Below, piece after piece: positions 1 to 64,000 of a stretch of DNA of 64,000 nucleotides. Under the pieces are notes generated by a model. That model worked only from the letters and a program-made list of their open reading frames with translations, was not told the origin of the DNA and searched no databases. Numbering within the stretch: the first letter of the stretch is position 1; each line of letters opens with the position of its first letter. The stretch comes from a virus. A program made the translations under genes and the position numbers. The stretch spans positions 1-64,000 of IMG/VR virus record IMGVR_UViG_3300034418_007243; one strand, written 5' to 3'.

Positions 1-6849: not shown

Positions 6850-7077
6850 TTACTTTTTGAAAGGGATGTATATTTTGTAGAACTTTTCTAAGGCGTAGAG
6901 TTGTTTAAGCATTGTGTACATCTCTTCATCTACTAGGGTTTGCTTAAATTCTTCAAATGCTTCCATGTTAGACTCATTAGGATCTTTGAACATGCGTTCT
7001 ATGTCTGCCATCATTTTGGCAGGTATTGTTAGCCTATGTTTAGGTTTTTTAGAGTTAGTTCTTAATGGGTTTTTCAT
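6850..7077 (-). CDS. Hypothetical protein (75 aa)
   Basis: Start at 7077 (MKNPLRT) just after GTATATTAT. Confidence 0.6.
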   Translation of the reverse strand: MKNPLRTNSKKPKHRLTIPAKMMADIERMFKDPNESNMEAFEEFKQTLVDEEMYTMLKQLYALEKFYKIYIPFKK

Positions 7078-7206
7078 AAGTATAATATACTGAAATAAGT
7101 TGACATGAAAAAACACCTGGGGGGTTATAATATGGTTAAATTTGTATGGGGGTAAGAATTATTTTTTGTATATTTAGGCTTATGTATAAACTAAAAGTAT
7201 TGTGTT

Positions 7207-7656
7207 ATGGAAGAATATTTTTCTGTATATTCTGAAAAGGTAAAAGTGCCTTTGTTTCATGTTTCGTATGAGGTTATTGTCGCTAGTAATATGAAGGATG
7301 CTACAGTGCATGCGGAAAGCATGTATCCTGGTTTGAAGTTGTCTCAGTCAAGAACTAGCGGAGCTTTGGGATACTCTTTTCTTCTAAAACATGACGAATT
7401 GGGTAATCATCTTTGTTTATTAGTAGGGTTAGCAGGTTCTGATTTTAATGTGGAGGATCACCCGTCAGTTTTGAGTACTGTTGTTCATGAAGCAGTTCAT
7501 TTGAGTTGGTATATTATGGATATTGTAGGTGTTGAAGTAAACGGTGAGAATAATGAAATACAAGCATATCTTATTGAAGACATTGTTAGAAATGTTAATA
7601 AGGTTATAAAGAATGCTGAAAAAAAATTACCTGAAGAACCATTAGATGAATTATAG
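7207..7656 (+). CDS. Putative zincin-like metallopeptidase
   Basis: HExxH motif (VVHEAVH) plus downstream NE.QAYL. Confidence 0.65.
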   Translation: MEEYFSVYSEKVKVPLFHVSYEVIVASNMKDATVHAESMYPGLKLSQSRTSGALGYSFLLKHDELGNHLCLLVGLAGSDFNVEDHPSVLSTVVHEAVHLSWYIMDIVGVEVNGENNEIQAYLIEDIVRNVNKVIKNAEKKLPEEPLDEL

Positions 7657-7751
7657 TTTTCTTTTTGAAGAAAATATTTTAAATTAGAGGTGTCAAATCT
7701 TATTTCTGCTTTTAAAGATTAGACTACGTTTATACATAACTTTGATTCGGT

Positions 7752-7781
7752 AAAAAGGTCCTTTCTCAGGGGACCTTTTTT
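7752..7781 (+). terminator. Intrinsic terminator (bidirectional-looking)
   Basis: A5-GGTCCTT-tctca-GGGGACC-T6. Confidence 0.7.
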
Positions 7782-7869
7782 CATTATAATTTTTTGATAT
7801 CTAATTTAAATTAGGTATATTAAAGTATGAGTAAAAACTCATATTCCTTTATATATAAACTTTAAATAC

Positions 7870-8181
7870 ATGGGATACGGTAATCAAAATACCCAAGGAA
7901 ATAGAAAATCTAATTATAATTGGCAGTTTTCTATGATTAAAATCATGAATAAAATTCATGATGCATTAGGAGGAGCTTCAGCAGATTTAAAAAAATTACA
8001 GGATCAGGCAAATGATCTTGTAAAAACTTTTACTTATGCTGATCCTGATGATCCTACTTTAAGAAGAGTATCAAGTATAAGATATTCTAGTGCTTCTCTT
8101 GGTTTAACTGTCACAGAAACATTTACTTATACTTTGAGTGGAGCTGGTGATTATTACGTAACTGACATAACTTTATCATAA
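7870..8181 (+). CDS. Hypothetical, probable virion fibre-associated protein
   Basis: First gene of the fibre cluster; beta-rich C-terminus. Confidence 0.65.
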   Translation: MGYGNQNTQGNRKSNYNWQFSMIKIMNKIHDALGGASADLKKLQDQANDLVKTFTYADPDDPTLRRVSSIRYSSASLGLTVTETFTYTLSGAGDYYVTDITLS

Positions 8182-8182
8182 A

Positions 8183-9100
8183 ATGAATATAATAAAAGAA
8201 ATACTTGGGTTATTTAGAAGAAACACTATAGTAACTCCAGAAGATAATGACGTTTTAATAGTTGGTAAAAGAAAACCAGGTAACTCTAAAACACCACAAG
8301 TAAACGATGCTTTGGTTACTTTTAAAAGTATAAAAGATAGTATTGGTGGTGGTGTTAATGCATCTAATACAGGGGCAGGTAGTGAAGTTCTTAAAACACC
8401 CGTTGTTGGAAGTAATCTTGAGTTTAGAACATTAAGAGCAGGATCTAACATTACACTTACACAAAATGCTGATGATGTACAAATTGATGCTTCTGGTGGT
8501 GGTGGAGGTTATACACCATCAGATGCTTATACTATTCCTGGAGCAACAATAGATTTTTCTGTTAATGCAATAGGATCACTAAATGGTAACCAAGGTACAT
8601 ACACCGGTTGGAGAATGGGGAGATTATTTAGAATAGAAACACCTGTAAGTATTTCTGCATTAAAGATGAATATTAAATCTTTATCAACTAATAGTCCTGC
8701 AAAAGCCTATGCGGCATTATATAAATTTAATGTTACAACTAAAATTTGGGAATTAAGATTTCAACCAACAGCTGAATTTGATTATAGCCCAACAGGTGTA
8801 ACAGGTTGGCAAGAAGCAAGATTGGCTATTCCACATGCACTTGAACCAGGTTTATATATGAGTGTATTTTTAGCAAACAATATAGGTGGAACTTGGGGTT
8901 ATTCAACATCTACAAGTAGTGGAACTTATGAATTAATTGGACATAATTTAGGTGGAACAAGTATGTATTATGGATTAGTACAAACATCAGGTGCAACTTA
9001 TGATTATGGAAGCGTTGCAGCAACATTAACATCTGCACAAATGGTTCCTTCACCTTATGATGTAGTAGATAAATTTAGAGTACATTTTGAAATAGCATAA
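8183..9100 (+). CDS. Putative fibre or receptor-binding protein
   Basis: Fibre-type repeat (N.GAG..V....LEFRTL.AGSNITLT), poly-Gly hinge, beta-sandwich C-domain. Confidence 0.6.
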   Translation: MNIIKEILGLFRRNTIVTPEDNDVLIVGKRKPGNSKTPQVNDALVTFKSIKDSIGGGVNASNTGAGSEVLKTPVVGSNLEFRTLRAGSNITLTQNADDVQIDASGGGGGYTPSDAYTIPGATIDFSVNAIGSLNGNQGTYTGWRMGRLFRIETPVSISALKMNIKSLSTNSPAKAYAALYKFNVTTKIWELRFQPTAEFDYSPTGVTGWQEARLAIPHALEPGLYMSVFLANNIGGTWGYSTSTSSGTYELIGHNLGGTSMYYGLVQTSGATYDYGSVAATLTSAQMVPSPYDVVDKFRVHFEIA

Positions 9101-9159
9101 TTTGCCACAAGCAGTTATCCTATGGATAGAATTTAATTTTATAGATAAATATATACAAA

Positions 9160-9564
9160 ATGAATTATTATAGAATATCTAAAGACTTTTGGTCTTGTAT
9201 TAAAAAATTTGAAAACCTTGAAGCAGCACAAGCATTTGCTGATTCACTTGGTGAAGGATACACAGCAGAATACTATGCACCATATACTCCACCAACAATC
9301 CAAGAAAGGCTTAAAATGGATATACAATTTGGACAAGATCTTGTATTTGTATTTGTTGAAGACAATAGAATAATGGGTACAACACAAGAACAAAATGATG
9401 CCATACTCGTCAAGTTTAGAGACATTCTTGCCTTTGCACAAACTGGTGCAATTGAATCAATCAATGTGCATCTTCCAAACATACCAACAGATGAAGTCTT
9501 TACACAAGAAAGAAAAGATAAATACATCCAGATGGTAACTGATTACTTAGCACAATTTAATTGA
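9160..9564 (+). CDS. Putative fibre partner or assembly chaperone (copy 1)
   Basis: 134 aa, near-identical to 10229-10633; follows a fibre gene. Confidence 0.6.
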   Translation: MNYYRISKDFWSCIKKFENLEAAQAFADSLGEGYTAEYYAPYTPPTIQERLKMDIQFGQDLVFVFVEDNRIMGTTQEQNDAILVKFRDILAFAQTGAIESINVHLPNIPTDEVFTQERKDKYIQMVTDYLAQFN

Positions 9565-9565
9565 T

Positions 9566-10225
9566 ATGGCAAATCAAAAATATAATCCTTTATTACAATT
9601 AGGTTTTCAAGAAGTCAGCACTGGTGGAGGTGGTGGTAGCGTTTCTGATGCATGGAGTTTGAACGGAACTGTTACAGATTTTGCTGGTCAATCACAATCA
9701 AGCGGTAGTACAATAAATTGGCAAGGTAATAGAGCATCTTACAATCCTATAAGAATAGAGTCAAATTGTACTCTTAAAAATATGGGTTTTGCAATTAATG
9801 CTTTAAGTACTAATGCAACTTGTGTTTGTTATGGTGCATTATATAAGTATGATATAACAACTGATACATTGAATTTGGTTGCTACAATGCCTCAAGAAAT
9901 TCAAACAAATACTACAACAGGAGTAACAGGATGGAATTTTGTTAATTTTGCAAGTAATGTAAATTTAACTCCTGGAGTTTATGTTGTTAGGGTAATTTCA
10001 AATGTTGGTGGATTTCAAACATCATATAATAATGTTGAGCAAGACACCTATGGTTATATTGACACAGGAACTGCAAATTTATCTGTTTTAACATCTTATA
10101 GCGAATTAGTTACTTATGATTTTGGTAGCACGCCAACAACAATAAATTTAACACAAATAACACCAAGTAGTAGCTTTTTTTATCAGTATTCAAAAGCAGC
10201 ATTATTCACCTTAATACAACCATAA
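9566..10225 (+). CDS. Putative second fibre or receptor-binding protein
   Basis: Short N-terminal peptide, poly-Gly, C-domain homologous to 8183-9100 (Y.ALYK, TGVTGW, L.PG.Y). Confidence 0.6.
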   Translation: MANQKYNPLLQLGFQEVSTGGGGGSVSDAWSLNGTVTDFAGQSQSSGSTINWQGNRASYNPIRIESNCTLKNMGFAINALSTNATCVCYGALYKYDITTDTLNLVATMPQEIQTNTTTGVTGWNFVNFASNVNLTPGVYVVRVISNVGGFQTSYNNVEQDTYGYIDTGTANLSVLTSYSELVTYDFGSTPTTINLTQITPSSSFFYQYSKAALFTLIQP

Positions 10226-10228
10226 AAA

Positions 10229-10633
10229 ATGAATTTATATAAAATATCAAAAGATTATTGGGAGGTTGTTAAAAAATTTGCAACACTTGAAGATGCACAA
10301 GCTTTTGCTGATTCATTAGGTGAAGGTTATACAGCAGAATTTTATGCTCCATATACGCCACCATCAATTCAAGAAAGGTTGCAAATGGATATGCAGTTTG
10401 GTCAAGACCTTGTGTTTATCTTTGTTGAAGACAATAGAATCATGGGTACAACACAAGAGCAGAATGATGCTATTCTTGTCAAGTTTAGGGATATTCTTGC
10501 TTTTGCTCAGACAGGTGCTATTGAATCAATCAATACACACCTTCCAAACATACCAGTTGATGAAGTCTTCACACAGGAAAGGAAAGACAAATACATGGCA
10601 ATGGTCACGGATTACTTAGCACAGTTTGTATAA
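10229..10633 (+). CDS. Putative fibre partner or assembly chaperone (copy 2)
   Basis: Paralogue of 9160-9564. Confidence 0.6.
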   Translation: MNLYKISKDYWEVVKKFATLEDAQAFADSLGEGYTAEFYAPYTPPSIQERLQMDMQFGQDLVFIFVEDNRIMGTTQEQNDAILVKFRDILAFAQTGAIESINTHLPNIPVDEVFTQERKDKYMAMVTDYLAQFV

Positions 10634-11061
10634 TGAAAGAGTTTAAGATATTTGGTTTAAAATGTTTTTGTCCAGAAGTGTTAGCTTTCTTAACATTATT
10701 TATAGGAGATATAATATCTTCAATATTAGCTATTACATTTTTGATATTTGCTGATACATTAACAGGCATTTGGGCTTCTCTTAAATTAAATATCCCTATT
10801 ACTTCTAGAAAGGCAGGAAGAATTACTTCTAAATTAATAATCTATCCTTTAGCAATTATTGTATCCAAAGTAGCAGAAGTATATCTAACACCAGCTTTAC
10901 CATGGATACAAGTTACTTCAGGTATCATAGCTATAGTAGAAGTTAAAAGCGTATTTGAAAATATGAGTATTATACTAGGATATGATCTTTGGGAAAAAAT
11001 TAAACTGGTTCTTTGGAAAGAAAGAGAAATTGCAAAAAAGAATTTAAAAGAAAAAGAATAA
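10633..11061 (+). CDS. Holin (phage holin family 4-like)
   Basis: TM helices, D.LTG..AS....ITS.K....SK pattern, E..SVFEN, basic tail; near the endolysin. Confidence 0.8.
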   Translation: MKEFKIFGLKCFCPEVLAFLTLFIGDIISSILAITFLIFADTLTGIWASLKLNIPITSRKAGRITSKLIIYPLAIIVSKVAEVYLTPALPWIQVTSGIIAIVEVKSVFENMSIILGYDLWEKIKLVLWKEREIAKKNLKEKE

Positions 11062-11083
11062 ATTAAGTTGTTATAAGTAAAAC

Positions 11084-11115
11084 TTGTATAGTTTAAACAT
11101 TTTTAGTTATATTTG
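11084..11115 (+). promoter_or_regulatory. Bacteroidota sigma70 promoter
   Basis: TTG-N21-TATATTTG, an exact -7 consensus. Confidence 0.65.
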
Positions 11116-11143
11116 ATATATAATCAAAAAAATTTTAAACGTC

Positions 11144-11437
11144 ATGAGTAAAAACCAACAACAAGACTCTGAGCAAAAACTTACCTCAGAGCAAATTGCA
11201 CAAATCCGCAAAAACGCAATTACACATTACACAGAAGAAATTAAGTTTTTAGAGGTTCAAAATCAATATGAACAGCTACAAGCTGACATTGAAGAGCATA
11301 GATTGCGTAAAATAGTAGCTATAGCTCAACAATCTCAATTCTTTTCTCAAGATGAAGAGACTGAAGAACGCTTACAAGAAAAAGCTCCTGCTCCTCCAGC
11401 AAAAAGTGTTAGTAGAAAACTTAAAAAAACAGAATAG
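11144..11437 (+). CDS. Hypothetical coiled-coil protein
   Basis: Q/E-rich helical ORF downstream of a promoter. Confidence 0.75.
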   Translation: MSKNQQQDSEQKLTSEQIAQIRKNAITHYTEEIKFLEVQNQYEQLQADIEEHRLRKIVAIAQQSQFFSQDEETEERLQEKAPAPPAKSVSRKLKKTE

Positions 11438-11439
11438 TT

Positions 11440-12342
11440 ATGAGTGTTATTAAACTAGGATCTTCTGACAGAGCTACTGTTAAAATTATACAGAAAGTTG
11501 TAGGTGTAAAGCCTGATGGTATATTTGGTCCCAAAACAATGAATGCTATAGTACATTGGCAAAGACAAAATAATTTAACAGCAGATGGTATTGTTGGGCC
11601 ACAAACTATGGAGGCTATGGGTATTTTAGATACAGATCTTAAAAATGTATCTCAATATACAACAGATGAAGGGTTAATTATACAAAAGCATTTTTTACCT
11701 AAAGGAGAATATGTAAAAGAAAGTTATAAAATTCAAAATGACTATGTTTTTTTACATCATACCGCAGGTAATTCAAATCCTTTTGCTACTATTGATTCTT
11801 GGGGTAGAGATGATAGAGGTAGGGTAGCTACTGAATTTGTATTAGGTGGGCAGGATCATAAAACTGGAGATGATAGATATGATGGTGTTATGGTACAAGC
11901 TTTTCCAGAAGGTTGTCAAGGCTTTCATTTAGGAAAAACAGGTTCATCATATATGAATAAACATTCTGTAGGATTAGAAATTTGTGCTATGGGTTATCTA
12001 ACAGAAGACTACAAAACTTATGTTGGTTCCCAAGCAATAGAATCTCAGGTATCTAAATTAGAAGAGCCTTTTAGAAAAAGAATTTATTATCATAGATATA
12101 GCAATAAACAAATAGAAGCTACAAAAAAATGGCTATTATATATTGCTAACAGAGACAATATAGATATTGATCAAGGTTTAATTCCCTGGATTAAAAAGTT
12201 TGGTCCAACTAAAGCTTTTGGTTTTCATCAGGATGCTTTTGAAGGAAAAGTAAAAGGTCTTCTTTCTCATTGTAATGTTAGAAAAGATAAGACAGATGTT
12301 TTTCCTCAACCAGAGTTAGTTGATATGTTGTTATCTATATAA
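11440..12342 (+). CDS. Endolysin: PG-binding domain plus N-acetylmuramoyl-L-alanine amidase (Amidase_2)
   Basis: DGIFGPKT/ADGIVGPQT repeats; LHHTAG, SVGLEI, SH.NVRKDKTD.FP. Confidence 0.9.
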   Translation: MSVIKLGSSDRATVKIIQKVVGVKPDGIFGPKTMNAIVHWQRQNNLTADGIVGPQTMEAMGILDTDLKNVSQYTTDEGLIIQKHFLPKGEYVKESYKIQNDYVFLHHTAGNSNPFATIDSWGRDDRGRVATEFVLGGQDHKTGDDRYDGVMVQAFPEGCQGFHLGKTGSSYMNKHSVGLEICAMGYLTEDYKTYVGSQAIESQVSKLEEPFRKRIYYHRYSNKQIEATKKWLLYIANRDNIDIDQGLIPWIKKFGPTKAFGFHQDAFEGKVKGLLSHCNVRKDKTDVFPQPELVDMLLSI

Positions 12343-12352
12343 ATACAAAGTT

Positions 12353-12721
12353 ATGGCGGAAGCAAATTTAGTGACTAAAAAAGTAAGAATGGGTCACAGA
12401 GATATTATTAAATATCAACTCATTACTTATTGTTTTACAAATAAAATACAGTTAAGTAGTAATGAACTTAACTGTTTGACTTTATTAGGTGCTTATGGTG
12501 AATGTGAGTTAGCAGAATTTTGTAATTCTACTGTTCAAGAAAAAATATTTAAGACACCTCAAACTGTACGTAATTTTTTAAGTAAAGCTTGTAAAATTAA
12601 ATTAGTTAAAAAAAACGGCTCAAATAAAAAGAAAATCTCTTTGAGTCCTGATCTACAGGTGCAGACTAAAGGAAATATAGTTTTAGATTTTAAATTGTTT
12701 TATGTTACCAAAGAACAGTAA
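12353..12721 (+). CDS. Putative winged-helix DNA-binding protein
   Basis: Start at 12353 (MAEANL); TPQTVRNFLSKACKIKLVKK helix-wing pattern. Confidence 0.6.
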   Translation: MAEANLVTKKVRMGHRDIIKYQLITYCFTNKIQLSSNELNCLTLLGAYGECELAEFCNSTVQEKIFKTPQTVRNFLSKACKIKLVKKNGSNKKKISLSPDLQVQTKGNIVLDFKLFYVTKEQ

Positions 12722-13088
12722 ACATTTTTTACAACCAACAAGTGAAAAACTAAATATGAATCTATCTATGATAGAGGACGTTATTAATTTTTACTATGTT
12801 GAATTAAGAAAAGCACTCTCTAATTTAGAGTTTTATAATATACAAGTTGAAAATTTAGGATCTTTTCAAATAAAAAAGAAAGAGTTACCAAAGCTTGTTA
12901 TGAAATATACTAATCACTTAAATGTTATTCAACCAGATACATTTAATCAGATGGTAATTAAAAAAGATATAGAAGAAAAATTAGAGAAAGTTTTAAATGT
13001 TCAATCATTACTTTATGAAGATATAAAACGTAAACAGGAATTTTATAAAAAAAAGATAGATGGATTTAAAAAAGATATGGAGCAATAA
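12702..13088 (+). CDS. IHF/HU-like DNA-binding protein
   Basis: IEDVINFYY..LRKAL....IQVENLGSFQIK resembles the HU/IHF signature. Confidence 0.6.
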   Translation: MLPKNSKHFLQPTSEKLNMNLSMIEDVINFYYVELRKALSNLEFYNIQVENLGSFQIKKKELPKLVMKYTNHLNVIQPDTFNQMVIKKDIEEKLEKVLNVQSLLYEDIKRKQEFYKKKIDGFKKDMEQ

Positions 13089-13368
13089 AAAACAAATTCT
13101 TGAGGGTATTAAGAATAATTTGTTTAAAAAAGAACATATAGAAGAAGTAGCTAGAGAAAGACATTTAGTTTGCACTGTTTGCCCTAAGATAGATCTTACA
13201 GGAGAAAACTGTGAAGTTCCTGGTACAAATCCTTGTTGTGGAAGTTGCGGGTGTAGTTTAGCGTTTAAGCTAAGATCTTTATCTTCTTCTTGTCCTGAAG
13301 GTAAATGGGATGCTGTTGTAACAGAAGAAATAGAAGATCAAATCAATAATCAAATCAATAATATGTAA
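13060..13368 (+). CDS. Cys-rich putative Zn-binding protein
   Basis: CTVC...CCGSCGC.L..K.RS....CP..KW. Confidence 0.7.
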   Translation: MDLKKIWSNKKQILEGIKNNLFKKEHIEEVARERHLVCTVCPKIDLTGENCEVPGTNPCCGSCGCSLAFKLRSLSSSCPEGKWDAVVTEEIEDQINNQINNM

Positions 13369-13369
13369 A

Positions 13370-14194
13370 ATGGAATTAATATTTAAAGCAGACAATCATA
13401 CTTATGAAAGTAAAAACAATCCTAATACCAAATGGTTAAGTACTACATCTTTAATATCTCTTTTTAAACCACATTTTGATGCAGATAGTATTGCATTGAA
13501 ATCTTCTAAAAATAAAAAATCTAAATGGTATGGGATGGATCCAGAAAAGATAAAAGAAATCTGGAAAAATGAATCTCATAGAGCAGTATCTTTGGGAAGT
13601 TGGTATCATGATCAAAGGGAAAAAGAACTCTTAATGTGTGAAACAATACAAAGAAGCGGTATTGATTTACCTATTATACATCCAATAGAGCAAGACGGTG
13701 TAAAACATTCACCTGCTCAAGTTCTAACTCCAGGTATATATCCAGAACATTTTGTTTATTTAAAATCAGCAAGAATTTGTGGTCAAGCAGATAGAGTTGA
13801 AGTTGTAGGAGATAAAGTAAATATCTATGATTATAAAACAAATAAAGAAATAAAAACTAAAGCTTATGTAAACTGGGAAGGTAAAATGTCTTGTTTAGAA
13901 GGCCCATTATCTCATGTAGGTGATTGTAATCTAAATCATTATGCTCTACAGTTAAGTATTTATATGTATATTATACTTAAGCACAATCATACTTTAAAAC
14001 CTGGTATAATGCAGATACATCATGTTTTATTTGAAGTAGAAGATACTGATGATAATGGTTATCCTTTAGTAGCAACAGATGCCGCAGGTGATCCTATTAT
14101 AAAAGAAGTTATTCCTTATGATTTGCCTTATATGAAAAAGGAAGTTAACGCTATTATAAAATATTTAAAACTACATCCAGAAGTTTATGATTAA
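13370..14194 (+). CDS. PD-(D/E)xK nuclease
   Basis: H.Y, STT.LI, G...H, E, GQAD, I.DYKT, Y.LQLS.Y motifs; upstream of terL. Confidence 0.85.
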   Translation: MELIFKADNHTYESKNNPNTKWLSTTSLISLFKPHFDADSIALKSSKNKKSKWYGMDPEKIKEIWKNESHRAVSLGSWYHDQREKELLMCETIQRSGIDLPIIHPIEQDGVKHSPAQVLTPGIYPEHFVYLKSARICGQADRVEVVGDKVNIYDYKTNKEIKTKAYVNWEGKMSCLEGPLSHVGDCNLNHYALQLSIYMYIILKHNHTLKPGIMQIHHVLFEVEDTDDNGYPLVATDAAGDPIIKEVIPYDLPYMKKEVNAIIKYLKLHPEVYD

Positions 14195-14699
14195 GTTATT
14201 AGATATAGAAAACAATGTAGTTAAGCCTACTGAGCATTGCCAAATGATTAAATGGTTAAGTGTTATTCAAGAAAAATATCCTGAGAACGCTTTAAAAATT
14301 TATGCTTATATATTTTACATGTGTTGTCCAAGTCAAGAGAATCCTTATTTTAATATGCAAATTGAATTAAGAGAAGATGTTATAATAGATGATTTAGGCA
14401 TTGATTTTAGTTTAGAAGAAGATGAAATAATAACAGCAGTAGAAAAAGCTACAAGCATGTATGAAACACCTACAGTAAGAGCATACAAAGGTATTACAAC
14501 TATGTTAGATAATTTAACAGAGTATATGAGTACTACAGCTGTTACAGCAGGTAGAGATGGTAATATAAATTCTCTGCTTAGAATAGCTAAAGAGTTTGAT
14601 GCTATACGTCAATCATATAAAGGCGTAGCAAAAGATTTAGAAGCAGAACAAGAATCTCATGTAAGAGGAGGTCAACAATTAGGTTATGATCAGATGTAA
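14187..14699 (+). CDS. Hypothetical protein upstream of terL (possible small terminase)
   Basis: Helical 170-aa ORF directly before terL, ending VRGG..LGYD. Confidence 0.55.
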   Translation: MIKLLDIENNVVKPTEHCQMIKWLSVIQEKYPENALKIYAYIFYMCCPSQENPYFNMQIELREDVIIDDLGIDFSLEEDEIITAVEKATSMYETPTVRAYKGITTMLDNLTEYMSTTAVTAGRDGNINSLLRIAKEFDAIRQSYKGVAKDLEAEQESHVRGGQQLGYDQM

Positions 14700-14704
14700 A
14701 AACT

Positions 14705-16906
14705 ATGAGTGAAATCTATGAAGATATACCTGTTTATGAAAACAATGAATGGACAACAATAAGTTTTAATTCAAGAAGAGAGCTATATGAGTATGTGAAA
14801 TCTACTTTTAAAGAGCCTGGTAAATATGAGTTTGATGAAACAGCACAGTTATTTAATGAACAAGCAAGACTTTTCAGAAAACAAGGTGACGTATATTGTA
14901 TGGCTCCTTTTAGAAGTAAGGATTTTGTAAAATACTGGGATTTTGAAAAGCAAAAATCCAGGAAAGGTGTATTCTTTAAAAATAATAATAAGGTATGGTA
15001 CTTACCAAGAGACTATTATTTCTGGATTAACTTTCTTCCAATCTATGATAAAATGAAAAAGAAGTTTGATTTTCCATTAGTTTGGGATGTACAGCTTCAT
15101 ATCTCTCTTTATGAGTGTTTAGCAGAACTAGATTATAAGCATGCTTCTATTCTAAAGAAACGTCAGATAGCCTCTTCATATTTTCATATGGGTAAACTTA
15201 TAAATCAAATATGGTTTGAGGAAGGACCTATACTAAAGATAGGTGCTAGTTTAAAAGATTATATTAATGTAAATGGTAGTTGGAAATTCTTAGATGAATA
15301 CAGAGCTTTTTTAAATGGGAGTACTGCTTGGTATAGACCTATGAATCCTGGTAAAGTTCTTACTTGGCAACAAAAGATTGAGGTTACAAAAGGAGGTAAG
15401 AAAAAGGATGTAGGTTTAAAAGGTATGATGCAAGGTATGTCATTTGAACAGTCTGCTACAAAAGGTGTAGGTGGTCCTTGTACTTATTTTTTTTATGAAG
15501 AAGCGGGTATTGCCCCTAGTATGGATAAAACTTATGAGTATGTAAGACCTGCAATGCAAGCTGGAGAAATAACTACAGGTATGTTTATAGCAGCAGGATC
15601 TGTGGGTGACTTAAAAGATTGTGGGCCACTAAAAGATTTTACATTATACCCTAAACAAAATAATATATATGCTGTAGAAACAGATCTTATAGATGAAACA
15701 GGCATGAGAGGAGAATCAGGCTTATTTATTCCTGAACAATGGGGTATGCCGCCACATATTGATAAATATGGTAATTCTTTAGTTGAACAAGCTTTAGAAG
15801 CAATAGACGGCATGTTTAAAAAATGGAAAAAAGAATTAAGACCTAATTTATATCAGTTAAGAATATCTCAGCATCCTAGAAACATTAAAGAAGCTTTTGA
15901 TTTTAGAGAAGAGTCTGTATTTCCATTAAATTTGGTTGCAGACCAAGAAAGAGAAATAAATGAAGGAGCTTACCCTTATGAAACAGTAGATATACAGGAA
16001 AAACCTGACGGTTCTTTAAGAGTTAAAAAAATATCTAAAGCTCCAATTACTGATTTTCCTGTTAAAACAAATGCAGAAGATAAAACAGGAGCTATTGTAG
16101 TTTGGGAAAGGCCTGATAAAGATCCTGAGTTTGGAACTTATTATGCTTCTATTGACCCTGTTTCAGAAGGTAAAACAACTACGTCAGATTCATTATGTTC
16201 TATTTATGTTTATAAAACTGCTGTAAATGTTACACGGCATACAGAAGATAGAATAGAAAACTTTGTAGAAGGAGATAAAATAGTAGCTGCTTGGTGTGGA
16301 CGTTTTGATGATATTAATGAAACGCATAAAAGACTCAGACTTATAATAGAATGGTATAATGCATGGACTCTTGTAGAAAATAACATATCTCTTTTTATTC
16401 TTTATATGATAAAGGAAAGAAAACAAAATTATTTGGTTCCAAAAAATCAAATGCTTTTCTTAAAAGAAGCTCAAGCAAACAAAACTGTTTATCAAGATTA
16501 CGGTTGGAAAAATGCAGGGACTTTATTTAAAAATCATCTTTTAAGTCATTTAATTGAATGGCTAAAAGAAACTATAGATGAAGAAATAGATGATGAAGGA
16601 ACTATTATAAAAAAGCATTATGGTATACGAAGATTACCAGATCTTATGGCTTTAAAAGAAATGCAGGCTTACAGACCAGGTGTAAACGTTGACCGTATTG
16701 TATCTCTAGCAGCTCTTATAGCTTTTGTTAAAATACAAGATTCTAACAGAAAGACTAAAGTTAGGATTGAAAATGAGATTCCAAATAAATTGGAAAATTC
16801 ACAAAATTTGTATAAATTAAAGAGTACCCCTTTTAGAAATTTAGGTAGAAAAAAGTCTAACTTAAACTTCAAAAAAAAGAGGTCCCCTTATAAAAGACTA
16901 CGTTAA
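14705..16906 (+). CDS. terL: Terminase large subunit
   Basis: Walker A-like LKKRQIASS, Walker B FFYEEAG, nuclease ASIDPV, VENN, NVDR; precedes the portal. Confidence 0.92.
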   Translation: MSEIYEDIPVYENNEWTTISFNSRRELYEYVKSTFKEPGKYEFDETAQLFNEQARLFRKQGDVYCMAPFRSKDFVKYWDFEKQKSRKGVFFKNNNKVWYLPRDYYFWINFLPIYDKMKKKFDFPLVWDVQLHISLYECLAELDYKHASILKKRQIASSYFHMGKLINQIWFEEGPILKIGASLKDYINVNGSWKFLDEYRAFLNGSTAWYRPMNPGKVLTWQQKIEVTKGGKKKDVGLKGMMQGMSFEQSATKGVGGPCTYFFYEEAGIAPSMDKTYEYVRPAMQAGEITTGMFIAAGSVGDLKDCGPLKDFTLYPKQNNIYAVETDLIDETGMRGESGLFIPEQWGMPPHIDKYGNSLVEQALEAIDGMFKKWKKELRPNLYQLRISQHPRNIKEAFDFREESVFPLNLVADQEREINEGAYPYETVDIQEKPDGSLRVKKISKAPITDFPVKTNAEDKTGAIVVWERPDKDPEFGTYYASIDPVSEGKTTTSDSLCSIYVYKTAVNVTRHTEDRIENFVEGDKIVAAWCGRFDDINETHKRLRLIIEWYNAWTLVENNISLFILYMIKERKQNYLVPKNQMLFLKEAQANKTVYQDYGWKNAGTLFKNHLLSHLIEWLKETIDEEIDDEGTIIKKHYGIRRLPDLMALKEMQAYRPGVNVDRIVSLAALIAFVKIQDSNRKTKVRIENEIPNKLENSQNLYKLKSTPFRNLGRKKSNLNFKKKRSPYKRLR

Positions 16907-19674
16907 TGAAAATATATAACGCTCTTGATTTAAAGAAAGGAAAAAAAGCTGAAACTAAAAGGTTGTGGGCAGTGTCACAACCTTTACAGTTTATTCCTAA
17001 AAAAGAAAAAGACACAGACTGGTGTGCATGGAACATGGACTGGTTAGAGTGGAATGGTATTAAACAGATTAGAAGAAATGCTAGAAGACTCATGAAAAAC
17101 TATAAGTTAGCAAAAGGTCTTATAGATAAAACAGATTATATTGTAGAAGAAGATAATGAAATGCTAGAGATTGTTGATCAATTAGCTATTGATGATGAAG
17201 CTCCAGCATTAGATTTAAAGTTCTATCCAATTATACCTAATGTAATAAATACATTAGTTGCTGAATTTGCAAAAAGAAATAGTAGAGTATCTTTTAGAGC
17301 TGTTGATGAGTTTACTCATAATGAAATAATGGAAGCTAAAAGAGCAGAAATAGAAAGTGCTCTAGTAAAACAAGCTGAGCTAAAGTTATTAAGCAAAATG
17401 ATAGAGCAAGGAATGGATCCTCAAGATCCTGAAGTTGCTAAAATGATGCAAGAACAACTTAGTTTAGATAATATAAAAACACTACCTGAGATTAATGAAT
17501 TCTTTTCTAAAGACTATGAAGTTATAGCTGAAAAATGGGCTTCTAAACAGATGATCATTGATGAGCAAAGATTTAGAATGGATGAGTTAGAAGAAATGGC
17601 TTTTAGAGATTCTCTTATTACTGATAGAGAATTTTGGCATTTTAAGATGTTAGAAGATGATTACATACCTGAAGTTTGGAATCCAGTACTAACATTCTAT
17701 AATAAATCACCTAACTGCAGATATATATCTGATGGTAATTGGGTTGGAAAACTTGATATGATGACTGTCCCTGATGTAATAGATCATTATGGATGGTTAA
17801 TGAATGAAGAACAGTTAGCTTCATTACAACAATATTATCCTATTAGTGCTGCGGGTTATCCTATTACAGGTTATCAAAATGATGGTACATATTATGATGC
17901 TACTAAATCTTATGATTGGAATGTAGGCTCTCCATCACTAAATTATAGACAATTAACGTCTATGAGAGATAACTTTATTAATAATGGTTCTGATATAGTA
18001 AGTTGGGTTCTTGGAGAGAGTGAAGATTATGGAACTGAGTGGGTTACCAACATGATGCGTGTAACCACAGCTTATTGGAAATCACAACGTAAAGTAGGAC
18101 ACCTTACTAAAATAGATGAGACAGGTGCTGTAACTACAGATATTGTAAGTGAGGAATATACTATAACAGACAAACCCATCTATAATAATGAACTTATAAA
18201 GAATAAAAATACTTCTACGCTTGTTTTTGGTGAGCATATAGAGTGGATTTGGATAAATCAAGTTTGGGGCGGTGTAAAAATAGGCCCTAATGCACCTACA
18301 TTTTTAGGAGCAGAAACAAACGGAATAAATCCTATATACTTAGGTATTAATCAAAATCATATAGCGCCATTAAAATATCAATTTAAAGGAGAAAATACTT
18401 TATATGGTTGTAAGCTTCCTGTAGAAGGTAAGATTTTTTCAGACAGAAATACTAGGTCTACATCATTAGTGGATATGATGAAGCCTTTTCAGATTGGTTA
18501 TAACATTGTAAATAATCAGATAGCAGATATACTTGTTGATGAAATAGGTACAGTAGTTATGATAGATCAAAATACTTTACCAAAACATTCTTTAGGAGAA
18601 GATTGGGGTAAAGGTAATTTAGCTAAAGCATACGTAGCTATGAAAGACTTTAGTATGCTTCCGCTAGATACGTCTATTACTAATACAGAAAATGCACTAA
18701 ATTTCCAGCATTTTCAACAACTTGATTTATCTCAGACAGGTAGATTAATGTCTAGAATTCAGTTAGCTCAATTTTTTAAACAACAAGCTTTTGAAGTTGT
18801 AGGTGTTAATCCACAAAGACTTGGACAACAAATAGGTCAAACAGAAACTGCTACTGGTATTGAACAAGCTGTATCTGGATCTTATGCGCAAACAGAAATG
18901 TATTTTATAGAGCATTCAGACTATTTAATGCCTAGAGTTCATGAAATGCGTACAGATTTAGCTCAATTTTATCATTCAACAAAACCTTCTGTTAGATTAC
19001 AGCACATGACTAGCAATGATGAAAGAGTAAATTTTGAAATTAATGGTACAGATCTTTTACTAAGAGATATAAATGTTTATTGCTCAACAAAAGCTAATCA
19101 TAGAAAAATACTTGAGCAAATGAAACAATTAGCTGCTAGCAATAATACTACAGGAGCTAGTATATATGATTTAGGAGAAATAATTCAGTCTGACTCAATG
19201 GCTACCTTAACTACAGCTTTAAAACGTATTGAAGATAAAGGTATGCAAAAAGCTCAAGAGCAAAGACAGCATGAACAACAAATGATGGAAATGCAAGCTC
19301 AACAAGCTGAAAAACAAAAAGCTATGGAGCTTGACTTTAAAGAAAGAGAAGCTGAAAAAGAACGCAGAAAAGATATTCTTGTTGCTGAAATTAGAGCTTC
19401 TGGTTATGGAGCAATGCAAGATTTAAATCAAAATCAACAATCTGATTTTATAGATAATATTGAAAAGCTTAAAAAGACTGAGCAATATCAAGAAACTATA
19501 AACTTGCAAAGAGAAAAAGCAAGTGATAGACGCAATGAGCAATATGAAAAACTCAACCTCAAAAGAGAAGAACTTGCTTTAAAAAGAGATATGAAAAATA
19601 AAGATCTTGAGATTGCTAGGGAAAATAAAAATCAGTATGATATCCCAAAAAAGAAGAAAAATAAAGAAGACTAA
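16906..19674 (+). CDS. Portal protein
   Basis: 922 aa after terL; YPIIPNVIN.L, S.VD.MKPFQI.YN, G...QR.G, C-terminal coiled-coil barrel. Confidence 0.88.
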   Translation: MKIYNALDLKKGKKAETKRLWAVSQPLQFIPKKEKDTDWCAWNMDWLEWNGIKQIRRNARRLMKNYKLAKGLIDKTDYIVEEDNEMLEIVDQLAIDDEAPALDLKFYPIIPNVINTLVAEFAKRNSRVSFRAVDEFTHNEIMEAKRAEIESALVKQAELKLLSKMIEQGMDPQDPEVAKMMQEQLSLDNIKTLPEINEFFSKDYEVIAEKWASKQMIIDEQRFRMDELEEMAFRDSLITDREFWHFKMLEDDYIPEVWNPVLTFYNKSPNCRYISDGNWVGKLDMMTVPDVIDHYGWLMNEEQLASLQQYYPISAAGYPITGYQNDGTYYDATKSYDWNVGSPSLNYRQLTSMRDNFINNGSDIVSWVLGESEDYGTEWVTNMMRVTTAYWKSQRKVGHLTKIDETGAVTTDIVSEEYTITDKPIYNNELIKNKNTSTLVFGEHIEWIWINQVWGGVKIGPNAPTFLGAETNGINPIYLGINQNHIAPLKYQFKGENTLYGCKLPVEGKIFSDRNTRSTSLVDMMKPFQIGYNIVNNQIADILVDEIGTVVMIDQNTLPKHSLGEDWGKGNLAKAYVAMKDFSMLPLDTSITNTENALNFQHFQQLDLSQTGRLMSRIQLAQFFKQQAFEVVGVNPQRLGQQIGQTETATGIEQAVSGSYAQTEMYFIEHSDYLMPRVHEMRTDLAQFYHSTKPSVRLQHMTSNDERVNFEINGTDLLLRDINVYCSTKANHRKILEQMKQLAASNNTTGASIYDLGEIIQSDSMATLTTALKRIEDKGMQKAQEQRQHEQQMMEMQAQQAEKQKAMELDFKEREAEKERRKDILVAEIRASGYGAMQDLNQNQQSDFIDNIEKLKKTEQYQETINLQREKASDRRNEQYEKLNLKREELALKRDMKNKDLEIARENKNQYDIPKKKKNKED

Positions 19675-19819
19675 AAATATTGTAGCTATATAGTGGCAAA
19701 ATATTTTTTTTTACGTGAAGTTTTTTAAAACTTATTATATTTATTTTTCTTAGAATTGTGTATATTATTTATAGACAATATATATGTCAGTTATATAAAA
19801 CCAACAAAAATTTTTGATT

Positions 19820-21067
19820 ATGAGTGAAACACAAGAAACAACTAGTGTAAGTAAAGTAGACATTGACCTGGATGATATCTTAGGTACAGGTAATGATTCT
19901 ATTATGCTAGCTGATGAAAACACACAAGTAAAAGAAAAAACAGAGGATAAGAAAACACTTTTTGCTCCTATAGAGCAAGACATGTCTTTTTTAAACCTTG
20001 ACAAAGAAGAAGTTGTAAAAGAATCTGAAGATATTTCTAAACAAGAGGCTTATACTCAAGAAGAAATTGATACTACTCTAAAACAACCAGAAGAAATTGA
20101 AGTAGAAGAACCTGTAAATAAAGGTGGTAGACCAACAGCTATGGTATCTGCTACTAAAAATTTAATTGATAAAGGTTTGCTGCTTCCTTTTGATGATGAC
20201 AAAAAAATTGAAGAGTACACTACTGAAGATTTTGAAGAGCTTATTGCAGCTAACTTAGAACAAGTACAGAATAATCTTCAAACCGTAATGCCTCAAGAAT
20301 TTTTTGGTAATATGCCTGAAGAAATGCAACAGGCTTATCAATATATTGCCAATGGTGGTACAGATCTTAAAGCTTTATTTGGTGCGTTAGCTTCTTCTAA
20401 TGAAATGAAAGAACTTGATGTATCTAAAGAAGAACATCAAAAATATGCTATTAGAGCTTATTTATCTGCTACTAACTATGGTACTCCTGAAGAAATTGAA
20501 GATGAGATATATTCATTAGAAGATAGAGGAGAACTAGAAAAGAAAGCAAGACAGTTTAAGCCTAAGTTAGATGCTATGCAACAGCAGATTGTTAATCAAA
20601 AGCTAGCAGAACAAGAAAGACAAGCTGCTCTTAGAGCAGAACAGTCTCAAAAATATATAGAAAGTGTTTATCATGCATTAGAACCAGGAACATTAGGAGA
20701 TCTTAAAATAGATAACAGAGTTCAAAACATGTTGTATTCTGGATTAGTTCAATCTAATTATCCTTCTATTAATGGTAAGCAAACAAATTTACTTGGTCAT
20801 TTATTAGAAAAATACCAATGGGTAGAGCCTAATCACGGTCTTATAGCTGAAGCTTTGTGGCTTTTAGCAGATCCTCAAGGTTATAAATCTCAAGTAAAAG
20901 GTGTTGGTTCACAAGAAGAACAAGCTAAAGTTGTAAGAAGTTTGAAAACAGAGCAGTCAACAAGAACTACTACAAATCAAACAACTTCTGCGCAACCTGA
21001 TGCTAAAAGAACACCGCCAAAAAGAAATACAATTAACAGACCAAAAAGAAACTTTTTTGGCAGGTAA
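19820..21067 (+). CDS. Acidic scaffold-like protein between portal and major capsid
   Basis: Acidic N-terminus, helical, conserved crAss-like position; ATG at 19820. Confidence 0.7.
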   Translation: MSETQETTSVSKVDIDLDDILGTGNDSIMLADENTQVKEKTEDKKTLFAPIEQDMSFLNLDKEEVVKESEDISKQEAYTQEEIDTTLKQPEEIEVEEPVNKGGRPTAMVSATKNLIDKGLLLPFDDDKKIEEYTTEDFEELIAANLEQVQNNLQTVMPQEFFGNMPEEMQQAYQYIANGGTDLKALFGALASSNEMKELDVSKEEHQKYAIRAYLSATNYGTPEEIEDEIYSLEDRGELEKKARQFKPKLDAMQQQIVNQKLAEQERQAALRAEQSQKYIESVYHALEPGTLGDLKIDNRVQNMLYSGLVQSNYPSINGKQTNLLGHLLEKYQWVEPNHGLIAEALWLLADPQGYKSQVKGVGSQEEQAKVVRSLKTEQSTRTTTNQTTSAQPDAKRTPPKRNTINRPKRNFFGR

Positions 21068-21112
21068 TTAAAGATTAAACAATAATTAGTAATTTTTTTA
21101 AAAACTCAACAA

Positions 21113-22744
21113 ATGGCAACACCAAGTTTTAACAATGGACTCTTTTTAAGGGATACTTCTTATCAAGCAAGTTCACATGTAGACAGTTACCACTTAGCTA
21201 ACATGTTGAGAGATGCAGAACCTACTGATATGGGGCCAGTTGATATCTGGGCAATGACTCAAAAAGTAGAAATGCCTCTTTATCAAATGTCTAGCTTTGG
21301 TGGGAAAAATGTAATTGAAGTTGACAACATTCGTGGTGAATGGAAATGGCAAACACCTATTTCTCAAGATCTACCTTATGTTGTTGATGACGTTGAACCT
21401 CTTAATGAAAACAAAGGGGTGGATGGGCAACTATTCAAGATTAAGTTAAACACTAGAGAATTTGGTCATGGTGATATCATCACTTATGATAAATACAATG
21501 GTGTGGAACTTTTAATCTCTTCAGAAGAAGATATTCTTCCTCTAGGAGACGGTTTCTTGTATACTGTTCAGGTTGTAAACAATGACAATTACAAGTATCT
21601 AGAAAATCAATTCTTAACTCCAGGAACTAAATATTTCCGTAAAGGTTCTGCAAGAGGTGAGTATGGTGAAAGATTCTCTGACATCCAAACTAAATCTGGT
21701 TTTAGAGAATTCTATAACTATGTGGGTGGAGCTGAAGCTCACGTACACTACTCTATCTCTTCAAGAGCAGATATGGCTATCAAAGGTGGTCTTAATGCTG
21801 ATGGTACAGTTCCTGTAACAGAAATTTGGAGAAACTTTGATAAAAGCGTTGATCCTTCTATTTCTACTATTGAAGATCTAGTAAGCAAAATGGGTAAAGA
21901 CTATGTAAAAAGAGCTGTTGCAAACGGTGATCTTTCTAGATCTTTCCTTACTTCTTTAGAAGCTGCTCACTTAACTAAAATTGCTACGGATATTGAAACT
22001 TACCTAATGTGGGGACACGGTGGTAGAATTAAGCAAGATGGTCCAGATGATGTTAGATTGTCTGTGGGTCTTTGGAAGCAGCTTGATAACTCTTTCAAAA
22101 GAGTATATAACAAGTCTAGCTTTGATCTTGAATTATTCCGTGCAGAACTTTATAACTTCTATGCAGGTAAAGTTGACTTTACTGGTCCAGATCCAAAAAG
22201 AACAATTATTGTTCAAACAGGTATGGGAGGTATGAGAATGGTTAATGAAGCTATTGCAAGAGAAGCTGGTTCTACTTCGCTATTTACAATTGAAGGTTCT
22301 GAAAAATATGGAGTAGGAGCTGTAACTAGAAAAGGTATGAATCTAGGCTTTGGATTTGCATTCACTAGTTATGTGATTCCATTCCTTGCAAATGTTCAAT
22401 TTGTAATTAACCCTGCATTTGATAACGTTCATACTAATGACATTGAGAATCCAATTATTGATGGGCATCCTCTAAGTTCTTATAGCTTTATTATTTTTGA
22501 TGTTACTGATAACACAAATGATAATATTTACCTATTAAAACTTTCTTGGGATAACCAATTGAAATGGTGGTATCAAAATGGAACAATGGATTATATGGGT
22601 AGAACTCAAGGATTCCAATCTTCAGGCCAGTTTAATGGATATAGAGTTTATATGACTCAATGTATGCCAGCAATCTGGGTAAAAGATCCTACCAAGGTTC
22701 TTAAGATTGTGATGAGAAACCCAATTACAGGAGGGTCCTTCTAA
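21113..22744 (+). CDS. Major capsid protein
   Basis: 543 aa, crAss-like position, E..LMWG.GG, G.W.QL, TG.GG motifs; strong downstream terminator. Confidence 0.85.
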   Translation: MATPSFNNGLFLRDTSYQASSHVDSYHLANMLRDAEPTDMGPVDIWAMTQKVEMPLYQMSSFGGKNVIEVDNIRGEWKWQTPISQDLPYVVDDVEPLNENKGVDGQLFKIKLNTREFGHGDIITYDKYNGVELLISSEEDILPLGDGFLYTVQVVNNDNYKYLENQFLTPGTKYFRKGSARGEYGERFSDIQTKSGFREFYNYVGGAEAHVHYSISSRADMAIKGGLNADGTVPVTEIWRNFDKSVDPSISTIEDLVSKMGKDYVKRAVANGDLSRSFLTSLEAAHLTKIATDIETYLMWGHGGRIKQDGPDDVRLSVGLWKQLDNSFKRVYNKSSFDLELFRAELYNFYAGKVDFTGPDPKRTIIVQTGMGGMRMVNEAIAREAGSTSLFTIEGSEKYGVGAVTRKGMNLGFGFAFTSYVIPFLANVQFVINPAFDNVHTNDIENPIIDGHPLSSYSFIIFDVTDNTNDNIYLLKLSWDNQLKWWYQNGTMDYMGRTQGFQSSGQFNGYRVYMTQCMPAIWVKDPTKVLKIVMRNPITGGSF

Positions 22745-22760
22745 CACGTACTCATACTAT

Positions 22761-22792
22761 AAAGGGAGGGTTTAAAAGCCTTCCCTTTTTTT
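22761..22792 (+). terminator. Intrinsic terminator after the major capsid gene
   Basis: AAGGGAGGG-tttaaaag-CCTTCCCTT followed by a T-run. Confidence 0.8.
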
Positions 22793-22828
22793 AGTCAGAA
22801 TAATAAACCAACTTAAAACAATTTTAAA

Positions 22829-23962
22829 ATGCCAAGACGTAAAAAAACAGAAAACGTTGCTGGAGAAACAGTTAAAGTAACTGGATTACCTGAAGCATCA
22901 ACTGTCACAGTAGAAATTCCTGAAACATTGGATGTCCTAGAACCAATTGAAAAAAAGAAAGTGACTATAAAAGATATCTTATCTAAAGTAGGAAAAATAC
23001 AAATTAAACCTTACATAGATCCTAATTCAGAAAATATGGGTCTTGAAGATTATAGAATGGTTGTTTTTCCTGGAGTTACTCATGAAGAGCAGTTAGCTGC
23101 TATAGAAAGAAATGGAGTTGTTAGATATATTACAGGTCTTGATGAATTTGCAACAGAAGTACAGAATATTCCTGATACTTCACAAAAAAAAGCAATCATT
23201 AAGAATATTAGAATTGTTGTAGCTGATTTAGAACAAAGATTAGCTACTAATGTGCTTAATATTGATGACGCAGACTTTTGGAACAAGGTAACTTTACTTA
23301 GACCAGAAAACATTAAATTTTGGGAAAAAATAACTATGAAAGTTGGTAATGAACCCGTTCATCTCAGTCCTTTAAAAGATCCGTATGATCTTATTAAATT
23401 AATGGCAATTGAAGCTGGAGGGTTTGATCTTATTGCAAAAAGCTATGAAGATGCTCAAGCAAAAGCAAAACCACCAAAATTTTATTTAGATAAAGAAACA
23501 CAAACAGTATCTACTAAAACTATTTACAAAAAATTACGTAACAGAGCTATTAGACATCTTGATGAGCTTTATAGTAAGAATCCTAAAAAACTTCTTTATG
23601 TTACTAAAGTAGTAGATGCAAACAGTTCTACATATAAAACACATACGCCAATTGATATTTTATATGAGGCGTGTGATGAGTATATTGCAGGTAATAGTGG
23701 AGAAAAACCTAAAGTATCTGCTCAAAGATTTATAGATACTTGCTCTTTAGATATGGAAACCGTAAAACTAAAAGCTTTAGTTAAAGATGCTTCATTCTTT
23801 AGAATGATTAGTTTAAAACCAGACGGTATGTTATATCATACTAAATCATCAGCTTTATTAGGAAGAAATGTAGCTGACGTAGTTGAGTTTTTAAAGAATC
23901 CTTTGAATGAAGATTTATTAGTAAAACTTTTAGGTGAAGTTGAATCACTTTGGAATTCTTAA
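22829..23962 (+). CDS. Conserved crAss-like protein following the major capsid gene
   Basis: Synteny; C-terminal LG......V.FLKNP.N pattern. Confidence 0.7.
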   Translation: MPRRKKTENVAGETVKVTGLPEASTVTVEIPETLDVLEPIEKKKVTIKDILSKVGKIQIKPYIDPNSENMGLEDYRMVVFPGVTHEEQLAAIERNGVVRYITGLDEFATEVQNIPDTSQKKAIIKNIRIVVADLEQRLATNVLNIDDADFWNKVTLLRPENIKFWEKITMKVGNEPVHLSPLKDPYDLIKLMAIEAGGFDLIAKSYEDAQAKAKPPKFYLDKETQTVSTKTIYKKLRNRAIRHLDELYSKNPKKLLYVTKVVDANSSTYKTHTPIDILYEACDEYIAGNSGEKPKVSAQRFIDTCSLDMETVKLKALVKDASFFRMISLKPDGMLYHTKSSALLGRNVADVVEFLKNPLNEDLLVKLLGEVESLWNS

Positions 23963-23968
23963 TGATAA

Positions 23969-24673
23969 ATGGATAACGCTACTATTCAAATAAAAATACA
24001 GCAAAGGCTAAATAAATTAGCTAGTCAAGATTATGATAATATTGAATGTTGGCAAATAGTTGAAGCATTTAATAAAGGTCAAGTAACTTGGTCTAGAAGA
24101 CAACTGCATGGAATAAACACTAAACAAGAAGGTGATGAACAGTCTAAAAGAAGGATTGATGACATGCAAGTCTTACTTACAGAACTGACTGTTAATTTTA
24201 ATAACAAAGATTTGTTTGTAGAAGTTCCCGCTTTGCCTGATAATTATTTTGAATGGAAAAGAATTACCGTAGATGCTACAGATGAATGTTGTGATGAACC
24301 AAGAAAAATGGTTGTTTATCTAGCAGAACAAGGTAACGTAGATGAATTACTAAGGGATAAAAATAAACAACCTAGTTTTTTATGGGCTGAAACTTTCTGC
24401 ACTCTTCAAAATAATACAATAAGGGTTTATACAAATAATGAATTTTCTGTTGAAACAGGAAAACTTTATTACTATAGACAACCTAGAAGAATACAGATTT
24501 TAGGATGTTCTGATCCTTATACTCAATTAGTATCAACAGCAAATGTAGAATGTGAATTTAAAGATGATATTATTGAGTTGCTTATTGATGAAGCTGTTAA
24601 AATTTTAGCTGGAGATATTGAATCATTTAATATACAACAGATTGCTACGCAAGAAGTTGAAGGTAATAATTAA
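23969..24673 (+). CDS. Putative head-tail ring or adaptor protein
   Basis: FN..Q, E....R.DD...L, YYR.P, CE.......L.DEAV pattern. Confidence 0.6.
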   Translation: MDNATIQIKIQQRLNKLASQDYDNIECWQIVEAFNKGQVTWSRRQLHGINTKQEGDEQSKRRIDDMQVLLTELTVNFNNKDLFVEVPALPDNYFEWKRITVDATDECCDEPRKMVVYLAEQGNVDELLRDKNKQPSFLWAETFCTLQNNTIRVYTNNEFSVETGKLYYYRQPRRIQILGCSDPYTQLVSTANVECEFKDDIIELLIDEAVKILAGDIESFNIQQIATQEVEGNN

Positions 24674-24675
24674 TT

Positions 24676-25137
24676 ATGAAACAAAGAATGCTTAAAACAG
24701 GAGCTGTATCTGTATCACAACCATCTATCTTTAGACAACCTAGTCAACAAATGGTTTCTTTAGATGATAAGTTAGCAGATTGTATTTCAGATATGTTAGA
24801 TGCTGCACCTGCTTTTCATAGGTTACATTTAAAAGTTACTGGACCTGGTTCTTTTGCACAACATAAAGCTTTAAATGAGTTATATGATGCATTGCCTGGA
24901 TTAGTAGACACAGTTGCTGAGAGTTATCAAGGAGCTGCAGAAACTATTTTAAATTATCCACTATCTCAAAGTTTAAACTTTCAGACTGTGGAAGAAGCTA
25001 TAAGTTATATACGTATGAAGTATGATTATCTTACTGAAATACAAAATGTTATGCCTTATAGTGAAATTGTCAATGACATAGATATGATAAAAACGTTATT
25101 TAATGCAACTAAGTATAAGTTGCTATTCTTAAAATAA
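24676..25137 (+). CDS. Dps/ferritin-like protein
   Basis: H.LH......S.A.H.AL.ELYD......D..AE.YQG and terminal YKL..L. Confidence 0.75.
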   Translation: MKQRMLKTGAVSVSQPSIFRQPSQQMVSLDDKLADCISDMLDAAPAFHRLHLKVTGPGSFAQHKALNELYDALPGLVDTVAESYQGAAETILNYPLSQSLNFQTVEEAISYIRMKYDYLTEIQNVMPYSEIVNDIDMIKTLFNATKYKLLFLK

Positions 25138-25221
25138 GTTATGTTATCTGTTGTTGTCTCTGATAATTTTTGTATATTATAGTATATTTATTTATTTGTT
25201 TATTTATAAAATTTTTAGAAA

Positions 25222-26634
25222 ATGGCTTATTTTAATCACGCTTTTCGCAAATCTTATATTTGTACTGGTACAAATATATCAGGTTCAAATACTCCAGAAG
25301 AACCTAATACTACAGGAGGACTTATTGTTACAGCTGGGGTAAATACTTATCAACTTTCAGAACCTGGATCAACACTTGCTAAACCTGGTATTTTAGGTAT
25401 TTTTGATGCTGATACGTATCTTTCATACAGTGCTGTTGATCAAATGAATTGTTGCAAAATTATTATTGCAGGGTCTTCTCTTAAAACAAAAGACATGCAA
25501 GCAATGCATGGAGGTTACTTAGAAAGTAGTAAATCAAAAGTTATCAATCCAAAATATGTTTCTAAGTTTTGGAATGTTACTGCTCAACCTGGTTTTCAAT
25601 CTCAAACTTTAATTGGTGCAGCTCCTGTAGACTCTCCAAATGATACAGCAGATTGTCAAAAAGATTTTCTTTGTAATGAAACTTATTATTTGAGACTTGA
25701 TATTAAAGGAACAGCTCCTTTAAGATTTGCTCACCATAATATTTATCATACAGTAGATGCTTATACAGGTTGTTGTGATGATCCTGCAACACCTACTAAT
25801 GTAGATGCAGGTATTGTTTATGCAAAATGGGGACAAGCTATTGCTGATAGCCCATATCTTAAAGACTTTGTAATGCCTATTCTACTTATTACAGTAGGTG
25901 GTGTATCACAAGCATTTTATGCAACTGCTGAACAAGCAACTGCTGATGGTTTACCTGGTTCTCTTTTAATTTCTGATTATCTTGCAAGCCCAACAACTTG
26001 GCCTTCAGATGGTGGTAACCAAGCAGGTCTTCTTCTTAAAGGTGCTTACGAAGATACTAAGTTTGGAGATTGTACTTTCCAACCTTCTGATTTCTATGGT
26101 AAAAACCCACTACAAATTTTTGCTTCTGAAGTAGATCTTAATGGTGATCCATGTGAATTTGAAGGAACTTGTGTAACTAGATATTGTCAAGGTAAAATGG
26201 CAGATACTTTAGGAGAAACTGTTCTTAGAGAAATTATTATTTCTGAATCTTACTTGCAAAACTTCTTATCTACTGATTTAAGAATCAGAGAGATTACGCA
26301 AGGAACAGGTATGATTGATATTGTAGATAGAAATAGACTTTATCATAAAGCATATTTATTACACTCAGTACCAAGATTTAATAATCCAAGCGGAACATTT
26401 GACAATGATCAATATCTTGTTGAAGTTGCATTCCCAAGTTCTTATGTAAACGGTGAACTTATTATTGATCTTATAGGAGACAATGGAAATAAAGCATACG
26501 ATGCTTTCCTTCTTCAAATTCAAGGCTGGTTAAATAATTGCGGTAATAATTGTGCTACAATTACAGTTGAGAACGGAGAAGCTGAATGTGAAGATCTTGA
26601 TTATACTGATTCATCTTATCCACAAATACTATAA
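25222..26634 (+). CDS. Abundant structural protein (auxiliary capsid-like)
   Basis: Own promoter motif and terminator; lies in the structural block; HSVPRFNNP motif. Confidence 0.6.
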   Translation: MAYFNHAFRKSYICTGTNISGSNTPEEPNTTGGLIVTAGVNTYQLSEPGSTLAKPGILGIFDADTYLSYSAVDQMNCCKIIIAGSSLKTKDMQAMHGGYLESSKSKVINPKYVSKFWNVTAQPGFQSQTLIGAAPVDSPNDTADCQKDFLCNETYYLRLDIKGTAPLRFAHHNIYHTVDAYTGCCDDPATPTNVDAGIVYAKWGQAIADSPYLKDFVMPILLITVGGVSQAFYATAEQATADGLPGSLLISDYLASPTTWPSDGGNQAGLLLKGAYEDTKFGDCTFQPSDFYGKNPLQIFASEVDLNGDPCEFEGTCVTRYCQGKMADTLGETVLREIIISESYLQNFLSTDLRIREITQGTGMIDIVDRNRLYHKAYLLHSVPRFNNPSGTFDNDQYLVEVAFPSSYVNGELIIDLIGDNGNKAYDAFLLQIQGWLNNCGNNCATITVENGEAECEDLDYTDSSYPQIL

Positions 26635-26667
26635 TAGTTTTAGCATATAATTTGTATTTAGATTAAT

Positions 26668-26698
26668 GGGAGTGGAGTTTATACTCCCTCCCTTTTTT
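26668..26698 (+). terminator. Intrinsic terminator
   Basis: GGGAGTGGAGT-ttat-ACTCCCTCCC then T6. Confidence 0.75.
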
Positions 26699-26711
26699 AA
26701 TTTTAATTAAC

Positions 26712-27266
26712 ATGGCACAACACAAATTAAGCGTAGAAGCTCCTGATACTTTAAATACTTTTATCTTACGTCTAGTAGATACAAGTGTTTATGATCCTAA
26801 TATGGCTGTAGATTGTCCAATATTGGAAATAACTTTGCCAGGATTTACTCATCCTGTACAGTTTACTACACCTGATATTACAACAGGATTTATTAAAAAC
26901 TTTACTGCTTGTGATTTAGAGATTCAAACAGCTAATTGCGCTACACAATATAATGACATACCTGATGGTATATACGTTATAAAATATAGTGTTAGTCCAA
27001 ATGATGTGGTATACGTAGAGTATAACCATTTAAGGATTACCAAAGCTCTTGTAAGATATCAAGAAATTCTTTGTGATATTGATGTAGCAGCTTGTGATCC
27101 TACAGATGAAATAAGAAAAAAATTAGATTCATTAGCTTTAATCAAATCTTATTTGGAAGCGGCAAAAGCTAAAGTAGAAACTTGCCATGAACCTCAAAAA
27201 GGCATGGAACTGTTTAGTTATGCAAAAAAACTTTTAGATAAATTTGAATGTAAAAGCTGTCATTAA
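26712..27266 (+). CDS. Putative tail hub or structural protein
   Basis: D.S.Y, LEITLPGF, IPDGIY.IKYSV, helical C-terminus. Confidence 0.6.
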   Translation: MAQHKLSVEAPDTLNTFILRLVDTSVYDPNMAVDCPILEITLPGFTHPVQFTTPDITTGFIKNFTACDLEIQTANCATQYNDIPDGIYVIKYSVSPNDVVYVEYNHLRITKALVRYQEILCDIDVAACDPTDEIRKKLDSLALIKSYLEAAKAKVETCHEPQKGMELFSYAKKLLDKFECKSCH

Positions 27267-27278
27267 AAACCAACAAAT

Positions 27279-27467
27279 ATGGCTGTATGTAATAATTGCG
27301 GAAAAAAATTAGGATGCGGATGTCAAAAAAGAACAAGTCCTAAAGGAACATCTTGTTGTGCAAGTTGTGTAACAAGTGTTATTCAAAAAGAATCTGTTAC
27401 TATAACTAAAACAACAGATACACCAGCTGTAAGTGACATTAAAGTCACTACATATATTAAAAAATAA
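27279..27467 (+). CDS. Small metallothionein-like Cys-rich protein
   Basis: C..C....GCGC.........CC..C within the first 30 aa. Confidence 0.65.
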   Translation: MAVCNNCGKKLGCGCQKRTSPKGTSCCASCVTSVIQKESVTITKTTDTPAVSDIKVTTYIKK

Positions 27468-27472
27468 TGTAA

Positions 27473-29425
27473 ATGGCCGAAATAAATTACGGAAATCCAT
27501 GTAATAATTGTCCAGATGGTTATACTTGGGACCCACAGTTAGAAGAATGTGTTTTAGTAGAAACAGTTCCTGCTTTATATTCAGGTACTTTATTAAGTGT
27601 TGATAAAGCTGTTGTAAATGCTGGTTATAGTATTGGTGGTGTAAGGCTTTATGCTCCTATAGGTGCTAGTCAAATACCTATTACAAGAATAGGTACTAAT
27701 AATACTACTTTTACACTTGTAGATAATTTATTGAATCCTATTCCAATACACAGTACTGTAAGAAACAGTTTGTGGGGAACAATGACTCCTGGTTGTGATC
27801 CAACAGGTTCTCCAACTTTTGGTGGTAGATTAAATACAGTTGGTGTTTGGGCGCCAGGTATTCCTGATGGTCAAGAGCTTTGTTTTGAATTTTGTGTAAC
27901 AATAGAAGAAGGAGAGAATACACAAAAATGTATTGGTATTGCTGGAGATAATTCAGTTAAATTTTCTATAAATGGTGTTCTATTTGTAGATATTACTGCG
28001 GCTAATAATGCTCAAACAAGACCTTTTAATTACTGGCATGTTTTTCCTATTGATTTACCACCAGGCCAACATATAATTACATTATGCGGAACTAATATAT
28101 CAAGCGATGCTTCTTTTGGAGCTGAGATATATGATATAACATATAATGGATTTATAACAACTCTTTTAGATCCTGATAATGCTACTGTTCCTACTTGTGG
28201 TAATGTACCAGGAGATATAGAACCTTATTTGCTTTTTTCAACTTTAGATATGGTTGGAAAAAATGTTCCTGATCCTAATAATCCTGGTGAGTGGTCTTGT
28301 CCTGATGATCCAACTGATCCTTATGAATTAAACTCTTGTGATGGCACACCTGATTGTGTAAGAACATTAACAGCAGTTCCTGAAGAATGTTGCTATAGAG
28401 TAAAAGACTGTGAATCAGAAGATGAGTTTATAATTAAGATAAATGCCGAATGTACATCTCAAATACAAGTTTTAACTGTAGGAAGTGTTTGGACATTTGA
28501 GCTAACAGATTTAGCATGTGAATTACCTCCTTTAATTGATGGTAAATGTTATGAAGTTATAGGTTTTGAAAACCCTTGTAGTGAAACAGAAAATATATGT
28601 TATTACTGTCCTGTACAAGAAAGATTAACTTGTGATGATTGCAATCCTTGTTATAAATGTACTAATTGTAATGATGAAACAGAAATAATTTATTTTAAAT
28701 GGGGTGCTCCTCCAACAGCACCTTTAAATACAGATTTAATACATACTTTTGAGTATGCTCCAGAAAAATGCTGGTCTTGCGAAGAAATCCAATCAGGTTG
28801 TGTTCCTCCAGGAGTAGTTGAACAGTATACGTACGAGGTGTGTTCAAATTTACCTTTTGAAATAGATACTATTTTATCTGATTTAGTTTTAAATACAGGA
28901 ACTTATACTTATGAGTTTTATATAGATTCTGCACATACTACTTCATGGACAGGTAATACTGTAAGTTGGATGCCTCCATATCCTGTAGATTATGAAGGAC
29001 CTATTGAAACATTATATGTATTAATATATCAAGAAGGATGCAATACACCTGCAGAAGTTGTTTTAAATCTAGTATGGACAAATCCTTTAGAATGCGCTGA
29101 AAATTGTACTAATCCTAGAGTAGGAGATAGTATAGCGCAAATATGTGTATGTCAAGGTAACACTATAGACTTAACTCAATATAATACACTTCTGGCAAGT
29201 CCTACACATCCTTATTTTTCACTTTTTGTTTATGAGTGGTATACAGATCAAACTTTATCATCATTAGTACCTGATCCAACAAATGTAACAGTTTATGCTG
29301 TACCTATTACTTATTATCTAAAAGTGTCTTATGAAGCTTGTCAAAACTTGTGGTTCTCTGATGGTTCATTACAAGTAGTACAAATTCCAGATACTAATGA
29401 AAATTGTTTAGAAGTCTGTATATAA
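27473..29425 (+). CDS. Cys-rich putative fibre or spike protein
   Basis: CPDGY.W.....C module, PA14-like segment (AGDN.VKFSING), repeated CY.V.DC modules, Ig-like C-terminus. Confidence 0.6.
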   Translation: MAEINYGNPCNNCPDGYTWDPQLEECVLVETVPALYSGTLLSVDKAVVNAGYSIGGVRLYAPIGASQIPITRIGTNNTTFTLVDNLLNPIPIHSTVRNSLWGTMTPGCDPTGSPTFGGRLNTVGVWAPGIPDGQELCFEFCVTIEEGENTQKCIGIAGDNSVKFSINGVLFVDITAANNAQTRPFNYWHVFPIDLPPGQHIITLCGTNISSDASFGAEIYDITYNGFITTLLDPDNATVPTCGNVPGDIEPYLLFSTLDMVGKNVPDPNNPGEWSCPDDPTDPYELNSCDGTPDCVRTLTAVPEECCYRVKDCESEDEFIIKINAECTSQIQVLTVGSVWTFELTDLACELPPLIDGKCYEVIGFENPCSETENICYYCPVQERLTCDDCNPCYKCTNCNDETEIIYFKWGAPPTAPLNTDLIHTFEYAPEKCWSCEEIQSGCVPPGVVEQYTYEVCSNLPFEIDTILSDLVLNTGTYTYEFYIDSAHTTSWTGNTVSWMPPYPVDYEGPIETLYVLIYQEGCNTPAEVVLNLVWTNPLECAENCTNPRVGDSIAQICVCQGNTIDLTQYNTLLASPTHPYFSLFVYEWYTDQTLSSLVPDPTNVTVYAVPITYYLKVSYEACQNLWFSDGSLQVVQIPDTNENCLEVCI

Positions 29426-29435
29426 AATATAAATC

Positions 29436-30446
29436 ATGAATATTCCATCTACCGTAGGGTGTAATGAAGCCCCAATATTTTCAGTAGCAGATATAATAGA
29501 GTCTTTTGATTCCTGTCCTATATGTACAGAAATATGCTGGCAAGTAGTAGATTGTGAAGATCCTGAATATGTAATTTGTACTTCAGAACAAGCAGGAGCT
29601 AATGCAGCATTATGGAATTTATTTGTTGGTAGAATATTAAAATTCCAAGATCCTTTTGATGAAACAATAACTAGATGCGGATATGTTACAGAAGGAAGAT
29701 GTGTTGCTTTACCTTGTGATTTTATAGACATTCCAACAATAGATTGTTTTGATACATGTGAAGAGTGTTTGCCTCAAACACCTGTTGTAGTAACTGATTT
29801 TACACAAAGAAGTGTTTATCCCGGATATAATACTCCAGCTTGTAGACCAGATGTTTATGATAAAACAAAATGTAATTGGTCTGAGATATTATATCAAGAA
29901 ATGGCTAGTAAAAGATATGGTATAGATTTTTGCTGTACTGTAGACAGTAATAAGTGGATAATTAAAAATGAATTGATTGATTTTGCTGCAGTTACTGATT
30001 CTTCTTATTCTAATCCTATTTCTTGTAATTGTTATTTTTATACTTTTTATAATTATAATGATGTTGAATCAGGTATCATATCTAGTATTAGCACAGTTAA
30101 TTGTAACGGAGATTCAATTAGTAAAACTTTAAATCCTCCAAGTGCTTTTGTACTTTGTCAAACAGAAGAGCAACATGCTGCAGGAAATTATATTGATGTT
30201 AGTGAAATAGTTAAAGGAGAATTATGTTGCAATAATGCCGCTGAACCTAACTGCTGTAAAAAAGTTATTGTTACTGGTGTAGGAAAAGATATAACTTTTG
30301 GATATACTAATTGTGAAACAGGAGAATATGTAACTGTATCTATTGGTTTAGGTAATATAGTTATACTTAATAATTTTGATATGTGTGCTCCTTATGAAGC
30401 AGTTGGTGTTACTATAGAGTTTCCATTAGAAATAATTGACCCTTAA
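29436..30446 (+). CDS. Cys-rich putative structural protein
   Basis: F.SC..C / F.TC..C repeats, RYGI..C hub-like motif, Y.NC..G modules. Confidence 0.6.
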   Translation: MNIPSTVGCNEAPIFSVADIIESFDSCPICTEICWQVVDCEDPEYVICTSEQAGANAALWNLFVGRILKFQDPFDETITRCGYVTEGRCVALPCDFIDIPTIDCFDTCEECLPQTPVVVTDFTQRSVYPGYNTPACRPDVYDKTKCNWSEILYQEMASKRYGIDFCCTVDSNKWIIKNELIDFAAVTDSSYSNPISCNCYFYTFYNYNDVESGIISSISTVNCNGDSISKTLNPPSAFVLCQTEEQHAAGNYIDVSEIVKGELCCNNAAEPNCCKKVIVTGVGKDITFGYTNCETGEYVTVSIGLGNIVILNNFDMCAPYEAVGVTIEFPLEIIDP

Positions 30447-30521
30447 ACAAATAGGAAAAGAGTAAAAAAATGTTTATATTATTAATAGCAGTCAATATCT
30501 GTAAAAAATATATTTTAAAAT

Positions 30522-32075
30522 ATGAAACCTACTAATATATACAAGCATGGGTGTGACCCAATTTCATCAAACTGTGTTATTTGGCAAGGTCCAGATATAG
30601 ATTGTATTAACTTATGTAAAGGAGATAACATAAGCACAGTAGTATATAATTTAGCTACTGAGCTTTGTACTTTAATGGATACTTTTAAGATTACTAACTA
30701 TGATCTTTCTTGTTTAAACCTTCTTCCTTGTGAGCCTAAAGACTTTCAAAGTCTTATTCAACTTCTTATAGATAAAGTATGTACTTGTTGTGATGTAACC
30801 CCTGTGCCTGATCCTGGAACGGGAACTTTAGGATGTCCTGATTGTGAAGTTCCTATATGTTCTGTATTTTATTATACAAATCCTCAAGGAGATACAGTTA
30901 CCTCAATGCAATTAACAGATTATGTTCAAGCTATAGGTAATAAAGTTTGCTCAATTGTATCACAAATTGCTACTATAAATCTTACTTTAGATAATCATGA
31001 AAATAGAATTCAAGCTTTAGAGGGCGGGAGTTCTGGAGGAGGTAGTGGGGGAACAACACTTCCAACAGTTACTCCTTGCTCTGAAATAAATTTACCACCA
31101 GAACAAGCTCAACTAGATGTAGCATTACAACAATTAATGGATCAATATTGTACTTTTGTAAATATTGTTGGTAAACCTTTAGATATTTATGCAAGTTTAG
31201 CTTTTCAATGTACAGGTTTATCTGTATTACCACAATTAGCTAATCCTGCATCTAATATGAATGCTATAACAGGATGGGAATCTGCACCTAGTACTTTAGA
31301 AGATAGTTTTAGAAATATGTGGTTAACTATTTGCGATATGAGAACTGCAATAGTAAACCTTAATAATAATTGTTGTGATACAGGATGTGATACAGTAATA
31401 ATTACTGCAGTAGCACAAAGAAATGCTACAACATCTTCAACAATAGAAATAATTTTTTCAGGAACTATTCCATCAATGTATCAAGATTGTGCAGGAGGTT
31501 CTTCTATAACTATTACAGATAGTGCTGGTGGTACAGTAACTTATTCTAATCAACTAGTTGTTGCTGCTGTTGGTAATCCTGCAGGATTATCATTTCCTTT
31601 AGCATCTGCACCAGGAATTAATCCTTCATTACAATTAACAGTAACTACTACTGCTTGTTCTGAAGCACCTTCTTTAGGAACAACTTGTCAAAATGTAATA
31701 GTATCAACAGTAGGTCCTGAAGGTCTTTGCCCAACATTACAAATAAATGTTGCAACTATAAATACAAACAGTTCTGCAGATTGGGTTATAACTAATAGTA
31801 TACCTACTAGCAATTTACCATTGACGTATGAATTAAATGTTTATGATCAAGCAGGTCTTGTTTTAATTCAACAACAAACTATAAATGTTACTACGTCATA
31901 TGCTTCTCAAACAGGTACTATTACAGGGTTAACACAAAATGAGACATATCAGTTCTTTTTACAATTAACCGGAGGCACATATTCTCCTTGTCCTGCTGTT
32001 ACTTTCTTAGTTCCTGGTGGTCCTTGTGAGCCTTGTGAAATTGGTCAAATAACAATAACTGAAAACCCAGCATAA
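30522..32075 (+). CDS. Cys-rich putative tail fibre with coiled coil and FN3-like C-terminus
   Basis: SS.CV.WQGP.I.C, HENRIQALE trimerisation-type coil, ITGLT.N.TY. Confidence 0.65.
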   Translation: MKPTNIYKHGCDPISSNCVIWQGPDIDCINLCKGDNISTVVYNLATELCTLMDTFKITNYDLSCLNLLPCEPKDFQSLIQLLIDKVCTCCDVTPVPDPGTGTLGCPDCEVPICSVFYYTNPQGDTVTSMQLTDYVQAIGNKVCSIVSQIATINLTLDNHENRIQALEGGSSGGGSGGTTLPTVTPCSEINLPPEQAQLDVALQQLMDQYCTFVNIVGKPLDIYASLAFQCTGLSVLPQLANPASNMNAITGWESAPSTLEDSFRNMWLTICDMRTAIVNLNNNCCDTGCDTVIITAVAQRNATTSSTIEIIFSGTIPSMYQDCAGGSSITITDSAGGTVTYSNQLVVAAVGNPAGLSFPLASAPGINPSLQLTVTTTACSEAPSLGTTCQNVIVSTVGPEGLCPTLQINVATINTNSSADWVITNSIPTSNLPLTYELNVYDQAGLVLIQQQTINVTTSYASQTGTITGLTQNETYQFFLQLTGGTYSPCPAVTFLVPGGPCEPCEIGQITITENPA

Positions 32076-32977
32076 TGAATAAAAATTGCGGACATACTAT
32101 ACCTTGCGGCTGTAATGATACACCTTTGACTACAGGATCTCCTTGTGGTCAAGGTGTAGATTGCACAGGTAACCCGTGTCCAGAAAATTTTGATTCTAAA
32201 TGTATTTATTACAGAGGAGATATAATTTTATGTGGTGAAGATGAAGTTGTTCAAACAGATGTAACTTTAGCTGAAGCTTTAAATTCTTTAGTTACTTATT
32301 TTTGTAATCAAGGTGGTGGTGGAGTCATTTCTGAATCATTAATTTGTGGAGATACAACAATTGCTGTTGCAGGAACTTCAGTTAGTGAAGCTTTGACAAG
32401 TGTTGTGGGTTTCTTTTGTTCTATTGTAACTGAATTAGTTAACTCTTATAATTATGGTTTATTTGCACAAGTTGAAGATTCTTTAACTGTTATAAATACA
32501 ACAACACCATCAACTATTATAGGTGTAGGAGACGGTACATTAAGCGTACCAGCAGGAGGTTTTAAAGTTGCTGATTCTTTTGAAGTAAAAACATTTGGTC
32601 ATATAAGTTCTGCTAATAACCAAGTGTTTTATATACGTTTAAAAATAAACGGAGTTGTAGCAGATGAAATAGCTTTAGATGGAATAACTCATACTAGATT
32701 GCCTCAAATTACAGATTTACATTGGAGCATGGAAATGTATTTTACTATAAGAAGTTTAAATACAGCTCCTAATTCTGGAGATGCGGCTATTCTTTCTGCT
32801 ATAAGATTTACTCATGAATCAGATGCTTCTGATAAATTTAATGGGTATGCTTCAACAATGCTTGTTAATTTTGATTCTGATATACCACAAACATTAGATT
32901 TAGAAGTTGAATGGGGTGCTGCAAGTGCTTCAAATTCTATATATTCTGAATCTTTTGTTTTAAATAAAACATATTAA
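32075..32977 (+). CDS. Putative fibre protein with Cys-rich N-terminal module
   Basis: CGH..PCGCNDTPLTTGSPC N-terminus shared with the next gene; beta-rich head. Confidence 0.6.
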   Translation: MNKNCGHTIPCGCNDTPLTTGSPCGQGVDCTGNPCPENFDSKCIYYRGDIILCGEDEVVQTDVTLAEALNSLVTYFCNQGGGGVISESLICGDTTIAVAGTSVSEALTSVVGFFCSIVTELVNSYNYGLFAQVEDSLTVINTTTPSTIIGVGDGTLSVPAGGFKVADSFEVKTFGHISSANNQVFYIRLKINGVVADEIALDGITHTRLPQITDLHWSMEMYFTIRSLNTAPNSGDAAILSAIRFTHESDASDKFNGYASTMLVNFDSDIPQTLDLEVEWGAASASNSIYSESFVLNKTY

Positions 32978-32979
32978 CT

Positions 32980-33504
32980 ATGGGAAAAACATGTGGACAT
33001 TTAGTACCTTGTGGTTGTAATGACACTCCGCTTACAACAGGTTCTCCTTGTAATGATGGTATTCAATGTCAAGGAAATCCTTGCGCTGAAAATTTTTGTG
33101 CTGAATGTATAGTATGGTGTGGTCCTGGCTTACCTAATTTAGGTATAAAAACAGGTATGAATTTATATACTGTATTTCAATTACTAGATAGTAATATTGA
33201 TTCAGTATCTTGTGTAGATGATAGCGATTCTTGTAAAGCTGTATTGTTAGGTTTACCAACAGTTACATCTAGCACAATTAATATTTCATTCACACCAATT
33301 TCTACAGCTAGCCAAACTCGTACTTTATATTTAACAGAAGTTAGTACAGGAACTGTAACACCTTATGTTATTGATACTGGCGCTACAGAAATACTAATAG
33401 AATTTTTAGCTGCAGATTCAGAATATAAATTATTTATTACATCAGTATGTACAGATCTTACAGAATGTAGTTCTGCAGAATTATTAATTAAAACTTTAAA
33501 ATAA
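32980..33504 (+). CDS. Putative fibre protein with Cys-rich N-terminal module and FN3-like domain
   Basis: N-terminal ~45 aa paralogous to 32075-32977; L.ADSEY FN3-like strand. Confidence 0.6.
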   Translation: MGKTCGHLVPCGCNDTPLTTGSPCNDGIQCQGNPCAENFCAECIVWCGPGLPNLGIKTGMNLYTVFQLLDSNIDSVSCVDDSDSCKAVLLGLPTVTSSTINISFTPISTASQTRTLYLTEVSTGTVTPYVIDTGATEILIEFLAADSEYKLFITSVCTDLTECSSAELLIKTLK

Positions 33505-33505
33505 T

Positions 33506-34444
33506 ATGGCTTGTTTAAATGTAACAATAGAAGTTGAATATACACCATCAGGTACTGGAGGTCAAGATATTGAAATAGGATGGAGAGCACAGGGAGATCC
33601 AACATGGAATATTACAACTGCTATAGGTATAGGAGGTGCAATGGGAGTTTTTATACAAACTGTACCTTGTAATACAAATTGTGATGGTCAACTTTATGAA
33701 CTTTATATAGGTAATTTATGTGATTTGCCTGGGACTACTGTTTATTTTGAAGTAATGGTTGCCGATTCTACACAACCTGATTGTTATGAATATCAATGGG
33801 ACTGCGTTTCTGTAGGTATAGGATCTATAACTCCTAATCCAGGAAGTGCTAATTATAATTCTGGTGATTCTGTTGTATTTACAGGAGGAGGTGGTTCTGG
33901 AGCATCAGCTATTGTAGATGTAGTAAATGGTTCAGGAGAGATATTATCTTATTCTATTTTAGATCCAGGAACAGGCTATACTTCATTACCAACTCTTAAT
34001 GTTGTTAGTATAAATGGAACTGGAGCAACACCTGTAGCAGTTTTAGCAGATTGTCCTACTTTAAATCATTTAGATTGTACAGGTATTACAGAACCTATTA
34101 GTATAGCTTTAGGAGAAAGTTATATTGAATGTGCTACTCAAGCTATTTATGCAGGTAAAGTTGCTGCTTTAACTGATGATGAAAAAACAGCTTATGAATA
34201 TAATCCTATAGGAACTAACTGTATTTGTAATAATGATTGTAATGAGTTTACAATAAATAATACAGGAGTAGATACTTTAACAGTAGTATATAATACATGT
34301 ATTGATGGAGCATTAGTAGTGCAAGAAGTACCTGCTGCAGGTAGTTGGAGTTCTCCTTGTGAAGCGTTGTGTGAAACAATAAGCGTATTAGAAACGGATG
34401 CTTCATATACAATATCTCCTGCATGTACAGCATGTATACCATAA
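33506..34444 (+). CDS. Cys-rich putative structural protein
   Basis: GGGGSGASA....G.I....I..PG.GYTS.P virion-type repeat plus Cys modules. Confidence 0.6.
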   Translation: MACLNVTIEVEYTPSGTGGQDIEIGWRAQGDPTWNITTAIGIGGAMGVFIQTVPCNTNCDGQLYELYIGNLCDLPGTTVYFEVMVADSTQPDCYEYQWDCVSVGIGSITPNPGSANYNSGDSVVFTGGGGSGASAIVDVVNGSGEILSYSILDPGTGYTSLPTLNVVSINGTGATPVAVLADCPTLNHLDCTGITEPISIALGESYIECATQAIYAGKVAALTDDEKTAYEYNPIGTNCICNNDCNEFTINNTGVDTLTVVYNTCIDGALVVQEVPAAGSWSSPCEALCETISVLETDASYTISPACTACIP

Positions 34445-34471
34445 TTAATTTATGAAATTTATTATTAAAGA

Positions 34472-34549
34472 TATGTCATGGTTTGTTGGTTTATACTATG
34501 ACTGACAGCTGAAAGCTCTTGTTTAATTATACAAGGGCTTTCTTTTTTT
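34472..34549 (+). ncRNA. Candidate antisense small RNA ending in an intrinsic terminator
   Basis: Hairpin GTCATGG/CTATGAC with loop TTTGTTGGTTTATA, then TGACAGCT and terminator GAAAGCTCTTGT/ACAAGGGCTTTC-T7; complementary to four gene leaders. Confidence 0.55.
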
Positions 34550-34563
34550 AAAAACTAATAGTA

Positions 34564-35733
34564 ATGACACTAGAACAATTAAAAGATTTTTTCAGAAAGA
34601 AACCTGGCTATATAAAAAGAGGTGCTGGTTGGCTGGCTGATTTTTTAGAGCTTGATGATTTGGATAAAATTAAACGTGCTAAAACGGAAGTGGCTGCTGA
34701 GATTAAGAAAGATGTGATGATGGGTGATGATAGTAAGAAACTCCGTCTGAAATCCACATGGCAAGTGCAAAAGAAAGGTGGAGAAGTTGAGTGGTTAGAA
34801 AGTTATAAAGCTGTAGAACAAAGTGAATACCAACTTACAAAAGAAGATTGGGAGAATATTATAGATAAGGTTGGTAATATATCTATTACTTATAATAAAG
34901 AGACAACTCTTCCGTCTAATAACAAGGCTTTGATTATATGGACTTCTGATAAACATATAGGAGCTTCTATACCTGATGATGCTCTTTATAAAAAGAAGTA
35001 TGATGAGCATGTGTTTTTTAGTAGAATGGAAAAGATATACCAAAAGGCTATGTCTTTGTTTCAAACCTATGGTATATTTGATAAGCTTATAGTGGCTGAT
35101 CTTGGAGATTCTTTAGATGGCTATAATGCTCAGACTACAAGAGGTGGTCATGATCTTCCTCAAAACTTAAATAATAAAGAAGCTGCTCAAGTACATTTTT
35201 ATACTCACAAATGGTTTTATGAACAACTTCTTAATTCAGGTATCTCAAAGGAATTAGAAGTTGTACACATATCTAATGATAATCATGCAGGTGATTTTGG
35301 TTGGCAAGCATCTTTTGCTTTACAGCAATACGGTAGTGTTGCGTATCCTGATATAAAGTTTACTATACCAGAAGAGTTTTTATCACACTTTGTTTTATAT
35401 GACAGAGCTTACATTATTACTCATGGTAAGGATAAGAAAAACAGAAAGCACGGACTTCCCTTAAAAATCAATGCAGATACAGAATCTTTCTTAATGGATT
35501 ACGTTATAGATAGAAAACTAGGTAACTACAAAATTCATGTAAGGAAAGGAGATTTGCACATGAATGATTTAGATTGTAGCAGAATGAAAATGACTTACTG
35601 GAACATTGGTTCTATCTTTGGAGCTTCAGATTGGATAATGGATAATTACAGTATGACAAAGGCTTCTTGTGTGTTTGAAATAGTAGAAAAAGAATCTGAA
35701 ACATTAAACGCTCAAATTTTTTGGTTATCTTAA
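34564..35733 (+). CDS. Calcineurin-like metallophosphoesterase
   Basis: SDKHIG, LGD.LDG, NDNH, THG, GDLH motifs. Confidence 0.8.
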   Translation: MTLEQLKDFFRKKPGYIKRGAGWLADFLELDDLDKIKRAKTEVAAEIKKDVMMGDDSKKLRLKSTWQVQKKGGEVEWLESYKAVEQSEYQLTKEDWENIIDKVGNISITYNKETTLPSNNKALIIWTSDKHIGASIPDDALYKKKYDEHVFFSRMEKIYQKAMSLFQTYGIFDKLIVADLGDSLDGYNAQTTRGGHDLPQNLNNKEAAQVHFYTHKWFYEQLLNSGISKELEVVHISNDNHAGDFGWQASFALQQYGSVAYPDIKFTIPEEFLSHFVLYDRAYIITHGKDKKNRKHGLPLKINADTESFLMDYVIDRKLGNYKIHVRKGDLHMNDLDCSRMKMTYWNIGSIFGASDWIMDNYSMTKASCVFEIVEKESETLNAQIFWLS

Positions 35734-35793
35734 ACCTGAAAAGTGTTTATTTGTAAAACAAAGAAAAATTGAGTATATTATATATGTAATGAT

Positions 35794-36375
35794 ATGGAAA
35801 AAATAAATAAACCAAATTTAAACGGGCCAAGATTTAGAGAGAAAAGAATATCAATACTTAAAAGAAAAAAACTGGAAATGTTTAAAAGTCAACATCCAGA
35901 ATATTCTAACATGACGCTAAAACAATTCAAAAGTATAGTAATGACTTTTAATGGTTTTTTAGCTCAAGGAGTAATAGATAACAGAGATGGAATAGAGTTA
36001 CCTCAAGGTTTAGGTTTTATATTTATGGCTTCTTGTCCTGCTACAAAAAAACAAAACATTGATTATAAAAAATCTTTTAATTACGGAATAAAAACTAATC
36101 ATAAAAACTGGGATTCTGATAACAAACTTTTAAAAATATTCTATACTAACTCAAACACTAAATATCCATTTACAAATAAACAAGTATGGTCTTTCAAAGC
36201 TGTAAAGCAGTTTAGAAAAAATGCATCAGAAAGTTATAAAAATAATTGGGCTAAATATATTGAGGTATATCCTACTGATAAAATATCTCAGATGTTTGAT
36301 AAATATAGAAAAAAAGATATTGCTAAAAGATTAGGATCTAATATACCTAAAGATTATGATGAGTTTAAACTATAA
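35794..36375 (+). CDS. IHF/HU-like basic protein
   Basis: I..NRDG.ELP.GLG.IF pattern; K-rich; crAss-like tail module position. Confidence 0.6.
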   Translation: MEKINKPNLNGPRFREKRISILKRKKLEMFKSQHPEYSNMTLKQFKSIVMTFNGFLAQGVIDNRDGIELPQGLGFIFMASCPATKKQNIDYKKSFNYGIKTNHKNWDSDNKLLKIFYTNSNTKYPFTNKQVWSFKAVKQFRKNASESYKNNWAKYIEVYPTDKISQMFDKYRKKDIAKRLGSNIPKDYDEFKL

Positions 36376-36378
36376 TAT

Positions 36379-37053
36379 ATGACGTTAATAGGAGAGTCCA
36401 TATCAAGAGTAAGAAACGTTTTAAAAGCTGTTAAAGAAGATCCATTTCTAACAGATAGATTTATCTATAGTTTAGTAATGAAGTATGGCAAAACGTTTAT
36501 TAAAAGAGAATCTTTAACAGGTGAAATATATAAGTATAGAAACTTGTTTAAAGAGATTCCTTGTCTAGATTTAATTGAGGTAGATAAAATAGAAGCTTGC
36601 TGTATAGGTATAAAGACTGGATGTACTTTTATGAGAAGTAAAGATAAATTACCAGAGTTACTCCAAAGTGATGATGGTCCAATTATCAGAGCTGTTACCT
36701 CTTTAGATTATAGTCAAGCTGCCCAACAGACTTATCCTACAGTATATTCTAATATGACTAAAAGTACTAGCTTTAAATATAATAAGACAAAGTACTATTG
36801 GTATCTTGATGGTTATATTTATTTACCTAATGTTACTTGGGAAGGTGTTAGAGTTCAAGCTATATTTGATGAAGATGTTTCTTCATTTAATTGTTCAACA
36901 GATTCTAGAGATTGTGTTCAAGAACAAGATAGAGAATCAATAATACCTGAACATTTGTTTTCTGAAATAGAACAGATGGTAATAAATGAAATACTAACTA
37001 GCGGTAAAATACCGCCAGATGGTGCAGATGATAATCAAAATATTATGAGATAA
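36379..37053 (+). CDS. Putative tail ring protein
   Basis: L.DR.IY, CL.LIEV, YYWY.DGY.Y, ...D pattern; synteny. Confidence 0.6.
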   Translation: MTLIGESISRVRNVLKAVKEDPFLTDRFIYSLVMKYGKTFIKRESLTGEIYKYRNLFKEIPCLDLIEVDKIEACCIGIKTGCTFMRSKDKLPELLQSDDGPIIRAVTSLDYSQAAQQTYPTVYSNMTKSTSFKYNKTKYYWYLDGYIYLPNVTWEGVRVQAIFDEDVSSFNCSTDSRDCVQEQDRESIIPEHLFSEIEQMVINEILTSGKIPPDGADDNQNIMR

Positions 37054-37253
37054 TGCCTAAGAAAAAAACAACAACTAAGAAAAAAAGCACTGTAAATTCT
37101 GCAGGTAATTATACTAAACCTTCTTTACGTAAAAGATTGTTTAATGAAATAAAAGCTGGCTCTAAAGGTGGAAAACCTGGACAATGGTCTGCACGTAAAG
37201 CACAAATGTTAGCTAAAAGATATAAAGCCGCTGGGGGAGGATATAAAAACTAA
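37053..37253 (+). CDS. Small basic protein
   Basis: YTKP.LRKR...IKAGSKGG.PGQWSARKAQ...YK..GGGY. Confidence 0.75.
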   Translation: MPKKKTTTKKKSTVNSAGNYTKPSLRKRLFNEIKAGSKGGKPGQWSARKAQMLAKRYKAAGGGYKN

Positions 37254-37259
37254 AAAGTA

Positions 37260-37556
37260 ATGGACGAGTTATTAGTAAAGCTATTAGAACAAACACCTGT
37301 AATTATTGCTTTGGGTATTGGCATCTATGCTTTATGGAAAGATAAAATAGAAACTAAAAAAGAGATGCAGGAAGAAAGACAACACTTTCTGCAGCAAATA
37401 GCAGAGCTTACATTAAAGCATGCAGATGAAGTAAAACAACTAAACACATATATAAGAGAAAGAGATCTAGAAACCCTTGAAGCTTTAGAGCAAGTAACAG
37501 CAGCTGTTGAAAGTATTAAAACAATGCTTGATAATAAACTGCGATTATTAGATTAA
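37260..37556 (+). CDS. Single-TM coiled-coil protein (holin-like)
   Basis: N-terminal TM helix followed by a coiled coil. Confidence 0.6.
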   Translation: MDELLVKLLEQTPVIIALGIGIYALWKDKIETKKEMQEERQHFLQQIAELTLKHADEVKQLNTYIRERDLETLEALEQVTAAVESIKTMLDNKLRLLD

Positions 37557-37566
37557 ATCTTAATGT

Positions 37567-37707
37567 ATGGATAAGAATGAAGAAAAAGATCACTTTGAAA
37601 CTTTAGATGCTTTTTTAAAGAACATCAAAAAAAGAATTAAAAAGTTAAAAGATAAATGTAATAATGGGGAAGAAAAAACAACAGAAAAGTCTAGACAGGT
37701 GGACTAA
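37567..37707 (+). CDS. Small hypothetical protein (46 aa), not in the ORF track
   Basis: MDKNEEKDHFETLDAF... fills the gap between neighbours. Confidence 0.4.
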   Translation: MDKNEEKDHFETLDAFLKNIKKRIKKLKDKCNNGEEKTTEKSRQVD

Positions 37708-37930
37708 ACAAAAATGGAGAACAGCTTCAGGAAAAAAATCTTCTGAAACAGGTGAAGTTTACGCTCCTTCTGCTACAATAAGCAAACTTAAAAGTACACC
37801 GTCAGGCAGAAAAAAATTAGCTGCAGCTAATAGAAAAAAAAGAGCTGCTACTAAAGCTGGTAAACAACATGCCTCACATGGATTACATAAAGGTAAAAAC
37901 AGAACAGGAACTAAAAAGAAAAAGAAATGA
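37664..37930 (+). CDS. Small basic protein
   Basis: Q.SL..WT.Q.WRT.SGK.S..TGE.Y.P; very K-rich. Confidence 0.75.
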   Translation: MGKKKQQKSLDRWTKQKWRTASGKKSSETGEVYAPSATISKLKSTPSGRKKLAAANRKKRAATKAGKQHASHGLHKGKNRTGTKKKKK

Positions 37931-38106
37931 AAGGAGTACCACATTATAAAAAAGATGGATCACTTTATAGAGGAAAGCATACACACAAAGATAAAAGCGG
38001 TAAGCTTATGAGTGGCAAGACACATACTAAAAGTAGTGTATATTTATATCACATGAAAGAGCTTAGTAAAAAAGCTCAAATGAAAGCTAAACAACAAAAG
38101 AAATGA
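37927..38106 (+). CDS. Small basic His/Lys-rich protein (59 aa, MKGVPHYKKDG...), not in the ORF track
   Basis: ATGA overlaps with both neighbours; translated by hand. Confidence 0.7.
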   Translation: MKGVPHYKKDGSLYRGKHTHKDKSGKLMSGKTHTKSSVYLYHMKELSKKAQMKAKQQKK

Positions 38107-38417
38107 AAGAATTTTTACAAAGTTTAGGAATAAATATTGGTATATCTGTAGCAGGTTTATTTGGTGCTTTGCTTCTTGTTGGTAAAACAAATAAAACAGA
38201 TTTAAGAACTATGTTTTTTTCTTTATTGTCTGGTGTAGCATCTGCAAATTATATCACACCAGTAATTTTAGATATGGCTCAATTTGACGTAAAATATCAA
38301 ATGTCTGTAGCTTTTATTCTAGGTTTTCTAGGATTAAAAGGTGTGGAACTTATTAGTAACAAATTATTAAAAAAAGTAGAAGATGAATCTATTAGTAGCA
38401 ATCAACGCGATAAGTAA
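38103..38417 (+). CDS. Holin-like membrane protein (3 TM)
   Basis: AGLFG, G..SANY.TP, AF.LG..GL.G.E pattern. Confidence 0.65.
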   Translation: MKEFLQSLGINIGISVAGLFGALLLVGKTNKTDLRTMFFSLLSGVASANYITPVILDMAQFDVKYQMSVAFILGFLGLKGVELISNKLLKKVEDESISSNQRDK

Positions 38418-38667
38418 CATTATCATTGCACTATCTGTTAGTGTATTTATTTTTTTTATTTTTGGAAGACTATCTATGATGGATAAGTTACCAAAGTGGC
38501 AATCAATCTTAGTTAAAGTTGGATTATGTACAACAGCATGTGGATCTTTATTTAACTTTCTTACATTGTCACATCCTCCTCTTTCAGAGATTATTCTTAA
38601 TATAGGTCTAGCTATTATATTTACTTGGGCTGTATTATTTCATTATAAGTACTTTGTAAAAGATTAA
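38383..38667 (+). CDS. Membrane protein (3 TM)
   Basis: Three hydrophobic helices; overlaps the holin-like gene. Confidence 0.65.
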   Translation: MNLLVAINAISNIIIALSVSVFIFFIFGRLSMMDKLPKWQSILVKVGLCTTACGSLFNFLTLSHPPLSEIILNIGLAIIFTWAVLFHYKYFVKD

Positions 38668-38671
38668 AGTT

Positions 38672-38962
38672 ATGGCTCCTAAAAAGAAAGATTCTAGGTT
38701 AGCAAGAGCAGGTGTATCAGGTTATAATAAACCAAAGCGTACACCTAACCATCCAACTAAGTCACATGTAGTTGTAGCTAAAGTAGGAAATAAAATTAAA
38801 ACTATTAGGTTTGGTCAACAAGGAGTAAAAGGAGCTGGAAAAAATCCTAAATCTAAAAAAGATAAAGCACGTAAGAAAAGTTATTATGCTAGACATAATG
38901 CTCAAGATGCTAAACCATCTAAATTATCTGCTAGATATTGGTCACACAAAGTTAAATGGTAA
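38672..38962 (+). CDS. Small basic protein
   Basis: GYNKPKRTP.HP.KSH.V, IRFGQQG, RKKSY.ARH, SARYWS.KVKW. Confidence 0.75.
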   Translation: MAPKKKDSRLARAGVSGYNKPKRTPNHPTKSHVVVAKVGNKIKTIRFGQQGVKGAGKNPKSKKDKARKKSYYARHNAQDAKPSKLSARYWSHKVKW

Positions 38963-38965
38963 ATC

Positions 38966-39946
38966 ATGAGTTATAACTATACTCTAAAATATAGAACATT
39001 TGATCAACTTATGGCAGATGTTCTTAGTGATTTTAAAAAGTATCAATTACAAAATTTAATTGATCCTCAAGATATGATTAGGGTAACTAAAAGAGTTAAC
39101 TATGATCTTGGGTTAAGAATAAATAAAACTAAAGAAATAATACTAGAAGTTGAGAAAGGTAGAGTTAGATTACCTAATGATTTCTATGTTCTTAATTTTG
39201 CTCTTTCTTGTAGTAGTTATGAAACAAAACAATATTTACCACAAGGAACAAGAGTAGAAGAAAAAATTATTGGAGCTGCTCCGGAATATCAAACTGCTCC
39301 GCCAGAGACAGTAGACTTTTGTGAGACACCTCCTACACCTTTAGAGCCTGTAGATCCTTGTAATGATCCATGCGCTCAATGTGGTCAAACAACTAACAAT
39401 TGTGAACCTTGTAATACTTGTTGTGCTAACCCAAACTCTTGCACTATAAATTGTAAAGGAGAAGTGGTACAGCTTGTTCAAGCTCTTACATATGAAACAA
39501 GAAGGTGGACCAACTTAAGAAAGATTAGAATACTAGAAAATGCAGTTGATGTACAGTGCGATTGTCCAAATTTAAATTGGCATGCTCCTGATACTGCTTG
39601 GATTAAAAACGGTTGGATATATACTAGTTTTGAAACAGGAAACTTATATATAAACTATCAAGGAACTATGGAAGATGAAGAAGGTAATCTATTGTTACCT
39701 GATCATGATGTAATAAATGAGTATTATGAATATGCTTTAAAACAAAGAATAATAGAGAATCTAATAATGGATGATGAACAAGTAAATCCTAATAAGATTC
39801 AACTAATTGAACAACGTTATAGAATGGCAAGAAATAATGCTCTTTCTATTGTAAATACACCAAACTTTAGTGAGCTTAGAAGATTATATAGAGCTAATAG
39901 AAGAGCTATGTACTCTAAGTACTATGATATGTTTGCTAGTTTATAG
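38966..39946 (+). CDS. Tail tubular or ring protein (P22 gp4-like) with Cys-rich insert
   Basis: LP.DF, I.TSF.TG...INY.....DEEG..L.PD motif; precedes the muzzle gene. Confidence 0.7.
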   Translation: MSYNYTLKYRTFDQLMADVLSDFKKYQLQNLIDPQDMIRVTKRVNYDLGLRINKTKEIILEVEKGRVRLPNDFYVLNFALSCSSYETKQYLPQGTRVEEKIIGAAPEYQTAPPETVDFCETPPTPLEPVDPCNDPCAQCGQTTNNCEPCNTCCANPNSCTINCKGEVVQLVQALTYETRRWTNLRKIRILENAVDVQCDCPNLNWHAPDTAWIKNGWIYTSFETGNLYINYQGTMEDEEGNLLLPDHDVINEYYEYALKQRIIENLIMDDEQVNPNKIQLIEQRYRMARNNALSIVNTPNFSELRRLYRANRRAMYSKYYDMFASL

Positions 39947-39957
39947 AATAAAACCTT

Positions 39958-42900
39958 ATGGCTAAAAAACAAAATACAAGTTCATCTGACGTAAATAGTT
40001 TTAGTAAAGGACTAATTGAAGATATGTCAGGTTATGGTAAAGGTCCACAAAACTGGAGCCATGCTAGAAATGCTGTGAACAATACAGAGATAGGAGACTT
40101 AGGTACTTTAAGCAATGAGAAATCTAATAAACTTTGTACTTTAGCACCTTATACTATAATTGGAACTATACATATTGAAGGAGATAAGTTTGTTGTATTT
40201 TCAACAAATAATATATTTTCTGAAATAGGTTTGTTTGATGAATCAGAATGTTCATACACTAAATTAGTTAATGCTACTTGTTTAAACTTTAAAACAGATT
40301 ATCTTATAACAGGGCAAGCTAAAGAAAACTTTGAATGCAAGTTTGAAGTATATTGGTCTGATGGTTTTAATCCTGATAGAGTATTAAATATAGATGATAT
40401 TCCTTGGGTAGAAAATTGTGAATATATAGATAGCTGTTATATTTGCACACCAACAGCAGAATTAGATTGTGAAAAATTAAGACTTGAACCTTTAGTTGAT
40501 AATCTTAAATTTTCTATTGCTCCGGGTGCTACAAGCGGTGAACTTTTAAGTGGTTCTTATTTTGTAGTAGGAGCTTATTTAATTAATGGGCAAAGGTTTG
40601 GTGATTACTCTATGCCTTCTCAAGTTCAAGGTATATGGTCACATGCTAACACAGCAAGTTCTTTAGATGTTACTGTAGATTTTGCTGATCAAAGATTTGA
40701 TGAATTTGAATTAATAGTTTTAAGTTTTGTTAATTATCAACAAGTAGCTAAAAGAGCTGGCGTATATAGCACAAGACAAAAACTTATTACAATAGATCAG
40801 TTTCAATCTAATTGGCCTGATGTTAATCCTGGAGATATTCTTTTAAGAAATCCTGTTGAAGATAAGTCAGATTCAATATGGCGTAATGGTGATTACCTTT
40901 TAAGAATTGGTCCTACAAGCAAGTTTGATTTTAATTATCAACCTATTGCAAATCAAATTAAAACAGAATGGGTTTCTGTTGAATATCCTGAAAACTATTA
41001 TGGAAATGGTGGTAATAATACAGGATATATGAGAGATGAAGTATATTCATTTTTTATAAGATGGGTTTATAATACAGGTGATAAATCTCCTAGTTTTCAT
41101 ATACCAGGTAGATTTTCTAATCAAGATGATTTAACTATTATGGGTGGTCCAGACGCTGCTGTTGATGCAGATGATGGAATTACACCTTACAAATGGAGAG
41201 TTTATAATACAGCTATTATAAATCCTACTATTACACCTTATACATTGCCTGATGGTGGTGTTGTTTTAGGCGGAGGTGATATGGCTTATTGGGAATCATC
41301 TGAAATATATGATGATGATAAACCACAAATATGGAATGCTACATATACAGATCCTGTTACAGGTGTTAATATAGGAGGTACTTCTGATACAAGATTTGAC
41401 TTGTGTGGAAAACCTATAAGACATCATAAATTTCCTGCTAATAATTCAGATCCTGAAGGACATCCTATAACTCATCATGTTAATGATAATGGCTCAGCTA
41501 TTAGAGTTATGGGAGTTAAGTTTTCTAATATTAAAAAGCCTTTAGATAATTATGGTAATGAAATTACTAATGTTGTAGGTTATGAAATATTAAGAGGTTC
41601 AAGAGAAGGTAACAAAAGTATTTTCTTTAAAGGTATGTTATGCAACTTAAGAGAATACGATGTACCTGAAGGCACTACAGATAGACAAGGTTTATATCAA
41701 AATTATCCATATAATGATTTAGGTGCAGATAATTATTTACAGTCTAATTTTCCTCTTGTAGGTTCTTCTGAACAATGTAAACATGAAAATTTAACAGGAT
41801 ACAGACAAGATGCTTTTTCATTTCATAGTCCAGATACTAACTTTAAAGATCCTTATTTAAGCGCAAAAGAAGTTATTATTTATGGGGAACAGTACGGTGA
41901 AGGAAATATGAATTTTGAAATTCCTGATAAACATCCCAAACATAAATTAATAACTGATCAAGCATTAATTATAGCATGTATTGTTGGAATTGCTTATCCT
42001 ATTACTGCAGCTTTAGGTAAAAGAAGTTATAATAGAAAAAGTCCTACTTCTGAAAATAGAGGTGGTACATGGTTTGGTATGGCTGCAGGTTTTCAACCTT
42101 TAGATGTTGCTGGTGGACATGGTCTTGGTATTGCAGCATTAAGTGGTATACATACAGGTAGAGTACTTGGTCAGTATGCAGCTGTAAATGATTTTTCTAT
42201 ATTAGGAGCTTCTTTTGCTGCTGGTGTAAAACATCCTCAAGTTTTATATGATACAACTGGAGGTTGGGCGTTAGATAATTTTGCAACTGCAGCTCCAGGT
42301 GTTAGTGCGCAAGGTTACACTGAAACTGTAGAGGGTTCTGACTATAGCGCTTTAGGACCTGTTTTAGGTAGTGTTGTAGGTATAGCTAGTTGGATATTTA
42401 ATTATATGAAAGGCATAGATATGTTTTTAGATATAATTAGAGCTGTGTCTACAGAACAACAATACGCATTACAATGTGTGAGTCATTGCTTTCAAAGATT
42501 TTATGAAAGACCACAACCAAACAACATTAGAAGAGCTATAGGAGAACAAGGATACATAGGGCCTGCGTTAGTAGATTGGACTCAAGATTTTAGAATTAAT
42601 AATATTTTTAGGAGCCGCTTTGTAGCTATTCAAACAGAAGCTTTAAATCCTAACGATGCTTTAATAGCTGATCCTGTTATAGTAGATAATTCTAATTTAA
42701 CTTTAGGTGAAGCTTCTAAATTAAAAAATGGTCCTACAAGAGAAGATATACATGGATCTTTTAATTTTACAGCTTCTTCTTACTATGTTGCTTTAAAACA
42801 AAGAATTAGAAATCAATATGGTCAGATAAATGGTATTGTTCAAGTTCCTGTATCTACAGGTACAACTCTTAAAAATTATGGACAGACTATTGCTAATGGT

Positions 42901-44919
42901 CCTTCTTCTACAGATATTATGTTTAATGGTGACATTTATATAGGAAGATATACTGAAAAAAATTCAATGATATTCTTTTATGATTGGTTATATGATCAAC
43001 CAGATGGATATGAATATAATTATTTTTTAAGGCAAAATGCAGCGTATGTTTCTTATTGGATGAATAGTGAAAAGTATGATATAGGTGAATTATTACAAAG
43101 CATTGATACAACAGATATGTTTGCTTTTATAGATGATCCTCAGTCAGCAACTGTAGCTTTACCATTTAGTAAATATTGCATGGATACTTTTGATGGATAT
43201 AGTTTAGAGTTTGGAAGAGTTCTTTTAGAAAATCATTTCTTTTATTTATTTAATTCAGGAGTAAAAGATTTTTATGTAGAAACAGAAATAAATATAGATT
43301 ATAGAGATTGGGAAGATGAAATAAATAGAAGGCATTATGATTCAAAAAGATATACTCATTTACCTACTTTATTTAATGCTAATCCAAACATTATAAAAGC
43401 AGGTAATTATTATAAATATGATTGGAGCTTAAGCGTATCTAGATTGTTTAATAATTTTTTAGCTTGGGGAAATACACAAAGTAGAGAGTATGATCCTCAA
43501 GTAGCTGAAACATGTTATACATATAGACCTGATAGAATAATTTATTCTTTACCGCAAAGAGCTGCTAATAAACAAGATTTTTGGAGAATCTTTTTACCTT
43601 TTAATTATAAAGATTTTACAAGCCGTCCAAGAGCTGTAAAACAGTTTTCTAAAAACGGGGCTTTAATATTATTTGATAATATGAGTCCTATTACTTTTGC
43701 TGGCGTAGATCAATTAACTACAGATCAAGATACTAAGCTTACTATAGGTGATGGTGGATTGTTCTCTCAACCTATGCAAAATTTAGCAAATAGTGAATGG
43801 CCAATTGAGTATGGTTCTTGTCAAGATAAATATAGTGCAATAAACACACCTGCAGGATTTTATTATGTTAGTCAAAATCAAGGAAAAGTATTTACACTAA
43901 CTTCAGGAACAATACAAGAGATTTCTAACAGAGGTTTAAAATGGTGGTTTTCTGAATTTTTACCTTATAAATTAACAGAAGACTTTCCTGATTTTAAATT
44001 AAAAGATAATCCTGTTGCTGGTATAGGATGTCAAACTATTTATGATAACTTAAATCAAATTGTATATTTTTCTAAGAAAGATTACCAACTTAAAAAGGAT
44101 TTACCTGAAGGAACTACATTAAGATATTCTGGAGACAGTGATCTTTTCTATTTAAATAATACAATGGTTCCTATTACTCTTGGAAACCCTCTGTATTTTG
44201 ATTCTGCTTCTTGGACAATAAGTTATGATCCTAAAACACAATCATGGATTTCATATCATGATTGGCATCCTGATTTAACTATATCAAGTAAAAATACATT
44301 CTTGTCTACTAAAGCCAACGGTATTTGGATACACAATAATAGATGTGATAGTTATTGTAACTTTTATGATGTAGATTATCCGTTTGAGGTAGAGTTTGGT
44401 AATCATACAGGAGGTGTTGTAAATACATTAAGAAACGTAGAGTATTACATGGAAGCTTATAAGTATGCTGAAAATTGCTATGATAGATTTCATGATTTGG
44501 ATTTTAATTTTGATGAAGCTATAATACATAACTCAGAACAAGTATCTGGTTTGTTAAGATTAAATCTTCAACCAAAAAACAATACTCCTGAAATGCTTAA
44601 GTATCCAAAAGTTAATTATAGCAACATAGATATAGTATATTCTAAAGAAGAACAAAAGTATAGGTTTAATCAGTTTTGGGATATTACAGCTGATAGAGGT
44701 GAGTTTAATTCCACAGCTACAAGAACAATATTTAATACAGAACCTAATGGTTATATTAGAAATTTAAATTTTAATAATTTAAATTATAATAAGAATGCTT
44801 TTCAAAGAAAAAAATTCAGACATTTTAAAAATTCTGTATTTTTAAGAAGAAAGAAAAGTGGTGACAGAAATATTATTATATCAACAGCAGTAAATATGAA
44901 TTTAAAATCATCAAGATAA
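39958..44919 (+). CDS. Tail stabilisation or muzzle protein (P22 gp10-like)
   Basis: 1653 aa; F.KG...D, A.N, YMRDEVYSF, IRHHKFP, GD.YI, WTISYDP....W.S.H.W.P. Confidence 0.8.
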   Translation: MAKKQNTSSSDVNSFSKGLIEDMSGYGKGPQNWSHARNAVNNTEIGDLGTLSNEKSNKLCTLAPYTIIGTIHIEGDKFVVFSTNNIFSEIGLFDESECSYTKLVNATCLNFKTDYLITGQAKENFECKFEVYWSDGFNPDRVLNIDDIPWVENCEYIDSCYICTPTAELDCEKLRLEPLVDNLKFSIAPGATSGELLSGSYFVVGAYLINGQRFGDYSMPSQVQGIWSHANTASSLDVTVDFADQRFDEFELIVLSFVNYQQVAKRAGVYSTRQKLITIDQFQSNWPDVNPGDILLRNPVEDKSDSIWRNGDYLLRIGPTSKFDFNYQPIANQIKTEWVSVEYPENYYGNGGNNTGYMRDEVYSFFIRWVYNTGDKSPSFHIPGRFSNQDDLTIMGGPDAAVDADDGITPYKWRVYNTAIINPTITPYTLPDGGVVLGGGDMAYWESSEIYDDDKPQIWNATYTDPVTGVNIGGTSDTRFDLCGKPIRHHKFPANNSDPEGHPITHHVNDNGSAIRVMGVKFSNIKKPLDNYGNEITNVVGYEILRGSREGNKSIFFKGMLCNLREYDVPEGTTDRQGLYQNYPYNDLGADNYLQSNFPLVGSSEQCKHENLTGYRQDAFSFHSPDTNFKDPYLSAKEVIIYGEQYGEGNMNFEIPDKHPKHKLITDQALIIACIVGIAYPITAALGKRSYNRKSPTSENRGGTWFGMAAGFQPLDVAGGHGLGIAALSGIHTGRVLGQYAAVNDFSILGASFAAGVKHPQVLYDTTGGWALDNFATAAPGVSAQGYTETVEGSDYSALGPVLGSVVGIASWIFNYMKGIDMFLDIIRAVSTEQQYALQCVSHCFQRFYERPQPNNIRRAIGEQGYIGPALVDWTQDFRINNIFRSRFVAIQTEALNPNDALIADPVIVDNSNLTLGEASKLKNGPTREDIHGSFNFTASSYYVALKQRIRNQYGQINGIVQVPVSTGTTLKNYGQTIANGPSSTDIMFNGDIYIGRYTEKNSMIFFYDWLYDQPDGYEYNYFLRQNAAYVSYWMNSEKYDIGELLQSIDTTDMFAFIDDPQSATVALPFSKYCMDTFDGYSLEFGRVLLENHFFYLFNSGVKDFYVETEINIDYRDWEDEINRRHYDSKRYTHLPTLFNANPNIIKAGNYYKYDWSLSVSRLFNNFLAWGNTQSREYDPQVAETCYTYRPDRIIYSLPQRAANKQDFWRIFLPFNYKDFTSRPRAVKQFSKNGALILFDNMSPITFAGVDQLTTDQDTKLTIGDGGLFSQPMQNLANSEWPIEYGSCQDKYSAINTPAGFYYVSQNQGKVFTLTSGTIQEISNRGLKWWFSEFLPYKLTEDFPDFKLKDNPVAGIGCQTIYDNLNQIVYFSKKDYQLKKDLPEGTTLRYSGDSDLFYLNNTMVPITLGNPLYFDSASWTISYDPKTQSWISYHDWHPDLTISSKNTFLSTKANGIWIHNNRCDSYCNFYDVDYPFEVEFGNHTGGVVNTLRNVEYYMEAYKYAENCYDRFHDLDFNFDEAIIHNSEQVSGLLRLNLQPKNNTPEMLKYPKVNYSNIDIVYSKEEQKYRFNQFWDITADRGEFNSTATRTIFNTEPNGYIRNLNFNNLNYNKNAFQRKKFRHFKNSVFLRRKKSGDRNIIISTAVNMNLKSSR

Positions 44920-47900
44920 ATGGATAAATTATTATTCTATACATTAAACAATAGAGGTTTACCGCAAGGTCCTAATTATGAAAGAACATCTATGTTAGGT
45001 AAACTAACTATGTTTAATAATGGAGGCCCTGTATCAGGAAGACCTTATTTATCTGTTATGCCTGGTATGACTGGAGGAATAGATCTTCAGGCAGGTACTG
45101 ATTTTAATATTAAGGATAGGGTGTTTGGAGATATAAATATAAGTAATCCAATAGTTGCACCTAACATGCAAAGTGGAGAATATAGCTTTGCGCCATTAAA
45201 TCCTAATGTGTCAGGTAGAGTAGCTATCCCTTTACAAGATATGGATATTGTGGGAAGTTTTGATACAGATTTTAATCAAGCTAGACTTAATGCTTCAGCT
45301 AGCATGGGTTTTCCTAAAGGAGATATAAGTGGAAATATAGGTACTGATTTAAAAAATGTTTATGGTGGCGTAGATATAAATTACAGACCCATTGACCCTC
45401 TTTCCTTAAACTATAGTTTAAATGCTGATCCATCAGGAGTGTACCATGATATTGGAGCTTCTTATAATGTAAATGATAATGTAAATCTATATGGTAATGT
45501 ATCATTAACTCCACAAGAACCTCCTGCATATAGAGTAGGATTAAGAGCAAACTTTGAACATGGAGGAACACACGTAGATCCACCTTTTAAAACACCATTA
45601 TCTAAAGATGAAGAGTTTGTTTTTCAAAATTGGAGAAAATCTTTACCTGAAAATTTACAAACAGATAATGATTTATATGATTTAAGAGGTGCATGGAAAG
45701 CAGGTCTTTCTCCTGAACGCATTCAAAATGAATGGCACATGTTAGGCGTAAACCCTGAAACAGGAATGTATTTAAAATCTCCAAATCATCCAACATATTT
45801 AAAATCTATTGAAGGAGACATAAGAGCAGGATTTACTCCTTACGTAGATGCTAAAACAGGAAGAGTATATTCTAATAAACTTGTTTATACAGACGGAGGA
45901 GATGTTATAGATCCGGGTGATGGCTGGCAATATTTAAAAGAAGGTAATGATTATCTTACTAGAAAAAAAGGTTCTGCTGAATGGATAAAAACAACAGGTA
46001 AAGCTAAAAAAGCTATTCAAGATAAAATATATAAAGAAACAGATTCTATAAAATCTGATGAAATTGTATCTGCACCTAATAATAAACAAACAGATTTTAG
46101 TATTGATTATGATACTTTACCAGCTATAAAACAAATAGAAGCATCTACTAGTAGAGTAGAAAGACCTCCTATGCCTAACATTGTTAACCCAAATGTAAAT
46201 CAAAAACAATTTGTAGATAAAGCTGAAGAGTTTCATAAACAAGGTAAAATAGTAGATAGAGAACCTGTAAGTTTTATGAGAAACTTATTACCCTATCCTT
46301 GTTATGATTATACTTGTATGGAGTTTGTAAAAGATGTTGATAAAGCAACTGGCAGACATAGTATACCTAGTACAATTAATACTAATAAAGACTTTTATAA
46401 AGCAGCTGATAAATTAGGGTATAAACGTTTACACCCAGATTCTACTGCTCAACCTGGAGATATTATTTCTTTTTACAGACCTGAGTTAAAAACTGAAGAG
46501 TTTCCTGAAGGAACGCCTTATCATGCAGGAGTAATGATAAATGATAGCACTTATATAGATACAGGAGGTGGCGAAAAGTATTTACCTATAGGTTATCCTG
46601 TAAGAAAAGGACCTTTAGAAAAAAATCCTTATTATACTTATAGGTGGTCACCAAAAGAACCAATAATGGGTGCTATTTCAGGATTAATACAAAAAACAGA
46701 TGGTGGAGATGTTGTAGATGTAGGGGATGGTTATGAGTATCTAAAAGAAGGTGATAACTATTTAACTAGAAAAAAAGGTAATACAGATTGGATAACTGCA
46801 AAAGGAGATGCTAGAAAAGCTATACAAACTAGAATATTTCCTGAGCTTCTAGGTAATCCTTTACCTCAAGAACAACAAATATCTATTCAAAATATAAATA
46901 GACCTGAAAATTTTATTCAACCAAATGTTAATAAAGAAACTATAGCTATACAGCAAAAACTTTTTGATGCAGGATATGATTTAGGTACTACAGGTCCATT
47001 AGGAAATGGTGTTGATGGAGATTTAGGTCCTAAAACACAAGCTGCTATTGATGCTTATAATAAAGGAATAAACGCTCAAGATTTTAAATCTCAAGATTTA
47101 AAAATGCAAAATGAAATTATAAATCAAGAGTATAAAGAAAAACCACAAACTGCAAACTATGTAACAAATATTCAGAACTATCTTATAGGAAAAGGATATG
47201 AGATAGATAAATCAGGAGTAATGGATACTAAAACTAAAAATGCTTTAAAAGATTATGAGACTAGCGGCAAGTTTGCAACATTACCTATTTTTCCTTCTAA
47301 TCCTGAAAGAAGAGAAGAAATCTGCAGAACAAGTGGAGAAGGTTACGGTTGTTCAAAACAAGCTACATTAAAATCTATGAATTTGTTTAGTGATATGCCT
47401 AATTCTGATAAAAAATATTTATGGGCTAATGATGCATGGTTTAATAAAGATGCTGTAATAAAAAATGGAGGAACACTTCTTTATGAAACAGAAGCTAGAG
47501 GTAAAAATATACCTGACTTACCTAAAGAAGTTTATGGATTATTGCAAGTAGGAGATTATGTTCATTTAGATAGAAGAGATACAGATTCTAGTAGACGTTA
47601 CGCTAAAAAAACAGAAGATAAAGCAGGTAATAAATGGGAAAATGAAAAAATAGAACATATGGGTCTTATCATTGGTAAAGATACTGATGGTACACCTTTA
47701 ATTTGGCATGCTTCAGAAACAGGAAAAGCATATATAAAACGTGTAGATGAACCTATTACATTAGATGATCATAAAGGATTAGGTGCTTATAGAATAGCGT
47801 CTATTGCACGTTCTGGTAAAATGACAGATGAATACCAAAAAGCTGTTGCTCAAAATCCTTACTTTAGTGAAGATTGGAAATCACCATATGAAAAACCTGG

Positions 47901-49053
47901 TGAAGTAGTAGAAGATATAGTAAAACCATTTGATTCAGAAAACATGTTAACACCTTTAGAAGGAACAAATGATTATGAAAAAGCAAGAATAAATGAAATA
48001 AATAATCATGTTGAAACATTTATGAAAGCAGGCTATCCTCAAGATGATGTTAATAAAGCAGCACAAATTGTTATAGGAGGAGTGCTTGAAAGAGAAGCAA
48101 AAAGAGGAAGTTCCGCTACTCTAGGAGGAAGTGAAGGGATTCCTATACCTGGAACAAGTATAAGAATACCATTAACAGGAACTGTAGAAAATCCTGTACG
48201 AGCTGGTAGTAACTATGGTAAAAAATATGAAGGTCAAACTGCTTTAGAATTTAAAGAAGGTTTAGCAGATATTGCAAAAGATGTAGGATTAAAAAGAAGT
48301 GAAGTTAGTAGAGGTATTTATCAAATGAAACCTGAAATGAATTTTGGAGGGTTAGAAAAAGAATTAAATGAAATAGGATTATCTAAAGATCAAATATTTG
48401 ATAGTGAAGAAAATCAAACTAAAGCTGCTACATTGTTAATGTTAAAAAGATATAAAGCATTAAAAGCTGATCCTGATTATTATAGAGAAACAGACGAAGT
48501 TAAAATTAAAGGAGAAGATGGACAAGAATGGTTTTATCCTGCATCATATATTTTAGCTGGAGGGTGGAGTGCTGGACCTAATTGGTGGAAAAAAGATAGT
48601 TATAGAAAAATATTAACTTCAGATAAAGGTAGAGATTATTCTAATTTAGCAATGAGAAATATGGCTAATGTTATTCAAACACAAAAAGGTAATAACTACG
48701 GAAAGCAAGCTGAAGAACAAATTTATAATCGCAAACAAGAAAAAGCTGCTAAATATTTAAAAGAAAAAACAATAAATAGAATGGCTGCTGAAGGTTATGA
48801 TAAAGATAAAATAACAGATGCTACTATTAAAGAGTATGAACAACAAAAATATAATGAAGCTGTTGCAGCACAAGAACAAGCTGTAAAAGATTTTGCATAT
48901 ACTATTGATACGCCACCTGCTGAATCTACAGATACTAATATTTTTATGGATCCTAACATTATTATACCAAGTGACTTGTATTCAGATTTTGTATATGGTG
49001 CTTATGACTTACCTGAAGTAACAGTAACTGCAAAAAGAATTAAAAATAGATAA
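44920..49053 (+). CDS. Multi-domain virion cargo protein with peptidoglycan hydrolase domains
   Basis: Beta-barrel-like N-domain, two NlpC/P60-like C..GD..H segments, PG-binding repeat (GVDGDLGPKT), lysozyme-like C-domain (GIYQMK). Confidence 0.7.
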   Translation: MDKLLFYTLNNRGLPQGPNYERTSMLGKLTMFNNGGPVSGRPYLSVMPGMTGGIDLQAGTDFNIKDRVFGDINISNPIVAPNMQSGEYSFAPLNPNVSGRVAIPLQDMDIVGSFDTDFNQARLNASASMGFPKGDISGNIGTDLKNVYGGVDINYRPIDPLSLNYSLNADPSGVYHDIGASYNVNDNVNLYGNVSLTPQEPPAYRVGLRANFEHGGTHVDPPFKTPLSKDEEFVFQNWRKSLPENLQTDNDLYDLRGAWKAGLSPERIQNEWHMLGVNPETGMYLKSPNHPTYLKSIEGDIRAGFTPYVDAKTGRVYSNKLVYTDGGDVIDPGDGWQYLKEGNDYLTRKKGSAEWIKTTGKAKKAIQDKIYKETDSIKSDEIVSAPNNKQTDFSIDYDTLPAIKQIEASTSRVERPPMPNIVNPNVNQKQFVDKAEEFHKQGKIVDREPVSFMRNLLPYPCYDYTCMEFVKDVDKATGRHSIPSTINTNKDFYKAADKLGYKRLHPDSTAQPGDIISFYRPELKTEEFPEGTPYHAGVMINDSTYIDTGGGEKYLPIGYPVRKGPLEKNPYYTYRWSPKEPIMGAISGLIQKTDGGDVVDVGDGYEYLKEGDNYLTRKKGNTDWITAKGDARKAIQTRIFPELLGNPLPQEQQISIQNINRPENFIQPNVNKETIAIQQKLFDAGYDLGTTGPLGNGVDGDLGPKTQAAIDAYNKGINAQDFKSQDLKMQNEIINQEYKEKPQTANYVTNIQNYLIGKGYEIDKSGVMDTKTKNALKDYETSGKFATLPIFPSNPERREEICRTSGEGYGCSKQATLKSMNLFSDMPNSDKKYLWANDAWFNKDAVIKNGGTLLYETEARGKNIPDLPKEVYGLLQVGDYVHLDRRDTDSSRRYAKKTEDKAGNKWENEKIEHMGLIIGKDTDGTPLIWHASETGKAYIKRVDEPITLDDHKGLGAYRIASIARSGKMTDEYQKAVAQNPYFSEDWKSPYEKPGEVVEDIVKPFDSENMLTPLEGTNDYEKARINEINNHVETFMKAGYPQDDVNKAAQIVIGGVLEREAKRGSSATLGGSEGIPIPGTSIRIPLTGTVENPVRAGSNYGKKYEGQTALEFKEGLADIAKDVGLKRSEVSRGIYQMKPEMNFGGLEKELNEIGLSKDQIFDSEENQTKAATLLMLKRYKALKADPDYYRETDEVKIKGEDGQEWFYPASYILAGGWSAGPNWWKKDSYRKILTSDKGRDYSNLAMRNMANVIQTQKGNNYGKQAEEQIYNRKQEKAAKYLKEKTINRMAAEGYDKDKITDATIKEYEQQKYNEAVAAQEQAVKDFAYTIDTPPAESTDTNIFMDPNIIIPSDLYSDFVYGAYDLPEVTVTAKRIKNR
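45892..46839 (+). repeat. Internal ~47-aa duplication (45892-46032 and 46699-46839)
   Basis: DGGDVIDPGDGWQYLKEGNDYLTRKKG vs DGGDVVDVGDGYEYLKEGDNYLTRKKG. Confidence 0.85.
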
Positions 49054-49067
49054 TAATTTCGTATATT

Positions 49068-52000
49068 ATGTATAGAATGTATAAAGAAGATGATGGTTGT
49101 TGGGAATGTCAACAAAATAAGTTTAAAAAAGGAGGAGCTAAAGGTTCTGACAAAAAATGGATACAGAAAGCTGTTAAAGGTATGCGTAAAGATAAACCTT
49201 GTACAGGCTCTAAGTTTGGAGGTCCTTCTTGCCCACCTGGTACTAAACGATATAACTTAGCTAAAGTATTTAGAGAAATGGCTGCTAAAAAGAAAAAAGA
49301 AATGGGAGGTCAATCAGCTCCTATGAACATGGCTCAAAACATTGGTCAAGATAATATTAATTATTTTACATCAACACTTAAAGATAATGCATCTCAAGTA
49401 ATGCAAGATCAAATGTTAAATCAGGTAGCTCAACAAGAAATGATGATGCCTTATTTTAACAATGGTGGTCCTAATAATATTTTTGGATATAGTAAAAAAA
49501 GTACTGATCCTAATGCTATATATTATCAAAATGCTCTTAGAGAAAATCAAGCTAATAAATTTGATTTTGGTAATTATTTATTTGATGCTGCAAGTCAGTT
49601 ACAAAAAGATATAGACTGGGCTAATACTTATAATAAAATGTACGGTCCAGAATTAAAACAAAAACAGACTAGTAAATTAAGTAAAGAATTTAGAAGAGAT
49701 TTAAGAAGTGATAATGAAGAAATATCAGATTGGGCAAAAACATGGCGGAAAGAACAATGGAGGCCAACTGTAAGAAAAAATAGAAAAGCACAAGCTAAAA
49801 TATTTTGGGATAAGCTTAATCCTTTTACTCCTAACCCTGAAATTCCTCAAGTAAATACTAATACTCAAGTACAACAAAATCAATACGGTGGAACAATAAA
49901 TTATAATGATATGAATTTTAATGGATACTACGGCATGCCTATGTATAATCAAGGTGGCATGAAAAACTATGTTTATCAAGGACAAGATACAGGTATGACT
50001 GCAGAAGAGTTTTATCAGTATCAATTAGAAACAGAAGGCCCATTTATCTTACCTGATGGTACAGACACAGGTATGTCAAAAGCTGAGTTTATGGATATGC
50101 AATCTCAACAAATGCCTGAGATGCAACAGATGGATGATGGGGGTTCTAAAAAACAATCTTTTTCAGAATATTATGCTAATAAACCAAATTTAAGTCAAAG
50201 ATTTAATAAATTATGGGGTTCCTCAAATTCTCCAAATTTTGAATTTTCTTTAGATACTGATGGTGATGGAATGGTTAGTCAAGAAGAATTAAGAGCAGCA
50301 ACAGGTAACTATAAATATAACACAGGTGATCCTTTTGGTTACAGTTTTTTAAAAAATTATTTTTTTCCACCAGCAACTAACGGTTTATATAGACCACAAA
50401 GTTCTCAACAAGCAGCAACTTCTACATCAAGTAGTGACTATCCTCTTATTGATGGAAAAGAAATGACAGAATCACAAAAAAAGAATCATGATCGCATGAT
50501 TGCAGGAGGATTTGAATTTGATCCCGCTACAGGTAGTTATCAACAAACTTCTCCAAAAAAACAAACACAAACTAAAAACACTAAGCAAAAAAATACTACA
50601 AACACTCAAACGGAAGAGGTAGATGAAAATGTAGCTTCAGTAGAAAATACAGCAGAATTATTAGAAAATAATACAACAGGAACTTCTGATGGAGCTGCAG
50701 GAGTAGATGCTGGAGCATCTGATGGAGCTGTAAGCTCAGATGCTGGAGCAAGTGATGCAGTAGTAGCAGATAACGCAACGGGAACTAATAATAATATAAC
50801 TCCAGTTTATGCTCCGTCACCTCAAATAGGATATGCGGGTGTTCCTGTTTTGCAAGGCCAGTTTATTATGCCTGGTCGTACAACAAGAAATAGTTATGTT
50901 CCTGGTGGTTATGGTTTAGCTCCTATAGCTTATAATGCTGCTGGAACTTATTTAGATGAGTATAATAGTGTATCAAGAGCAGGTGGATTAAGAGGTTTTT
51001 TCAAAGGCAGGGAGAATGAATATAATCTGAAGTTTAAACATAACATGCTTACTGATGATCAAAAAAATCAACTGTTTCAAATAGAGATGCGTAGAAGAGG
51101 TTATAATCCAGATGGTACATCTATAAGTGGAGGAACAGGAAGTAGTGCAGATGCTGAAAAAGCTGCAACTGATGCAGCTGCTGTAGTAGACCAAGTAAGC
51201 AAAGATGAAGCTAAAAAAGCTGTAGCAGAAAGAACTGCTCAAGGACTACCTCCAAATACAAACCCTACAAGCAAGCTAGGTCAAGAACCTAACTTCCCTA
51301 TAGATTTATCTATGATGAATCAAGAAGCTGCAAATACTGTAGATGAATTAGTACAAGAGCAAAATAATCCTAACACTACAGGAAATAATAGAAATGTTAT
51401 TACAGGACAATCAAATACTAATAAATTAAGTGTAGGAATGCAAAAAGCAGATCCTACAGGAATGGGTACGCCTCCAGCAGATTATCAACCTGTACCAACA
51501 TATTCTACAACTCCTATAAAAACTTTAACTCCAGAACCATTAGTTTCTGCAACACCTGAAACTCCTATAACAGAAAGCGAATTAGATATTGATTATTCTA
51601 AGATTCCTATAGATGAATCACCTACTGTTACAGGTAATAAACCTACACCTGAAGAAGAAGATGCAAGAGTTCAGGAACAAATTAATATGGCTGAAAATAA
51701 AGGTTTTTATGGCGGTGGTACTGTAAGAAGAAAATCTTATATGAATGGAGGTAATGTTCAATTGCAAGCATTACATAATGAAATGCAAGCTTTAACTGCT
51801 AGACAAAATGAAATTAGAAATTTGATTAATAATCAAATGTTTAATTCAGGTCAGTCACAATTACCTACACAAATGCAACAACCTATGCCTATGCAGCAAC
51901 CTATGCAGCAACCTGTAGCTAGATTTGGTTATCAAGTTAAAAACGGTAACTTAATGAATAGTTATGCTAAAGGAGGAAGTTTTAATAATCCTGGTTTTAT

Positions 52001-52193
52001 GTCTTTACCTGATTCTGTTCAACAAAAAATTATGACAGCTAGCCAAAATAAAATGGCAATGGGTGGAGCTTATGATTATTATGGTGGTGGCGGAAGTCAC
52101 ATGGATTATAATGAAGGTGGAGAATACTATCTATCAGATGATGAGATTCAAGCTTTCTTAGAAGCAGGCGGTCAATTAGAAATAATGGAATAA
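49068..52193 (+). CDS. Low-complexity virion cargo protein
   Basis: Q/M/N/T-rich with about 12 xxxGG motifs; start may be the ATG at 49077. Confidence 0.7.
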   Translation: MYRMYKEDDGCWECQQNKFKKGGAKGSDKKWIQKAVKGMRKDKPCTGSKFGGPSCPPGTKRYNLAKVFREMAAKKKKEMGGQSAPMNMAQNIGQDNINYFTSTLKDNASQVMQDQMLNQVAQQEMMMPYFNNGGPNNIFGYSKKSTDPNAIYYQNALRENQANKFDFGNYLFDAASQLQKDIDWANTYNKMYGPELKQKQTSKLSKEFRRDLRSDNEEISDWAKTWRKEQWRPTVRKNRKAQAKIFWDKLNPFTPNPEIPQVNTNTQVQQNQYGGTINYNDMNFNGYYGMPMYNQGGMKNYVYQGQDTGMTAEEFYQYQLETEGPFILPDGTDTGMSKAEFMDMQSQQMPEMQQMDDGGSKKQSFSEYYANKPNLSQRFNKLWGSSNSPNFEFSLDTDGDGMVSQEELRAATGNYKYNTGDPFGYSFLKNYFFPPATNGLYRPQSSQQAATSTSSSDYPLIDGKEMTESQKKNHDRMIAGGFEFDPATGSYQQTSPKKQTQTKNTKQKNTTNTQTEEVDENVASVENTAELLENNTTGTSDGAAGVDAGASDGAVSSDAGASDAVVADNATGTNNNITPVYAPSPQIGYAGVPVLQGQFIMPGRTTRNSYVPGGYGLAPIAYNAAGTYLDEYNSVSRAGGLRGFFKGRENEYNLKFKHNMLTDDQKNQLFQIEMRRRGYNPDGTSISGGTGSSADAEKAATDAAAVVDQVSKDEAKKAVAERTAQGLPPNTNPTSKLGQEPNFPIDLSMMNQEAANTVDELVQEQNNPNTTGNNRNVITGQSNTNKLSVGMQKADPTGMGTPPADYQPVPTYSTTPIKTLTPEPLVSATPETPITESELDIDYSKIPIDESPTVTGNKPTPEEEDARVQEQINMAENKGFYGGGTVRRKSYMNGGNVQLQALHNEMQALTARQNEIRNLINNQMFNSGQSQLPTQMQQPMPMQQPMQQPVARFGYQVKNGNLMNSYAKGGSFNNPGFMSLPDSVQQKIMTASQNKMAMGGAYDYYGGGGSHMDYNEGGEYYLSDDEIQAFLEAGGQLEIME

Positions 52194-52203
52194 AACATTA
52201 ATA

Positions 52204-55095
52204 ATGAAAAGAGTTAAAATAACTAAAAATTTACCTACAGCTAAATACGGAACTGAATTAAAAAATCAAGTTCCTTATATAGATAATACAGCTGCACCTA
52301 ACCTAGGTATAGGAGATGTAGGAAGTAACCCCAGAATCTCCGTAAACAAAACATTAAAATCTGTACCTAGAGAAAAAGCTAATTTAGAAGCAGAAGTAGG
52401 TGAGACAGCTGTAACTGATCTTAATAGTGATGGTTTACCAGAATTTTATAAGATTGGAGGACAGAAACATTCTAAGGGTGGAACTCCTCTTAATCTACCA
52501 AATAACTCTTTTATCTTTTCTAACTCTAAAGAACTAGCTATAAAAGATCCAAAGTTATTAATGCAGTTTGGAAAATCTGTTTCTAAAAAAAATAAGAAAG
52601 GATTTACACCAGCTCAACTTTCTAAAGCTTATGATATAAATAATTATAGGCAAGTACTTGCAGATCCTGATTCAGATATGAAACAAATAGAAACTGCAGA
52701 AATGATGATTAAAAACTACATGGATAAGTTAGGAGCATTAGCTTTAGTACAAGAGTCTATGAAAGGTTTTGAAAATGGTATTCCTAATATATCATTACCA
52801 TACTTACAAAAAATAGGTATATCTAGTGAAGATATACTTCCTCCACCACCTCAACAATCTATGCCTCCACAACAAATGCCACAGCAAATGCCAAAGGCTA
52901 CCAATGGTTTAGAAGTTTTTAATGATTTTTATAATTCAGATTCTTCTGATAAAGAATATCTTAACTCTTTTAATAATGGAACAGGTGATTGGGTTGACAC
53001 AGATATATCAGTTAAAGAAAAAACAAAAGGTGCTTTTAATCCGGCAGCTGCAGCTAAGTTTGCAATGGATGGGATTTATGGAGGAATAATGGATTGGGAA
53101 GCAGGTAAACAAAAAGCTAAGAATGAAGAAAGACTTGCAAAAGGAACTGTAACAGCTGGCTTTAATCCTGTTGGTGCTGAGAGTGGAAAATGGGGACCAA
53201 ATACTAGAATGTATGATGCTAAAGATCAAGAGTATCCTGTTCAGTTTGATATATATACAGGTGATGATTCTTTTGTAAAATACGGTGGTCCTATAAAAGC
53301 TAAGTATGGTACAGAAGTAAAAACACCTAAATATGAGCATGGAGGTCCTCATACAGAAACAGTACCAGAAACTTCTACTAAACCTACTAAAACACAAAAT
53401 TTACCTGATGATGCTGTAGTATATGATGTTACAGATCCTAATTATGATCCTGGTAAAGTTAAAGAAGGTAACTACATTAAAAGAGATGGTAAACTTTATA
53501 AAGTAGGTAAAAGAGTTTATCCTGAATATAAAGGGCCTAGTGTAGATAAATTAGACCAAAGACTAAAAGGAGAATATGGTGACCGTAGAGAAGATTACGG
53601 AAGACTTGTTTATAAGTTTAATACAGATGAAGATCTAAGAAAAGCTTTTATTAAAAACTTTGATGAAGAAGTAGCTGGTTTACGCCCTGGAAAAAATTAT
53701 ACACAAGGACACATAGATAAACTCAAAAGTTTAGATGATCAACAAAAGATTGATTATTTTCTAAATGGTCAGAAACATAACATGATGATTTCTGCACAAA
53801 TGGGAGATGTAGCCAATGTTACAAATGTAGGTCAATGGGATAGAGGTAAAAAGAATGCTCAAGGTATACCTGTAAACTATGCAGCTGCTGTAAAACAAGT
53901 TGGTTTAGAACCTTTAACTGTTGATCAAACTTTAGGTTTGCAAGCAGGATATATTGGTGTGCAAAAAATGGAGAATGATCCTGAACTTAAAAAGAAACTA
54001 AAAAACTTTAATATATTTCAAAGTGGTGTAGGAGATGAAGGAGCTGCAGGTAAAAAAACAATATCTGAAGCAGATGGATGGCAAGGTAATACTACATCAG
54101 GAGAAATGCTTAGATGGAAGCCTACTGATTTTACTTTTGAAGAAGAAGAAGTAGAATGGACAGAAGAAGCTAAAAAAGAAGAAGAACCAGAAAAAGAAAC
54201 TAAAGGTGTAGAAGATAAATCAAGATCTACTTACACACCCTATTGGACTCAAGATTTACGTAATGTTAGTGGAGCTTTATATGACTTAGCTTCTGTTAAG
54301 AAATATGATCCTTGGCAAGCAATGCCTCAAATGTCTTTAGCAACTCCAAATTTTGCTGACTTTAGAGGAGCTGCTTCTAGATTAGGTTCTATGGCGCAAT
54401 CTGGCGCACAACAATTATCTAGTTTTGGAACACCTCAAGCTTTTGGAGCAGGTTTTGCAAACATCCAAAGAAATATAGCACAAAATATAGGTCAACTTCA
54501 AGATCAAGAATATAAAACAAATGTTGCTACAGCTAATCAATTTGAGATGTCTAACACAGCTCTTAAAAATCAGTTTTCACAATTAGCTGCAAAAGCAAGA
54601 ACGGATCTTTATGATAAGCAAATGATAGCTAACCAGCAATATGATAATGCTAGAAGAGCTTTGCGTTGGAACATGATTAATGCTATGAATCAAGCAGATA
54701 CTAACAGAGGTTTAACGCAAACAGCAAATACATTAACACCAAATCAATATCTTGATCCTACAACAGGTTTTACAACTTTTAGAGATGATGGTAGACAATT
54801 TTTACCAACTACAAAAACTCCATCAGTACAAGAGCAAGTATTAAAAAATGCACAAACATACATGAGAGATAACCCAGGTATGGATTGGGCAACAGCTACT
54901 AAAATTGCGTCTACAGGAATAAATAAAAATACTACTTCTACAACTGCAAATAATGAAAGTACACTTCAAGGTTATCCGGGTTATCCGTTAAATTCTAATA
55001 GGAGAAAAAGACAACAACCTGCCTATAGTCGCTTTATGCATGGGGGTTCTAATTCAAAGAAAAAGTGTAGAGTTTTAAGATTACCAAACAAATAA
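52204..55095 (+). CDS. Virion cargo or ejection protein
   Basis: AN.EAE.GE...G..HS.GG.P N-domain and A/N/Q-rich helical C-region. Confidence 0.7.
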   Translation: MKRVKITKNLPTAKYGTELKNQVPYIDNTAAPNLGIGDVGSNPRISVNKTLKSVPREKANLEAEVGETAVTDLNSDGLPEFYKIGGQKHSKGGTPLNLPNNSFIFSNSKELAIKDPKLLMQFGKSVSKKNKKGFTPAQLSKAYDINNYRQVLADPDSDMKQIETAEMMIKNYMDKLGALALVQESMKGFENGIPNISLPYLQKIGISSEDILPPPPQQSMPPQQMPQQMPKATNGLEVFNDFYNSDSSDKEYLNSFNNGTGDWVDTDISVKEKTKGAFNPAAAAKFAMDGIYGGIMDWEAGKQKAKNEERLAKGTVTAGFNPVGAESGKWGPNTRMYDAKDQEYPVQFDIYTGDDSFVKYGGPIKAKYGTEVKTPKYEHGGPHTETVPETSTKPTKTQNLPDDAVVYDVTDPNYDPGKVKEGNYIKRDGKLYKVGKRVYPEYKGPSVDKLDQRLKGEYGDRREDYGRLVYKFNTDEDLRKAFIKNFDEEVAGLRPGKNYTQGHIDKLKSLDDQQKIDYFLNGQKHNMMISAQMGDVANVTNVGQWDRGKKNAQGIPVNYAAAVKQVGLEPLTVDQTLGLQAGYIGVQKMENDPELKKKLKNFNIFQSGVGDEGAAGKKTISEADGWQGNTTSGEMLRWKPTDFTFEEEEVEWTEEAKKEEEPEKETKGVEDKSRSTYTPYWTQDLRNVSGALYDLASVKKYDPWQAMPQMSLATPNFADFRGAASRLGSMAQSGAQQLSSFGTPQAFGAGFANIQRNIAQNIGQLQDQEYKTNVATANQFEMSNTALKNQFSQLAAKARTDLYDKQMIANQQYDNARRALRWNMINAMNQADTNRGLTQTANTLTPNQYLDPTTGFTTFRDDGRQFLPTTKTPSVQEQVLKNAQTYMRDNPGMDWATATKIASTGINKNTTSTTANNESTLQGYPGYPLNSNRRKRQQPAYSRFMHGGSNSKKKCRVLRLPNK

Positions 55096-55147
55096 ATATA
55101 TGAGGTTTGGTAAACTTATATTATTTTTGAATAATAAGATATAAGAT

Positions 55148-58100
55148 ATGGCAACGTATATAAACGGAGTAACAGATTACATACCACAAATACAACCATT
55201 TAGACCTGATTTTAATTTTTATACTCAGGCTATGCGTTTTAAGCAAAGCAAACACGATGCTGCAAGAAGACAATTAAGTGATCTTTACGGTTCTTTGCTT
55301 AATGCTCCAATGACTAGAGAAGATAATATAGCTGCTAGAGATAAATTCTTTAAAACAATTAAAGAAGATATTAATAAGCTTTCAGGTATGGATTTATCAT
55401 TAGAAGCTAATGTTCAACAAGGACAAATGTTATTTAATCAGCTTACTGATAATACTAACATTGTTAAAGATATGGTTTGGACAAAACATTTTCAAAATCA
55501 AATGGCTAAAGGAAAAGCTCTTAAAGATTGTGCAGATCCTGAGAAATGTGGTGGTTCTTGGTGGGAAGGTGGTGATAGCTATATGGCATATAAAATGCAA
55601 GAGTTTAAAAATGCTTCTGCAGAAGATGCTATGAAAATGGGTATGGTTGATTATGTATCACAGCAAGATGTTATGGGTAAAGCTATGAAGCTTGCTAAAG
55701 ATGCTGGTTTAAGTATAACAATGGATCAATTACAAGGAGGTTATATAACAACTACTAAAAATGGTCCATTACTTCAAGGCCCTCTGTCTAATTTATTTAC
55801 AGGTACTTTAGCAAAAGATGGTAAAATACTAGAGTATTATAAAGCTAAAGCTTATGTAGATAGAAAAAACTTTGGTATGGCTAATGCTGATAAGTATGGT
55901 TCAGTTGAAGCTGCAGAGTCTTTTTATATACAGCAGAATGCTGACATGTTAGAAAAGCTTTACAATACTCAAACTCAGACTACTAAAGATGATGCTGCTA
56001 CAAATAAAAAAATCAAAGAAGAAGTTCTTAATGATGTAAATAAAAATGGAGCTAATCCTAAAAGTACAGTTTGGTCTGAGTTAGAACAAATGGATCTTGA
56101 AGAAAAAGGTTATGAATCTTCTTCTAAAGTATACGAAAACGCAGGTAATGAAACTGCTTTAGCAAAAAGAAACCTATCAGGTAGAGCACTTGATGGTGCA
56201 ATGGCTGCTTATTACTTAGGTAATGATATAAATAAAGCTGCACAAACTCTAGCAATGAAAGACTATGAGTTTAAAATGGAAGCAGATAAATATTCTTTGG
56301 AAGCCGTACAACAAAGAAACAGACTTTTACTAGAAGATGTTAAGCAAAAAAATAGGCTTGACATGGAGAAGTTCAAGTTTGATAATGAAAGATATCTTAA
56401 GCAAATGGAGCTTATGGGTCCTGCAGCTCTTAATACACCTTCGGAAACTATTGTAAATGGTTCTACTACAGGAAGTTTAACTTGGAATGAAGATGGTTAC
56501 ATGGGTTATGATAAGCTAGAAGCAGGAGCTAATCAATTTTCTGAAGATTATCAAAAGATGCAAAATGATTTAAGTGCTCCTGAAAAAGGAATTCTTTCTA
56601 TGGCGTATAAAGCTACAGAAAGTGCAGCATCTTTAGGTAATACTCAAGCTAAGTCAGATTATGTTGCAATGACAATGGATTACTTAGCAGCTCAAGGAGC
56701 AGCTGATCCGCAATCAGGCTTGGATATTAAATCTGTAGGAGTTGATCAAGAAAGTCAAGATCCTTCCAGAGAAATGGTTAGTGCTAGAAGACAAGAGTTT
56801 AATAATACTTTAGCAAAAATACAATCTGCAAAAAGCTTAGATGAAAAATTTGCTATAGCTAAAAAAGCTGGTGTAGATATAAATTCTTTATCTGGTTTTG
56901 ATGCAGATCAAATGTATATGAATACTGTTGAAAAATTTTCTGCAGATAATGCTCAAGGTGAAAATATAAGAAGACCTTATATGCGTCAAGTAAACCAAAT
57001 GGCTATTGCTAATAAAGAAAACATTAAAGCTAAGAGAGAATACTTAGCTAAGATGGATTCTGCATATGCTAATTTAGCCCTTGGTGTTATCAATAAAGTT
57101 AAAGCTGGTAAAGGTGGTTATAGCCAAGAAATGATTGATGCTATGGAAGCTTATATAGATACTGAAACTGGACATGCAAAAAGTTATGAAGAGTTTGAGA
57201 AAGCTTACATGGCTAAAGGTTATACTAGAGAACAAGCTCAGGCTATTTATAGACAAGATGAAGAGTATGATTACAGCACTTCAGGAGCTGGTAGTTATGC
57301 TAAATCTATAGGTAGAAATATTTATGAAGCAGCTGAAGGCGCTGCTATACCGGCTGCTGCAGGATGGCTTTCAGGAACAGCTGCCGCTGCTGTTTCTGCA
57401 GCTGGTGGTACTGCTGCTGCAACAGGACCTTTTGGTTGGGGTGCTGCTGCAGTTGCTTTTTTAGCTGCTAATGGTTTATATAATTTATGGGAAGCTACAC
57501 TAGGTGATGGTGACTATGGTTTAATAGGATTTGATTTTAAAGGTCCTGGATATTATGAAGGCAATAGAGGAGGTTATGGAGCAACACCTGAGACAGGTGG
57601 TGTAGGTAAAGGTAATCCTGGTTTATTAGATGCTTGGAAAAGAGCTTTTTCAGCACAAGCTGATCCTCCAGGAGATTATGGTTGGATGAATATACATGGT
57701 TTAGGCCAAAGATCTACTAAAGCAATTAACTATCAAATTGTAGATCCTAAATATACAGGAGCTGCTTCTACTATAGGAACATTAGGTATGATGAAAGATG
57801 TTTTAAGATCTACTAATGCTAAAGTAACTATGGGTGGCTTTGGTCAAGAAATACCTGAAGAAGTAGATGCTGAAGCTTTAAAAATACTTGGTATAGCAAT
57901 GACAGATATGTCAACTAATACAAAAGGAGCTAGTAGACTAACTCCTAATGTTACATATAGTCATATAGCTGGAGGAAATGATGATTGGGTAGCAATGAAT
58001 ATAAAGTTTAATGATGCTTTCTCAAATAGATTTAAAGGTAATGAAGATAATCCTGGTCCAACAAGAGGTTTACAAAATCAACTTAGAGATGAAGGTATAA

Positions 58101-58459
58101 CAATGTATGTACCCAAAGCAGAAGCTAATAATATATTTACTACTAATGCTGAAAGAACTAGTTTAGATATATTAATGGATTATAATAATGAAGTAACTAT
58201 TGATGCTTCTCCTAGATATACAAAAGGTCTTAGAGTAACTAGAGGACCTAATGGTTATTATACTGAAGGTTTAGCTGCTCAAGGAATAAATCCTGATGGT
58301 TCTTTTGACTGGGTAGCTTTTCAAAAAGATTACGGAAATAATGTAGACTTAACAAGTGCTTTTGCTGATGCAAATAAGTTAGCTGTTGATATTGATAAAG
58401 TAATGCAACTTCAAGAGAAACAGTGGAATCTTGCAAATGGTATAAAAGAAACAAGATAA
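55148..58459 (+). CDS. Virion ejection protein with predicted membrane segment
   Basis: N-terminal P...PD.NF.......KQ..D; Ala/Gly-rich hydrophobic stretch (GPFGWGAAAVAFLAA). Confidence 0.7.
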   Translation: MATYINGVTDYIPQIQPFRPDFNFYTQAMRFKQSKHDAARRQLSDLYGSLLNAPMTREDNIAARDKFFKTIKEDINKLSGMDLSLEANVQQGQMLFNQLTDNTNIVKDMVWTKHFQNQMAKGKALKDCADPEKCGGSWWEGGDSYMAYKMQEFKNASAEDAMKMGMVDYVSQQDVMGKAMKLAKDAGLSITMDQLQGGYITTTKNGPLLQGPLSNLFTGTLAKDGKILEYYKAKAYVDRKNFGMANADKYGSVEAAESFYIQQNADMLEKLYNTQTQTTKDDAATNKKIKEEVLNDVNKNGANPKSTVWSELEQMDLEEKGYESSSKVYENAGNETALAKRNLSGRALDGAMAAYYLGNDINKAAQTLAMKDYEFKMEADKYSLEAVQQRNRLLLEDVKQKNRLDMEKFKFDNERYLKQMELMGPAALNTPSETIVNGSTTGSLTWNEDGYMGYDKLEAGANQFSEDYQKMQNDLSAPEKGILSMAYKATESAASLGNTQAKSDYVAMTMDYLAAQGAADPQSGLDIKSVGVDQESQDPSREMVSARRQEFNNTLAKIQSAKSLDEKFAIAKKAGVDINSLSGFDADQMYMNTVEKFSADNAQGENIRRPYMRQVNQMAIANKENIKAKREYLAKMDSAYANLALGVINKVKAGKGGYSQEMIDAMEAYIDTETGHAKSYEEFEKAYMAKGYTREQAQAIYRQDEEYDYSTSGAGSYAKSIGRNIYEAAEGAAIPAAAGWLSGTAAAAVSAAGGTAAATGPFGWGAAAVAFLAANGLYNLWEATLGDGDYGLIGFDFKGPGYYEGNRGGYGATPETGGVGKGNPGLLDAWKRAFSAQADPPGDYGWMNIHGLGQRSTKAINYQIVDPKYTGAASTIGTLGMMKDVLRSTNAKVTMGGFGQEIPEEVDAEALKILGIAMTDMSTNTKGASRLTPNVTYSHIAGGNDDWVAMNIKFNDAFSNRFKGNEDNPGPTRGLQNQLRDEGITMYVPKAEANNIFTTNAERTSLDILMDYNNEVTIDASPRYTKGLRVTRGPNGYYTEGLAAQGINPDGSFDWVAFQKDYGNNVDLTSAFADANKLAVDIDKVMQLQEKQWNLANGIKETR

Positions 58460-58462
58460 ACT

Positions 58463-61400
58463 ATGGCTAACGGAGATCCTACACAAGACATGTCAATAAC
58501 ACCACCTGGCTTAAGTGAAGGTCCTGTGGATTTAAGTGCTGGTGTACCCATGAATACACTACCACAAAATTTAGAAGCCCCTAGAGTTGAAGATTATTAC
58601 CCTGATAGATTTAAACAAGATCCTATTGCATCATTGCCTCCAACTCCAGAAAAGGTAAATGCTTTAATTGATAATTTTGTTTATAATACAGAAGCTAAAG
58701 AAAATCCTTTAAAAGCTACTAGTGTTTTAGGAAACTTTCATACTTCTGATTATGGACAAAATCAATTTATGGATAGATACTATAACCATAATAAATTTAG
58801 TGAGTTAGGTTTTAGTCCTTTTTTAGATAATGAAACTAGATATAATGAAGCTTCTTCTGGTTGGGATGAATTTGAAAGAGCTTTTGGGCAATGGACAAAT
58901 TTATCAGGAGTAGCTTTTTCTGATGCTATGTCTTTTGGTGATTCTTTAACTGACAGAAAAAATGCAGAGCAGTTTAAAAGAGTAATGGATATAGGAAGTA
59001 GTACAGATACTGGAAAGTTTGCTACTAATTTATTTTTAAACTCTGGTTATACAATGGGTATAATGGCAGAGCTTATTGCTGAAGAAGTTGTGTTAGGTGC
59101 AACAACTGCAGCTTTAGGTATTTCTTCCCCTATTACAGGTGGTGCAACTGCAGGTGCTGCTGCTGTAACAGCTGCTACTATGGCAGAAAGAGCAAGAAGA
59201 GGTTTTGGTAAAATTACACATGCTTGGGATGCTATGAAAAACGTAGGTAAAACTTTATCAAGTTTTAAAGATGTTAATAAAGCAAGAGAATATTTTACTT
59301 CAGCAGGAAAAGCTACAGGAAGATTCCTTAATCCACTAGAAAATACAGCAAGATTTCTAAAACAAAAAAAATCAATAGCTGGTATTCATGAAGGAACAAA
59401 GCTTGCTAAACTAAAAACAGCTACTAGCGGTTTTGCAGAATTTTATAAAGATGTAAGAAATGTTAGATTAGCCTTTGGTGAAGGAGCTTTAGAAGGAGGT
59501 ATGGTTGAAAATGAAATGATTGATCATTTAACTAAAGACTGGTTAGATAAACATCCTGGTCAAAAGATGAGTGATTCTGCTGCTCAAGCTATAAGAAATG
59601 CTGCTAGAGATGCTGGTGTAACAACTACTCTTACTAACACACCTGTTATACTTCTAAGTAACAAAATTGTACTAGACGGTATTTTAAGACCTGGCCAATT
59701 TAGCAAAAAAATTATAGGTGAGGTAATAGAAACAGGAGGAAAGAAACTGTTATTTAATCCACGAAAAGGTGTAAAAGATGTTTATTCTATTTTACCTAAA
59801 GGGTTTATAAATAAAACATGGGCTTACGCAAAAGATCCTAGATTAGCTTTAAGCGCTGCAGCTACAGGAGTTATAAAATATTCTTCTGCTAACTTTGCTG
59901 AAGGTCTTCAAGAAACAGCTCAAGAAATTATATCTGGTACTAATGAAGATTACTATACTGCTCAATATAAAGGTGATGTAACTAAAGGTGGATATTATTC
60001 TTTTGTTGCACAAAATGTTAATAAACAATTCTCTCCTGAAGGATTTGAGATATTTGCTTCAGGATTTTTAATGGGTGGTATAGCAGGTCCTATATCTAAT
60101 ATTGCTGGTAGAACTATGTCTACAGCTACAGAGTTATTTGATCCTAATAGTGATTTAAGAATTAGAGGTTTTAAAATTGGAGAAAAAGAAGATGGTACAG
60201 GTAAGTATATTACAGGTGGATTTTTAGGTAAAGCTTTAGGTATTGGTACTGGTACACAAGAACAAATATCTGCTGCTGAAAAATTAGATAGAAAAAGAAA
60301 AGATGCTTTAGATGATGTAGTAAATACTTTAAATGAGTTTTATGACATTAATAAAAAACAATATCTAAATCCAGAGTTAGAAAATTTATTATCTCAAAAA
60401 CAACTTAATTCTTTGATGCAAAAAGCACAAGAAGAAGGAGATGTTAAAGCATATAATGATTTTAAGGACACATCAGGATTTAAGCATGTAATAACTGCTT
60501 TAAAATATGGTAGATTAGGTACACACATACAGCAGTTAAAAGAACTAAAGAATTTAACAGAAGAAGAAATAAAACAGCAATACGGAATATCAAAAACTAA
60601 ATTTGATGCAAGTATAGATAATGCTGTAGAAAGAGCTGAAAGAATACAATATAGATATGATAAAGCTAAAGAGCTATTTCCTAATCCTTATAACCCACAA
60701 AATTATAGAGGTAACGAAGCATTTCTTATGCTTATAGGAGAAAAAGCTTGGAATGATGCTGTAGAAGAATTTATCTTTAATCAAGATAGTTTTGATAATG
60801 CTGTTAAAAGAACAGAAAAAATACTAAGTAAAGCTAAAGATAAAGCTAAACTTAAAAATACATCCTTTTCAAAATTTGAAGCTTTGTTTTCTTTAAGTAA
60901 AACACAAGCAGAAATTAATACTCTAAAACAAGAAATAGAAGCTTTAGAAGAAAGCGGTGTAAAAAAGACAGATCCTAAATTAAGATCACTTAAAAAACAA
61001 AAAGAATATTTAGAAAGGTTTGCTGATGCAATGGAGCAAACAAAAATAGAAAGAGCAGAAAGTAAAACAGAATCTATTACTCCAAAAACTAAAAAGAAAG
61101 CTGAAAGAGCTTTTAAACTTTACGTGAATTTGTTAGCTGTAGAAAGTGGTGACTTTGTTGCTAATGAAGATTTAACAGATGTATTTGAAGACTTATTAGA
61201 TTATGCAGCCTTAAGTGAAAGAAAACAAAAAGCAATGGATGCTGCTAATCTTTTAACAAACCCTCAAGCATTTTTTGAAAGAGTTGAAAGAAATAAAGAA
61301 ATTAATTCTAAAATTTTTGCTAATAAAAAAGCTGAAATAAAAGAATCTCTTGAGCAGTATTTGAAAGCAATGGATAAAAATGAAATGCTTCAAGAGCTGC

Positions 61401-63553
61401 ATAAATTAGGAATGTTCTTTTCTTTAGAAGAGCTAGAAAATTTAGAACAACAAATGAAAGATGGTGTTCTTACTTTAGAAAGCTTTCCTAAAACATTTTA
61501 TTATACAAATGTAGATACTGTAGAAGATGAAAAGCTTTCAAGTCTTCAAGTACAAAGAAATACAGAGGACTATCAAAAAGCTATTGCGCTAGTTAAAAAA
61601 TATTTTCCTCACATAACTGGAATTCCTATAGAGCAAGAAACTATAGTTGATCCTTACTCAGCTTCAGTAAGATTAAAGCTTAAAGATGATAATAGAACTT
61701 TTGAAGATTTAGCAAAACAATTTGGTTTTGAAAATAAAGAAAAGGTTCCTTTAAAAGATGTTTTACAAGCTATTATAGATAGCAAATATGCAACAGCTCA
61801 AGAAAAACTTTTAGCTTCTCAATTATTAACATTAGCTAGTGATACAGAAACAATTACTTTTGCTACTAATATGGCTATGCCGGGTGAATATTCTGAAAGT
61901 TTACAAACTAGAATAGATCCTAGATATTCAGCAAGTAATTATGCTAAATCAAAGAAAAAATTAAGAACAGAAGATTTTGGTGTTTTTGAATATGAAGGAG
62001 CAGATTTACCTATAGAAGTTACCATTCTAAGATATGAATTAGAAAGAAGAGTTTTTGAATCTTTAAATACTAATACACAGTTTTCTGAAAATATTAATGA
62101 GTTAATGAAACTTGCTGACGCTAGGTTTACAGAAATGGCTAACGCTGATGTAAATAGTGTAAATTTTGCAATATTTCCTTTCTTACAAGATAAAGCTGCT
62201 TTTATACAAGGAGCAATGACTAGCAGAGATTTTCAAAAATTTTTAGCATCTATTCCTTATAAAAGCACAAAAGAACAAAAAAATAGTTGGCAAAAGTTTG
62301 TTGACTTTGTTATAGATTCAATTAAACAAACGCTAGGTGGAAAGCCCAATGGTTCTGCTCTTAATGAAGCTCTTACTCTTATTACATCTGAGATAGGTAT
62401 TATAGAAGAAGAAAAAGCTGCTCCTGTTACAGGAGAAACAAAAGCAGAAGAAGCAGTTATTATAGAAGGTCCTATTTCTATTACAAATAATCCAAAGAGC
62501 ATGTGGTCTGAGCATAAAGAATTTATGACTCAGATGGTTAATTTATTTAAACAACAGAGTAAAGAACAAGAAGCTAAAGGAGAAACACCGCTTGGTAGAT
62601 TTACAGATAAAAATGGAAATAATTTATCAGATTATGCAATCTTAACAACTACTCAATTTAAAACCTGGTGGAATAAAAACTTTAATGCTGCTAAAGATGA
62701 GGCTATAAATAACTATAATACTCAATTAAAAGAAGCAGTAGAATTAGAAGAACTTGAAAGTAAACAACAAGAAGAACCTACTCCTAAATCAGAGCAAAGA
62801 AAAAGTAGAAAGGATGATATTAAGACTAGGGAGATGGTAAACAAACTATTAGGATTACGGTTTACAAGACCTCAGATTGCAGCCATGAGTGTTGATGATG
62901 CTATTAAATTTATAGAAGATAACATTCCTTACCCTGAACTAGTAAAAAGAAGAGAAGAAAAAGAAAGATTAGAAGAATTAAAAGCTAAACAGAAAAAACA
63001 AGAAGCTGTACAAAACATTATTGATAAATTTAATAGTGTTACAAGCTTAGATGAATTAACATCAGTGTATGATACAATTTTAAATGCTATTGAAGAAAAT
63101 GATAAAAACATTGTTGAAGCACAAAAAGATGTAAATATAGAACAATTACGTTTAGAAACTCTAAAAAGATTGGCTGAAGAAGTAAGCTTTGATCAATTAA
63201 AAATTGGTAAAGCAATGCGTCTTAAAAAGAATAAAAATGCTTATATTATAGAGGTAAGTGAAGATGGTAAAACATATACTGCTCAATATGATGATGGCAC
63301 TTCCAATACTGTAGAAATTACAGAAGACAATATAAAAGATTTAGTTCAAGCATTTTATAGTGAAGCTTATGAACAGACAAATGAAGTTGAATCAGAAATT
63401 ACTGAAGATGAAGAAAAAGTTTTATCTGAATCTAAAGAAATATTTGATAATTCATCTGAAGGTATAAAAGAAGCTATGGATTCTGCTAAGAAGCTTGGCA
63501 AAGAACAAGCTAGAAAAAACTTTTTAGACGCAATAAATAATAGATGTAAATAA
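58463..63553 (+). CDS. Large virion ejection protein
   Basis: 1696 aa; hydrophobic Ala/Gly segment, GEGALEGG, EG.QE..Q motifs, long helical C-half. Confidence 0.7.
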   Translation: MANGDPTQDMSITPPGLSEGPVDLSAGVPMNTLPQNLEAPRVEDYYPDRFKQDPIASLPPTPEKVNALIDNFVYNTEAKENPLKATSVLGNFHTSDYGQNQFMDRYYNHNKFSELGFSPFLDNETRYNEASSGWDEFERAFGQWTNLSGVAFSDAMSFGDSLTDRKNAEQFKRVMDIGSSTDTGKFATNLFLNSGYTMGIMAELIAEEVVLGATTAALGISSPITGGATAGAAAVTAATMAERARRGFGKITHAWDAMKNVGKTLSSFKDVNKAREYFTSAGKATGRFLNPLENTARFLKQKKSIAGIHEGTKLAKLKTATSGFAEFYKDVRNVRLAFGEGALEGGMVENEMIDHLTKDWLDKHPGQKMSDSAAQAIRNAARDAGVTTTLTNTPVILLSNKIVLDGILRPGQFSKKIIGEVIETGGKKLLFNPRKGVKDVYSILPKGFINKTWAYAKDPRLALSAAATGVIKYSSANFAEGLQETAQEIISGTNEDYYTAQYKGDVTKGGYYSFVAQNVNKQFSPEGFEIFASGFLMGGIAGPISNIAGRTMSTATELFDPNSDLRIRGFKIGEKEDGTGKYITGGFLGKALGIGTGTQEQISAAEKLDRKRKDALDDVVNTLNEFYDINKKQYLNPELENLLSQKQLNSLMQKAQEEGDVKAYNDFKDTSGFKHVITALKYGRLGTHIQQLKELKNLTEEEIKQQYGISKTKFDASIDNAVERAERIQYRYDKAKELFPNPYNPQNYRGNEAFLMLIGEKAWNDAVEEFIFNQDSFDNAVKRTEKILSKAKDKAKLKNTSFSKFEALFSLSKTQAEINTLKQEIEALEESGVKKTDPKLRSLKKQKEYLERFADAMEQTKIERAESKTESITPKTKKKAERAFKLYVNLLAVESGDFVANEDLTDVFEDLLDYAALSERKQKAMDAANLLTNPQAFFERVERNKEINSKIFANKKAEIKESLEQYLKAMDKNEMLQELHKLGMFFSLEELENLEQQMKDGVLTLESFPKTFYYTNVDTVEDEKLSSLQVQRNTEDYQKAIALVKKYFPHITGIPIEQETIVDPYSASVRLKLKDDNRTFEDLAKQFGFENKEKVPLKDVLQAIIDSKYATAQEKLLASQLLTLASDTETITFATNMAMPGEYSESLQTRIDPRYSASNYAKSKKKLRTEDFGVFEYEGADLPIEVTILRYELERRVFESLNTNTQFSENINELMKLADARFTEMANADVNSVNFAIFPFLQDKAAFIQGAMTSRDFQKFLASIPYKSTKEQKNSWQKFVDFVIDSIKQTLGGKPNGSALNEALTLITSEIGIIEEEKAAPVTGETKAEEAVIIEGPISITNNPKSMWSEHKEFMTQMVNLFKQQSKEQEAKGETPLGRFTDKNGNNLSDYAILTTTQFKTWWNKNFNAAKDEAINNYNTQLKEAVELEELESKQQEEPTPKSEQRKSRKDDIKTREMVNKLLGLRFTRPQIAAMSVDDAIKFIEDNIPYPELVKRREEKERLEELKAKQKKQEAVQNIIDKFNSVTSLDELTSVYDTILNAIEENDKNIVEAQKDVNIEQLRLETLKRLAEEVSFDQLKIGKAMRLKKNKNAYIIEVSEDGKTYTAQYDDGTSNTVEITEDNIKDLVQAFYSEAYEQTNEVESEITEDEEKVLSESKEIFDNSSEGIKEAMDSAKKLGKEQARKNFLDAINNRCK

Positions 63554-64000
63554 TGAGATGTCCACTTAATCCAGATATAGATTTACAAGCATTTAGAGTA
63601 GCTGTATTTGCAGATATGTATGATATGGCAGAAAGCCCTGAAGCTTTTGATGTTGATCAATACATGCAAGAAATGTATGAATTAGTTTTTGAAAACACTA
63701 AAGATCCTGCATTAGCTCTAGATTATGCGCGTTTTATACCTGAAACTACTCTTAGTCTTTTAAATACAGATAAAAAACTTAGTGGCAAATTAATGAATGA
63801 GAAAGGTTTAAACCTAAATTCTCTAATGCAAAAAGTTATTGATATAAGTAACTATAATAAAGATCAATTAAAAGTTCTTAATAATCAGTTAGCTGGTAAA
63901 GTATCTTTAAAAGATACAGCAAAAAAAGGAAAAGAAGTTGCAAAGCGTAAAAACCAAGAAAAGAAAAATGAAAATCAGTTATCACTATTTGATCCTGAAA
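63553..64000 (+). CDS. 5' end of the next large virion protein (partial; may belong to the virion RNA polymerase cluster)
   Basis: TAATG overlap; MRCPLNPDIDLQAF... stays open to the window end; no diagnostic motif visible. Confidence 0.65.
   Translation, partial: MRCPLNPDIDLQAFRVAVFADMYDMAESPEAFDVDQYMQEMYELVFENTKDPALALDYARFIPETTLSLLNTDKKLSGKLMNEKGLNLNSLMQKVIDISNYNKDQLKVLNNQLAGKVSLKDTAKKGKEVAKRKNQEKKNENQLSLFDPE

Follow-up and report, generated by a model that had tools for sequence, protein, structure and literature searches.

The DNA analyzed here, hereafter the window, comprises the first 64 kb (64,000 nucleotides) of an IMG/VR virus record of 109,874 bp with direct terminal repeats. It comes from an uncultured phage whose gene layout, as read from the sequence, is crAss-like, with a terminase (14705-16906), a portal (16906-19674), an MCP (21113-22744), a tail module, and, beginning at 39958, a series of giant proteins. 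Among cultured phages, Leptolyngbya phage Lbo-JY46 has the closest MCP, with 29% identity. Strong terminators at 22761, 26668, and 34511 cut the late block. The tail-module proteins at 25222-34444 have an unusually high Cys content, with many invariant Cys residues in the N-terminal domain that they conserve (alignment A2); a 62-aa microprotein discussed below is likewise rich in Cys.

The element considered here lies at 34475-34549, in the 119 nt that separate two + strand ORFs, 33506-34444 and 34564-35733. The former, the last ORF of the tail module, has weak matches to tail and virion-structural families. The latter encodes an exonuclease-like protein (PHROG 284 / 22398) and begins 14 nt past the T-run of the element, with no promoter-like site ahead of it. 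It is found in 0 of the 25 related records searched, and is therefore probably an accessory insertion that relies on read-through. The use of the flanking proteins as anchors for the locus was consequently given up, the exonuclease-like protein being absent from these 25 records and the 312-aa tail protein from 5.

The element consists of three parts on the + strand. A hairpin at 34475-34502, with its 5' arm at 34475-34481 and its 3' arm at 34496-34502, holds the core UUUGUUGGUUU (34482-34492) in its loop. The stem has 7-8 bp, one extra pair (34482/34495) being present in the window genome, and the loop is 11 nt long and U/G-rich. The hairpin is followed by a single-stranded A/C-rich spacer of 8 nt (34503-34510, delimited from the family alignments) and by an intrinsic terminator (34511-34549) found by a terminator scan. 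The latter is composed of a GC-rich stem-loop at 34511-34542, with a 12-bp stem (5 GC pairs) and an 8-nt loop, and of a run of seven T at 34543-34549 on the transcribed strand. For the fold on the + strand, the z-score is -4.4, and the element occurs once in the window genome. The hairpin starts 31 nt past the stop codon (34442-34444) of the last tail-module ORF, and no promoter-like site was found upstream of it in the window.

A search of Rfam at a permissive threshold returned only noise, the best match being PyrR, with 19.9 bits where the family threshold is 54, and no E-value falling below 0.63. Near and distant DNA searches of GenBank phages with the element region gave nothing useful, and nothing relevant was found in the literature on the leader motif described below or on sRNAs of crAss-like phages.

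Relatives were collected in two ways. A search of IMG/VR with the MCP returned more than 590, of which 80 were kept, and 80 further loci, referred to as anchored loci, were fetched via the conserved N-terminal domain of the tail protein encoded at 30522-32075. A scan of IMG/VR with an exact 19-nt pattern retrieved 4 contigs only; such a pattern is too strict for this element, and a covariance model is needed, because the stems covary. Inverted copies of the leader motif are rare among the relatives, yet each genome has a single one at a fixed place. Thirteen related records extending 9-15 kb past the MCP contain TTTGTTGGTTT as an exact match a single time, on the gene-sense strand, just past the stop of the last tail-module ORF and in the loop of a 6-8 bp hairpin, and a short A/C-rich spacer and a GC-rich terminator follow on the 3' side. 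The covariance model built from the alignment of these 13 sequences finds loop-variant copies in five long records that lack the exact loop. Applied to the 80 anchored loci, it gives 65 strong matches, each of them single-copy and all on the gene-sense strand, after the stop of the last tail-module ORF and before a terminator. Four of the remaining loci are divergent but full-length, 10 are cut off before the site, and the element is missing from one locus, that of a relative whose MCP is 58% identical (G030). The element is thus present in nearly every related record examined that extends far enough, and its arrangement of hairpin, spacer, and terminator is conserved along with it, in agreement with an earlier note on this DNA, which had described a hairpin ahead of a strong terminator in the window.

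No cultured close relative was found among GenBank phages, either by tblastn with the anchor domain or by blastn with a consensus-like hairpin. A possible distant copy is predicted by the family model (R1) in Lbo-JY46 (PP438436.1 91572-91642, minus strand; L219:1500-1575), with E = 3.3e-4. It is an AU-stem hairpin with the loop UUUGUUGGUUG, followed by a terminator, and lies on the late-gene strand in a 410-nt non-coding gap. The Lbo-JY46 leaders adjoining the MCP are CAA-rich and without the ACCAAC core, and the ACCAACAA matches inspected on the late-gene strand of this phage are inside giant ORFs, none being in leaders.

The two helices are well supported by covariation. In the 13-sequence alignment, 97.8% of the cells of helix 1 (the hairpin) are paired and compensatory changes are seen in 6 of its 7 pairs, while sliding the 3' partner by 1-3 columns as a control leaves 22-60% paired, almost without compensatory changes. 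With 56 distinct sequences, helix 1 is 95.1% paired and helix 2 (the terminator) 96.1%, with compensatory changes in 7/7 and 6/6 pairs, respectively; for both helices together the values are 95.6% and 13/13, which none of 500 shuffles in the control attained. Helix 1 also contains about 50 G-U cells that would be A-C mismatches if read on the opposite strand, which argues that the folded molecule is the mRNA-sense RNA. The + strand assumed in the earlier note is hence the functional one, and the sequences that this note quoted are all present where it placed them.

The same data bear on an alternative that the note had raised, namely that the locus is a fifth, inverted copy of a promoter, operator, or leader motif, acting at the DNA level on the minus strand together with a mini-ORF. 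On that strand of the window genome the motif is indeed followed by an ATG and a 4-codon ORF (ATG-ACA-TAT-CTT-TAA), and a 64-aa minus-strand ORF begins at 34442. However, the ATG lies within the covarying stem and is replaced in the relatives, the stems preserve pairing rather than sequence, with G-U pairs that are valid on the + strand only, and the upstream region is non-homologous among the relatives. Both minus-strand ORFs were discarded, and we consider this alternative very improbable.

The position of the element is that expected of a 3'-UTR-derived base-pairing sRNA: it is sense-stranded, follows a stop codon, and ends with the intrinsic terminator of the mRNA. In the relatives, the hairpin starts about 5-30 nt past the stop of the upstream tail gene, and these upstream genes are non-homologous. 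Since the distance is kept behind unrelated genes, and since no promoter-like site is present, the element is better described as part of a 3' UTR than as a separate gene. The free-standing sRNA gene that had been envisaged does not fit these loci, which leave no room for a dedicated promoter. We also observed, on comparing 34380-34470 of the window with L092:4830-4980, a contig whose sequence downstream of the hairpin is 99% identical and whose upstream tail gene has a different 3' end. This contrast, together with the non-homologous preceding genes in the relatives, indicates that a swappable tail-fibre module has one of its recombination boundaries at the hairpin.

The complement of the hairpin loop is AAACCAACAAA, and it is at the starts of late genes that this sequence is found. 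When the reverse complement of 34482-34510 is aligned locally with the whole 109.9-kb genome, scores of 33, 30, 26, and 23 are obtained for the leader of the gene between portal and MCP (19781), the start of ORF 11144 (11141), the leader of the Cys-rich microprotein (27251), and the leader of the gene after the MCP (22791), respectively. The top scores of 20 Markov-2 shuffles have a mean of 23.7 and a maximum of 27, so two of the four matches are above chance, one is borderline, and one, the post-MCP leader, is at chance. In the window, the 11-mer by itself, with one mismatch allowed, shows no enrichment (6 occurrences vs 4.0 expected). Simple duplex energies of the element with 105 crude gene starts of the genome point in the same direction for the leader between portal and MCP, which has an energy of -28.6 kcal/mol and ranks 1/105, the best of 100 shuffled elements reaching -26.8. 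The post-MCP leader ranks 7/105, and by duplex energy only the former leader is clearly above chance in the window genome.

The relatives settle what the window genome by itself does not. In 80 of them, nearly all copies of AAACCAACAAA, with one change allowed, are on the gene-sense strand and directly 5' of start codons, the end of the motif being usually about 3-6 nt from the ATG. Counting motif cores within 25 nt of the ATG in orthologous leaders, we find the core upstream of the gene intervening between portal and MCP in 62 of 74 leaders and upstream of the post-MCP gene in 53 of 55. The motif is also present 5' of the Cys-rich microprotein in relatives, and in the orthologues of ORF 11144 the ATG is kept, with the motif located after it in the first codons. 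Because the same motif stands at orthologous gene starts in about 80 relatives, we take the four sites in the window to be real. The earlier note's four initiation-region matches thus hold as a conserved set, although the one at 22794 is indistinguishable from chance in the window genome alone (score 23, rank 7).

The weaker match that had been reported at the MCP start does not withstand the same comparison, the motif core being upstream of the MCP in 0 of 78 leaders. The difference between 62/74 and 53/55 on the one hand and 0/78 on the other argues that the motif is a gene-specific tag and not a general feature of strong leaders. That specific genes carry it and the MCP, whose expression is the highest, never does points to a role in regulation and not simply to strength.

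In the window, the leader between portal and MCP spans 19785-19822 (+ strand, ATG at 19820) and contains a first block at 19786-19796 and AAACCAACAAA at 19798-19808; it is the best predicted target. Its gene is called the scaffold gene by position only, and searches of Pfam and PHROGs with the target genes returned no family. The post-MCP gene leader (22794-22831, + strand, ATG at 22829) lies directly past the MCP terminator and carries the shortened motif AAACCAAC at 22804-22811. The leader of the 62-aa Cys-rich microprotein (27255-27281, + strand, ATG at 27279) has the motif at 27267-27277, one base 5' of the ATG, and forms with the hairpin one terminator-bounded unit from 26.7 to 34.5 kb. 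At the start of the 97-aa ORF 11144-11437 (11141-11162, + strand), the motif is 3' of the ATG, in codons 3-7. No GGAGG-type ribosome-binding site is obvious by eye in the leaders inspected. The element is not a cis-antisense RNA of these targets, as it is on the gene-sense strand and the targets are 7-23 kb distant.

Several further features of the leaders were observed. At 19757-19768 of the window, and in relatives (e.g., L007:8650-8700), a conserved TTG is followed after 2-3 bases by TATATTA, resembling an extended -10 element. This box, which is 20-35 nt 5' of the motif in the scaffold-position leader, is a candidate for the middle or late promoter of the clade, and many relatives have a similar TTTG...TAGTATATTA box after the hairpin terminator. 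The scaffold-position leader also contains, at 19784-19798, a 4-codon upstream ORF (ATG TCA GTT ATA TAA) that overlaps the first block, and mini-ORFs initiated by ATGTCAG are present in several relatives, not in all. On the other genome arm, beyond the window, a repeated AACCAA-type leader ending in ATG, AAACCAAAACAAAGATG, is found at G000 85058 and 85411 (minus strand), and an AACCAA-type leader, AACCAACTCAAAATG, at G027 83.7-100 kb. These leaders on the other arm indicate that the leader style is wider than the late targets, and for the same reason the motif may serve these phages more generally as a translation signal, with the loop merely mirroring it.

The exact inverted copy of the motif is expected about 0.05 times in the genome, as estimated from base composition, while the hexamer GUUGGU at the core of the loop is invariant in 65 of 65 strong hits. 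An invariant loop that mirrors the most conserved leader motif of the clade makes a chance match very unlikely, and this is one of several observations for which we consider the complementarity probably functional. The loop behaves as a conserved single-stranded seed, in agreement with its earlier description as a seed matching late-gene starts.

Seed and targets are also co-conserved, as a check proposed in the earlier note had called for, with few joint changes. In two genomes the loop has A for G before UUGGU, and the Cys-microprotein leader reads ACCAAU; in one genome with the loop UUGGUUGGU, the leader is ACCAACCAA. There are counter-examples as well, with the loops UUAAGUUGGU or UUAGUUGGU standing alongside ordinary ACCAACAAA leaders. 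The comparison of the Cys-microprotein leader with loop variants is thus mixed, some matching and some not, and flanking loop positions vary unmatched. As some loop variants have no counterpart in the leaders, the universal pairing comprises only 7-8 nt.

A second pairing block of 9-12 bp, between the hairpin 3' arm plus spacer and the 5' part of the scaffold-position leader (block 1), is present in about one third of 39 genomes, the window genome included. Its letters change by lineage: GUCAGU in the leader is opposite ACUGAC in the hairpin, in G013 GUCAAU is opposite AUUGAC, and in a further pair GUUAGUCA is opposite UGGCUAAC, with one wobble pair. Duplexes with the own leader are stronger than those with leaders of other genomes, both for the whole element (p=0.005) and for block 1 alone (p=0.005, 39 genomes), in permutations in which shared ancestry is not corrected for. 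Block 1 starts 4-7 nt after the TATATTA box, at the point where the 5' end of the mRNA would be expected.

These joint changes are relevant to two other explanations of the hairpin. According to the first, a phage or host protein binds to it, or it is simply a hairpin that stabilizes the 3' end or assists the terminator, and the complementarity has no pairing function. An invariant loop on a covarying stem is a signature of protein-binding hairpins too, and the variation of flanking loop positions without matching leader changes would be in line with such a role. Against this, the invariant 11-nt loop is exactly complementary to the most conserved leader motif, the extended block and the leader change together, the rare loop variants are matched by leader variants, and hairpin and motif are jointly absent in G030, so that we regard a protein site or plain 3'-end hairpin as quite improbable. 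According to the second explanation, the hairpin mimics a tRNA D-arm and acts on a tRNA-binding factor. The loop core of the whole family resembles the D-loop sequence GUUGGUU, and the divergent member L157:10262-10347 has an inner 3-bp stem around UAGUUGGUU that recalls a D-arm. The resemblance extends over 7 nt only, however, a 7-bp stem with an 11-15 nt loop is unlike a D-arm, there is no sign of a T-loop partner, and both the leader motif and the joint changes would be left unexplained. The similarity is probably a coincidence, and we give this explanation hardly any credence.

On the basis of the above, we consider it fairly probable that the element acts as an anti-leader RNA in the 3' UTR and, by pairing, represses translation. 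In this mechanism, the last transcript of the tail module would end in an untranslated 3' part made up of the loop hairpin, the spacer, and the intrinsic terminator, and the loop would pair with AAACCAACAAA at a fixed set of late genes, namely the scaffold-position gene, the post-MCP gene, the Cys microprotein gene, and the 97-aa ORF 11144. In the window phage and about one third of the lineages, the pairing could run on through the 3' arm and the spacer and cover the whole 5' UTR of the scaffold-position gene with about 22-25 bp. The acting form might be the element within the long mRNA or a processed short RNA of about 75-80 nt. The outcome would be repressed translation, with or without cleavage of the duplex, and the end of the virion-gene block would thereby feed back negatively on the head-assembly genes. 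What the sequences show directly is the structure and its strand, the conservation, the complementarity, the restriction of the motif to certain genes, and some joint changes; we infer that the element is transcribed, that the pairing takes place in vivo, and that its effect is negative. A duplex within the ribosome footprint favours repression, and repression is the most likely effect here because the predicted duplex is inside the ribosome landing site and abuts the start codon. On all targets other than the Cys-microprotein leader the action would have to be in trans; the strong terminators at 22761 and 26668 lie between the hairpin and the scaffold-position and post-MCP leaders.

The main rival of repression keeps the pairing and reverses its purpose: the 3'-UTR hairpin would stabilize or activate the mRNAs, by protecting their 5' ends or by looping the mRNA, without release of an sRNA. 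The 3' translation enhancers of plant RNA viruses, which employ loop-loop pairing, can serve as a model. Such a role would account for the fact that the complementarity begins at the expected mRNA 5' end, 4-7 nt after TATATTA, in about one third of the lineages, as well as for the presence of the hairpin and the Cys-microprotein leader in a single terminator-bounded unit and for the lack of a promoter 5' of the hairpin. However, the part of the duplex that is universal ends about 3-6 nt from the ATG, inside the ribosome footprint, and the terminators at 22761 and 26668 separate the hairpin from the scaffold-position and post-MCP leaders, for which pairing in trans would again be needed. An activating or stabilizing role is therefore rather unlikely in our estimation.

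If the element represses by pairing, it would constitute a new RNA family of a mechanistic kind that is already known. Among the 3'-UTR-derived sRNAs of bacteria are CpxQ, SroC, and DapZ. In Vibrio cholerae, the 3'-UTR-derived sRNAs OppZ and CarZ are autoregulatory (PMC7398697). By layout and logic the latter two appear to be the closest counterparts: the regulator is in the 3' UTR of a polycistronic mRNA with whose intrinsic terminator it ends, its seed is complementary to a translation start region within its own operon (here, as predicted, that of the Cys-microprotein gene), and feedback is exerted at the RNA level (here as proposed). They differ in that the present element belongs to a phage rather than a bacterium, is related to them neither in sequence nor through Rfam, and has its seed in a hairpin loop instead of a single-stranded 5' end made by RNase E. 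In addition, the phage targets have one dedicated leader motif, and some of them are in other transcription units.

With respect to the target region, the closest counterpart appears to be GibS of Bacteroides thetaiotaomicron, a base-pairing RNA that targets the start-codon region of mRNAs in a genus for which no obvious homologue of Hfq or ProQ has been found (PMC7366714). The lack of an obvious Hfq/ProQ homologue is part of the likeness, as are the pairing at the start-codon region, predicted here, and phage leaders that appear by eye to be free of a GGAGG-type site. Unlike the phage element, GibS is an intergenic host gene that is transcribed from a promoter of its own and whose seed is a long unstructured 5' stretch, and the sequences are unrelated. 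The likeness to OppZ and CarZ and to GibS is one of analogy only. Phages also have RNAs of comparable design, such as the antisense immunity RNAs c4 of P1/P7 and CI of P4, and the 3' UTR of icaR in Staphylococcus aureus pairs with its 5' UTR. In these cases too, a short structured RNA or 3' UTR is complementary to ribosome-binding or leader sites, and there are several sites per genome. Those systems serve lysogenic immunity or a single gene, however, whereas the present element is tied to virion-assembly genes in a lytic-type crAss-like genome, and no sequence relation exists.

The crAss-like phages are among the most abundant known, and the control of their late expression is poorly understood. 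The present analysis provides a candidate circuit that can be tested, composed of a single hairpin, an 11-nt motif, and the three to four genes targeted, and backed by covariation over 56 distinct family members. A new RNA family can be seeded with the family alignment (A3) and the model (R1), which can also be used as a clade marker in metagenomes, and the possible distant copy in the cultured Lbo-JY46 could serve as an experimental entry point. The results also bear on the start of translation and its regulation at leaders without an obvious Shine-Dalgarno sequence.

We put forward, more tentatively than the repression by pairing itself, the idea of a phage RNA regulon, spread over a large clade of crAss-like phages, in which a fixed set of head-assembly genes, never the MCP, carry an address in their leaders and a single anti-address RNA is located at the end of the virion block. 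No regulatory RNA of crAss-like phages was found described in Rfam or in the literature searched, and, if true, this would be the first one. In the leaders without an obvious Shine-Dalgarno sequence, a dedicated start signal would then be opposed by an RNA antagonist specific to it, and the completion of tail-gene transcription would be coupled to the shut-down or re-balancing of head-scaffold synthesis.
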